32,000 nt of DNA from Psychrobacillus sp. FSL K6-4046 (GTDB lineage: Bacteria > Bacillota > Bacilli > Bacillales_A > Planococcaceae): positions 1,077,312 to 1,109,311 of the forward strand of contig NZ_CP152020.1 in assembly GCF_038624605.1 (NCBI RefSeq). The letters run 5' to 3'. The notes below the pieces were generated by a model that saw nothing but the letters and a program-made list of their open reading frames with translations, made no database searches and was not told the DNA's origin. Below, one piece after another: positions 1-32,000 of this stretch. The position numbers and the translations under genes are program-made. Numbering within the stretch: position 1 is the first letter of the stretch; every line of letters begins with the position of its first letter.

Positions 1-529
1 CATCAAGTTTTTCATTTATAACTTCCTTATCATATTCCATATCGCTTAAAATATAAGGAACGAATTTTTTTACCTCTTCAGACCTAACTTCTTCCAAATC
101 TAAGATTGTAGGAAACTTACTAAGGGTTTTTCTTAATTCATCGGTAAAACCATAGTATTCTAATAATTTTCCATTAAGTAATCGGAAATCATTATGATAT
201 AAATTAAGTATTTTTTTATTTTCTTCCATCCTGTTTTTCAACCAAGGAAGATAAAAACCTTTTAGCCAAATATCATCAGCGATTAAATGTGTAAAATATC
301 CTAAAATATATAGATTTTCTACTTGTGAACTATATTTATGCAAAAACCCTTTATAATCAACGCTTCTTGAATAATCTTGTACCTCACCTTTAAAAAAATG
401 TGATAAGTCTTTATTAGTGGAAACAGCATCTGCTGCAATGCCTCCAAGTAAAAATGAAGTTCTATCTTCTATTAATAGACTCTCTGCAATTCTATTAGCA
501 ATTACCAAGTGCATTATTCTTGAACCCAA
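1..529 (-). CDS. hypothetical protein, N-terminal ~175 codons (ORF leaves the window at position 1)
   Basis: Not in the ORF track because no stop lies inside the window. My manual minus-strand translation is open from 529 to 2. TTG at 529-527 follows GGGTGAG by 6 nt; the first ATG is at 514-512. Product: (MGSRI)MHLVIANRIAESLLIEDRTSFLLGGIAADAV...GYFTHLIADDIWLKGFYLPW... The His/Asp motifs faintly recall metal-dependent hydrolases; this is unverified. Confidence 0.6.
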   Translation of the reverse strand, partial: MGSRIMHLVIANRIAESLLIEDRTSFLLGGIAADAVSTNKDLSHFFKGEVQDYSRSVDYKGFLHKYSSQVENLYILGYFTHLIADDIWLKGFYLPWLKNRMEENKKILNLYHNDFRLLNGKLLEYYGFTDELRKTLSKFPTILDLEEVRSEEVKKFVPYILSDMEYDKEVINEKLD

Positions 530-1090
530 TATTTACTCACCCTTTAAGTATTATTTTTTAACTTATATATATCTTCTATAAATTCTGGAGAATTCCTTCT
601 TCAACTAATGCCCCGTTAGCCATCCATGCAGAAAAAAAAGCTGCACCGCAGAGGATAAAAATTGTTTCAGAACGGATATAGATTAGTATGGCTGCCGAAG
701 AAGGTTGATGAACTATGGTGCCTTAGAGCCCTTCCGTTAGTCTGACTCCAACGATCACGGTGCATCACAGACTGTCGCACTCAATACGAGTAGCACTCAT
801 GGGAGATTAATTCTACTCTGGTTATTGCACCAGCCTGCCTTAATTCTAACAAGAATGGAGTTGGTTCCTGTTTTAACTTTCAGCTTAATATAACCAATCT
901 GAAGGCTCAGCCTTTTTTTAAAAAAACTTTTTCTGAGTCTTTTTTTGCAATTATATAGATTTGGAGCGTTTTTTAATTTTCATGGGAGTTGAAGAAGGTA
1001 ACTACGTTATAACACCTGATTTTCAAGTATTCAATATTTCTGGGTAAATTCTGTTAAGTTTTTCCTTCTCGAATATTTTTAGAAAAATCC

Positions 1091-1115
1091 AAACTTTAGT
1101 GATTTGGAAATCGTT
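1091..1115 (+). promoter_or_regulatory. possible ECF-type autoregulatory promoter
   Basis: AAAC (1091-1094), 17 nt, then CGTT (1112-1115), about 20 nt upstream of the sigma gene. This resembles the SigW-type TGAAAC-N16-CGTA architecture. Pattern match only. Confidence 0.3.
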
Positions 1116-1136
1116 TAATATATAAAGAAAGGAGTT

Positions 1137-1658
1137 GTGGTTTTGTCAAATATTAATGAACTAAAAGAATTAATGTTTCAATATACAGAGCCCTTAATAC
1201 GTTTGGCTTATTACTACGTGAAGGACCTCCAAGCGGCTGAGGATATTGTACAAGAAGTATTCATCAAATTTTATCATAACCATCATTATGAAGAACGTGG
1301 TGAGTTAAAGTCATTTTTAACAAAAATGACTATTAATAAAAGCAAAGATTATTTAAAGAGCTGGACTTATAGAAAGGTCCGATTACAAAACAAATTATTT
1401 TCGCCAGCTGATAAAAGTAAATCAGACGAATTGGTCAGAAGAGACGAGCAAGGAATAATTGGAGAAGCAATCCTTACATTGCCCATAAAACAGCGAGAAG
1501 TTCTCATTTATTTTTATTTCAATGAAATGACTATTACGGAGGTTGCACATATTTTATCTATTCCAGAAGGGACAGTAAAAACTAGATTAAGGCGAGGCAA
1601 AGAACTATTAAGAAATCATCTGAAAGGAATAGAATGGGAGGTACTTTTAAATGAATAA
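1137..1658 (+). CDS. ECF-type sigma-70 family RNA polymerase sigma factor
   Basis: 173 aa. Region 2-like segment: AAEDIVQEVFIKFYHN. Region 4 HTH: REVLIYFYFNEMTITEVAHILSIPEGTVKTRLRRGKELLR. GGAG at 1131-1134; the start could be GTG 1137 or TTG 1143. Confidence 0.85.
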   Translation: MVLSNINELKELMFQYTEPLIRLAYYYVKDLQAAEDIVQEVFIKFYHNHHYEERGELKSFLTKMTINKSKDYLKSWTYRKVRLQNKLFSPADKSKSDELVRRDEQGIIGEAILTLPIKQREVLIYFYFNEMTITEVAHILSIPEGTVKTRLRRGKELLRNHLKGIEWEVLLNE

Positions 1659-2310
1659 CTATATTCCTAATGAAGTCAAAGATTTAACTACAAATAAACA
1701 ACGTGTAATGCGAAACGTAATTAATGAGATAGAAAATACTTCTAGAAGACCAAAACATAAATGGCGATTTGTAGTGATCACTGCTGTTTTAACAATAAGT
1801 GCAATACTCTTTGTCTTCAACCAAATACTAATAGAAAATGAACAACATTCTGCAACCGCAATACAACTGGATTTTACCAAACCTACATTCTCCGAAGATC
1901 AAGGTTTATTACATCTTCATGGTGTAACGTTAGGTGACTCAGAATCAAAAGTAATAGAACGCTTAGGTGAAAATTATACAATAGGTGACTACGAGGATGG
2001 CAGTGTCGCAGACTTCATATTGGATTATAATGGTATCGCGAGATTCTATTTTTATCAAGATAAATTAGATTCAATAATATTCATGAAAGTTGATAAAATT
2101 TACTTTGACAAATTATTTAATGATTACGATGGGTTTAAATTTCTAACTTCGACGACTAATAATGACCGTTATTTCTACTCCAAGGAGACTGGTCAGCTTT
2201 TAAAAGCAACGATTGTTCCAGACGGTAATCTATACTTATATCTAGTGCATGGTGGTAAAGACCTCTTGGAAAATCCGGATTTTCCAAAGATAGAACAGAT
2301 TTTAAATTAG
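1651..2310 (+). CDS. putative membrane-anchored anti-sigma factor / sigma-coupled membrane protein
   Basis: Overlaps the sigma gene stop by 8 nt, suggesting translational coupling. It has a short cytoplasmic N-terminus, a single predicted TM helix (WRFVVITAVLTISAILFVFNQIL) and an extracytoplasmic C-domain. No HxxxCxxC zinc motif. The role is inferred from position. Confidence 0.5.
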   Translation: MNNYIPNEVKDLTTNKQRVMRNVINEIENTSRRPKHKWRFVVITAVLTISAILFVFNQILIENEQHSATAIQLDFTKPTFSEDQGLLHLHGVTLGDSESKVIERLGENYTIGDYEDGSVADFILDYNGIARFYFYQDKLDSIIFMKVDKIYFDKLFNDYDGFKFLTSTTNNDRYFYSKETGQLLKATIVPDGNLYLYLVHGGKDLLENPDFPKIEQILN

Positions 2311-2355
2311 GTTTAAGAATAAAAAGTTAACGCTTGATAAAGTAAAGTTGATAAA

Positions 2356-2400
2356 AATAAGGAGGTTCCCTAAATAATGAGTACTTCCTTATTTATTTTA
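2356..2400 (+). terminator. rho-independent terminator after the sigma/anti-sigma pair
   Basis: AATAAGGAGGT (2356-2366) pairs with ACTTCCTTATT (2383-2393), 10 of 11 bp, followed by a T-rich tail. Confidence 0.5.
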
Positions 2401-2498
2401 ATTCTTTAAAAAACCTCAGATTAATTAAAAACCCTACCTAATTTTACATTAATTTCTTGTTAAACTAACCTGCTTCAATGAATTAGAGGTGGTATTAC

Positions 2499-2972
2499 CT
2501 ACTTAAACATTTCAAAATGTTTTGCCACCCATTTTGTATTATTTTCTACAATATATTTTTCCGCATTGATCAAGCGGTGTACGAGTTCTTTTTTTGATAA
2601 CTTCATGTATTTTCTATGTGTGTTTTCCAAATTACGATTAGGTTTAATCTTCCGAAAATCAATTTCATCAGTAGTATCATTATAATTAGTTTTTTTGTTT
2701 TGACCACTAATTTTTTGCTTATACGTTTTGCTGTTTAGCTTGTAATATTCATACAACTGTTCGTTTGTCCTTATAGTATTGGAATGAATTCCTTTCCCTT
2801 CGGGATCAATTTCTTTTGATGTTTTGGCTACGTTTGAGTATGTTACTGATTCTCCATTCTTAATCAATAAATTAATCGCTTGTTTACCTAATTCAACCGA
2901 ACGGTTACTACGTTTTTGATGACTTTCTCTTAGCCACGACCTATCATTTGTCGAATTTAATGTGTGGCTCAT
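2499..2972 (-). CDS. small basic TnpC/DUF6262-like protein of a Tn554-family module
   Basis: The ORF track gives 2499..3008. ATG at 2972-2970 is preceded by GGGAGGAAG, so I prefer it as the start. It overlaps the end of the upstream recombinase gene. The HTH-like segment KQAINLLIKNGESVTYSNVAKTSKE and the position as third gene after two recombinases match the Tn554 tnpA-tnpB-tnpC order. Confidence 0.6.
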   Translation of the reverse strand: MSHTLNSTNDRSWLRESHQKRSNRSVELGKQAINLLIKNGESVTYSNVAKTSKEIDPEGKGIHSNTIRTNEQLYEYYKLNSKTYKQKISGQNKKTNYNDTTDEIDFRKIKPNRNLENTHRKYMKLSKKELVHRLINAEKYIVENNTKWVAKHFEMFK

Positions 2973-5088
2973 ACTTTTCTTCCTCCCTATATTTCTCAAT
3001 CTGTTCAATCTCTTTTAATTCATTTCGTGCGTGCTTACGCATTGCCTTTGCTTTCTTGACTTCTACTGGCAAGTTCATTGCAGTGAAACGTTTCTCCATG
3101 TCTTTTGATAGTTCTATTACTTCTTCTAATTCATGCTTCTTTTCAGGTTGTGGAATTTTGGCTTGGCAACCTAAACATTGCATTTTAGTAGGACATACAA
3201 AAGCTGTAACACACGTTCCACCTAAAACATTATTAAATACTCCAACTTGTTGTTTGTATTCTTCCAGTTCTTTTTCAAGTTCTTCAGGACTTCGCAAAAC
3301 AGCTTCATCTAAGTCAACATAATCCGAGATAACATCGTGCAAATCACTGACGGATTGAGCAACTTGGCTTGGTGTAGGTTCTGAATAATATTCTGTAACT
3401 CCTGTATCACGTTGATGCAGAATCTTAGCTACAATGTCGATATGTAGCCCTTGTCGCTGAACAGCTTCGGTAGCGAACGCGTGGCGTAATAAATGTGTTT
3501 TAATTACAACTGGCTTGCCTTCCTGTGTTTCGAAGTTTAGTCCATGAAGTAAAAAGCGTAGACATGTCCAAACAGGAAATTTATTTAAAGATAGTTTATG
3601 ATACTGGAAGAAATATGGTTTAGGTTCAGGAAATAGGTGGCTTCGTTCACCACGATATTTAACACTTGGTATTTTTTTAGTACCATAATGCTCCTTCAAA
3701 AGTTTTGCCACCAATTGAATTAACTTCATCGTTTGTTCACTAATATAAAAAGGTTCTACTTCATCTCGACCTTTTGGAATAGCGTAAAAGGAAAACTTTA
3801 ATTTGTCCTCAACCTTAACTTTTCGGATACACTCTCTTGTATTACTTATTTGCAATAATTCATTTAGCCTTGCACCGGTTGTAGTAAAAATGTCTGCAGC
3901 TAATAAACCGAAGGTTGCAGCTGCATATAGTGGTTCTACTGTAAACAAAGTTCCTTCCGCTTTATGTTTGTTTCTAGAAACAAAGGTGCTTGATGTAAGT
4001 ATCCCTTTATGTTGTGACTCAAAAGGTTTAGAATTCTCACTTAAACTTTCCTTTCCATATCCCCATGAATATAACAACTTACGTTTTTGTTTTATTTCTT
4101 CATCACTGGCATTTTGATTCCAACTTCCAATAACCCCTTTTTCAAAGAGTTCCAGAAACCAAAGACCTTCGGCTTCCTCGTCATCAATTGCTCGTTCAGC
4201 TTTTATAAACTCTACGAAGCATTGATTGTTTTCCTCTAAATAAGCACCTGTACGTTTATACGCTGATTTTAACGACGAAGCAGGGAACTGGTCTTGGTGA
4301 TTCAAAACAAACGAAGACTTGTCCCACAGGCGAAAATAAAAGCGTTCTCCCACCCGTTCCGGTTCGTCATAGTGAAAATCTAAGGGAAGTTCACAATTTG
4401 TGGTTTTAACCTGTTCACATGCCTTTAAATAGGCTTGACGTAGTCTATTTAATTGATTCCAACGAAAATGTCCTTCTGCTCGGATTTGTGGAAGCAGAGG
4501 AACGATGGCATCTGTTTCACTCTTTCGAGTGTTTTTAGCCTGCTCCTTAGATGATTTTGTAAAAGAGAAATCACTTGAATCGTAAGATGGCATATGAAAT
4601 AAGTATTGATCAAAATATGATTGTTGGTCACTGTTTAATTTTGATGTTATCCATTTCTTTGTAAAATAGGAAACTGACCTATACCGTGATAAAAAACTTG
4701 CTCTCATATCATCCGAATGTTCTTGAAAGATTGAGCCTTTTAGGTATTGATACATATCTGTTTCAACATTAAACTCTGCCATGTTGCTTAATTGAAATGC
4801 TTCGAACAAGTTCCTTAACCTTGCATTAACTGTATATATTAAATCTGTTATTGTTTTAACATCTGAATTTCTGTCAACATATACAAAAATCGAAAGCAAA
4901 AGATGATTCTTCCAAGGTTTGTCTATAACTAGGTTCGTATAATATTTTAAGTTTGTTTCATGAACTTTATCTAAAAAAAATGCTCCTCTTGTATCATGCA
5001 AATAAAGAAGTTGTTCATCAACTCGCCCCATTAATTGCTCATAAAATGGTGATTGTGGCTTATCTGTTAATACAGTCAGTGTCATCAC
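2944..5088 (-). CDS. large tyrosine recombinase (Tn554 TnpB-like)
   Basis: 714 aa. Box I: TTGARLNELLQI. Box II: HLLRHAFATEAV. A downstream tyrosine lies in GVTEYYSEP, and there is a Cys cluster CPTKMQCLGCQ. The start overlaps the upstream gene stop by 4 nt. Confidence 0.8.
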   Translation of the reverse strand: MMTLTVLTDKPQSPFYEQLMGRVDEQLLYLHDTRGAFFLDKVHETNLKYYTNLVIDKPWKNHLLLSIFVYVDRNSDVKTITDLIYTVNARLRNLFEAFQLSNMAEFNVETDMYQYLKGSIFQEHSDDMRASFLSRYRSVSYFTKKWITSKLNSDQQSYFDQYLFHMPSYDSSDFSFTKSSKEQAKNTRKSETDAIVPLLPQIRAEGHFRWNQLNRLRQAYLKACEQVKTTNCELPLDFHYDEPERVGERFYFRLWDKSSFVLNHQDQFPASSLKSAYKRTGAYLEENNQCFVEFIKAERAIDDEEAEGLWFLELFEKGVIGSWNQNASDEEIKQKRKLLYSWGYGKESLSENSKPFESQHKGILTSSTFVSRNKHKAEGTLFTVEPLYAAATFGLLAADIFTTTGARLNELLQISNTRECIRKVKVEDKLKFSFYAIPKGRDEVEPFYISEQTMKLIQLVAKLLKEHYGTKKIPSVKYRGERSHLFPEPKPYFFQYHKLSLNKFPVWTCLRFLLHGLNFETQEGKPVVIKTHLLRHAFATEAVQRQGLHIDIVAKILHQRDTGVTEYYSEPTPSQVAQSVSDLHDVISDYVDLDEAVLRSPEELEKELEEYKQQVGVFNNVLGGTCVTAFVCPTKMQCLGCQAKIPQPEKKHELEEVIELSKDMEKRFTAMNLPVEVKKAKAMRKHARNELKEIEQIEKYREEEKYEPHIKFDK

Positions 5089-6446
5089 TCCAATCCATCG
5101 AATAATTCTTGAATTTCGTCATCTACCTCAATCCCATCAAAGTTATTTTCTATGACTGTTAAGTTAGGTTTCTTTTTAAGCTTCTTTTTCTTTTGTTCCA
5201 AGTATTCTTGTTCTTGTTGAGCCATGCTCTCCAACATACCATCATGGGCTTTACGATGGCTTTCTTCGTCAAAGAAATGCTCGTAAACTTTAATAGTTTC
5301 TTCATCTTTCCACTTAATGTATTTAGTCAATTCATTCTTCTTTTGTTTGATCTCTGCTTCTGTGGTAGAAGTATTATAGATTTCACGTAATCTTGAAGTA
5401 ACAAACCAATGTCTTGTTTTATGTGGATTTAGTTTAATCTCACATTCTTTCATCGCCTTATCCCAATGGTAATACCATGACTCATAAGTTAATGGAGAGC
5501 CGAGTTCAGTAAGGAATATCGTTGCTTCATCTGGCAAGGTATTAAAATTACGTTGTAATTCATCAAATTTCTTTCGTTCTGTATTGATATATTGCATAAG
5601 TAACTTGACCGTATCTTTGCTAAATCGAAGGAATTTCACCCTTTTTCCATGACTCCCCTTATTGAATGTATTGGCTTCCTGAAATGATTTTCGAGAACGA
5701 TAGTCCCCAATCGTTAATTCAATAACTTCGGATACTCTTGCACCTGTTTCAAAAAGTAGACGAGCAATTACTATTTCTCTTAATGACCAATTTACTTTTT
5801 TTCCTGCTTGATAAACCTGATAAGGAAGGTGAATATCGCCAATGATTTCAGGTTGCCATTCTTCATTGATTAGTTTGAAATAAGAATCCGTTAATCTTCT
5901 ATGCGTTGTGGTATCCTCTGTTCCTGCTTCTGATGGCATCCGAGGTTTATCTTTTCTGACACCTTCGGTATTACTCTTATAGTCATTTAAAATTGCATAT
6001 GAATCTATTAGAGGATTTGAATACCTATATTGCTTTAAATGAATTAGAGATCTATAGAATGACTTTAAAGCTGAAAGAAAACGATTAACTGTATTCGGAC
6101 TCTTATTTGTTCGATTTACAAATCGAAAAGTATCTTTTTCTCTTACTTTACAAGCCATTTCATCCATAAGGTAATCTTCAACAGCCATTCGTATAATGTC
6201 AGGTGAATCATCCCATTTAACTTGTTTTCCTTGAAAATTACTAAATTGATCCAACCATGTGAAAAAAGGAAGAAGGCATTGAACATACGAAAGGGCAGAA
6301 CTTTTACTAATTCTCCCAATACAATCATGATAATGCTCCGTTAATGGCAGAAAAGGTTGGTTTTGTCTATCAAAAACTAATAATTCAAATCGACTTTTAA
6401 CACTATCAGGACAATAATCATACCAATATTTAAACATAGACAACAC
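5085..6446 (-). CDS. tyrosine recombinase (Tn554 TnpA-like)
   Basis: 453 aa. ETGARVSEVIELTIGDY (catalytic Arg box), HKTRHWFVTSRL (HxxR box) and ETIKVYEHF (candidate catalytic Tyr). AGGTG lies 7 nt upstream of the ATG. Confidence 0.8.
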   Translation of the reverse strand: MLSMFKYWYDYCPDSVKSRFELLVFDRQNQPFLPLTEHYHDCIGRISKSSALSYVQCLLPFFTWLDQFSNFQGKQVKWDDSPDIIRMAVEDYLMDEMACKVREKDTFRFVNRTNKSPNTVNRFLSALKSFYRSLIHLKQYRYSNPLIDSYAILNDYKSNTEGVRKDKPRMPSEAGTEDTTTHRRLTDSYFKLINEEWQPEIIGDIHLPYQVYQAGKKVNWSLREIVIARLLFETGARVSEVIELTIGDYRSRKSFQEANTFNKGSHGKRVKFLRFSKDTVKLLMQYINTERKKFDELQRNFNTLPDEATIFLTELGSPLTYESWYYHWDKAMKECEIKLNPHKTRHWFVTSRLREIYNTSTTEAEIKQKKNELTKYIKWKDEETIKVYEHFFDEESHRKAHDGMLESMAQQEQEYLEQKKKKLKKKPNLTVIENNFDGIEVDDEIQELFDGLE

Positions 6447-6453
6447 CTACTTA

Positions 6454-7005
6454 TTATTCTCGTTCTTCAAGCCAGTTATAAAAAGGAACAACCCTTGATT
6501 GTTGATTTTGCACAATAGTTTTTTGTTCATTATCTTGTTGAGTTAGCTCATAAAATCGCTTACTTTGTTCTTTTGGCAGTTTAATAGGCATTGAAGTAGG
6601 GCTCCAATTTTCTCGAATGGCTTTACGGATAAACCCGTCAGGGTTTTTAACCTTGGTAACTGATTGTTGCATAATCAGCAGTATATCTAAGGTTCTTTTT
6701 ATTCCTACAACAGAAAGGATAGATAGAATTTCATCTGTAGGTGAATTAAGAGTAACAGCCTGATACGCTAATTTAACTAATTCTGTTTCATTAGAAACAC
6801 TTTTCTTATTATCATTTTTTTTTTCAGGAATATTGATAGCGATGACATGATTTAGTTGCAATAAATCTAATTCAATAATCCTCCAACCTTCTTTGTCACT
6901 ATTCCTGTATGAATTAGGTAGCTTACCTGATCGAATCCAACGTTTAATGGTTTCTTCATGTTTTCCTAAGAGATCAGCTACCTCTTTAACAGTGTACTCT
7001 TTCAA
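6454..7005 (-). CDS. excisionase/MerR-like HTH DNA-binding protein, first gene of the recombinase operon
   Basis: 183 aa. The N-terminus YTVKEVADLLGKHEETIKRWIRSGKLP is a classic HTH_17-type motif. It ends 7 nt before the TnpA-like start. Confidence 0.7.
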   Translation of the reverse strand: MKEYTVKEVADLLGKHEETIKRWIRSGKLPNSYRNSDKEGWRIIELDLLQLNHVIAINIPEKKNDNKKSVSNETELVKLAYQAVTLNSPTDEILSILSVVGIKRTLDILLIMQQSVTKVKNPDGFIRKAIRENWSPTSMPIKLPKEQSKRFYELTQQDNEQKTIVQNQQSRVVPFYNWLEERE

Positions 7006-7468
7006 TACCTACACCACCTTTAAGAGAGAATATTAATTAAGAATATACGTTCTTTTTTAGTGTAACTAAATGTTGTTGTATTTTCAACAATTTTCAGATT
7101 ATTGTTATGGTAGTAAATGAGGTCATTTAAGAGGTCTACAAAATAAAAAAGTACACCACAAAAATATAAGTGATGTACAAATTATCATATACTGTGTGAC
7201 ATTAAAGTTAAGTTACTGTTCTAATAATAAAAATATACATTCACTTATCTTTAATTTTACAAAGTAAGAGGGTTTTTCTTATTTTTTCTTTACTATACAG
7301 GAGGTATGCCTTTCCGCTCCAACTCTAAATAACTAGGGGCTATTTACAGAGAAACAAAATAATAAATCCCTTTTTGTAAGTGTCACATGATTTCCTTATG
7401 TGTCCTGATAATATGGTGTAATATTAACCACAGTCTTAAACTTCTACATTCACATCAGTATGAAATAG

Positions 7469-7745
7469 TAGAAAAAGTTTGAGGAAAAAGGTCAAAAAGT
7501 GCTAAAAGTTCCAGTAATTCTGTGTAAAATAGCAAAAACATTGGAGGTTAAATTATGTTCAGACGGAATACGCCAAAAGACGTGCATAATTTCCCTATGT
7601 AAATAACATTAATAACCCCCCGACCGAGAGCACCCTATAATTCAAGTTTTAAAATTGTTACTCTTCATCTTTCCCATTCGATCAAGAAGAATAATCAGAT
7701 AACTATAACTAAACAACAGAAAATACCCCCTCCGATGATGTACCC
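7469..7745. repeat. repeat family R, copy A (long form)
   Basis: The 5' part TAGAAAAAGTTTGAGGAAAAAGGTCAAAAAGTGCTAAAAGTTCC and the 3' part AACAGAAAATACCCCCTCCGATGATGT align by eye with copy B (9991-10212). The last ~90 bp (7658-7745) also align with copy C (10687-10760). Confidence 0.7.
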
Positions 7746-7937
7746 ATATTTTGCTTTCGAAGTAAATCTCTCTTTAACACGCAGTTAGCACTTTATTTTC
7801 CACTAAAATCTCTATTTTTCATCCTATTTTCTTAAAAAGATTAAGGAAAGTAGTTCGATGTAGAGAAAGCGTAGGTTATAAACAATTCTTTACTTTAAAA
7901 AGCGTGATTAGTTAAGTAAATCTTACACAACTATTGC

Positions 7938-7961
7938 ATAAGGGTTACTAACAGTTATGTA
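7938..7961. repeat. 24-bp repeat S, copy 1 (ATAAGGGTTACTAACAGTTATGTA)
   Basis: Matches 10767-10790 (ATAAGGTTTACTAACAGTTATGTA) at 23 of 24 positions. It lies ~190 bp after R copy A, whereas copy 2 lies 6 bp after R copy C. Confidence 0.7.
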
Positions 7962-8076
7962 TAAATATCGTTCTTCTAAGTTTAGAAAGGCTTCTAAGGA
8001 TTCAGTTTTTTAAAAGATACACAACAATTACTCAACTATTCCACAAAACATATATAATGATGCTAGTATGGATGTA

Positions 8077-8100
8077 TGGACACAAGTTAGTTAAGTCTCT
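8077..8100. repeat. IS left inverted repeat
   Basis: See the IS entry. The inner 12 nt AGTTAAGTCTCT and the outer TGGACA are identical to the right end. Confidence 0.75.
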
Positions 8101-8120
8101 ATCCTATAAATAGAGAGGAC

Positions 8121-8390
8121 GTGTCCGGAATGAAACAAAAACGGTATAACCAAGAATTTAAACAAACAATTGTCGAACTCCACAGATCTGGTACACCTGT
8201 GAGTAATCTCAGTAGCGAATATGGTATTTCTGAAGTAACTATTTATAAATGGATTAAAACACATTCCCCAATCGAAAACAGTGGGGGTTTAACACCGTCA
8301 CAAATCGCAGAAATCCAAAAGGAAAACCTTCGGCTTCAACAGGAGGTAGACATCCTAAAAAAGGCTATGACCATATTCGCAAGAAAGTAA
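8121..8390 (+). CDS. IS3-family transposase OrfA (HTH)
   Basis: 89 aa. KRYNQEFKQTIVELHRSGTPVSNLSSEYGISEVTIYKWIK is the typical transposase-8 HTH, followed by a leucine-zipper-like tail. An alternative ATG start lies at 8130. Confidence 0.9.
   Translation: MSGMKQKRYNQEFKQTIVELHRSGTPVSNLSSEYGISEVTIYKWIKTHSPIENSGGLTPSQIAEIQKENLRLQQEVDILKKAMTIFARK
8357..8363 (+). promoter_or_regulatory. programmed -1 ribosomal frameshift heptamer A_AAA_AAG
   Basis: AAAAAAG read as A AAA AAG in the orfA frame (codons L-K-K of DILKKAM). The -1 frame continues open as KKGYDHIRKKVTDQEIIDHIEKEKEHFPIQLMCDVLKV into orfB. Confidence 0.8.
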
Positions 8391-8446
8391 CAGACCAAGA
8401 GATTATTGACCATATCGAAAAGGAGAAAGAACACTTTCCTATCCAA

Positions 8447-9268
8447 TTGATGTGTGATGTGCTAAAAGTGCCAAGAAGTACGTATTACCAGTCGTTCCAT
8501 AAAGTAAAATCTTCGTATGCCATGGAAAACGAAGCGGTTTTAGCACGCATACAAACTATACATGCGGAGAGTAAAGGTCGCTATGGTGCACCAAAAATTC
8601 ATTATCTGTTAACCCAAGAAAAGGTCGATTTCAGCTTAAATCGAGTGCAGCGAATCATGAAAAAGGCTGGAATTCGATCAACGATCGTGAAGAAGTACCG
8701 ACCAACTTCCTCCACTGGACAAGTGGTGGAACGTGAAAACCTGTTAGAACAAAATTTTGAAACGACGACCATTAATGAAAAATGGGTTGCAGATATTACG
8801 TATATTCATACATTAAGAGACGGCTGGTGTTATTTAGCTTCCGTCCTAGATTTACACACGAAAAAAATTGTTGGCTATTCCTTTTCCAAATCGATGACAA
8901 CAGAACTTGTTTTACAAGCTTTAGCGAACGCAATCGATGTTCAACAACCAGAAGAAGGACTAATCTTACATACCGATTTAGGCAGCCAGTATACTAGTGA
9001 AGACTTTGAAAAAGCAGTGAAAGAAGCAAAATTCAAACAATCTTTCAGTCGTAAAGGATGCCCATATGACAATGCATGTATCGAGTCTTTTCATGCGATT
9101 TTGAAAAAAGAAGAGGTATATCAATCTAGTTATATCAATTTTGAAACAGCCCGATTGACCCTATTCCATTATATCGAGTCGTGGTACAACCGAAAACGAA
9201 TTCATGGAGCTATTAACTATCTAACACCTCAACAATTAGAGGACTTATGCCGAAAAGAAGCGGTTTGA
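8447..9268 (+). CDS. IS3-family transposase OrfB (DDE/rve integrase core), expressed as an OrfAB fusion
   Basis: 273 aa. Candidate DDE residues lie in WVADITYI, LHTDLGSQYTS and CIESFHAILKKE. The frame is -1 relative to orfA. Confidence 0.9.
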   Translation: MMCDVLKVPRSTYYQSFHKVKSSYAMENEAVLARIQTIHAESKGRYGAPKIHYLLTQEKVDFSLNRVQRIMKKAGIRSTIVKKYRPTSSTGQVVERENLLEQNFETTTINEKWVADITYIHTLRDGWCYLASVLDLHTKKIVGYSFSKSMTTELVLQALANAIDVQQPEEGLILHTDLGSQYTSEDFEKAVKEAKFKQSFSRKGCPYDNACIESFHAILKKEEVYQSSYINFETARLTLFHYIESWYNRKRIHGAINYLTPQQLEDLCRKEAV

Positions 9269-9343
9269 GAGCAAAGGCATCTAGTTTTCCAGATTTACCC
9301 CTACCTACACATTTTTTCAGGACGACATCCATGGCTTGTATTT

Positions 9344-9405
9344 CCTGTACCCAGCGAAAGCTGTCAAGTACGGTCTTTCACTTGACTGGTTTCGCTGGGT
9401 ACAGG
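9344..9405 (+). other. long perfect hairpin inside the IS 3' untranslated segment
   Basis: CCTGTACCCAGCGAAA (9344-9359) pairs with TTTCGCTGGGTACAGG (9390-9405). An inner stem GTCAAGT/ACTTGAC and an outer CATCCA (9326-9331) / TGGATG (9418-9423) extend it. The segment is GC-richer than the rest of the IS and has no T-tail. Confidence 0.6.
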
Positions 9406-9433
9406 ACGCTCCATGATTGGATGCCGTTCTGAC

Positions 9434-9457
9434 AGAGACTTAACTTTTTTATGTCCA
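9434..9457. repeat. IS right inverted repeat
   Basis: AGAGACTTAACTTTTTTATGTCCA, the inverted partner of 8077-8100. Confidence 0.75.
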
Positions 9458-9990
9458 GGATATTGACGTAGATCCATAATAAATCTCTAACTTTATAATT
9501 ATAAATTAAACTTGCTAAGGAAAAAGGTATTTACGTTCATTCCATTAATGTTAAAGAAATAGAAAGCTCAGTTCAGTTTGGTTCGGTTAATAGAGCTGCT
9601 CCAAAACTAGCCGAGCAATCATTTAAAAAGAGATATCCAAAAGAAGAAAAAGAACAACATAAAGTTTGGATAAGGAGCTGGACCACTTAAGTTAATTTCA
9701 TTTTTATAGAAGAAACCCATGAAAAATCTGGATAAATGAACCCCTTTGCACTTGCAAAGTAAGGGAAAAGTAGACTGATTTTAATCAGATAAAATGTAGA
9801 ATTATAGAAGTAAACAATAGAGGAAAGAAATAGAGGTAAATAGTGGGGAATGGTCGACCATTCAGCTACTTTGGATTAAGCATATTCATTTAATTGAGAA
9901 GAAAATCTAGGTGGAGTACAAGAAGGTTGTCTTAAAAATAAATGTCTAATCAAAAATAGTTCAAATAATTATCGTAATAAGTACTGGAAG

Positions 9991-10212
9991 TAAGAAAAGT
10001 TTGGACGAAAAGGTCAGAAAGTGCAAAAAGTTCGTTATAAATTACAAAAAACATTAAAAACATTAGAGAAAATATAATTCAGACACTCTCTAATTAGGTA
10101 AATTAGTCTGAATAAAACATGAAAAACACCAGTTGAAAAACTTTTATAATGGATGCACGCTGATCAGATAATAGCCAGGAATATAACAGAAAATACCCCC
10201 TCTGGTGATGTT
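9991..10212. repeat. repeat family R, copy B
   Basis: TAAGAAAAGTTTGGACGAAAAGGTCAGAAAGTGCAAAAAGTTCG ... AACAGAAAATACCCCCTCTGGTGATGT. Same orientation as copy A, with roughly three quarters identity over the alignable ends by eye. Confidence 0.7.
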
Positions 10213-10346
10213 CCTAAAAAGTCATCGAAGCTAATTTATCCAACATAGTCGCCAAATATCTTAGTCAGACGTAGTACGACACAATTTGAATATAAATTAA
10301 TATTAATTATATTATAATGAAAAAACAAAGAAAAGGAGGAATTAAA

Positions 10347-10643
10347 ATGAAACAAAAACACGCAGAAATAGATGAAGTTATCAATGAGGTGAGTGGGAAC
10401 TTCATAGAAAGTTTAACAAATTCACTGGAAGAAGATGAGATTGACCTTGATGATAATACTGAGATAGGCGAGTATTTAGAGAAATGGTATAAAGAGGATT
10501 ACCGTTATACAATTTCACATGCACTCAGAAACTACTGCAAGATTATATCTGCAGATTTATTTGAGAGAGAAGGAAATATCCACTATTATGTGTCATATCA
10601 TTTACTAGATGATGAAAAAGAGTTTAATTCATGTAGCTTCTAA
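10347..10643 (+). CDS. small highly acidic hypothetical protein (98 aa)
   Basis: The ORF track starts at 10317. ATG 10347 lies 7 nt after AAGGAGG (10333-10339), so I prefer it. By my count 24 D/E against 9 K/R. A weak hairpin plus T-run follows (10650-10690). Confidence 0.6.
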   Translation: MKQKHAEIDEVINEVSGNFIESLTNSLEEDEIDLDDNTEIGEYLEKWYKEDYRYTISHALRNYCKIISADLFEREGNIHYYVSYHLLDDEKEFNSCSF

Positions 10644-10686
10644 TATAAACGAGAGGATGACTATTAATGGTTGCCCTCTTTTTTTA

Positions 10687-10760
10687 TTACTCTTCACCAT
10701 TCCAATTGACTAATCACATAATTATTAAGAATATCAAAGAAAATGCCCCCTCTGACCCTG
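10687..10760. repeat. repeat family R, copy C (3' part only)
   Basis: TTACTCTTCACCATTCCAATTGAC...AAAGAAAATGCCCCCTCTGACCCTG aligns with 7658-7745 of copy A (TTACTCTTCATCTTTCCCATTCGA...CAGAAAATACCCCCTCCGATGATG). Confidence 0.6.
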
Positions 10761-10766
10761 CTTTTA

Positions 10767-10790
10767 ATAAGGTTTACTAACAGTTATGTA
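10767..10790. repeat. 24-bp repeat S, copy 2
   Basis: ATAAGGTTTACTAACAGTTATGTA; see 7938-7961. Confidence 0.7.
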
Positions 10791-11051
10791 CTATTCTAGG
10801 GTTCTTCGGGTTCCTTTAAGAGGAACTTCGCATTTAGGAACAATAAATAGGAAACCCGGTTCCGTTAAGAGAGCGGCTCCATTAGCCAAGCAAACATGAA
10901 AAAATAATAATAAAGAGGAATAAAGTTTATAAAATACTACACTAATGAATAGAAATTAAAAAAGAATAATGGAAAAGAATTTTTATTAAGTCTCAGAAAA
11001 AAATGAGATATTCGTTTTTAAAAGTCAGAATAATCTGTTTGCCGTTGCCCA

Positions 11052-11080
11052 TTGTATTAGCTATCTAGTAACAGTAAAAT
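11052..11080 (+). promoter_or_regulatory. candidate sigma-A promoter for the BREX operon
   Basis: TTGTAT (11052-11057), 17 nt, then TAAAAT (11075-11080), ~37 nt upstream of the leader ORF start. Pattern match only. Confidence 0.3.
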
Positions 11081-11116
11081 AAGAACTAAGTATAAATTAG
11101 ATACGAGGTGACGTTT

Positions 11117-11353
11117 GTGAAAGTAAAGCTTTTTTACCGTACTCAGCGTGATTTGGCTACTGCGTTAAATCACATTGTTGACGCGTATTGGTCAGAGGAA
11201 ATTAAAGAAGACGAATTGATAGAAGGAATAAAAAGTATGTATTTGAATAATCAGGATAAACTGATGAAAAACAATCAATTTACAACTGTTATACATCAGC
11301 AATGTGGAAAACGGCGATTAACAATTGTTGAAAGAATATTGGATATAAAATAG
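11117..11353 (+). CDS. small hypothetical protein immediately upstream of brxA (78 aa)
   Basis: The ORF track starts at GTG 11108. GTG 11117 lies 5 nt after GAGGTGA, so I prefer it. It ends 31 nt before brxA on the same strand. I recognise no family; there are possible short HTH-like helices (RTQRDLATALNHIV). Confidence 0.5.
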   Translation: MKVKLFYRTQRDLATALNHIVDAYWSEEIKEDELIEGIKSMYLNNQDKLMKNNQFTTVIHQQCGKRRLTIVERILDIK

Positions 11354-11384
11354 ATTTTAAGTCTTGTGTGAAAGGTTGGATTAG

Positions 11385-11981
11385 ATGGTTATAGAATTAG
11401 AATATTCTTCAAGTTTGAACGGTGCATCATATTTGCTGTTCGAGCTAAAGCAAGTTGTTAAATTACAACAAAAGGGTTTATCCACCCAAGAAATTCGAAA
11501 CATAGTAGTTGATGAAAACGTATTCCAGTTTGAGAACAAAGGAAGAATTACTCGAACGTTACCATCTGTAATGAGAAGAGCTAAAGTGATTGATTCAACA
11601 TTAGCATCCCTTTTGACGGAAGGATCAGTTGAAGTGGGTAAAGTCATTAATTTGTACGCCATCATGAAAACGGATTTGCTCTTTTACGAATTCATGAATG
11701 AAGTGATTAGTGAAAAACTGCAAAACAGCGACTATTTAATTGAAAAGAAGGATATCAATCTCTTTTTTACAGCTAAATCCGAACAAAGTGACAAGGTTGC
11801 AAGCTGGAGTATTATTAATACCGAGAAGTTAAAGCGGGCATTTTTGCAAGTGCTATTCGAAAGTGGCATGCTAAAGGATCGACGAGGTAAGGAATTGAAT
11901 CGTTTGATTATCGACGAGCAAATTAAAAACCATTTAATACATATAGGAGATACCCGTTACTTAAGAGCAATGGGTGAGTGA
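11385..11981 (+). CDS. brxA: BREX protein BrxA (DUF1819 family)
   Basis: 198 aa. Size, position as first gene of the cassette and tight coupling to brxB match type 1 BREX. Confidence 0.8.
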   Translation: MVIELEYSSSLNGASYLLFELKQVVKLQQKGLSTQEIRNIVVDENVFQFENKGRITRTLPSVMRRAKVIDSTLASLLTEGSVEVGKVINLYAIMKTDLLFYEFMNEVISEKLQNSDYLIEKKDINLFFTAKSEQSDKVASWSIINTEKLKRAFLQVLFESGMLKDRRGKELNRLIIDEQIKNHLIHIGDTRYLRAMGE

Positions 11982-11992
11982 GGGGTGACAAC

Positions 11993-12559
11993 ATGGCAAA
12001 TTTGAATGCAAGACTGGATCAAATCATACCAAAAATCAAAGAGGACAAGTTTATCGAAGGACGTGGACTTGGAAACGAGATCAGCTTTTATGTCTTCGAT
12101 TACGAACCAGAGGGTGAACTTGTCGTGAGGGATTATATAAAACACATCAAAAAAGAATTCAGTTATGAAGGTTCAAACAGACGAATTATTGAATTCGATT
12201 TATATAAAATTCTACTCGATATCACGAAAGAAAAGAGAATTTTTGATCGTATTTTTGACATGGAGGAAAGACAAGGGAAAGAAGCTTTGTTCAAAGCAAT
12301 GACGACGTTTGCTAAACCAGAAGTTTTTTTACATAAAATAAAGGAACAAATGGGAGATCATAATGTTGTCTTCCTTACTGGAATAGGAAAGGTGTATCCA
12401 TTCGTACGGTCACATAATATCCTTAACAATCTACAAGAAGTATTGGATAAAACGCCTGTCATCATGTTCTTCCCAGGGCAATACGATGGACAGTCATTAC
12501 AATTGTTTAGCAAATTCAAAGATGACAACTACTATAGAGCATTTCGTTTAGTAGATTAG
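11993..12559 (+). CDS. brxB: BREX protein BrxB (DUF1788 family)
   Basis: The ORF track starts at GTG 11978, overlapping the brxA stop. ATG 11993 lies 5 nt after GAGGGGTG, so I prefer it. About 188 aa, second in the canonical order. Confidence 0.8.
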   Translation: MANLNARLDQIIPKIKEDKFIEGRGLGNEISFYVFDYEPEGELVVRDYIKHIKKEFSYEGSNRRIIEFDLYKILLDITKEKRIFDRIFDMEERQGKEALFKAMTTFAKPEVFLHKIKEQMGDHNVVFLTGIGKVYPFVRSHNILNNLQEVLDKTPVIMFFPGQYDGQSLQLFSKFKDDNYYRAFRLVD

Positions 12560-12577
12560 AGAAAAGGGGGAATTTAG

Positions 12578-15500
12578 ATGATACTGAAAGATATGTTTTT
12601 AAAGGATATTGAACGTGATATACGTGGGGTAATTAAAGTTGCACAAACAAATGAAGAGGACATTTACCAAGAGCTTGATGAATATGTTGTGACGCAAGAG
12701 CTACATAAGCACTTATCGAAGTTCTATGATAATTACCAAAAAGGAATTAACGGCAAGACAGACAAAATGGGCGTTTGGATTAGCGGGTTCTTCGGATCGG
12801 GTAAGTCCCACTTTCTCAAAATCCTCGCTTACCTGTTAGAGAACAAGGAAGTGAAAGGGAAGCAACCGATTGATTTCTTTGAGAACAAAGTGCAGGATTC
12901 ACTTGTCTATGCAAATATGAAGCGAACTGCAGATGTCGATACAGAAGTCATTTTGTTCAACATTGATTCCAAAAGTTCCCTTGACAATAAATCCAAAGAA
13001 GATGCAATTTTACGTGTCTTCATGAAGGTGTTTTACGAGCATAGAGGCTATTATGGGGACATTCCAGGCGTTGCAGAGATGGAGAAGTATTTAGACAAGC
13101 AAGGCGTGTACGAAGCGTTTAAAACAGAATTTAAGGCATTAGCCGGTGAATCATGGGAGAGTCGTCGCAACAGTTTCTATTTCGATGCAGATTTTGTTAT
13201 TGGAGCATTGACGAAAGTGACAGATATGTCGGAAGAATCGGCAAGAAATTGGTTTGAAAATGGTGTGAACAACTTTGAAATTAGCATCGAGAAGTTCTCC
13301 AAGGACGTAAAAGAATACATTGATGAAAAAGGCTCGAATTTCCACTTAGTCTTCCTTGTAGATGAAATAGGTCAATATATCGGTGACAGCCGTAATCTAA
13401 TGCTTAACTTGCAAACACTTGCGGAAGATCTTGGAACACATGCACACGGTAAGGTATGGATCATGGTGACTTCACAGGAAAGTATAGATTCTATTGTAAA
13501 AGTTAAAGGTGATGACTTCTCTCGTATACAAGGACGCTTCGATACAAGACTATCACTGTCTTCTATTTCTGTAGATGAAGTAATCAAGAAGCGGATTTTG
13601 AAGAAGCATTCGCATGTTAATGACAAACTAAAAGTTCTCTTCCCTGAAAAGAGTGCCATCTTGAAAAATCTCATTAGCTTCCGAGAAAGTACGGCGGATT
13701 TAAGGGGTTACGATAATGAACATGAATTTGCGGATGTATATCCATTCATTCCGTATCAATTTAAACTTCTGCAAAATGTTTTCGAGCAAGTGAGAAAACA
13801 TGGTTCATCAGGTAAGCACTTATCTGAAGGGGAACGCTCTATGCTTTCGGCATTTAAAGAAGCAGGACTTAGCTATAAAGATGCTGAAGAAGGGACGCTA
13901 ATTCCGTTCTATGCGTTCTACGATACGATAAAAGAATTTCTTAACCCTGCCATTTCAAGAGTTATTGAGGGAGCAAAGGAAAATCCTGCATTAAAAAACG
14001 ATGAATTTAACATCAACTTACTAAAAGTATTGTTCATGATTAAATATATTAAAGAATTACCTTCGAACATTGACAATATCGCAACACTAATGGTGAGAAA
14101 CATGGATGAAGACAAACTACAGCTAAAAGAAAAAATAAAGGTTGCTGTACGAAAACTTACTTCGCAAACACTGATTCAGAAAAACGGGGACTATTTTGTT
14201 TTCTTAACGGATGATGAACAGGATATAAATCGAGAAATTAAACAAATGAACATAGATGAAGATATTGTAAAAAGAGAATTGGCGAACTACATCTTCCAAG
14301 ACATGTTTGATGATAAAAGATTCAATTATTCGAAAGAGTATGCATTCTCCTACAATCAAAAAATGGATGAAAAAAATTATGGCAATCAGACATCAAGTAT
14401 TGGATTGAACATCGTTTCTCCATTATCTGACCATTATCAAAAATCTGATCAGGAAATGATGATGATGACTTCTGGTAGTGGTGAAATGCTTATTAAGCTT
14501 GGTGGAAACGGGATATATGTCGAGGAAATGGAAGAAGCATTAAGAATAGAAGAATTCCGAAAGAAAAAGAATATAACACAGCTTCCAGAAAACATTCAAA
14601 ATATCTTGAACAACAAGCAAGCAGAAGTTCGTGAACGTAGACGTAGAGTGCGTGAATTACTGGAGGATGCTATTAAGGGTGGAGTTTTCTTTATCAATGG
14701 AGATAAAATGGATATCAAAGGTTCTTCTGTTAAGGAAAAAATCAATTCTTCTTTCAAACAGTTGGTCGATAATGTGTATACAAGACTCGGTTATGTGAAC
14801 GAGCATCTGGAAAATGAACGAGCATTGATTCCTATTTTAACCTTAGACAAAGATCAGATTTCTTTTGACGACAAACTTGGTACCAATCCGAATGAACTTG
14901 CTAAGAGAGAAATCTTTGATTTTATCGATTTACAAGATCAAATCCAAAAACAGGTTAGAGTAAAACTTATCTATGATCGCTTCCAAGACAAACCATATGG
15001 GTGGAAACAACTTGACATCGCAGGTCTAATTGCGGAATTACTGAAAGAGCAACGCATTCGTATCCGTTACAATGCTGAATATCTGGAGCCAGAAACAGAT
15101 ACGAACAAATTGCTCACTATATTTGCTAAAACCTCTGAAGCTGATAAAGGAATCATTATTAAGCGAGTAAAAGTAGACGAATCTCTAATTCGTACAGCTA
15201 AAAGAGTGTGTAAAGAGGTCTTTAATACAACAGATTTATCGGATGATGAAGATGGTCTTGTTAAAGATATTCGAGTATTGATTGAAAAACAAATAGCAGA
15301 AATAGTTGCTTATAAAGCACGCTATGAAGGAAGAAAGTATCCAGGTAGAAGCTTACTCGATAAAGGGTTGGAGTATTTTGGACAATTCGATAACAAACTT
15401 GATAATGCTTCCTTCTTTATGAAGCTGAATGAGCTAGAAGATGATTTAGCGGACTGGGAAGAAGATATTGTGTATGTGAAAAGCTTCTTTGGTACTAATC

Positions 15501-16156
15501 AAAAAGAAATATTCGACCAAGGGTTGGCGGGACTGAACAAGTATGAGGAAAATAAAGCATACTTGTCAGTGCAAAAGGTAGTCGGAGCAATGGATCAACT
15601 TCGTTCAATTATTAGTGATCCAGTTCCATATAAAAAAATTAAAGAGATTCCTGAACTAGTTCATGTATTAGAAGAACAAAGCAATCTCGTTTTATTAGAG
15701 AAAAAAGGAAATGCTCACAAAAAATTAAATTCAGACTACGACGAATTGTCATTACATGCGAAGCAATATGGTGTATCCAAAGCAACGAAACAGCGTGTAG
15801 ACGATTACTATGATGAATTAAAAGCCAATTTAAATACTTTTACAGATATTTTCAAAGTAGATGCGACTATTTCACAAAGTACAAGCTACAAAGAACGAAC
15901 AGAAATAGAAATTAGACGTGAAATCATTGAATGGCAACGCAAGAAAGCGGAAGAGCAGAAAAACAAACCTGGTGGAGAAGTGGTGGATCCACCAATCATT
16001 GAATCTGTTATTCAGAAACAAAATGTAAAAGTAACAGAACTCGTTACTATTAAAACACTATCAACTGAGGAAGAAGTGGATCAATATATCAATACACTAT
16101 CCAATAAATTGAAAAAAATCATCAAGTCGAATAAACAAATTGAATTTATAGAATAG
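12578..16156 (+). CDS. brxC: BREX P-loop ATPase BrxC/PglY
   Basis: 1192 aa. Walker A GFFGSGKS at 12785-12808. Walker B-like LVFLVDEIGQY. Long coiled, charged C-terminal half. RBS AAGGGGG. Confidence 0.9.
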   Translation: MILKDMFLKDIERDIRGVIKVAQTNEEDIYQELDEYVVTQELHKHLSKFYDNYQKGINGKTDKMGVWISGFFGSGKSHFLKILAYLLENKEVKGKQPIDFFENKVQDSLVYANMKRTADVDTEVILFNIDSKSSLDNKSKEDAILRVFMKVFYEHRGYYGDIPGVAEMEKYLDKQGVYEAFKTEFKALAGESWESRRNSFYFDADFVIGALTKVTDMSEESARNWFENGVNNFEISIEKFSKDVKEYIDEKGSNFHLVFLVDEIGQYIGDSRNLMLNLQTLAEDLGTHAHGKVWIMVTSQESIDSIVKVKGDDFSRIQGRFDTRLSLSSISVDEVIKKRILKKHSHVNDKLKVLFPEKSAILKNLISFRESTADLRGYDNEHEFADVYPFIPYQFKLLQNVFEQVRKHGSSGKHLSEGERSMLSAFKEAGLSYKDAEEGTLIPFYAFYDTIKEFLNPAISRVIEGAKENPALKNDEFNINLLKVLFMIKYIKELPSNIDNIATLMVRNMDEDKLQLKEKIKVAVRKLTSQTLIQKNGDYFVFLTDDEQDINREIKQMNIDEDIVKRELANYIFQDMFDDKRFNYSKEYAFSYNQKMDEKNYGNQTSSIGLNIVSPLSDHYQKSDQEMMMMTSGSGEMLIKLGGNGIYVEEMEEALRIEEFRKKKNITQLPENIQNILNNKQAEVRERRRRVRELLEDAIKGGVFFINGDKMDIKGSSVKEKINSSFKQLVDNVYTRLGYVNEHLENERALIPILTLDKDQISFDDKLGTNPNELAKREIFDFIDLQDQIQKQVRVKLIYDRFQDKPYGWKQLDIAGLIAELLKEQRIRIRYNAEYLEPETDTNKLLTIFAKTSEADKGIIIKRVKVDESLIRTAKRVCKEVFNTTDLSDDEDGLVKDIRVLIEKQIAEIVAYKARYEGRKYPGRSLLDKGLEYFGQFDNKLDNASFFMKLNELEDDLADWEEDIVYVKSFFGTNQKEIFDQGLAGLNKYEENKAYLSVQKVVGAMDQLRSIISDPVPYKKIKEIPELVHVLEEQSNLVLLEKKGNAHKKLNSDYDELSLHAKQYGVSKATKQRVDDYYDELKANLNTFTDIFKVDATISQSTSYKERTEIEIRREIIEWQRKKAEEQKNKPGGEVVDPPIIESVIQKQNVKVTELVTIKTLSTEEEVDQYINTLSNKLKKIIKSNKQIEFIE

Positions 16157-16171
16157 GAGGCTGATACGGTT

Positions 16172-19100
16172 ATGAATAAAACAGCATTGAAAAACTTTGC
16201 AACAAGTGCAAGAAAAGAATTGCTTGAAAGAGTAGAACTGCAAGCACGAAAACTTGGAATTACAGCCGAATCCATTCAAACAGCAAATATAGAAAGTTCG
16301 GATGCCGTCTTTATTGACGGAAAACAGCTTTTAGATACAGAAAGAAGACAACGTAACAAACTTATTGCCCGAATAAATGAAATAGGCTTTAACCGTGTAA
16401 TGGAAGAAACATCCTACACGTGGTTCAACCGTTTTATCGCACTTCGTTACATGGAAGTCAACGATTATTTGCCAACTAAAGTACGTGTTCTTTCCTCAAA
16501 TTCAGGCAGTGCCGAACCAGATATGATGAAAGAAGCATTATCGTTGGATTTAGAGTTAGACAAAGAATATGTTTACGATTTAAAGGTGAATAACAAAACG
16601 GATGAACTGTTCAAATATCTAATTAAAATGCATTGTAACGATTTGAACCGTTACTTGCCATTTATGTTTGAAACAATTGAAGACTATACTGAAATTCTCT
16701 TTCCAGAGGGATTACTTGGGACGGATTCGTTTGTCCGTCAGATGACAAATATAGAGGAAATTCCTGAAGGTAACTGGGAAAAAATTGAGGTAATTGGATG
16801 GCTTTATCAATACTATATTGCCGAAGAAAAAGACCGTGTTTTCAAAGCGAAAACAAAATATAAAACTGAAGAAATACCTTTTGCTACCCAGCTCTTTACA
16901 CCCGATTGGATTGTTCAATATATGGTGCAGAATTCGCTCGGACGTTACTGGGTAGAAGCCCACCCTGAACATCGTGACTTGCTTGATGGCTGGGAGTTTT
17001 ACTTGGAAAACAAACAAGAAGACTTTCAAGATAAAATCGCTCAGTATGTAAACAAAGAAATAAACGTGGAAGACATCAAATGTTTCGATCCTGCTATGGG
17101 GAGTGGACATATTCTTGTGTATATGTTTGATGTACTCTACGAGATTTATAGCAAATGTGGTTACATGGAAAGAGAAATCCCCCGACTTATCATCGAGAAT
17201 AATTTATATGGATTAGACATTGATGATCGAGCCTATCAATTGGCAAGCTTTTCAGTTGTCATGAAAGGATTACAATATAATAGACGTTTCTTGAGAAGTA
17301 TCGAAAAAGATGGATTAACGATTAATTTGGCATCTGTGCAAGAAACGAATGGATGGACTGAAGATGAGATTGAATATGTAGCGGGCCAAGGTAATGGTGT
17401 TAAATTTGAGCATACTAAAGCATTTATTGACCAATTTAATAATGCCAAAACATTCGGATCCCTTATTAAAGTAAGGCAATCTGATTTATCTATTTTAGAA
17501 AATAGACTTCATGAAATCAAATTATCACCTGTCGAAGATATTTTCCAAACAGAAAAGCGTGAGCGAGCATTAGCATTGTTCCCACAACTAATTAAACAGA
17601 CCAATATTATGAAGAAGCAATACGACATTGTCATTATGAATCCACCCTACATGGGTTCGGGAAGTATGAACAAAGTATTGTCCGATTTTTTAAGAATTAA
17701 CTATCCTGATTCGAAATCAGATCTGTTTGCCTCATTCATGGAAGTCAATCACTATTTAAAACAAAACAGTTTCTATGCGGCCATCAATCAACATTCGTGG
17801 ATGTTCTTATCTAGTTTTGAGAAGTTGCGGGAAAAAGTTATTAAAACCAAATTTATCGACTCAATGTTGCACTTAGGCCCAAGAGCGTTCGAGGAAATCG
17901 GTGGGGAAGTTGTACAATCGACAGCGTTTGTACTACGAAATACTGAAGTTCCAGATAGCAAAGGAACTTATTTAAGGTTGATTAAAGAAAAAACAGCAAG
18001 TGAAAAGAAAGAAAAAGTGGTGAAAGCTGTTCAAAATCCTTCTGTTTCATATCGATACTTATTTGACCAAGTAAACTTTAGTAATATCCCAGGTAGTCCT
18101 GTAGCTTATTGGATGAGTGATAGAATAGGCCAATTATTCAAAACTACACCTAATGTTTCAGAGGTGGCAAGTGCAAGACTGGGTTTAGCAACTGGAGATA
18201 ATGATAGATTTATGAGGGAATGGTTTGAGGTAAGTAAAGAAAATACAGCTTTCAATATGAGTTCAAGAGAGGAAGCAAAACTAAGTAATATTAAATGGTT
18301 TCCAATGAACAAAGGAGGAAGTTATAGGAAATGGTATGGTAACAATGACCTCGTTGTAAATTGGCAAAATGACGGGGAGGAAATTAGAAATTTTAAAGAT
18401 AATTTTGGTAAGCTCCGTTCCCGTCCGCAAAATCTAAGGGATTGTTTTGTGCCTGGAATTTCATGGACTGTTATTAGTTCGAAAAGCTCGTTTAGGTATT
18501 CACCTGAAGGGTTTTTATATAATAACAAGGGGCCCTGCATAAATTCGACAAATGAAGAAAATGATACTACATTATTAGGAATACTGAACTCTAAAGTAAC
18601 AGAATATATTTTGCAATTACTTTCGCCGACTATAGGATTTGAAGCTGGATATATTTCTAAAATTCCTATTGTGTTTGAGCAAGACATACAACCTACACTA
18701 AACAATATTGTTCGTCAAAATATCTTGATTTCTAAGAACGAATGGGATTCCAGAGAAACATCATGGGATTTTGGTAAACATCCTTTCGTAAAAAAACTTT
18801 CTTCAAAAGTTGAATTAGCATTCAATGAATGGAAAGAATCAAGTGAGGAACAGTTTAGGAATCTCAAATTAAATGAAGAAGAAATTAACCATATCCTAAT
18901 TGAAATATACGGTTTACAAAACGAACTTACACCTCAAGTTGAAGAAAAAGATGTCACCATTCATAAAGCAGATTTAGAACGTGACATCAAAAGTTTCATC
19001 TCTTACGCTGTCGGGTGTTCTTTCGGCCGTTATTCACTTGACGAAGAAGGGCTTATCTATGCAGGTGGTGAATTTGATATTTCACGTTATAAAACATTCC

Positions 19101-19690
19101 CAGCAGATGAAGATAATATCCTTCCGATCTTGCCAGGTACTTATTTCGAAGATGACATTGTAACAAGATTCGTTGATTTCGTTCGTGTCACATTTAGTGA
19201 AGAAACGCTTCAAGAGAATCTTGATTTTGTGGCGGATGCTGTTGGTCGGAAGAAGAATGAAACAGCGAGGGAAGTATTGCGTCGTTACTTCTTGAATGAT
19301 TTTTATAAAAATCATGTACAAGTGTATAGCAAGCGTCCTATTTACTGGCTGTTTACATCCGGCAAGGAAAAAGCGTTTAATTGTCTCATATATATGCATC
19401 GCTATGACAAAACGACGCTTTCTCGTATTAGGACTGACTATTTGCATGAGGTTCAGACTCGCTTGGATGCGGAGAAAAAGGACTTGCTTGACATCATTGA
19501 AGGGGATTCCACAACGAAGGAAATCAGCGATGCGAAAAAAGAATTGAAATCACTCAATAAAAAAATCGACGAGTTGAAAGATTATGACGAGCTGTTGCAT
19601 CATATGGCAGATATGCAGATTGAGATTGATTTGGATGACGGTGTGAAAGTGAATTATGAGAAGTTTAATGGGTTAGTGGCGAAGATTTGA
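16172..19690 (+). CDS. pglX: BREX N6-adenine DNA methyltransferase PglX
   Basis: 1172 aa. Catalytic NPPY at 17639-17650 (VIMNPPYMGSGS). SAM-binding-like FDPAMGSGHIL. Type IIG-like C-terminal specificity region. RBS AGGAGG. Confidence 0.9.
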   Translation: MNKTALKNFATSARKELLERVELQARKLGITAESIQTANIESSDAVFIDGKQLLDTERRQRNKLIARINEIGFNRVMEETSYTWFNRFIALRYMEVNDYLPTKVRVLSSNSGSAEPDMMKEALSLDLELDKEYVYDLKVNNKTDELFKYLIKMHCNDLNRYLPFMFETIEDYTEILFPEGLLGTDSFVRQMTNIEEIPEGNWEKIEVIGWLYQYYIAEEKDRVFKAKTKYKTEEIPFATQLFTPDWIVQYMVQNSLGRYWVEAHPEHRDLLDGWEFYLENKQEDFQDKIAQYVNKEINVEDIKCFDPAMGSGHILVYMFDVLYEIYSKCGYMEREIPRLIIENNLYGLDIDDRAYQLASFSVVMKGLQYNRRFLRSIEKDGLTINLASVQETNGWTEDEIEYVAGQGNGVKFEHTKAFIDQFNNAKTFGSLIKVRQSDLSILENRLHEIKLSPVEDIFQTEKRERALALFPQLIKQTNIMKKQYDIVIMNPPYMGSGSMNKVLSDFLRINYPDSKSDLFASFMEVNHYLKQNSFYAAINQHSWMFLSSFEKLREKVIKTKFIDSMLHLGPRAFEEIGGEVVQSTAFVLRNTEVPDSKGTYLRLIKEKTASEKKEKVVKAVQNPSVSYRYLFDQVNFSNIPGSPVAYWMSDRIGQLFKTTPNVSEVASARLGLATGDNDRFMREWFEVSKENTAFNMSSREEAKLSNIKWFPMNKGGSYRKWYGNNDLVVNWQNDGEEIRNFKDNFGKLRSRPQNLRDCFVPGISWTVISSKSSFRYSPEGFLYNNKGPCINSTNEENDTTLLGILNSKVTEYILQLLSPTIGFEAGYISKIPIVFEQDIQPTLNNIVRQNILISKNEWDSRETSWDFGKHPFVKKLSSKVELAFNEWKESSEEQFRNLKLNEEEINHILIEIYGLQNELTPQVEEKDVTIHKADLERDIKSFISYAVGCSFGRYSLDEEGLIYAGGEFDISRYKTFPADEDNILPILPGTYFEDDIVTRFVDFVRVTFSEETLQENLDFVADAVGRKKNETAREVLRRYFLNDFYKNHVQVYSKRPIYWLFTSGKEKAFNCLIYMHRYDKTTLSRIRTDYLHEVQTRLDAEKKDLLDIIEGDSTTKEISDAKKELKSLNKKIDELKDYDELLHHMADMQIEIDLDDGVKVNYEKFNGLVAKI

Positions 19691-19780
19691 CTTTGCAACG
19701 AGGGGCAATTCGTATGTTGAATTGCTTCGTTTCAACTTACGAGATAAAGAAAATCTAAACAATTGAAAAGAGGGGAAAAG

Positions 19781-20416
19781 ATGGAAGATGTTTTTTCAAA
19801 TAACATTGACATTAACAAAAATGCTTATATAAATTGGCGGATTGAAAAACATAATCCTATTAAAAATATGTTGACCATAGCTGATGGTTTTATGGAATCT
19901 TCTATTATATTAGCAGAACAGGCTTTAGAAGATAATAGGGATAAAAAAGCAGATATCATAATCTACCCTATCCTTTTTAATGCTAACCATGCAATTGAAT
20001 TGTATTTGAAGGCAATTGGATGGACAGTTAATATACTTCTCCATAATGATAAAAAAGTAGAAGGCGGACATGATATTCAGCAAATCCTTAATGTAGTTAA
20101 ATCAAGAGTTAATGAATTTGAGATGGATAAGGATCGAAAGAAAACTTTCAAAGAGTTGATAAGCAATCTGGAGAATTATATTAAGGAACTATTTTTAAAA
20201 ATTGAAACAGAAGATGGTGGAAAAAAGAAAGGTAACATGGATTTTTCCAGATATCCTTTTGATACGAAGTATGTATCGCATTTCTATATAGAAACATTTG
20301 ATAATGTTGTCGTAGATTTAGAGAACTTTGTTGAAAAATTTAAAGAAATAGGACAGAACTTGAACCAAATTGCGTTCCATTATCTATATGATTTTTTACT
20401 TGCTGAAAATGAATGA
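19781..20416 (+). CDS. HEPN-like all-alpha protein inserted between pglX and pglZ (211 aa)
   Basis: ATG 19781 lies 5 nt after GAGGGG; the ORF track starts at TTG 19763. The motif series LFNANHAIELYLKAIG ... GGHDIQQIL ... FSRYPFD matches my recollection of the classical HEPN pattern (AvEkaLKA ... tHdL..L ... RYp). I find no canonical Rx4-6H. It is visibly more AT-rich than the flanking BREX genes. Confidence 0.45.
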   Translation: MEDVFSNNIDINKNAYINWRIEKHNPIKNMLTIADGFMESSIILAEQALEDNRDKKADIIIYPILFNANHAIELYLKAIGWTVNILLHNDKKVEGGHDIQQILNVVKSRVNEFEMDKDRKKTFKELISNLENYIKELFLKIETEDGGKKKGNMDFSRYPFDTKYVSHFYIETFDNVVVDLENFVEKFKEIGQNLNQIAFHYLYDFLLAENE

Positions 20417-20456
20417 GAGCTTGGGCAATATTGGTTTATGAAAGTAGGTGAGGTCA

Positions 20457-23015
20457 ATGAATATTAGTCAAATTGAATCCGCACTAAAGGATATTTTTAA
20501 TGAACCGCTAAAAGACGGTGAACAGCGAAAGATTGTATTCTGGGTGGACAAGGACGGAGAATTTATTGAAGAGATTGAGCAATTGAAGATTGCTGGTGTT
20601 AGAGTCCAAACATTATCTAATCAGAACCAATTTTACATGAAGCATTTGTTGGAGGTAGAAGATCCGATCTCTTCCTATTTAATCTATACAAATTTGGAGT
20701 TAGGTGTAGAGGATAACTGGTTGGCAGATACAGTTTTGTATTCGAAGACGTTTTTTGCGGATCGGGTATCGCTTATTTTGAGTGAGCTTCAGATTGACCC
20801 ATCCCTTAGAGCTGTAATTAAAAAATATGAGCGTTTTTTCAATAATAAGGAACGTTTTAAAAAATTTCAGGCACTCGGTATAGAAGGTTTTACAGAAGAA
20901 AAAATCGAGTTAGCAATAATGAGTGTTTTGTGTAACGAGAAGACACCTGATTTTGAAGGTGTGTTAAAGGCTGTTCTGATGGATACGCTGAATGATAGTG
21001 ATAACAAGTATTTATCACATATGGATAAATATTTTGATATAATCGTGTTCTGGAAGTATGTTGCGAATAAATACGGGTATGAGCGTGAAACAAAGACATT
21101 AAAGACTTTATTTATGCATTTAACTGTGACGGCATTAAGTCACTCCATTAGTGAGAATTCTTTAACGGCCGTCAAAGAATTTATTGCAGTGCGAAATAAA
21201 ACAAATGCATTAGTATTTATTGACCACTGGATGCATCATAAAACGGATTATTCTGTGTTTGATGAATATGCTGATATGGTTGAACAAGAAATTCAACTTT
21301 CTAATATCATGCAATCTATTCCATTAGAAGAATTCAAACAAGCAGATACATTCTCATATATCGATAAAGCCATTATTATTTATATTGCGAACAGCCTTAT
21401 GGAGAAGTTAGAAGATTATGAGGAATATTCGAAGCTGATTAAATTAAGACGTGCGAAACATTACTATGAGCAATATGCGTCCGTTTATAATGCACTTTAT
21501 TATACGGTGAAAATGCATGCATTTTATAAAGAGCATCAAAAAGGAATGCCACAAGGGCAAGCTATTGATCTGTATCAGGCTTATGTAAACGAGTTCTCTA
21601 AAATGGATACATATTATCGTAAGTTCTATGTTGCATACGATGAAGAAAGTAACCATGAGTTATTGAAGAAGTTAAAAGAACTTGTGGAAAACATGTACAC
21701 AAATTGGTATATGGGTGAGTTAAGCTCTCACTGGTCACAGGCAGTAAAAAGTGAAATGATGAATAATTGGACACTTCCTGGTCTGCAAAATCAACAAAGT
21801 TTCTATTCGTCTTTCATTGCACCGCATATCCGTAGAGGTGAGCGTGCGTTTGTTATCATTTCAGATGCTATGCGATATGAAGTAGGAGTTGAACTTGCTG
21901 AGCGATTGAATTCTGAAACGATGGGGATTTGTGATATACAGACGCAACTTGGTGTGTTGCCATCTGTCACAAAACTAGGCATGGCTTCACTCCTCCCACA
22001 TCGAAACTTGGATTTTGATGAGAATGGACGTGTACTTGTAAATGACAGAGACTCGTCAGGACTCGAAAGTCGTAAGAAGATTATCGAGTCATATGTGGAA
22101 GATAGTGTTGTGATGCATTTTCAAGATGTGTTTGATATGAATAAAGCAGGTAGACGTGAAACGTTTAAAGGAAAGAAACTTATCTACTTATACCACGATA
22201 CAATTGATGCGATGGGTGATAAGGCATCTACGGAGATATACACCTTTAATGCAGTAGAAACTGCCTTGAATCAGTTGTATGACTTAGTGAAAATCATTCG
22301 AGATGATTTGAGTGGAACAAATGTATACATTACTGCAGATCACGGTTTTCTTTATCAACGAGATACGCTTCCAGAAAGTGATAAGATTGAAAAGGAGTCA
22401 ATAGATGTTATAGAAGTGAAACGTCGCTACTTACTTTCAAAAGAAAAACGTGAGATCTCAGGGCAACTTGCGATTGATTTGTCAACAATCGTGGATAACG
22501 AACAACAATTGACAGCTTATGTACCAAACGGAACAATTCGCAATCGGATGCAAGGCTCTGGAGTAAACTTTGTCCACGGTGGTGCAAGCCTTCAGGAAAT
22601 CGTTGTACCAGTGCTGTCCTTTAAAAATAAACGAGCAGGTCAAAAAGGTTCGCAAGCAATCCAAAAAGTAGACATTAGGCTGACCAACACGACACGCAAA
22701 ATTACGAATAGTATCTTTAACTTAGAGTTCTTCCAAACAGAAAAAGTAGAAGAAAAAATGGTATCTCGTACAGTTCTCATTTATATGGGCGATGATGAAG
22801 GAAATATACTATCGAACGAAGAAACGATAATAGGGGATCGCTCTTATGATAATCCTGCAGAACGTACATTTAAGCTTCAGTTTGTCTTGAAAAGCATATC
22901 TTATGATCGAAGCAAGACGTATTATTTAATAATTAAAGATATGGAAACTGGTGTTATTACTGAAAAAATACCGTTTACAATTAACTTAGGAATTGTTAGC
23001 GATTTTGATTTTTAA
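20457..23015 (+). CDS. pglZ: BREX alkaline-phosphatase-superfamily protein PglZ
   Basis: 852-855 aa (GTG 20448 or ATG 20457). PglZ-like core AFVIISDAMRYEVG ... YITADHGF. Canonical position before brxL. Confidence 0.9.
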   Translation: MNISQIESALKDIFNEPLKDGEQRKIVFWVDKDGEFIEEIEQLKIAGVRVQTLSNQNQFYMKHLLEVEDPISSYLIYTNLELGVEDNWLADTVLYSKTFFADRVSLILSELQIDPSLRAVIKKYERFFNNKERFKKFQALGIEGFTEEKIELAIMSVLCNEKTPDFEGVLKAVLMDTLNDSDNKYLSHMDKYFDIIVFWKYVANKYGYERETKTLKTLFMHLTVTALSHSISENSLTAVKEFIAVRNKTNALVFIDHWMHHKTDYSVFDEYADMVEQEIQLSNIMQSIPLEEFKQADTFSYIDKAIIIYIANSLMEKLEDYEEYSKLIKLRRAKHYYEQYASVYNALYYTVKMHAFYKEHQKGMPQGQAIDLYQAYVNEFSKMDTYYRKFYVAYDEESNHELLKKLKELVENMYTNWYMGELSSHWSQAVKSEMMNNWTLPGLQNQQSFYSSFIAPHIRRGERAFVIISDAMRYEVGVELAERLNSETMGICDIQTQLGVLPSVTKLGMASLLPHRNLDFDENGRVLVNDRDSSGLESRKKIIESYVEDSVVMHFQDVFDMNKAGRRETFKGKKLIYLYHDTIDAMGDKASTEIYTFNAVETALNQLYDLVKIIRDDLSGTNVYITADHGFLYQRDTLPESDKIEKESIDVIEVKRRYLLSKEKREISGQLAIDLSTIVDNEQQLTAYVPNGTIRNRMQGSGVNFVHGGASLQEIVVPVLSFKNKRAGQKGSQAIQKVDIRLTNTTRKITNSIFNLEFFQTEKVEEKMVSRTVLIYMGDDEGNILSNEETIIGDRSYDNPAERTFKLQFVLKSISYDRSKTYYLIIKDMETGVITEKIPFTINLGIVSDFDF

Positions 23016-23031
23016 TTGAGGGGGTGAAATC

Positions 23032-25089
23032 ATGGAAGAGAGAGTGGAAGAAACGTTGACGCTTGATCTTGATAAAAAGCTGAATGAAGCATTTGCAGGT
23101 CGTGTCGTCCGTAAAGACTTGACGAAACTTATCAAAGAAGGGGCAAACGTGCCTATATATGTGCTGGAATACTTGCTTGGCATGTATGCTGCCACAGATG
23201 ATGAAGAAAGTATTCAACAAGGTGTAGACCGTGTTAAAAAGATTCTCTCTGATAATTTTGTTCGTCCAGATGAAGCAGAGAAAATTAAATCACGTATTCG
23301 TGAGCTTGGTCAATATTCAATTATTGATAAGGTGACAGTGGCCTTGAATCCCAAGATTGACACTTATGAAGCAGAGTTTTCTAATCTTGGATTAAAAGGT
23401 GTTCCTATTTCCTCTAACTTAGTGAAAGAGTTCGATAAGCTCTTAGTTGGTGGTATTTGGTGCATGATCAAGATTGATTATTTTTATGATGAAGAAACAA
23501 AGGTAATGAATCCTTTTAGTGTCTGTAGTTTGCAACCAATTCAAATGCCGAATATGGATATGGAAGAGGTGTTTGAAGGGCGAAAACAGTTCACTAAAAA
23601 AGAGTGGATTGATGTTTTAATTCGTTCAACTGGAATGGAACCAACACAATTAGAGGAACGTGTGAAATGGCATCTGCTGTTAAGACTCGTGCCTTTAGTG
23701 GAAAATAACTACAACATGTGTGAACTCGGCCCTCGTGGTACAGGTAAATCGCATGTTTACAAAGAAATTAGTCCGAATTCTATATTAGTTTCAGGTGGAC
23801 AATCTACCGTAGCTAATCTCTTTTATAACATGACTACCCGTAAGGTAGGATTGGTAGGTATGTGGGATACCGTGGCTTTTGATGAAGTGGCAGGGATTCA
23901 CTTTAAAGATAAAGACGGAATCCAAATTATGAAGGATTATATGGCATCGGGAAGTTTCGCTCGTGGCAAAGAAGAGAAAAATGCTTCGGCTTCTATGGTG
24001 TTTGTCGGAAATATTAATCAAAGTGTAGATGTATTATTGAAAACTTCACATCTATTCGCCCCCTTCCCACCAGAAATGGCAAATGACACTGCTTTCTTTG
24101 ATCGTATGCACTATTATATGCCTGGTTGGGAAATTCCTAAGATGCGACCTGATTTATTTACTGATAAGTATGGATTTATTGTTGATTATCTTGCTGAATT
24201 TTTCCGTGAAATGCGTAAACGACAGTATGCAGATTCAATAGACCGTTATTTCAAGCTTGGAAACAACTTGAATCAACGAGATACAGTCGCAGTTCGAAAG
24301 ACTGTTTCTGGTATGGTAAAACTCATTTATCCGAATGGTGAATTCACGAAAGAAGATGTAGAGGAAATCTTACAATATGCTCTTGAAGGTCGTCGTCGTG
24401 TTAAGGAACAGCTTAAGAAAATCGGTGGCATGGAGTTTTATGATGTGATGTTTTCGTATATCGATAAAGAGTCGTTGAACGAAGAATATGTATCTGTTCC
24501 AGAACAAGGTGGAGGAAAGCTCATACCAGAAGGAATGGGTAAACCAGGCCATGTGTACGTGGTAGGACACGGTCAGACGGGTATGATAGGTGTTTACAAG
24601 CTAGAGAACCAAGTTGTAAGTGGAACTGGGAAGTTTGATAGGTCCGGCTTAGGATCCTCGAGAGACGCTAAAGAAAGTCTTGATACTGCTTTCAGGTATT
24701 TCACTGCCAATAGCAAAAGTATTAGTAATTTAATCAGCACAAAAACTAAAGATTACCTAATGCACATAAGTGACCTGCAGGGGATTGGTATTACAAGTGA
24801 ACTTGCTGTAGCTGAACTAATTGGTTTATGCTCTGGAGCACTAGAGAAACCGGTCCAAGAGAGTATGGTTATTATCGGAAACATGACTGTTGGCGGAACG
24901 ATTGCAAAGGTTGAAGAATTTGCGAATACATTACAAGTATGTGTAGATGCTGGTGCTAAAAAAGTGTTGATACCAGCAGCATCTGTAATGGATTTGCAGA
25001 CGGTTCCACCAGACTTACTAGTAAAGGTACAACCAGTGTTTTATGCAGATCCTATAGATGCAGTGTTTAAAGCGTTAGGAGTTAATTAG
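23032..25089 (+). CDS. brxL: BREX Lon-like protease/ATPase BrxL
   Basis: 685 aa. Walker A GPRGTGKS at 23728-23751. C-terminal Lon protease-like domain (GLCSGAL ... GAKKVLIP). RBS GAGGGGGTG. Confidence 0.9.
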   Translation: MEERVEETLTLDLDKKLNEAFAGRVVRKDLTKLIKEGANVPIYVLEYLLGMYAATDDEESIQQGVDRVKKILSDNFVRPDEAEKIKSRIRELGQYSIIDKVTVALNPKIDTYEAEFSNLGLKGVPISSNLVKEFDKLLVGGIWCMIKIDYFYDEETKVMNPFSVCSLQPIQMPNMDMEEVFEGRKQFTKKEWIDVLIRSTGMEPTQLEERVKWHLLLRLVPLVENNYNMCELGPRGTGKSHVYKEISPNSILVSGGQSTVANLFYNMTTRKVGLVGMWDTVAFDEVAGIHFKDKDGIQIMKDYMASGSFARGKEEKNASASMVFVGNINQSVDVLLKTSHLFAPFPPEMANDTAFFDRMHYYMPGWEIPKMRPDLFTDKYGFIVDYLAEFFREMRKRQYADSIDRYFKLGNNLNQRDTVAVRKTVSGMVKLIYPNGEFTKEDVEEILQYALEGRRRVKEQLKKIGGMEFYDVMFSYIDKESLNEEYVSVPEQGGGKLIPEGMGKPGHVYVVGHGQTGMIGVYKLENQVVSGTGKFDRSGLGSSRDAKESLDTAFRYFTANSKSISNLISTKTKDYLMHISDLQGIGITSELAVAELIGLCSGALEKPVQESMVIIGNMTVGGTIAKVEEFANTLQVCVDAGAKKVLIPAASVMDLQTVPPDLLVKVQPVFYADPIDAVFKALGVN

Positions 25090-25090
25090 T

Positions 25091-25119
25091 CTCGTTCATA
25101 TTTGAACGAGGCTTTTTTT
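25091..25119 (+). terminator. rho-independent terminator of the BREX operon
   Basis: CTCGTTCA (25091-25098) pairs with TGAACGAG (25103-25110), followed by GCTTTTTTT. Confidence 0.8.
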
Positions 25120-25294
25120 ATACAGAAGATGTTTGATTGGATAGAGGAGTCTGAAGGTTATAGGTGGGGTTAGCGATGTGTAAAGTAATGGTGATTACTT
25201 TTTTTAAAGAGATAGATATGATGCTACTACCGCACCTCAAATCACCTAAATTTTGCCGGTAGCATGTATATAAATAGAAGTAAATCTAATAAAG

Positions 25295-25336
25295 AAAAAG
25301 CCTACCAGCAACTATAAATATCGGAAGGCTTTTTCT
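25295..25336. terminator. possible bidirectional terminator downstream of the TIR gene
   Basis: AAAAAGCCT ... AGGCTTTTT with a ~22-nt loop and A/T runs on both sides. It lies ~55 nt past the TIR stop on the minus strand. The large loop lowers confidence. Confidence 0.4.
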
Positions 25337-25388
25337 GTTCAATTAAAATATAGTAGTTTATTAACAAAATTGAATAGAAAAATAGAGC

Positions 25389-26072
25389 TCAAATGGTGAC
25401 AAGTTCTGTAAGTTTGGTCACGACGTCTTCTATCGGTTCTTCGGCAGTACTCAGACCACTTCGTGAACCAAGCAAAGGACTGACTTCGCGTAGAGCTTCA
25501 TACGTAGTGCCGTGCACAATCGGAATGAGACGCTCGCCAGAGAGGAGTACCGAAAGTTCTTTGTCGGCAATACCCTCTGTTTGGAGGCGACTTAGCAACG
25601 CAGGGGTCACCAGCACAAGCCCAACTCGCGATTTCGCCAACCCCTTGTCTATTGCACGAAGTAGCGGCACGCCGAGGCCAACGTCTTTTTCACTGAACCA
25701 GACGGAGACACCTTGTGCCTCAAGCAGGTCGTGCAGATCCTTGGCGACTCCCTTCCGATCGTCCCAAGCATGGCAGAGGAAGACGTCCCTAAGGTCAAGA
25801 TCATCTCGCTCAGCCAGCTTTTCGACGCTGTTACGGATTGGTGTGAGTGCCCTAACTTCTTGAATCGTGTACACCACAGACGAACCTGCTCCCGACCAAC
25901 GTGGTTTTGCACTGCTGCCGGACCCTCCGCTACTACTTAAGCTGCCTCCACTTCTATAAGATGGGGGTGAGTACGACCTATAGTTGCTACTGTATCTCCC
26001 ACCGCACGCTGGGCAGTTGGCTCGTGCACTGGCTGATTGATGCCCCCTTACTGGAGCCGTACATCTAGCCAT
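25389..26072 (-). CDS. stand-alone TIR-domain protein with a Cys-containing, Ser/Gly-rich N-terminal extension
   Basis: 227 aa. TIR-like core: DVFLCHAWDDRKGVAKDLHDLLEAQGVSVWFSEKDVGLGVPLLRAIDKGLAKSRVGLVLVTPALL. N-terminus: MARCTAPVRGHQSASARANCPACGG, followed by an S/G/Y-rich low-complexity stretch. RBS GGGGGT lies 7 nt upstream. Three 60-nt lines I counted give 52%, 60% and 52% GC, against 40% for a brxL line. Confidence 0.8.
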   Translation of the reverse strand: MARCTAPVRGHQSASARANCPACGGRYSSNYRSYSPPSYRSGGSLSSSGGSGSSAKPRWSGAGSSVVYTIQEVRALTPIRNSVEKLAERDDLDLRDVFLCHAWDDRKGVAKDLHDLLEAQGVSVWFSEKDVGLGVPLLRAIDKGLAKSRVGLVLVTPALLSRLQTEGIADKELSVLLSGERLIPIVHGTTYEALREVSPLLGSRSGLSTAEEPIEDVVTKLTELVTI

Positions 26073-26169
26073 GCAAATTACCCCCTAACTTAATGAGTAA
26101 TGACCATTTTATTAAATTCATTTCAGTTGCCTCCCAGGTGTTCTGTTTATTTTTTTGTTCCCTTCTCAT
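26065..26169 (-). CDS. unannotated 34-codon sORF overlapping the TIR start codon
   Basis: Below the ORF-track size cut-off. AAAGGAGGT, 6 nt, then ATG (26169-26167). Manual translation: MRREQKNKQNTWEATEMNLIKWSLLIKLGGNLHG*. Its TAG (26067-26065) lies inside ATGGCTAG, an 8-nt overlap with the TIR ORF. Confidence 0.45.
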   Translation of the reverse strand: MRREQKNKQNTWEATEMNLIKWSLLIKLGGNLHG

Positions 26170-26377
26170 CGTATGACCTCCTTTATTAATTGACTATCTT
26201 CTCAAAGGAACTGAATTTTTTTCATTAAAAGAAAATAGCAATCTATCTAGGATATACGGTTAGTATGAAATAATAGTTTCATCTTTCTGTAAATTATTTC
26301 TCGGTTCTTGACGAAGAAATATATTAGTGAGGATATGTTCTTTACTAATCTCTTTATACAATTCTATCCCGGAAGTT

Positions 26378-26403
26378 GAATAAGAATAAGAATAAGAATA
26401 AGA
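26378..26403. repeat. hexanucleotide tandem repeat (GAATAA) x ~4.3
   Basis: GAATAAGAATAAGAATAAGAATAAGA in the divergent intergenic region between the TIR gene and the 649-aa gene. Confidence 0.8.
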
Positions 26404-26577
26404 GCTGCCTGAGCAATCCAACGATTTTTAACTAAAGAACCCGTTTACTTTAACTGCGACTATTCACAACATTTAAAAGAAACAAATAACGACCGGAATT
26501 CATTAAGTAATAGCTATCCGCATAGGGTGGTTATTTAACTTATTTTTATTTATAATATAAATGATAAATTATTTTGG

Positions 26578-26605
26578 TCCGATATTTTTTATATCGGATT
26601 TTTTT
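26578..26605 (+). terminator. strong intrinsic terminator / possible attenuator 40-110 nt upstream of the 649-aa gene
   Basis: TCCGATAT (26578-26585) pairs with ATATCGGA (26591-26598) across a 5-nt loop, then T7. It is functional only on the + strand, and no + strand ORF lies upstream of it. Confidence 0.6.
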
Positions 26606-26646
26606 CATCTAATTTTGTACCCTTTTTAAATGGTTTAAAGAAATAA

Positions 26647-28596
26647 ATGGCTATTCACGATCTTCAATTACGGCAGTTAATGTACGTCCTTTTGAATGAG
26701 AAAGATGGTGTTTTTATGGAAAAATACAAAAATAAGGAGTTCTTGATTCAAAAGTTAAAGGTGGAAAAGTTATCCTATAACCAATTAGCCGTCCAATTGG
26801 GTTGCGGTGTGTCAACTCTTAGATATTGGATAAAGAAGCACGGAATTGAACTAAGAGGAAATTTACAAAAAGAGTTATTAAAGAACAAAAGAAAAATCAC
26901 GGAAATGTACATTCAGCAAAACAAGACATTGAAGGAGATTGGTGAGGCATTTAATTGCTCACAACAAACGGTCCTGAATTTTATTAATGCTGAGGGGATC
27001 TATAAGGACATCAACCGTTGGCAGAGATGGGAGGAAGAAGAAGTCAGGGATTTGATCCGTTTAAGAAATGAAGGCAAAAAACTTGGCGAAATCTATCAAT
27101 TCTTTAAAGGTAAATACAATGAGAACAAAATCTCACACAAATTAAATTCACTGGGATTTTTCAGGGAGGAAGTATGGAGTGAAGATGAAGAACGAATGCT
27201 AAAAGAGTGCGACGGGCTAAGTATGAATGAAATCCTCCCATTATTCCCTCATAAGGATTATAGTCAAATTCTTTATAAAGCCGGTGCATTAAAGGTAGAT
27301 ATCAGATTGATGAACAGACCCTGGTCAGAGAATGAAAGACAGGTTTTGATAAACAATCCAGACAAAACACTCGACGAATTGGCTGCAATGCTGGACAGAA
27401 GCAGTAACGCTATCTGGACGAAAATCAAAGAGGAGAAATTGACATTTAAGAAGAAGGTCGTGATGGCAAGTGATATAATAGACAATAAAATCACATGCCC
27501 TAAATGCGGTGAGTTAAAGGAATATACAGAAGAAAACTTCAACTTGAACATAAACTACTACACTTGCATTAATTGCAGAAACAAAATCACCAACATTACA
27601 AAATATAGGTTAAAATACGGAATTACGCTAGATTTCGAAAAGATGTTTAATACCTTTACAGCCATCGAATGGTATCATATGTATTTGGATGGTCGTATTA
27701 GTAAATTGCCTCAAGAAATATACGACTCACATGTGAAGAGAAATGAAATCATTGTTCACATCATAAAGGAATTGCTAAAAAAGGAAAGCAGAGAAGATAT
27801 CATTGAATTGAATTACAATGACATCCGAAGGTACAAAATCACATATTTTCTTCTTGGAAATAATATATGCGACATTTTAAACGATGTATTTTCAGAATAC
27901 AACTTCAAACATTGGGAATTCCGGTTGGTTCCAGGGGATTTTTGGAGTGAGAAACAACACGCAGATGAATATCTTCGATGGTTTGTTGAAACCAGGTTGA
28001 ATATCAACGAATTAAATATCAACAGGGATATCCCTAAAATTTTTACAGTTTCCTCATTAAGAATAATTGGAGAACATCGTTTGAACCGTTGTTTGCATGA
28101 ATATGATCACTATGGGAGCTACTATGAATGGTTGTCCTATATATTTCCACAGTGGGGTCTTCAACCTGAAAATTTCAAATTAAGTATCTCCTTCGATGGC
28201 GTTGTGTTTGATTCCAATGAAGAATGTTTGATTTATGAATATTTAAAAAGAGAATGTGGGATTTCTATTACTTATGTAGGAAACCAACGATTTTATAAAT
28301 TTTGGAATGAAGAACATAATGAGTCGTATATTCCGGACTTTGTAATCAGTAAAATCAATAATATAAAGCTAGATAAGCCTCTCATAATGGAATATTATGG
28401 ATTGTACAATCCTAATTTAACCGATTCTTTCTTCCAAGATTATTGCGAGAAAACCTGTAGGAAAAATGCCTTTTACAAACAGAACGGGGATATTTACTTC
28501 CTAGATATTTATCCCTATGACTTGGTATCAACTTTCAAAGGAGTCTCCGAAAAACTGAATGCTTTTAACAAACAGGAAATAAATAGGGAAAGATGA
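26647..28596 (+). CDS. multi-domain DNA-binding protein: 2 HTH modules, 3 Myb/SANT-like repeats, zinc ribbon, C-terminal PD-(D/E)xK-like nuclease fold
   Basis: 649 aa from ATG 26647 (no SD) or 626 aa from ATG 26716 (MEKYKNKEF...). HTH modules: SYNQLAVQLGCGVSTLRYWIKKHGI and NKTLKEIGEAFNCSQQTVLNFINAEGI. W-x-x-E-E repeats: WEEEEVRDLIRLR, WSEDEERMLKE, WSENERQVLIN. Zinc ribbon: CPKCG-x22-CINC. C-terminus: FDSNEECLIYEYL ... YIPDFVI ... LIMEYYG (an E / PDF / ExxG arrangement, as in DUF559/TnsA-N-type folds). Confidence 0.7.
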   Translation: MAIHDLQLRQLMYVLLNEKDGVFMEKYKNKEFLIQKLKVEKLSYNQLAVQLGCGVSTLRYWIKKHGIELRGNLQKELLKNKRKITEMYIQQNKTLKEIGEAFNCSQQTVLNFINAEGIYKDINRWQRWEEEEVRDLIRLRNEGKKLGEIYQFFKGKYNENKISHKLNSLGFFREEVWSEDEERMLKECDGLSMNEILPLFPHKDYSQILYKAGALKVDIRLMNRPWSENERQVLINNPDKTLDELAAMLDRSSNAIWTKIKEEKLTFKKKVVMASDIIDNKITCPKCGELKEYTEENFNLNINYYTCINCRNKITNITKYRLKYGITLDFEKMFNTFTAIEWYHMYLDGRISKLPQEIYDSHVKRNEIIVHIIKELLKKESREDIIELNYNDIRRYKITYFLLGNNICDILNDVFSEYNFKHWEFRLVPGDFWSEKQHADEYLRWFVETRLNINELNINRDIPKIFTVSSLRIIGEHRLNRCLHEYDHYGSYYEWLSYIFPQWGLQPENFKLSISFDGVVFDSNEECLIYEYLKRECGISITYVGNQRFYKFWNEEHNESYIPDFVISKINNIKLDKPLIMEYYGLYNPNLTDSFFQDYCEKTCRKNAFYKQNGDIYFLDIYPYDLVSTFKGVSEKLNAFNKQEINRER

Positions 28597-28607
28597 ATTA
28601 AGTGAAT

Positions 28608-28701
28608 CTGGGTATAGACATCGAAATCATCCGGAGAAAAGATATTGAACTAAAAGCTCAGTACGGATTGAGATGTCTCTCGTAACCCAGTGAATTATTT
28701 T
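28608..28701 (+). terminator. long imperfect hairpin plus T-run after the 649-aa gene
   Basis: CTGGGT (28608-13) pairs with ACCCAG (28685-90), AGACATC (28616-22) with GATGTCT (28672-78), and an inner ATCCG with CGGAT. This is followed by TGAATTATTTTT. Confidence 0.45.
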
Positions 28702-29026
28702 TACTAAAGGGATAGTTGAATTTTTTTTCATATTATTCTGCCTTTGTGCTAATGACTCTTGCACGTAAAAGAACTTAGTCACTTATAAATAGAGTTATCA
28801 TTTATGAAAGTCACAGACTTTGTTCACTGATATATATTGTTGTTTCATCCTTCTAGAAAGTGTGGAACTAATTTCTTCTATTATATAGGAATAAAAAAAC
28901 CTAGAAAAACTTTGCCCCCACAACGTTATTTTTTATTCAAACGTAGTCTAAAACGTAGTCAAATATTTCTTGCAGCATCCATACACCCTTATAAACGCTG
29001 GTTTAAAAGCATTTTTAGGAACTAGT

Positions 29027-29045
29027 GGTTCAACTCCCGCCGTCT
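29027..29045 (+). other. partial copy of a tmRNA (ssrA) 3' end; probable att site / island boundary
   Basis: GGTTCAACTCCCGCCGTCT matches the T-loop, 3' T-stem and acceptor strand of Bacillus tmRNA as I recall it (GGGTTCGACTCCCACCGTCTCCACCA in B. subtilis). The upstream half of the T-stem and the terminal CCACCA are absent, so it is a fragment, not a gene. Confidence 0.45.
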
Positions 29046-29214
29046 ATACACAGTCTTATATAAAATATAGAAGATATGAAGATATTAAACATAGGTAAAA
29101 CCCTGTTTAATATCTTTTTTATTATTCTTTTAAGTTAACTGAAAAGTATGGATTGACACAAATCTTTTTATATTGGAAAATTGGTTCATCCAATTTTATT
29201 TAATCTGAATATAA

Positions 29215-30131
29215 GGGGTCTTCCGCCCAGGCACACTAGATAAATGGGGCTTAACGTGGGAAGTAATGAAAGAGGCTAATCCAAAGCTCATCTTACTTCG
29301 TACCTCAGGCTTTGGACAAACCGGACCATACGCCAAAAAAGCAGGATTTGGTACTGTGGTAGAGGCAATGAGTGGCTTCACCTCTATTAATGGGGAGAAG
29401 GGGGGCAACCCTACCTTACCGGCACGGTACTGGCAGACGGTGTTTCCAGTATATTTGGCGCACTTTCCATCATGATTGCGCTATATGGGCAAATAAAGAA
29501 TGGTATATCAGAAGGGCAGCGGATTGATATCAATCATTACGAGCTATTAATGCTCTTACTGGAGCCCCAAATAACCGCATACGATCAATTAAACAAAATT
29601 CCTGTCCCTATCGGAAATAGCAGCCTACAAACAGCTCCACGAAATGCCTATCTAACAAAGGATAATACATGGATCGCCCTACCAGGCTCCTCACAATCTA
29701 TCACCGAAAATATATTCAAAGCAATTGGACGAGAGGACCTAATTACAGATCCAAAGTTCTGTACCAATGAACAACGAGTTCAGTATGTAGCAGAATTAGA
29801 TGGTATTATAGGAGACTGGGTTCGAAAGCACACATTACAAGAGGTAGTTGCACGCTTTGACGAATGTGGTGCTATCGCAGGCCCAATGTATAACATTGCC
29901 CAGCTATTTGAAGACCCTCACTATCAGCATAGAGAATCCTTCATACATGTTCCTGATAAAGACTTTGGAGAAATGCGAATACCAAACGTCGTAGCGAAGT
30001 TTTCTCTTACACCTGGGGAAGTACGCACATTGGGACCCGATAAGGGAGAGCATACGATTCAGATATTGAAGGAGCAGGTGGGGCTGTCTGATGAGAAGAT
30101 AGAGCAGTTGAGGGAGTTGGGTGTGATTTAA
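29215..30131 (+). pseudogene. family III CoA-transferase (CaiB/BaiF-like), 5'-truncated and frameshifted
   Basis: Homology starts abruptly after a stop at 29212-14: GVFRPGTLDKWGLTWEVMKEANPKLILLRTSGFGQTGPYAKKAGFGTVVEAMSGF... About 75-90 N-terminal residues are missing. The frame breaks near 29419-29421: ...GGNPTLP continues in the +1 frame as GTVLADGVSSIFGALSIMIALYG, joining ORFs 29266..29475 and 29472..30131. Confidence 0.8.
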
Positions 30132-30220
30132 TAAAATATTTATTCTAAATATTTTACTGGTTTGAGTATATTCTATAGAATTTAAAGATCCGTCTAAACT
30201 TTAATCTCCTTTTATACGGG

Positions 30221-30265
30221 AAAAACTTCCTATTGAGTACAAACGTACTCAATAGGAAGTTTTTA
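30221..30265. terminator. bidirectional rho-independent terminator
   Basis: A perfect 17-bp stem, AACTTCCTATTGAGTAC (30224-30240) with GTACTCAATAGGAAGTT (30245-30261), and a 4-nt loop. It is flanked by A5 on the left and T4 on the right. Confidence 0.85.
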
Positions 30266-31189
30266 AACTAACATCATAAGACTGCTCTATAAAGTGTTTC
30301 GCCTTCTCTAGGTCTTCATCTTTATTAATCCTTATCTCTAAATCTCAAGTACCGTAATGCCCAATATTAGATACATCACGTGTAAAGCCTGGTTCTAGAG
30401 ATATAGTGGAAGGGTCTACCTTTAGATACAGTAGTATGGTATTGGAATTTAGATGGACTTCAACGCAGGCAAAGTTTTTAATTCGTTTGAAGGCGAAATA
30501 GTTTTTTAACGTCTTCATTTGTACGTCGTCGCCTAAGGCAATCATAGAAGCTTTTAAATTCTCGAAGCGATCTGTGAGTGTTTCATTTGCTTGTGCTACG
30601 TAATCTGAAACAGTTTTGGATGTTTTATTATTAGTTTTGTGTGTAATACCAGCAGGTTCATCATCAATATAGACAGTCTGCACTGTTGTTGCATTCATAG
30701 GTCTAACATTAAGAAACCATAAATATAGTGTTTGTATTGATAAAGCTCGATGTTCCGATGATCTGTTGAACGGCATGTTCATCAAACTTTGTAAAATTAC
30801 CAGCTATACATAATAGGCGTGGGCTGCTCCAATCGATATTTTCTGCTATTGAAGGACCGAATCTTCTTAAGGTCATTAATTCAAATTCTGCCTTAAGGTC
30901 CAGTAGCCAATCTAAATAATAAAGACCTTGGTTAATCACTTTTTCATTCCTAGCTCGTTTATATTCGATAATGACAGGTGAGTTATTTTCATCTAAACCA
31001 AGTGTGTGTGTCGATTCTTCCACCGTGTCGTTTACCTGTAGAATACTCGGAAGCCAAAAACTTTATACCGAGAAATGCTTCTAGATGCTTCTCAATTAAG
31101 TGCTGTAGTGATTTTTCTAAAGCAACCGAATGACCACGCAACTCCCACACATCTTCTCCATTTATTTTAAAAAATTTAATGTCACCCAT
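30249..31189 (-). pseudogene. NucS/DUF91-like endonuclease fused to a DUF5655-like C-domain, decayed
   Basis: The three track ORFs (30989..31189, 30709..31023, 30345..30785) are pieces of one gene: ...GGRID|THTLGLDENNSPVIIEYKR... The first break is at a (GT)5 tract, 31002-31011; one extra AC unit on the coding strand would restore the frame. Around 30720-30780 the plausible sequence RNIELYQYKHYIYGFLMLDL lies in a third frame, so there are at least 3 frameshifts. An in-frame TGA at 30345-47 (GHYGT*DLEIRINKDEDLEKAKHFIEQSYDV) looks like a GGA to TGA change. Confidence 0.7.
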
Positions 31190-31603
31190 TTATATATCCT
31201 CCTAGCTAGGGCTATTTCGTTAATAAAAGTTACTTTAAGTTTTATTATATCTGTTTGTGTAAATAAATTTAAATAAACTTACGTGTAAATCGGAAATAGT
31301 GATTAATACTTACAGGAACTCTCCCAAACATTAAAATGTTACATACTTCAAAAAAACTCTTTTATTAGATCAACCTTCTTTGTGTACCAGCGTAGTGATC
31401 TAGGTTCCTAAGCCATAAGAATAAAAGCAAAATAAAAGTGATTAGCATTTGTTATAAAAAGTTTGCTATTCTATTACCAAAAAACAGGTGGAGCATCTTC
31501 CCTAGAACGACAAGTTATTATAAAATGAGTTTAGTTAGGTATTTGAAATTTGGAAATGTTAGACTTCCACATTGGACTATATACTATAATATAATTTAGT
31601 TTT

Positions 31604-31631
31604 AAAACCCTTGTTGCTCAAGGGTTTTTTC
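31604..31631. terminator. orphan intrinsic terminator
   Basis: AACCCTT (31606-12) pairs with AAGGGTT (31620-26), followed by T6, with A4 on the left. No ORF of 60 aa or more ends near it on either strand. Confidence 0.55.
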
Positions 31632-31769
31632 TATATAAACCAGTGAAGGGGCTACAATTCATCCACTATAATGGAAATTCACCTTATGATATATTGGCTT
31701 TATTTAAATAGTTAATAGTTTATGCACTTGATACTATACATACAAATACATAGGAGAGTAGGTTGGTAA

Positions 31770-32000
31770 ATGAATTTCATGATGAAGGCAGTTATAGAGG
31801 CATCTTATTTAACGGCGCAGTCAGCGGCACAGTACCGAACGATCCTCCGGTATTTTTATTTGCAGCATGAGAAAATGCGGGATTTTATAACACCAGAGGA
31901 AGTGTTGCAGCATTTGTGTACAATTCCGCAGTTTGCTGATTATGAAGAGGAGCAGTTGCATCAGCAGTTGACGCAGCTTGTGAAGTGGAATAACTTAACG
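31770..32000 (+). CDS. N-terminal 77 codons of a DUF2397/TIGR02677-like protein (JetA-like, Wadjet-type system); continues beyond the window
   Basis: Not in the ORF track (no stop in the window). ATG 31770 follows AGGAGAG. Translation: MNFMMKAVIEASYLTAQSAAQYRTILRYFYLQHEKMRDFITPEEVLQHLCTIPQFADYEEEQLHQQLTQLVKWNNLT. The YL(T/N)A..A..YR.IlR.FY.qhe motif is what I recall for DUF2397 N-termini. Confidence 0.5.
   Translation, partial: MNFMMKAVIEASYLTAQSAAQYRTILRYFYLQHEKMRDFITPEEVLQHLCTIPQFADYEEEQLHQQLTQLVKWNNLT

Follow-up and report, generated by a model that had tools for sequence, protein, structure and literature searches.

HEPNx, a family of putative HEPN-fold proteins and probable mobile accessory cargo of defence systems, with a member lodged at the pglX-pglZ boundary of a Psychrobacillus type 1 BREX locus

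Introduction

A type 1 BREX locus of Psychrobacillus sp. FSL K6-4046 carries an additional gene, here named HEPNx, between its pglX and pglZ. The family of this gene has the character of mobile accessory cargo of defence systems: it has no obligate partner, is dispersed over plasmids, integrative elements and defence islands of Bacillota and Bacteroidota, and recurrently lodges at the seams of modification-based defence operons, namely at the pglX-pglZ boundary of one Bacillota type 1 BREX lineage and downstream of hsdM/hsdS. The reading that we favour, with somewhat better than even confidence, is that HEPNx is an autonomous accessory effector of the HEPN-T/AbiV-like kind, carried as mobile defence cargo and acting as a second layer independent of BREX. 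The family, which is unnamed, appears from its modelled fold to be related to the classical HEPN-T proteins (PF05168-type) and to be AbiV-like in architecture, and HEPNx is a stand-alone and probably dimeric protein.

Accessory effectors within BREX loci are now thought to constitute a second defence layer. In Gram-positive hosts, HEPNx is a candidate for such a layer that lends itself well to testing, since it is small, strongly conserved, absent from family databases and passed on stably together with one BREX lineage of the Bacillota; furthermore, it offers a test case for how HEPN-T/AbiV-like proteins devoid of the canonical Rx4-6H motif work. The gain is incremental because the general idea is not new: HEPN genes in restriction-modification (R-M) and BREX loci were published in 2013, 2024 and 2026, and the arrangement described here is therefore already of a known kind. 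The novelty lies in the family itself, which is unnamed, endowed with a non-canonical site and absent from PADLOC v2.0.0, NCBIfam and the above-threshold models of Pfam.

The BREX locus and its additional gene

The window, that is, the whole 32,000-nt stretch of DNA that was analysed, carries on its + strand a complete type 1 BREX system, whose six core genes were all identified by Pfam: brxA (11385-11981), brxB (11978-12559), brxC (12578-16156, with BrxC domains), the methyltransferase gene pglX (16172-19690, matched by Eco57I, N6_Mtase and MmeI_Mtase), pglZ (20448/20458-23015, matched by PglZ at E=7e-59) and brxL (23032-25089, with BrxL_N, BrxL_ATPase and Lon_C). For pglZ the ATG at 20458 is preferred, the GTG at 20448 given in the list of open reading frames falling within the gene's own Shine-Dalgarno sequence, AGGTGAGG. 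The only strong intrinsic terminator that a terminator scan detected in the locus follows brxL (25088-25113), and a small conserved ORF of 81 aa (11108-11353, + strand) is located upstream of brxA, being 71% identical to a gene of the BREX locus of Bacillus sp. B-jedd called PF27871 CLB_0814_fam.

HEPNx, defined by its translation, its homologues and its predicted fold, occupies positions 19781-20416 of the + strand, directly between pglX and pglZ, and encodes a putative solo HEPN-fold protein of 211 aa, 100% identical to WP_342567783.1 (Psychrobacillus sp. FSL K6-4046). Its ATG, at 19781, lies inside a listed open reading frame that opens with TTG (19763-20416, 217 aa) and is preceded at a distance of 5 nt by a Shine-Dalgarno sequence, GAGGGG, read directly from the DNA (19770-19775) and retained as GAGG(G/T)G in the orthologous loci of Bacillus sp. 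B-jedd and Lysinibacillus. The gene is separated from pglX by exactly 90 nt (19691-19780), and from pglZ by 41 nt when counted to the ATG at 20458 or by 31 nt when counted to the GTG. An extra 211-aa gene with its own Shine-Dalgarno sequence at this junction, more AT-rich than its neighbours, is what the preliminary description of this DNA had reported, and both observations hold. In fact, HEPNx has a GC content of 28.9% (GC3 25%) against 35.6-39.2% in the six BREX genes; 636-nt windows as AT-rich as this gene are absent from the BREX genes and account for 0.9% across the whole 32 kb.

Such a composition might be taken as the mark of a recent insertion, an explanation that was rejected because HEPNx co-diverges with the BREX core genes and because HEPNx genes lie 3-9 GC points under their neighbours in every context examined; for the same two reasons AT-richness is regarded as a trait of the family. 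A search for insertion scars revealed no convincing direct or inverted repeats bracketing the gene. HEPNx is a real gene under selection, with dN/dS values of 0.08-0.11 against three orthologues. A word-indexed database search returned 155 homologues, and when 1.84 billion cluster representatives were searched with a profile, 985 clusters (defined at 50% identity) matched at E<=1e-3 and 98 did so at E<=1e-30, the matched proteins being nearly all single-domain and 200-250 aa long.

A long-standing passenger at a cargo site

Taking together the species scan described below and the look-ups of the closest homologues, HEPNx lies between pglX and pglZ in 9/9 BREX instances. These are confined to one Bacillota lineage and one divergent Clostridium locus, and the embedded orthologues include those of Bacillus sp. 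B-jedd (91% identical to the protein of the window), a metagenome contig (80%), Lysinibacillus (78%) and further contigs (72%, 71% and 70%); two members (P0011 and P0012) are about 70% identical to it yet lie outside BREX. Compared locus by locus with five BREX-embedded orthologues, the identities are 91, 78, 72, 73 and 38% for HEPNx and 86, 80, 81, 75 and 43% for BrxC, while those of PglZ are 82, 75, 76 and 37%, with no value for the fourth locus. HEPNx thus tracks BrxC and PglZ, which marks it as an old companion of this BREX lineage rather than a recent insertion.

Other genes were observed at the same junction. Two loci (L039, from Sporolactobacillus inulinus, and L095) carry an extra unrelated ORF of about 180-204 aa between pglX and pglZ; the 204-aa ORF of the former and its 182-aa relative in the latter were considered as possible HEPNx paralogues and rejected, hmmsearch with the family profile being negative. 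In Clostridium amylolyticum (L068), HipA-like genes and a type II CRISPR-Cas system (Cas9-Cas1-Cas2) are found between HEPNx and pglZ.

The pglX-pglZ operon boundary is a cargo site, whose content goes from a single gene to a whole CRISPR-Cas9 system. This fits the organization of the B. cereus prototype BREX in two operons, brxABC-pglX and pglZ-brxL, which the preliminary description had given correctly, as a secondary citation confirms (PMC9881135).

The hairpin in the spacer and the expression of HEPNx

Just past the stop codon of pglX, a stem-loop, GAGGGGCAAUUC-GUAUG-UUGAAUUGCUUC (19702-19728, + strand), is predicted both by RNAalifold and in the MFE fold of the 90-nt spacer, which has -17.3 kcal/mol overall and z = -1.8. 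Across five BREX loci RNAalifold gives 15 pairs in this stem-loop, two of them with compensatory changes, and the 11-mer TTGAATTGCTT of the hairpin is identical in four aligned loci. The U tract that follows is weak in the window and better, UUUUCUUU, in two orthologous loci. Judged from its sequence, the element looks like a terminator or attenuator of the first operon; a simple terminator scan left it unflagged, and no terminator or promoter was detected by simple scans in the spacers on either side of HEPNx. HEPNx would probably be expressed together with pglZ-brxL, or via read-through beyond the hairpin after pglX.

A conserved hairpin just upstream of HEPNx in BREX loci also recalls AbiV, which needs an upstream RNA, abiV2, that inhibits its RNase (bioRxiv 10.1101/2024.05.05.592566), and raises the question of whether HEPNx might belong, as the toxin, to a cryptic toxin-antitoxin or addiction module, for example a type III-like one, mainly stabilising the island or operon in which it resides. 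The tandem pairs formed with a divergent paralogue (20% identical) in about 9 loci would be in line with such a module. The hairpin, however, accompanies the 3' end of pglX and is absent before HEPNx in L039, L095 and the non-BREX loci; sequence-level comparison across genomic contexts found no family-wide upstream RNA, small ORF or common sequence; and the AbiV models of Pfam and PADLOC match 0/113 HEPNx members at E<=0.01. Hence, an addiction module appears highly improbable. A 17-nt upstream match among HEPNx loci was dismissed as a chance product of their AT-richness.

Predicted fold and conserved residues

The classical-type HEPN fold proposed in the preliminary description, a four-helix up-down bundle, is supported by profile searches and by structural modelling. 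PF05168 (HEPN) aligns with HEPNx at E=9.4e-4 over profile positions 8-82 of 117, with a score of 19.8 bits that falls short of the gathering cut-off of 22 bits for formal membership. It is the sole recurrent Pfam family, matching 27/36 members (best E=9e-5) and 16/113 diverse members (best E=1.6e-5), always under the gathering score. An AlphaFold2 model obtained from a 36-sequence alignment (pLDDT 86, pTM 0.85) was compared with the PDB by Foldseek, and the five top matches are all HEPN proteins (4nqf with two chains, 2hsb, 1wol and 1ufb), with weak E-values of 0.2-3; for 2hsb the probability is 0.98 and the target TM 0.69. The HEPN domain of sacsin and the MntA-HepT toxins rank after these five, and in the BFVD viral library a HEPN domain-containing protein ranks second, after an unnamed protein. 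By sequence, PDB searches with HMMs of 36 and 113 HEPNx sequences matched only designed coiled coils, and therefore no solved relative is detectable in this way. NCBIfam gave nothing meaningful and Pfam no above-threshold model, while PADLOC-DB v2.0.0 returned 0 families at E<=1 for the HEPNx of the window and scattered single matches only among 113 members.

Among 282 non-identical members, D58, E73 and K77 are each found in 100%, H97 in 99%, R157 in 98%, W19 in 97%, Y158 in 96% and H70 in 90%, with Gln in the others. The stretches AIELYLKA, GHDIQQIL and SRYP, singled out in the preliminary description, are present and coincide with the most conserved columns (E73, K77, H97, R157 and Y158), and the constellation is kept even in the tandem paralogues. 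The same description had failed to find a catalytic Rx4-6H, and the canonical motif is indeed absent as a conserved feature of the family: R157 is followed by D/N/T/S at +4 and by no conserved His from +5 to +7, H167, at +10, is conserved in 68% of members, and R20 and H24 are conserved in 87% and about 45%. Upstream of H97, an Arg at -5 to -7 is present in 39/278 members (14%), and only Lys in 66%. Since the canonical Rx4-6H is missing, nuclease activity is not assured. The strict conservation of D58, H70, E73, K77, H97, R157 and Y158 argues for a genuine catalytic or ligand-binding site.

Some PF05168-type HEPN domains, for example that of sacsin, bind nucleotides rather than act as RNases. 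Such ligand-binding domains are among the nearest fold relatives of HEPNx and, together with the missing motif, they make it conceivable that HEPNx is a non-toxic and non-catalytic HEPN protein, either a nucleotide-binding protein or an adaptor or regulator of neighbouring genes, or even a protein with no role in defence. It would agree with this that the gene is carried with no visible antitoxin, neither an antitoxin nor a regulator that would restrain HEPNx as a toxin having been found, and that some loci adjoin housekeeping genes such as rpsB-tsf. Yet a polar constellation strictly maintained over about 1000 clusters and two phyla points to a defined active or ligand site, genes of defence and of mobile elements, rather than one regulated operon, prevail in its surroundings, and HEPNx has no DNA-binding domain; we consider a non-catalytic HEPNx quite unlikely.

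Genomic distribution and proposed function

The family survey, in which one genome per species was scanned, led to 80 loci in Bacillota and Bacteroidota. BREX genes are present in only two of them, those of S. inulinus and C. amylolyticum, HEPNx coming after pglX in both; with 78/80 species-level loci devoid of BREX, HEPNx is not a core component of type 1 BREX, and the BREX-specific framing of the preliminary description has to be corrected. Type I R-M genes occur within 10 kb in 13-14 of 80-84 HEPNx loci, and in 11-12 of these 13-14 the gene is co-oriented with, and downstream of, hsdM/hsdS. It directly follows hsdS in three loci (L056, L057 and L082), and in two (L082 and L083) it is embedded in the R-M genes in the order hsdM-hsdS-HEPNx-ABC ATPase-...-hsdR. 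In about 65/80 loci both BREX and type I R-M are missing from the vicinity.

The 148 immediate neighbours form a heterogeneous set that includes AbiL/AriA/HEC-01-like ABC ATPases (4), Shedu SduA (3), SIR2 (3), HsdS (3) and TraG (2); an AbiGi-like gene and a DUF4062 gene also adjoin members of the family. The association with defence is judged here from such neighbour counts rather than against a genome-wide background. Pfam searches of the 148 immediate neighbours, and likewise of the window, revealed no recurrent partner gene and, in particular, no MNT nucleotidyltransferase. Integrases are present in 10 loci, and plasmid-borne copies are found beside a phage-plasmid lysis cassette, within a megaplasmid island, or alone. 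An origin of the family from phages was rejected, as 0/50,697 phage records and only 4 IMG/VR contigs match.

The position of HEPNx inside modification-based systems suggests that it might act as a guard resembling PrrC, bound and held inactive by PglX/PglZ or HsdM/HsdS and freed once the host system is put out of action by an anti-restriction protein of a phage. This role is attractive because in these systems HEPNx always follows a methyltransferase or specificity gene directly (pglX in 9/9 BREX loci, hsdS in the three R-M loci mentioned above); its co-divergence with the BREX core genes would also agree with it, as would PrrC-EcoprrI, a precedent that has been suggested to extend to HEPN genes linked with R-M (PMC3710099). 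Against this role stand the numerous solitary members, the majority of loci lacking both BREX and type I R-M and even 70%-identical members being solitary; moreover, HEPNx has no counterpart of the regulatory ABC ATPase domain of PrrC/RloC, and PglX differs from HsdM/S, which gives no a priori reason for one protein to bind both. On balance we regard a PrrC-like guard as unlikely. Distinctly improbable, in our opinion, is the more specific proposal of a portable single-domain guard that docks on PglX in BREX and on HsdM/S in type I R-M without any ATPase, and whose non-canonical site (D58, H70, E73, K77, H97, R157) would kill or arrest the cell upon neutralisation of the module by a phage.

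The preliminary description had put forward a back-up RNase in abortive infection, a sensor or regulator of BREX, or an inactive adaptor as candidate roles. An autonomous effector is favoured over a BREX subunit because most members are found without BREX or R-M, because no fixed partner exists and because the family resides in defence islands and mobile elements. For such an effector we infer a defence function, toxicity, an RNA substrate and a mode of activation along the following lines. HEPNx would most likely be a latent toxin, either an RNase or a nucleotide-dependent effector, forming a second layer independent of BREX, and it would halt infections that BREX fails to block. In view of the resemblance to HEPN-T and AbiV, RNA cleavage by a HEPNx dimer is the most likely chemistry by analogy, the missing Rx4-6H keeping it uncertain.

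Comparison with known systems

The best profile and structural matches of HEPNx are the HEPN-T proteins (PF05168; AF0298/2HSB, TT1696/1UFB, ST0689/1WOL and sacsin HEPN 3O10). In HEPN-T, D replaces the H of the motif, a conserved H is found elsewhere, and the genes, which include stand-alone forms, cluster with R-M (PMC3710099). HEPNx likewise has D/N, not H, after the Arg and a conserved His elsewhere, and it shares with HEPN-T the pattern (H/Q)xxExxxK in a long helix, a His that opens the following helix and R-Y-P ahead of the final one. Unlike HEPN-T, it is about 85 residues longer, it has a conserved N-terminal extension (F5, N18, W19 and R20) and a three-helix insertion (residues 99-141), and it is not accompanied by a recurrent MNT nucleotidyltransferase; the adjoining nucleotidyltransferase antitoxin gene that defines the MNT-HEPN (type VII) toxin-antitoxin systems was not found next to it.

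AbiV has been listed as related to HEPN-T, with an alternative conserved H and without the canonical motif position (PMC3710099). It is a dimeric HEPN RNase of roughly 200 aa with an essential N-terminal segment, the sequence 91-RNHKSKH-97 in a flexible loop, E67 and K70 conserved on the long helix and a beta-hairpin before the last helix, its nearest structures being 2HSB, 1UFB and 3O10 (bioRxiv 10.1101/2024.05.05.592566). Compared with the description given in that preprint, rather than by superposition, HEPNx is similar in its size of about 200 aa, its occurrence in Bacillota, an N-terminal segment that precedes the core bundle, with a helical insertion thereafter, the beta-hairpin before the last helix, the Glu/Lys pair on the long helix and the loop His near residue 97; the same three PDB structures are the nearest to both proteins. 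HEPNx differs from AbiV in that an Arg 5-7 residues before H97 is present in just 14% of its members and in that no conserved upstream abiV2-like element was found at the sequence level, and AbiV models matched none of 113 HEPNx members (Pfam E<=0.01, PADLOC E<=1). The relationship is one of resemblance, not of membership.

With PrrC and RloC, HEPNx shares its lodging within type I R-M operons (between hsdS and hsdR in L082 and L083) and by analogy within BREX, and also the presumed second-line role (PMC3710099). It is, in contrast, a single domain of 211 aa, with no match to an ABC ATPase and no Rx4-6H, and most of its family is found away from R-M and BREX, while PrrC is embedded almost without exception (bioRxiv 10.1101/2024.01.29.577857).

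A catalogue of 2013 listed HEPN genes linked to R-M, together with one Pgl-linked family, and suggested that they act as suicidal RNases of the second line (PMC3710099). A later search for defence candidates drew on genes lodged in BREX, DISARM and type I R-M, and one embedded HEPN protein, HEC-08, was validated as a defence gene (bioRxiv 10.1101/2024.01.29.577857). A 2026 survey counts stand-alone HEPN modules among the commonest BREX-embedded RNases and presumes them to be back-up effectors (PMC12839542). The preliminary description held that the BREX types described, as far as known, include no component of this kind. HEPNx is indeed not a core component, but the statement is not supported in view of these earlier reports on HEPN genes linked to R-M and Pgl, on genes embedded in BREX and R-M, and on stand-alone HEPN modules in BREX loci. 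The accession of the HEPNx protein does not appear in the accessible part of the supplements of PMC12839542 and of the Payne preprint. HEC-08 itself, a DUF3644 protein with Rx4-6H and zinc fingers, belongs to a different protein family; what HEPNx shares with it, as with BrxU and PARIS, is the genomic logic of an additional effector gene set among core genes.

Possible island limits and genes flanking the BREX locus

The type 1 BREX locus of the window seems to be carried by an integrative island, and the markers of mobile elements found upstream of it span positions 2944-9268. These are a tyrosine integrase (5085-6446, minus strand), an HTH_17 excisionase-like gene (6454-7005, minus strand), a gene for a 714-aa protein without a Pfam match (2944-5088, minus strand) and the orfB of an IS3 transposase (8447-9268), the last with an 89-aa ORF just upstream (8121-8390). 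On the other side of BREX, an ORF of CoA-transferase family III (29472-30131) corresponds to the C-terminal half of the profile, aligning only to positions 176-366 of 366, and may be a gene cut by the insertion of the island, thus marking its right boundary.

Directly past the BREX terminator, a gene for a TIR-domain protein lies on the minus strand (25389-26072; Pfam TIR_2, E=5e-14). The composition of this region is strongly atypical, with a GC content of 46-51% versus 35% for the window, and the TIR gene is therefore probably defence cargo acquired separately. Downstream of both BREX and the TIR gene, a 649-aa protein (26647-28596) carries several HTH motifs at its N-terminus, reported by PADLOC as a mad1-like HTH, and the rest of the protein is unassigned.

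Upstream of brxA there is a conserved 81-aa ORF (11108-11353), 71% identical to a gene annotated as PF27871 CLB_0814_fam in the orthologous BREX locus of Bacillus sp. B-jedd; the same family is called at the corresponding position in the BREX loci of Lysinibacillus. This ORF may encode a BREX-associated regulator.

Companions of the HEPNx family in other loci

Among the surveyed loci of other genomes carrying HEPNx, the family of the HEPN-fold gene found between pglX and pglZ, DUF3800 proteins recur beside the family member inside type I R-M operons or at their 3' end (L020-L022, L070, L075, L083), and an AAA_15/AAA_21 ABC ATPase is additionally found after it in L082 and L083. In other loci (L010-L015, L019, L024, L025) the family member stands in tandem with a 20%-identical paralogue, as in L014 (9303-9959 and 10001-10633, within-locus coordinates), and rpsB-tsf adjoins several of these pairs. 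Since the paralogue retains the D...(H/Q)xxExxxK...GGH...RY residues, the sequences suggest that the tandem pairs form heterodimers.

The pglX-pglZ gap of other BREX loci also hosts further cargo. Between pglX and the HEPN-fold gene, two loci, L039 of Sporolactobacillus inulinus (9343-9957) and L095 (280-828), share a second gene of about 180 aa, 63% identical between the two copies, which matches no Pfam family and shows no relationship to the HEPN-fold family. In L068 of Clostridium amylolyticum (10632-16912), the HEPN-fold gene is followed within the gap by genes for a HipA_C kinase and a HipA_N+HIRAN protein as well as by a full set of Cas9, Cas1 and Cas2, so that an entire type II CRISPR-Cas system is nested within the BREX operon.

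Follow-up and report, generated by a model that had tools for sequence, protein, structure and literature searches.

A solitary, horizontally acquired TIR-domain gene beside BREX in Psychrobacillus belongs to a pan-bacterial family with a putative zinc knuckle

Introduction

What is a GC-rich, stand-alone TIR-domain gene doing in the defense island of a low-GC bacterium, and does it belong to the defense system beside it? The gene in question lies between BREX-1 and a Wadjet-like operon in a stretch of 32,000 nucleotides from Psychrobacillus sp. FSL K6-4046 (contig NZ_CP152020.1), hereafter the window. Stand-alone TIRs form a large class, which the latest systematic survey of bacterial TIR immunity chose to leave aside: it treated them as likely NAD+-depleting effectors and kept them out of the Thoeris census (bioRxiv 10.64898/2025.12.03.692087). 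Our search of the literature on stand-alone TIR proteins, on the family architecture and on accessions found no description of, or experiment on, any member of the family to which this gene belongs.

Results

A recently imported gene

25389..26072, minus strand: stand-alone TIR gene (ATG-started ORF of 227 codons plus stop; Pfam TIR_2; full-length match to the PADLOC ThsB model)

The two profiles that the original prediction had proposed as a check, sliding GC and codon adaptation, both set this ORF apart. Its GC content is 0.539 (GC1 0.61, GC2 0.51, GC3 0.49), compared with 0.352 for the window as a whole, 0.392 for brxL and 0.343 for the neighboring gene of 649 aa. Windows of 684 bp taken everywhere except within the ORF average 0.35 (sd 0.03, maximum 0.447), which places the ORF 6.3 standard deviations out. 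The edges are abrupt and the anomaly is limited to the ORF, as predicted: in 60-bp bins, GC steps from 0.20 to 0.45 at the 3' border and from 0.62 to 0.42 to 0.33 at the 5' border. With the other genes of the window as the reference set, the codon-adaptation index is 0.56, the window minimum, and every other gene falls between 0.69 and 0.77. A high-GC donor had been suggested as the source of the excess, yet it is not the sole cause. Written in host codons, the same protein would still have 0.46 GC, so that approximately 0.11 of the 0.19 excess is due to amino-acid composition and the other 0.08 to non-host codon choice.

The share owed to composition is what would be expected if the gene had been inherited vertically without transfer and the anomaly were merely a by-product of an S/G/A/R-rich protein. 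That reading is already refuted, and we give it almost no weight: the remaining GC excess lies in the codons themselves, codon adaptation is the poorest in the window, the same positive GC offset accompanies the family in other low-GC hosts, and the gene is missing from the closest related BREX loci. Furthermore, near-identical copies are found in other genera in unrelated contexts, with 90-92% nucleotide identity and dS of 0.14-0.19. Given this combination of non-host codon usage and close copies elsewhere, the gene is foreign, recently imported and horizontally acquired, in agreement with the original prediction.

The transferred unit

25249..26174, minus strand: ~0.92-kb unit common to other Bacillaceae copies (ORF plus AT-rich 5' and 3' flanks; blastn)
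26065..26121, minus strand: upstream sORF of 18 codons (MNLIKWSLLIKLGGNLHG), with its own Shine-Dalgarno GGGAGG at 26130-26135
25293..25336, minus strand: terminator-like hairpin (AGAAAAAGCCTACC / GGAAGGCTTTTTCT; inverted repeat I8, 14 nt, 93% complementary)

The AT-rich flanks had been taken for native-looking, low-GC expression signals, but they travel with the gene among Bacillaceae. Approximately 135 bp of 3' flank, including the terminator hairpin, and 80-100 bp of 5' flank, including the Shine-Dalgarno and the sORF, are common to other Bacillaceae copies at 84-90% identity and therefore arrived together with the gene. By blastn, the unit aligns at 90.5% over window positions 25253-26151 to two loci (L082 and L083) and at 83.8% over 25249-26174 to a third (L084), and homology to locus L001 and to all more distant loci ends at the ORF borders. 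The gene entered the Psychrobacillus defense island as a ~0.9-kb unit that brought along its ribosome-binding region and terminator. Both samples with identical BrxL carry it, and no empty-site comparator was found in the same species. Searches around the gene gave no convincing terminal repeats of a mobile element, no Rfam family and no consensus sigma-70 promoter.

The hairpin follows the TIR gene, within the 3' flank that was transferred with it, and is kept in L082 and L084. The sORF, the stop of which overlaps the TIR start (ATGGCTAG), is likewise kept in these two loci, with an in-frame 3-bp indel, is absent in L001 and is confined to one Bacillaceae subclade. In this genome its frame reaches an ATG at 26169 (34 codons) with a AAAGGAGG Shine-Dalgarno, and another locus (L091) reads G4 instead of G5 at 26081-26085, which joins the sORF and the TIR gene in one frame. 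Substitutions in the sORF are mostly non-synonymous, so it is only a putative coding sequence.

Adjacency to BREX

The gene had been described as pressed against the 3' end of BREX. It is adjacent instead: the TIR gene and brxL are convergent and separated by 299 bp that contain terminator-like hairpins. After brxL, the nearest related BREX loci (L092 and L093, 92% BrxL identity) have unrelated genes, and no BREX family was found among the top neighbor families of the TIR gene. The gene is therefore not linked to BREX, and the adjacency is incidental. In practical terms, the GC island of this window is a true cassette, gained by horizontal transfer, and no part of BREX.

Architecture of the protein

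25998..26072, minus strand: putative zinc knuckle, residues 1-25, C4-x6-H11-x8-C20-x2-C23 (MARCTAPVxGH...CPACGG)
25905..25997, minus strand: disordered low-complexity linker, residues 26-56, rich in S/G/Y/R (predicted model, composition)
25788..25904, minus strand: conserved KPRWS...YT..EVRxLTPxR segment, residues 57-95, leading into the TIR domain
25392..25787, minus strand: TIR domain, residues 96-227, of the bacterial Tcp/AbTir/PdTIR type (PDB sequence, profile and fold matches)
25557..25559, minus strand: E172 codon, homologous to the catalytic Glu of WxxxE, with I168 at the Trp position (MAFFT alignment A6)

The N-terminus had been reported to match no known TIR architecture, ThsB among them, and to carry cysteines spaced C-x16-CxxC. 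Neither description holds. The protein matches the PADLOC ThsB model PDLC00424 over its full length and has thousands of full-length homologs. The actual spacing is C4-x15-C20-x2-C23, with H11 also invariant; all four residues are invariant in alignments A1 and A5, and 96% of 201 family sequences have the CHCC pattern. We infer that this knuckle binds zinc. It is about as constrained as the TIR domain (pN 0.14 versus 0.13). Pfam returns only sub-threshold zinc-ribbon or DUF6255 matches for it, and homology to DUF6255 was rejected because only 9 of 43 members match, with a best E of 0.0036, below the Pfam cut-off.

The linker is the most variable segment (pN 0.30) and ranges from 25 to 50 aa across the family, with 35% S, 25% G, 13% Y, 10% R, 0.5% acidic residues and a median of five Tyr. 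In the structure predicted from alignment A5, pLDDT is below 50 at residues 25-62. Conservation resumes in the following segment, in which W59, S64, Y68, L76, P78, R80 and E84 are invariant; the model places a helix at residues 70-87, and the segment aligns with the pre-TIR helix of BtpA (4lzp). A search for the N-terminal module on other effectors gave 202 matches in 1.84 billion representatives. The few long matches are single cases of fusion to TamB, a beta-propeller or a hydrolase fragment, and these are probably chimeras. The module was thus not seen on other effectors, and a modular sensor-effector signature is lacking.

The predicted TIR core is confirmed by Pfam TIR_2 (4.8e-14), by PDB sequence matches (E 1e-13 to 1e-15) and profile matches (1e-17 to 1e-18), and by Foldseek on the predicted model, which retrieves BtpA, PdTIR, BtTir and AbTir (E 1e-10 to 1e-7, TM on target 0.78-0.87). 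Structure and profile searches, also proposed beforehand, have thus returned the expected TIR fold. ThsB is absent from the top 50 fold matches.

A catalytic-type glutamate is present, as had been claimed, but not at the position that was named. In a MAFFT alignment with AbTir, BtTir, PdTIR and BtpA, the invariant E172 (ADKEL) aligns with AbTir E208 (WTNYEL) and with the equivalent Glu of the other three, and E128 (FSEKD) falls on a variable E/A/D position; pairwise HMMER alignments are ambiguous on the catalytic position. The E128Q mutant proposed earlier would therefore alter the wrong glutamate. Among 201 family sequences, 98.5% have [IV]A[DE]KE and none has the Trp. Several residues required for NADase activity in AbTir are replaced here (S140 by C100, D167 by S127 and W204 by I168), and NADase activity could thus be altered or lost.

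A lone gene across the family

In the window, no SIR2, SLOG, Macro or cyclase gene and no Thoeris effector (ThsA SIR2-SLOG, Macro/TM, ThsC to ThsL) was found among ORFs of at least 100 aa, in line with the original prediction that a Thoeris-type partner is lacking. The 649-aa neighbor was rejected as a candidate effector: it is divergent and a near-orphan, with two homologs only among 5.8 billion proteins. At other loci, PADLOC and Pfam scans of 293 neighbors (150 nearest and 143 second nearest, at ~76 loci from most phyla) found no SIR2/SLOG/Macro or other Thoeris effector. A conserved neighbor of the homologs, suggested earlier as something to look for, did not emerge when all ORFs of at least 70 aa within 6 kb were clustered at 81 loci, as the top recurring neighbor appears in no more than ~10 of the 81. 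Recurring neighbors were RmrA-type HTH-M78 genes (6-10 loci), serine recombinases (8), DUF2188 (5) and IetAS (3), and at one locus (L043) the adjacent RmrA sits in its own two-gene operon. The median intergenic gaps around the TIR gene are 168 and 205 bp. Across these 81 loci, plasmids and islands, the gene is solitary. Its defense neighbors elsewhere include RosmerTA antitoxin-like genes, IetAS, AbiE, a CBASS cyclase and MADS, and at a few loci ThsB-type TIR genes or a DUF4917 gene.

More than 8000 full-length homologs, at 60-93% identity, are distributed through nearly every bacterial phylum, in soil and environmental bacteria with no eukaryotic host. The CHCC putative zinc knuckle, disordered S/G/Y/R linker, short helix and TIR domain are the build of a pan-bacterial family, among the most widespread and most conserved of stand-alone TIRs. 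It occurs on 196 plasmids, with 182 of 368 matching records conjugative, including conjugative IncF-type plasmids of Klebsiella, Enterobacter and E. coli, and in CP4-like islands of 110 of 5426 complete E. coli genomes (~2%), where it lies beside antirestriction genes. The E. coli copy has the accession WP_001389195.1. Transposases and recombinases (IS110, ISNCY, serine recombinases) adjoin it. No full-length copy was found in 50,697 phage records, and 27 IMG/VR contigs have a family match. Members from different phyla are still 60-75% identical, more than would be usual if the protein sensed phage proteins, which evolve fast. The dN/dS of the gene is 0.12-0.23 against close relatives and 0.07-0.19 across phyla, which, together with a knuckle as constrained as the TIR domain, indicates a functional gene. 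On plasmids, integrative elements and defense islands alike, the family travels as a single gene, and it is under strong purifying selection.

Discussion

With a probability of roughly 0.55, we favor the view that the ORF encodes a functional, horizontally acquired, stand-alone NAD+-cleaving defense effector that is SpbK-like and not the signal half of a Thoeris system. TIR NADases need self-association for activity. In the proposed mechanism the N-terminal knuckle and linker would control this self-association, and upon infection or stress the TIR protein alone would cleave NAD+ in an abortive-infection manner, as SpbK does, a role other than that of the signal-generating half of a Thoeris operon. 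We infer a single-gene TIR NADase defense function from the architecture, solitude and selection described above. Points that weigh against it are the end-to-end ThsB profile match, the replaced AbTir residues, the high conservation between phyla and the lack of the N-terminal module on other effectors. The Trp of WxxxE has been tied to production of cADPR isomers (PMC11374754) and is Ile in all members; the product is therefore more likely to be ADPR or another non-cyclic molecule than 2'/3' cADPR.

The precedent is SpbK (YddK) of Bacillus subtilis ICEBs1, a single-gene TIR NADase abortive-infection system that is activated by clustering of its TIR domains on the phage portal (PMC12847820). 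Judging from the genes alone, the two are alike: one partnerless TIR gene on a mobile element or in a defense island of a Bacillales host, encoding a non-TIR N-terminus and a C-terminal TIR. [quoted passage not shown] SpbK also has a narrow distribution, in contrast to a pan-bacterial family with 60-90% identity. We saw no SpbK chain among the PDB sequence matches (E up to 1), the profile matches or the top 50 fold matches, although the libraries may lack its entry. The closest sequences and folds are instead those of AbTir, BtTir, PdTIR and BtpA/TcpB (26-30% identity, TM 0.8-0.87 on target), which share the DxFISHA-like beta-A, the catalytic Glu, the LPIxH beta-D and the SPxL...NT C-terminal motifs, and, in BtpA, the helix preceding the TIR domain. 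They differ in having WxxxE in place of IxxxE, in the spacing around the Glu (4 residues inserted before it and 5 deleted after it in this protein), in the three AbTir residues given above, and probably in an N-terminal coiled-coil region, in place of which the model of this protein shows a single predicted helix (70-87) behind the knuckle and disordered linker of residues 1-62.

A Thoeris connection deserves consideration given that the PADLOC ThsB1 profile PDLC00424 aligns end to end (residues 1-227 with 1-234 of 234, E 5.5e-116), a match which also means that some of the members may come from Thoeris operons. With its TIR domain and defense-island context, the protein resembles ThsB of Thoeris types I-XI, and could be an orphan ThsB that acts in trans, producing a nucleotide signal on infection and thereby activating a Thoeris-type effector whose gene resides in another part of the genome or on a separate mobile element. 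Thoeris TIRs expressed alone do still yield signal on infection (bioRxiv 10.64898/2025.12.03.692087), and the few loci with ThsB-type TIR neighbors or a DUF4917 gene fit the same idea. Yet no effector lies here or within two genes at ~76 loci in most phyla, a gene that travels alone on plasmids and islands is unlikely to rely in general on a resident effector, the cADPR-linked Trp is missing from 201 of 201 members, and the closest folds are AbTir, PdTIR and BtpA, with no ThsB in the top 50; we consider such an orphan unlikely. The abundance on conjugative plasmids, the adjoining insertion sequences and recombinases, and the antirestriction genes beside the CP4-like copies would suit a factor for competition or maintenance of mobile elements and not for phage defense, for example an NAD-consuming, toxin-like module that benefits its carrier or acts against incoming plasmids or conjugation, and the very high cross-phylum conservation suggests a universal target and not a phage-specific one. 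The probability of this is low as well, because no conserved antitoxin-like partner was found at the 81 loci or among nearest and second-nearest neighbors, only one Bacillaceae subclade has the upstream sORF, and defense systems are frequent neighbors.

BtpA/TcpB and TcpC were first described as acting by TIR-TIR interference. That BtpA/TcpB and PdTIR are the closest solved relatives, and that several AbTir catalytic-site residues are replaced, would fit a non-enzymatic or host-directed protein of this Tcp type that interferes with other TIRs instead of cleaving NAD+. We regard this as very improbable in bacteria of soil and other environments that have no eukaryotic host, with an invariant catalytic Glu and with no secretion signal or secretion-system context in the neighborhoods examined.

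If, as we favor, this is a self-sufficient NADase defense gene, it raises three questions: by what means a putative zinc knuckle of 25 residues, together with a disordered linker, can gate the activity of a TIR enzyme; which product is formed by an active site of the Trp-less IxxxE type; and why 60-75% identity persists between phyla. A more speculative and doubtful extension is a one-protein immune module in which the knuckle would sense not a phage-specific protein but some universal cue, for instance a nucleic-acid species or the perturbation of a host process, and the FUS-like S/G/Y/R linker would drive condensation or filament formation of the IxxxE TIR, switching on cleavage of NAD+ to a non-cyclic product. 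Sensing of a universal cue would account for the equal conservation of knuckle and enzyme across phyla. If true, this would be a previously unrecognized pan-bacterial module and a bacterial counterpart of the condensation-activated plant TIR-only proteins. No homology to the latter was found beyond the TIR fold, but they are likewise short and without a dedicated sensor domain, and their activity depends on concentration-driven higher-order assembly and substrate-induced condensation (PMC10972746). By analogy, the S/G/Y-rich disordered segment could promote a similar assembly here.

Composition and setting of the TIR gene

The gene under study, an ATG-initiated ORF encoding 227 aa, lies among the features below, which are presented in gene order.

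Features of the window and the adjoining contig
Sigma factor gene, first in the window
2944-7005 (-): 714-aa ORF without a family match, tyrosine integrase (453 aa) and HTH_17/mad1-like gene (183 aa), a block upstream of BREX
8447-9268: IS3-type transposase, after the minus-strand integrase block
Ending at 25089: complete BREX-1 operon, with brxL as its last gene
25389..26072 (-): TIR gene, convergent with brxL, 299 bp apart
26647-28596 (+): 649-aa HTH-rich gene, divergent from the TIR gene, with 574 bp between
29472-31023: decayed genes, between the 649-aa gene and the Wadjet-like operon
L081 (source contig beyond the window's end) 1-4291: Wadjet-like operon (DUF2397, DUF2398, SbcC_Walker_B)

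The Wadjet-like operon past the window places the TIR gene between BREX-1 and Wadjet, in a defense island for which the minus-strand integrase block may be the integration module. The DNA is of a Psychrobacillus sp., whose BrxL has 100% identity to a protein of strain FSL K6-4046. The two nearest other BREX loci (L092 and L093, BrxL identity 92%) carry unrelated genes after brxL and lack the TIR gene, indicating that it is variable-region cargo and not, as might be thought from its position, tied to BREX. Within the operon, a 217-aa ORF without a family match lies between pglX and pglZ (19763-20416, plus strand) and has the operon's lowest GC content, 0.29. L092 and L093 carry unrelated ORFs (442 aa and 287 aa) at this point, which therefore looks like a variable accessory position within BREX-1.

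The ORF-limited GC anomaly reported in the original prediction is real. The TIR ORF has a GC content of 0.539 (GC1 0.61, GC2 0.51, GC3 0.49), compared with 0.352 for the window, 0.392 for brxL and 0.343 for the 649-aa gene, and is 6.3 sd from a background made up of every 684-bp window that lies outside the ORF (mean 0.35, sd 0.03, maximum 0.447). Both edges are sharp, with GC in 60-bp bins rising from 0.20 to 0.45 across the 3' border and falling from 0.62 through 0.42 to 0.33 across the 5' border. The codon-adaptation index, with the other genes of the window as reference, is 0.56 for the TIR gene and 0.69-0.77 for all others. Could the anomaly be purely a compositional artefact of the encoded protein? 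When recoded with host codon usage, GC is still 0.46; thus, the Ser/Gly/Ala/Arg-rich composition accounts for about 0.11 of the 0.19 excess and non-host codons for the other 0.08 or so, and the purely compositional explanation is refuted. Among full-length homologues (the family), GC is mainly 0.55-0.68 independent of host, offsets of +0.14-0.25 are seen again in other low-GC hosts, and there are also a few low-GC copies.

The transferred unit

Nucleotide homology to the closest copies, all in contexts unrelated to the window, covers 25249-26174 (90.5% for L082 and L083, 83.8% for L084). The shared unit consists of the TIR ORF and flanking DNA, 135 bp on the 3' side, including a conserved terminator-like hairpin, and 80-100 bp on the 5' side. 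The latter contains a Shine-Dalgarno (GGGAGG) and an sORF of 18-19 codons whose stop overlaps the TIR start (ATGGCTAG). The AT-rich expression signals, originally described as native-looking, are therefore not indigenous and belong to a cassette circulating among Bacillaceae. A 3-bp indel in the sORF leaves the frame intact, and its substitutions are largely non-synonymous. The sORF is missing from L001 and every more distant locus, and homology to all other loci ends within about 20 bp of the TIR ORF borders.

In the closest Bacillaceae relatives, the upstream neighbor of the TIR gene is an IS110 transposase. An ISNCY-family transposase, on the same strand and approximately 160 bp upstream, is found in both a Klebsiella IncF plasmid (L085 5495-7705) and the chromosome of E. 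coli A10 (L121 7491-9687). Both transposase types are possible vehicles of the lone TIR gene.

Distribution and selection

Full-length matches number more than 8000 proteins with 68-93% identity, and at least 489 species-representative genomes have a copy. Hosts include Bacillota, Alpha-, Beta- and Gammaproteobacteria, Bacteroidota, Verrucomicrobiota, Acidobacteriota, Gemmatimonadota, Planctomycetota, Actinomycetota and Chloroflexota. The family is found on mobile elements as well as in defense islands: 196 plasmid records carry full-length copies, for the most part conjugative plasmids from Klebsiella, Enterobacter, Citrobacter and Escherichia, together with B. cereus-group megaplasmids and rhizobial plasmids, and among 5426 complete E. 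coli genomes 110 have a copy, chiefly within CP4-like integrative elements. Copies occur on 27 IMG/VR contigs, and no full-length copy was detected in 50,697 phage records.

Relative to close relatives dN/dS is 0.12-0.23; between phyla it is 0.07-0.19, with dS almost or fully saturated. The TIR gene is foreign, intact and kept by selection. Mean cross-phylum column identity is 74%. Defense sensors are normally fast to diversify, and such conservation is unusual for a gene of defense islands. Copies from Bacillota, Acidobacteriota, Planctomycetota and Proteobacteria share 60-76% protein identity, with synonymous sites near saturation.

Protein architecture and catalytic residue

Pfam TIR_2 matches residues 97-189 (4.8e-14). 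The N-terminus had appeared to fit no familiar TIR architecture, but the ThsB1-labelled PADLOC model PDLC00424 aligns end to end (residues 1-227 against 1-234 of 234, E 5.5e-116), so the entire architecture is already in a defense database. In an AlphaFold2 model built from a 43-sequence alignment (mean pLDDT 67.5), the TIR core is confident (pLDDT 70-89), residues 70-87 form a helix, residues 25-62 are disordered and the first 24 residues are of low confidence.

Family alignments reveal a knuckle (residues 1-25) with invariant C4, H11, C20 and C23, the C-x6-H-x8-C-x2-C pattern being found in 96% of 201 family sequences. It matches zinc-ribbon or DUF6255 models of Pfam only below threshold, and its residues suggest that it binds zinc. 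In the same 201 sequences the linker that follows (residues 26-56 here) spans 25-50 residues (S 35%, G 25%, Y 13%, R 10%, acidic 0.5%), with a median of five Tyr set in S/G/R contexts. A conserved segment, KPRWS...YT..EVRxLTPxR, joins it to the TIR domain (96-227). At 0.14, pN of the knuckle is close to that of the TIR domain (0.13), with the linker looser at 0.30. This N-terminal module is essentially private to the family.

Pairwise HMMER alignments left the catalytic position ambiguous, and eight family members were aligned by MAFFT with four solved bacterial TIR sequences. The invariant E172 (ADKEL) pairs with the WxxxE Glu (AbTir WTNYEL), if 4 residues are inserted ahead of the Glu and 5 are deleted behind it, whereas the FSEKD glutamate originally proposed as catalytic, E128, pairs with a variable E/A/D position. 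I168 occupies the Trp position; [IV]A[DE]KE is present in 98.5% of the 201 sequences and Trp in none. Sites whose mutation abolishes AbTir activity correspond to C100 (S140), K111 (R151), S127 (D167) and I168 (W204). Manik et al., as cited in PMC11374754, report that most bacterial TIR NADases need the Glu and that the Trp is strongly conserved in cADPR-isomer producers, less so in other TIRs. The domain is of AbTir/PdTIR type with the catalytic Glu present, and the absent Trp argues against 2' or 3' cADPR as product.

A solitary gene and its possible mode of action

Clustering of ORFs of 70 aa or more within 6 kb found no family in more than 10 of 81 TIR-gene loci. RmrA-type HTH-M78 genes, serine recombinases, DUF2188/PDC-S16 and IetAS are the ones that recur. 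The TIR gene is solitary throughout the family, and the median intergenic gap is 168 bp on its upstream side and 205 bp on its downstream side. In the window, the reported lack of a Thoeris-type partner holds, with no SIR2, SLOG, Macro or cyclase gene among ORFs of 100 aa or more.

We infer that the protein is a self-sufficient NAD+-cleaving effector gated by self-association. A precedent for single-gene action is SpbK, a lone TIR NADase on ICEBs1 whose N-terminal domain docks on a phage portal, which clusters the TIR domains and activates the enzyme (PMC12847820). Knuckle and linker would be the sole candidates for a regulatory or sensor module, and the extreme conservation of the knuckle favors a cue that is universal over a variable phage protein. 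More speculatively, the S/G/Y/R linker could drive assembly of a higher order, analogous to the condensation that activates plant TIR-only proteins (PMC10972746).

The PADLOC label would fit an orphan ThsB acting in trans. This is unlikely: the 150 nearest and 143 second-nearest neighbors from about 76 loci include AbiE, a CBASS cyclase, RT-TIR, MADS components, two ThsB_TIR genes and one DUF4917, and no ThsA-type effector, and no ThsB structure is in the Foldseek top 50 for the TIR domain. SpbK is also absent from these 50, of which the nearest structures are BtpA/TcpB, PdTIR, BtTir and AbTir (E 1e-10 to 1e-7, target TM 0.78-0.87). A non-enzymatic Tcp-like protein would agree with the first two of these and is very improbable given the catalytic Glu. 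The plasmids and integrative elements could instead point to a factor in mobile-element competition or maintenance, which we consider as unlikely as the orphan ThsB, defense systems being frequent neighbors. Relative to SpbK-type effectors and Tcp/AbTir NADases, the family, solitary in its loci, is set apart by its knuckle-linker-IxxxE TIR architecture. The family is already in databases under the ThsB label, and we found no experimental description of it in the literature; the latest TIR-signalling census left out stand-alone TIRs and those judged NAD+-depleting effectors (bioRxiv 10.64898/2025.12.03.692087). The breadth and conservation of the family and its lack of characterization make it a worthwhile experimental target, for which natural E. 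coli and Bacillus hosts exist.

Additional observations on the flanking DNA

In the 649-aa protein, several HTH repeats lie at the N-terminus, a Cys4 ribbon-like motif is located around residues 280-312, and there is a faint match to DUF4046. As a family-level partner it was ruled out, having only two homologues among 5.8 billion proteins: an identical one from Psychrobacillus sp. FSL K6-4046, and one of 34% identity between YonG_N and YonD_N genes of an SPbeta-like prophage (L088, L089). In the decayed region beyond it, a CoA-transferase III gene is broken into 69-aa and 219-aa ORFs, and a DUF5655/PDC-S18 defense-candidate gene survives as fragments, 146 aa covering positions 181-296 of a 365-position model.

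A second sample (L091 4530-5309) is identical over 1311 nt save G4 for G5 at 26081-26085, the TIR Shine-Dalgarno, joining a 34-codon upstream frame to the TIR ORF (product 259 aa); this allele may reflect either a homopolymer error in the assembly or true slippage. Between the TIR and 649-aa genes, four GAATAA hexamers (26378-26401) encode an SYSYSYSYS run in a probably spurious 53-codon minus-strand ORF (26260-26421).

What the first reader, a model, noticed from the sequence alone, without database searches (positions are those of the whole stretch)
26647..28596. Large multi-HTH / Myb-like / zinc-ribbon protein with a PD-(D/E)xK-like C-terminus of unknown family
**Domain string, as I read it.**
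- two NUMOD/resolvase-type HTH modules;
- three W-x-x-E-E Myb/SANT-like repeats;
- a CPKC...CINC zinc ribbon;
- a ~250-aa unassigned middle region;
- a C-terminal segment with the E ... Y-x-PDF ... E-Y-Y-G signature of restriction-endonuclease-fold proteins (DUF559, Vsr or TnsA-N style, with no obvious Lys).

**Why it stands out.** This is far more DNA-binding hardware than a homing endonuclease usually carries. The gene sits in a defence island between BREX and the island boundary. It may be a sequence- or structure-specific DNA-sensing nuclease, as either a defence effector or a selfish endonuclease.
Basis: partly seen in the sequence, partly recalled or inferred. Interest (0 to 1): 0.7.

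Follow-up and report, generated by a model that had tools for sequence, protein, structure and literature searches.

The report
Stray phage homing-endonuclease-like gene
The gene is real and probably encodes a DNA-cutting enzyme, but its relatives sit in phage head-gene clusters where selfish "homing" nucleases insert, so it is most likely a stray selfish phage nuclease rather than a bacterial defence gene.

Summary
**Observation.** The ORF at 26647-28596 (+) is real. The likely start is M24 at 26716.

**Domain order:**
- two HTH modules
- three Myb-like units
- a Cys4 zinc ribbon
- a C-terminal restriction-endonuclease-like domain

**Nuclease domain.** E526, D564 and E582 are near-invariant. 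The classical ExK lysine is replaced by Tyr or Phe.

**Family.** It is large but unnamed: 2592 cluster representatives at E<=1e-3.

**Context of relatives.**
- Most homologues whose context I read lie in phage contigs.
- About 15 phage members lie between the portal and prohead-protease genes of SPbeta/Tsamsa-like phages.
- That slot was empty in 69 of 79 related phage loci.
- In other relatives the slot holds GIY-YIG or Zn-ribbon/ExDGxQH nuclease genes.
- This is the signature of a free-standing homing endonuclease hotspot.
- The homologue contexts I read carried no recognisable defence operon. PADLOC matches only one HTH.

**Verdict.** This is an uncharacterised family of phage homing-endonuclease-like genes. 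The window copy is a solitary chromosomal copy beside BREX and a ThsB-like TIR gene. It carries a double HTH not seen in the other listed members. Domestication for defence is possible but unsupported.

The parts
26647..28596 (+). Whole ORF, 649 aa. The likely true start is ATG 26716 (M24), giving 626 aa.
26734..26850 (+). HTH module 1 (aa 30-68).
   Evidence: Pfam HTH_23 and HTH_17 at aa 38-68. PADLOC mad1-type HTH at aa 40-68. Helices 30-39, 44-51 and 55-64. Not found in any other of the 150 listed family members.
26860..27021 (+). HTH module 2 (aa 72-125), sigma-70 region 4 / resolvase type.
   Evidence: Pfam HTH_28, HTH_11 and Sigma70_r4 at aa 81-114. phrog_8446 'HNH endonuclease' covers aa 24-121 at E 1.3e-15.
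27022..27438 (+). Three Myb/SANT-like three-helix units (aa 126-264) with W128, W177 and W226.
   Evidence: phrog_323 in three stretches. Helix pattern in the model. Shared with at least 27 family members. Pfam Myb_DNA-binding matches 5 of 93 scanned homologues.
27481..27576 (+). Cys4 zinc ribbon (C284, C287, C307, C310).
   Evidence: Read directly from the sequence. Two short strands in the model. Weak matches to zinc-ribbon parts of phage 'HNH endonuclease' and 'endonuclease VII' PHROGs. A CxxC...CxxC pair occurs in 54 of 113 homologues.
27592..27921 (+). DUF4046-like helical repeat, unit 1 (aa ~316-425).
   Evidence: hhalign of unit 1 against unit 2: probability 98.3%, E 1.9e-14. Pfam DUF4046 matches 24 of 93 homologues.
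27922..28182 (+). DUF4046-like helical repeat, unit 2 (aa 426-512).
   Evidence: The same unit occurs 7-10 times in tandem in other proteins.
28183..28596 (+). C-terminal PD-(D/E)xK-like nuclease domain (aa 513-649). Putative metal site is E526, D564, E582. K602 and K606 lie on the following helix.

Best explanation
**What it is.** The gene belongs to an uncharacterised family of phage free-standing homing-endonuclease-like genes.

**How the family is built.** The family core is two DUF4046-like helical repeats followed by a C-terminal restriction-endonuclease-fold nuclease. Different members add zinc ribbons, Myb-like units or HTHs in front of that core.

**Inferred mechanism:**
1. The chain of small DNA-binding modules reads a long, asymmetric target.
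2. The C-terminal domain, using a metal held by E526, D564 and E582, cuts nearby.
3. In phages the natural target is expected at the portal / prohead-protease junction of genomes that lack the gene.
4. Recombinational repair during co-infection then copies the gene into that slot.

**The window copy.** It is a solitary chromosomal descendant of this lineage. It is intact, carries an extra N-terminal double HTH, and lies in a mobile island next to BREX and a ThsB-like TIR gene.

**Shown versus inferred:**
- Shown: the domain anatomy, the conservation, and the phage context with presence/absence at the slot.
- Inferred: nuclease activity, the target, homing, and what the chromosomal copy does now.
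For: **Family and conservation**
- The profile of aa 316-649 finds 2592 cluster representatives at E<=1e-3 and 190 at E<=1e-30.
- The acidic triad is near-invariant in 150 sequences and invariant in 50 C-terminal segments.

**Fold**
- The C-terminal model has pLDDT 94.6 with alpha-beta-beta-beta-beta-alpha-beta order.
- The weak PDB Foldseek hits are dominated by PD-(D/E)xK nucleases: Hjc, Cas4, TnsA, Card1, BstEII and XisH.
- Foldseek against BFVD gives 12 hits at E<=1e-3 with probability 1.0. The wider list, down to E about 2e-2, includes phage homing endonucleases, a VSR homing endonuclease, DUF559 and DUF2726.
- Pfam Phage_endo_I matches 7 of 50 segments, TnsA-N 4 of 50 and DUF1064 2 of 50.
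- phrog_945 'endonuclease' matches 13 of 50.
- In weak, non-significant profile alignments, E582-Y-[YF]-G-L-[YW] lines up with T7 endonuclease I E-T-K-G-L-W and with Bax1 E-I-A-G-F-W.

**Context**
- Eight proteins looked up by exact sequence (P0002, P0003, P0005, P0006, P0007, P0014, P0047, P0157) lie just upstream of the YonD_N prohead-protease gene, after the portal-size gene where that end of the contig is present.
- One MAG contig has a member directly after the portal gene.
- 8 of 16 IMG/VR loci have portal upstream and protease downstream of the member, and three of these are the same genes as the look-ups above.
- In cultured phage Thrax1 the portal and protease genes are 17 bp apart.
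- In 79 related loci the gap is at most 262 bp in 69. One locus holds this family.
- Nine loci (six distinct inserts) hold other insertions: GIY-YIG genes in L040 and L091, Zn-ribbon + ExDGxQH genes in L049, L066 and L073, and an unidentified ORF in L038.
- The DNA-binding modules match those of phage HNH homing endonucleases.
- Published work shows that homing endonuclease genes cluster at essential structural and terminase genes (PMC10448857).
- It also shows that N-terminal HTH modules plus a C-terminal Vsr-like nuclease is a known homing-endonuclease layout (I-Bth0305I, PMC3239194).
Against: - No cleavage, target or homing has been shown for any member.
- The slot is conserved across members only 27-45% identical. 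That could also mean vertical inheritance of an accessory phage gene with another role.
- No solved structure matches significantly. The best PDB Foldseek E-value is 0.13.
- The canonical lysine is missing.
- The window copy is not in a phage. No portal or protease remnant is detectable in the window, so homing cannot be its present function here.
- A subgroup of roughly 880-960 aa members lies at other phage sites, near tape-measure genes.
Confidence: 0.62

Rival explanations
1. Domesticated anti-phage nuclease. The chromosomal copy, retargeted or strengthened by its extra double HTH, cuts the head-gene region of incoming SPbeta/Tsamsa-like phages. It would act as a single-gene defence alongside BREX and the TIR protein.
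For: - It lies between brxL and the island boundary, next to a ThsB-like gene.
- The copy is intact and keeps every conserved residue.
- Its N-terminal double HTH is not found in the other 150 listed members.
- The ancestral targets of the lineage would be phage genomes.
Against: - PADLOC matches only an HTH.
- No recognisable defence operon was seen next to any phage-borne homologue. The only other bacterial copy, P0039, lies by an integrase, a YonV_C gene and a short Mrr_cat fragment.
- A scan of 185,579 species genomes with one narrow peptide pattern found only two MAG contigs. One of these is a phage-type portal context.
- Mobile and selfish genes often accumulate in the same hotspots as defence genes.
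Confidence: 0.17
2. Phage morphogenesis or packaging accessory nuclease, comparable to terminase-associated HNH proteins or head-completion nucleases, kept next to the portal gene for function rather than as a selfish element.
For: - The position between portal and protease is conserved across divergent members.
- One BFVD hit is annotated 'head completion nuclease'.
Against: - The slot is empty in 69 of 79 related loci and in cultured relatives such as Thrax1.
- In other relatives the same slot holds GIY-YIG and other nuclease genes.
- The N-terminal DNA-binding modules are highly variable.
- Some members lie at other sites.
Confidence: 0.08
3. DNA-binding regulator with a degenerate, inactive nuclease fold. 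The loss of the ExK lysine would mark the loss of catalysis.
For: - The canonical lysine is Tyr or Phe throughout the family.
- There are many HTH and Myb modules.
Against: - The E/D/E triad, plus K602, K606 and D625, is near-invariant over 150 diverged sequences. That is not expected of a dead site.
- Bax1 has the same E-x-x-G-aromatic motif without the lysine, and its paper describes it as an active nuclease.
Confidence: 0.1

Closest known systems
EDxHD / Vsr-like homing endonucleases (I-Bth0305I; phage Hef)
   Same: - N-terminal HTH (NUMOD-type) DNA-binding modules followed by a C-terminal restriction-endonuclease-fold nuclease.
- Phage-borne.
- Conserved Glu on the first helix and Asp at the start of a strand (PMC3239194).
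- The BFVD hits include a 'Group I intron-associated VSR homing endonuclease', DUF559 and DUF2726 proteins.
   Different: - There is no conserved His and no E-x-D-G-x-x-H motif. The family has E-Y-[YF]-G-[LM]-[YFW] instead.
- Neither 3r3p nor 1vsr appears among the 50 PDB Foldseek hits shown.
- It is much larger, with Myb-like units, a zinc ribbon and DUF4046-like repeats.
- It is free-standing, not intron- or intein-encoded.
T7 endonuclease I, TnsA N-terminal domain, DUF1064, Bax1 (DUF790): PD-(D/E)xK nucleases
   Same: - Motif order E (helix) ... P-D-F ... E-x-x-G-L/F-W/Y aligns residue for residue, in weak profile alignments.
- An acidic triad, as in Bax1.
- TnsA gives the highest PDB TM-score, 0.41.
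   Different: - All sequence matches are below significance when taken singly (E 0.003-1).
- The Lys of ExK, present in T7 endonuclease I, is Tyr or Phe here.
- The biology differs: those proteins are junction resolvases, a transposase subunit and a repair nuclease.
Free-standing phage homing endonucleases of the GIY-YIG and HNH classes (T4 Seg and Mob; I-TevI and I-HmuI module sets)
   Same: - Modular HTH and zinc-finger DNA-binding arrays. phrog_8446, 7545, 19902 and 2255, all labelled 'HNH endonuclease', match the N-terminal modules.
- Insertion between essential conserved genes with presence/absence polymorphism (PMC10448857).
   Different: - The catalytic domain is of a different fold.
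- It sits at the C-terminus rather than the N-terminus.
Zn-ribbon + E-x-D-G-x-Q-H nuclease genes found here in the same phage slot (L049, L066, L073)
   Same: - They occupy the same portal/protease slot.
- They have the same S-x-x-E ... F-D-F ... I-E-x-x-G motif order. hhalign aligns these motifs in register, P 0.0026.
   Different: - Those proteins keep the Asp and His of the DUF559/Vsr-type motif.
- They lack DUF4046-like repeats and Myb units.
- The profile similarity is weak (hhalign probability 11.5%).

Membership tests
PD-(D/E)xK (restriction-endonuclease-like) fold | [quoted passage not shown] | tested here: met
   The AlphaFold model of aa 500-649 has pLDDT 94.6. Its elements are H524-536, strands 539-543, 552-554, 559-561, 565-570 and 573-583, H594-612 and strand 617-621. 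This is a prediction, not a solved structure.
PD-(D/E)xK (restriction-endonuclease-like) fold | Conserved acidic residues: Glu on helix 1, Asp at the start of strand 2, Glu or Asp on strand 3 | tested here: met
   E526, D564 and E582 are at least 90% conserved in 150 sequences and invariant in 50 C-terminal segments.
PD-(D/E)xK (restriction-endonuclease-like) fold | Lys two residues after the strand-3 acid (the ExK motif) | tested here: not met
   That position is Tyr or Phe. It aligns with K67 of T7 endonuclease I. K602 and K606 on the next helix are conserved and could substitute. I could not check the geometry because model coordinates are not returned.
PD-(D/E)xK (restriction-endonuclease-like) fold | Significant structural similarity to a solved member | tested here: inconclusive
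EDxHD / Vsr-like homing endonucleases | Composite motif E, D, x, H, D with a catalytic His | tested here: not met
   No His is conserved anywhere in the family. The nearly invariant residues are S, E, P, D, E, G, Y, K, K, D, K. The motif definition is taken from PMC3239194.
Free-standing homing endonuclease gene | Nuclease domain fused to modular sequence-reading DNA-binding domains | tested here: met
Free-standing homing endonuclease gene | Sporadic presence at a fixed site between conserved genes in otherwise syntenic genomes | tested here: met
   The family occupies the portal/protease slot in about 15 phage members. The slot is empty in 69 of 79 related loci and in Thrax1. Other nuclease genes occupy it elsewhere.
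Free-standing homing endonuclease gene | Cleaves the allele that lacks the gene and is copied into it (homing) | not testable with these tools
   This needs cleavage assays and mixed-infection crosses.
Known anti-phage defence systems (PADLOC) | Match to a defence-protein model over the effector part | tested here: not met
   The only match is the 60-residue mad1 HTH model, at aa 40-68.
Known anti-phage defence systems (PADLOC) | Homologues enriched next to defence genes | tested here: not met
   Most homologues examined lie in phage contigs, with no recognisable defence operon beside them. The one other bacterial copy, P0039, lies by an integrase, a YonV_C gene and an Mrr_cat fragment.
Thoeris (with the adjacent ThsB-like gene) | A ThsA-type effector (SIR2 or Macro with SLOG) beside ThsB | tested here: not met
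   The target protein has no such domain. No homologue context I examined listed a TIR-domain neighbour.

The most novel reading that the evidence does not exclude
The chromosomal copy is a domesticated homing endonuclease. Its ancestral specificity for the portal/prohead-protease region of SPbeta/Tsamsa-like phages, extended by a newly acquired double HTH, has been turned into a single-gene anti-phage nuclease in a BREX/TIR island. A side point follows: the DUF4046-like unit, present as 2 copies here and 7-10 in other proteins, would be a new modular DNA-reading repeat.
Probability: 0.15. Interest if true: 0.7.

Novelty: new variant of a known kind. Interest (0 to 1): 0.4.

Why it matters
**If the main reading holds,** it adds an unnamed and fairly large family to the phage homing-endonuclease repertoire. 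Three features stand out:
- a restriction-fold catalytic domain that lacks the classical lysine;
- a tandem helical repeat (DUF4046-like) that may read DNA in modules;
- a well-defined insertion hotspot, between the portal and prohead-protease genes, that several nuclease classes share.

It is also a caution for defence-island mining, because a long multi-domain nuclease beside BREX need not be a defence gene.

**If the chromosomal copy is domesticated,** it would be a clear case of a selfish phage nuclease turned against phages.

Tried and rejected
**Searches that found nothing useful**
- Searching the PDB by sequence found nothing meaningful, with the single protein or with profiles.
- Foldseek of the full-length model against the PDB gave only noise, because the model has many domains. 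I then modelled the C-terminal domain alone.
- The first word-based homologue search was swamped by HTH words and found only 2 proteins. Searching with aa 277-649 found 7. Exhaustive HMMER found thousands.
- Genome scans: A2 and A7 were too diverse for pattern design. A5 gave no confirmed hit. A10 gave 2 MAG contigs.
- A tblastn search of cultured phages with the core found only one weak hit, in Clostridium phage D-1873.
- I looked for portal, protease or small-ORF remnants around the window gene, to see whether it lies in a decayed prophage. None was found.

**Ideas considered and rejected**
- A Thoeris pairing with the adjacent ThsB-like gene: the protein has no ThsA-type domain, and no homologue context listed a TIR neighbour.
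- EDxHD membership: no conserved His.
- A BREX accessory role: no homologue lies near BREX.
Full report
**1.

An ORF of 649 codons runs from 26647 to 28596 on the + strand. It is identical to the hypothetical protein MKY09_05325 of Psychrobacillus sp. FSL K6-4046, which is annotated from Met24 as 626 aa.

Met24 (ATG at 26716) is the more likely start. It follows a Shine-Dalgarno-like GAAAGATGGTG, whereas the ATG at 26647 has none. Residues 1-26 are modelled at low confidence. The best PHROG match begins at residue 24.

**2. Anatomy**

- **Two HTH modules.** Pfam places them at aa 38-68 and 81-114, with HTH_28, HTH_11 and HTH_23 above their gathering score. phrog_8446, labelled 'HNH endonuclease', covers aa 24-121 at E 1.3e-15.
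- **Three Myb-like units.** Three W-[SE]-E-x-E units at W128, W177 and W226 are each modelled as three helices. They match phrog_323. Pfam Myb_DNA-binding matches 5 of 93 scanned homologues.
- **Zinc ribbon.** C284, C287, C307 and C310 form a zinc ribbon. A CxxC...CxxC pair lies just upstream of the core in 54 of 113 homologues.
- **The 'unassigned' middle.** This region is two tandem copies of a helical unit of about 90 residues. hhalign of aa ~333-425 against 426-512 over the family alignment gives probability 98.3% and E 1.9e-14. The unit corresponds to Pfam DUF4046, which matches 24 of 93 homologues with best E 2e-10. Other proteins carry 7-10 copies in tandem.
- **Model quality.** The full-length AlphaFold model, built on 150 homologues, has mean pLDDT 88.8.

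**3. The C-terminal domain**

Modelled alone, aa 500-649 reach pLDDT 94.6. The order of elements is helix, four strands, helix, strand, helix.

S523, E526, P563, D564, E582, G585, Y599, K602, K606, D625 and K636 are at least 90% conserved in 150 sequences. Nine of these are invariant in 50 C-terminal segments.

No solved structure matches significantly. However, the weak Foldseek hits against the PDB are mostly PD-(D/E)xK nucleases. They include Hjc resolvases, Cas4 SSO0001, TnsA (TM-score 0.41), Card1, BstEII, XisH and viral cap-snatching endonucleases.

Against predicted viral structures there are 12 hits at E<=1e-3 with probability 1.0. Further down the list, to E about 2e-2, are phage proteins annotated 'Homing endonuclease' (Bacillus phages Eldridge and Bobb, Enterococcus phage EFP01). 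Others there carry the labels 'Group I intron-associated VSR homing endonuclease', DUF559, DUF2726, 'Restriction enzyme' and 'Holliday junction resolvase'.

At the sequence level, 50 C-terminal segments hit the following families recurrently but weakly:

| Library | Family | Segments matched (of 50) |
|---|---|---|
| Pfam | Phage_endo_I | 7 |
| Pfam | Tn7_TnsA-like_N | 4 |
| Pfam | DUF1064 | 2 |
| Pfam | DUF790 | 1 |
| PHROG | phrog_945 'endonuclease' | 13 |
| PHROG | phrog_22655 (no function) | 34 |

In weak profile alignments to the PDB (E 0.1-1.1), Y-I-P-D-F ... I-I-E-Y-F-G-L-Y lines up with T7 endonuclease I Y-T-P-D-F ... F-V-E-T-K-G-L-W. It also lines up with Bax1 F-I-P-D-F ... Y-I-E-I-A-G-F-W. 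So the classical ExK lysine is Tyr or Phe here.

Bax1 also lacks that lysine. Its structure paper describes three acidic residues as the potential metal-binding site of an active nuclease (PMC7293015).

My conclusion is a restriction-endonuclease-fold domain with an E/D/E site that is very probably active, but a divergent variant. It has no conserved His, so it is not an EDxHD/Vsr-type enzyme in the strict sense defined in PMC3239194.

**4. The family**

The word-indexed search found only seven relatives, at 33-45% identity over the core. An exhaustive HMMER search with the profile of aa 316-649 found far more:

| E-value threshold | Cluster representatives |
|---|---|
| 1e-3 | 2592 |
| 1e-10 | 1056 |
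| 1e-30 | 190 |

Nearly all are metagenomic and unnamed. The two repeats plus the nuclease form the constant core. What lies in front of the core varies: nothing (328-aa forms), Myb units, a zinc ribbon, or other HTHs. The N-terminal double HTH of the window protein occurs in no other of the 150 best members.

**5. Where the relatives live**

Eight proteins looked up by exact sequence are P0002, P0003, P0005, P0006, P0007, P0014, P0047 and P0157. All lie in phage contigs with SPbeta-type gene families (YonG, YonD, YonB, YomX, YomW, YomV, YomU). Each sits just upstream of the YonD_N gene, after a portal-size gene where that end of the contig is present.

YonD_N is the prohead protease of Tsamsa/Thrax/SPbeta-like Bacillus phages. 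In Thrax1 the portal and protease genes are 17 bp apart.

I anchored 80 IMG/VR loci on the protease gene. A portal gene was found upstream in 79:

| Portal-to-protease gap | Loci | Content |
|---|---|---|
| 262 bp or less | 69 | empty, or one small ORF of 57-70 aa |
| 1934 bp | 1 | this family |
| 748-1392 bp | 9 (six distinct inserts) | other insertions |

The other insertions are:
- GIY-YIG genes in L040 and L091;
- genes with Zn ribbons and an S-x-G-E ... F-D-F ... I-E-Y-D-G-E-Q-H nuclease motif in L049, L066 and L073;
- an unidentified 259-aa ORF in L038.

A second scan for the family itself found 16 viral loci. Eight have portal upstream and protease downstream of the member, and three of these are the same genes as the look-ups above. 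Members of roughly 880-960 aa lie at other phage sites, in some cases upstream of tape-measure genes.

A scan of 185,579 species genomes with one narrow peptide pattern confirmed only two MAG contigs. In one of them the member again sits directly after a portal gene.

Only two copies are clearly in bacterial chromosomes. One is the window gene. The other is P0039 of Halobacillus litoralis, which lies beside an integrase, a YonV_C gene and an Mrr_cat fragment.

**6. Interpretation**

Several features together mark a free-standing homing endonuclease gene:
- a fixed site between two essential, conserved genes;
- sporadic occupancy of that site;
- occupancy of the same site by unrelated nuclease classes;
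- shuffled DNA-binding modules.

Published work shows that such genes cluster at structural and terminase genes (PMC10448857). It also shows that HTH modules followed by a C-terminal Vsr-like nuclease is a known homing-endonuclease layout (PMC3239194).

PADLOC matches only an HTH.

The window copy itself is not in a phage. Its surroundings are:
- BREX type 1 (brxA to brxL, 11385-25089) and a ThsB-like TIR gene on the opposite strand upstream;
- a truncated, frameshifted CoA-transferase pseudogene downstream, which probably marks the island edge;
- no portal or protease remnant anywhere in the window.

What this copy does now is therefore open. It may be a stranded selfish gene that is still intact, which I think most likely. 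It may instead be a domesticated nuclease aimed at the phages its ancestors lived in. That idea is attractive, but its only support is the location and the extra double HTH.

**7. Verdict**

The 'defence effector' reading is not supported; the 'selfish endonuclease' reading is favoured. The family is uncharacterised:
- the nuclease domain has no Pfam model;
- DUF4046 appears in none of the papers searched;
- the best-matching PHROG has no function assigned.

It is therefore a new variant of a known kind. Interest is moderate.

Noticed in passing
window 25389-26072 (-): A ThsB-like TIR protein (PADLOC ThsB1 at E 5.9e-115; Pfam TIR_2) with a Cys- and Ser-rich N-terminus. Local GC is about 45% against about 34% around it. 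No ThsA-type gene was seen beside it, so it looks like an orphan or remnant Thoeris component.
   Followed up: partly
window 11385-25089 (+): A complete type 1 BREX operon: brxA, brxB, brxC, pglX, pglZ, brxL. An extra 217-aa ORF with no Pfam match lies between pglX and pglZ at 19763-20416.
   Followed up: partly
window 2499-7005 (-); L014 4017-6928 (-): A run of four same-strand genes (169 aa, 714 aa, a 453-aa tyrosine recombinase, and a 183-aa HTH_17 protein), which from memory resembles a Tn554-like transposition module. A similarly sized three-gene run (355, 462 and 157 aa) lies near the Halobacillus homologue P0039. I did not test whether the two sets are homologous.
   Followed up: no
window 8447-9268 (+): An rve/HTH_21 (DDE integrase-core) transposase ORF lies between the recombinase module and BREX.
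   Followed up: no
window 29266-30131 (+) and 30345-31189 (-): A CoA-transferase family III gene lacks its first ~106 profile positions and is split by a frameshift. A run of three overlapping ORFs on the minus strand, one of which matches DUF5655, looks like a gene broken by frameshifts. These probably mark the right-hand edge of the island near 29.2 kb.
   Followed up: partly
window 26379-26403 and 26576-26600: An (AATAAG)n microsatellite and a terminator-like hairpin followed by a T-run lie in the 574-bp spacer upstream of the gene.
   Followed up: no
L040 4860-5747; L091 2608-3615; L049 888-1622; L066 492-1220; L073 5202-5966: In SPbeta/Tsamsa-like phages the portal / prohead-protease junction is a shared insertion hotspot. 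It holds GIY-YIG genes in two loci, and Zn-ribbon + S-x-G-E/F-D-F/E-x-D-G-x-Q-H nuclease genes in three.
   Followed up: yes
L118 5516-7873 (protein P0076); also P0093, P0129: Proteins made almost entirely of 7-10 tandem DUF4046-like units (V-P-x-G-F-W ... N-R ... W-L ... D-W-Y ... F-P ... W-x-W-x-F), with no nuclease domain. P0076 lies among genes that look bacterial rather than phage (sensor kinases, an oxidoreductase). This may be a modular nucleic-acid-binding repeat.
   Followed up: partly
L107 2586-5471; L110 2661-5432; L113 2823-5474; L114 2808-5507; L100 2906-5626: A subgroup of the family of roughly 880-960 aa lies at other phage sites. In L110, and probably L100, it sits upstream of tape-measure-size genes. 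Neighbours elsewhere include an antirepressor, a MazF-like toxin and an integrase.
   Followed up: partly
L017 4593-4787; L080 5761-5934; L083 5705-5917; L003 7670-7867: A small conserved ORF of 54-70 aa (DUF5659 in some loci; a shared F-Y-C ... V-F motif) often lies between the portal and protease genes. When the nuclease gene is present, this ORF sits just upstream of it.
   Followed up: no
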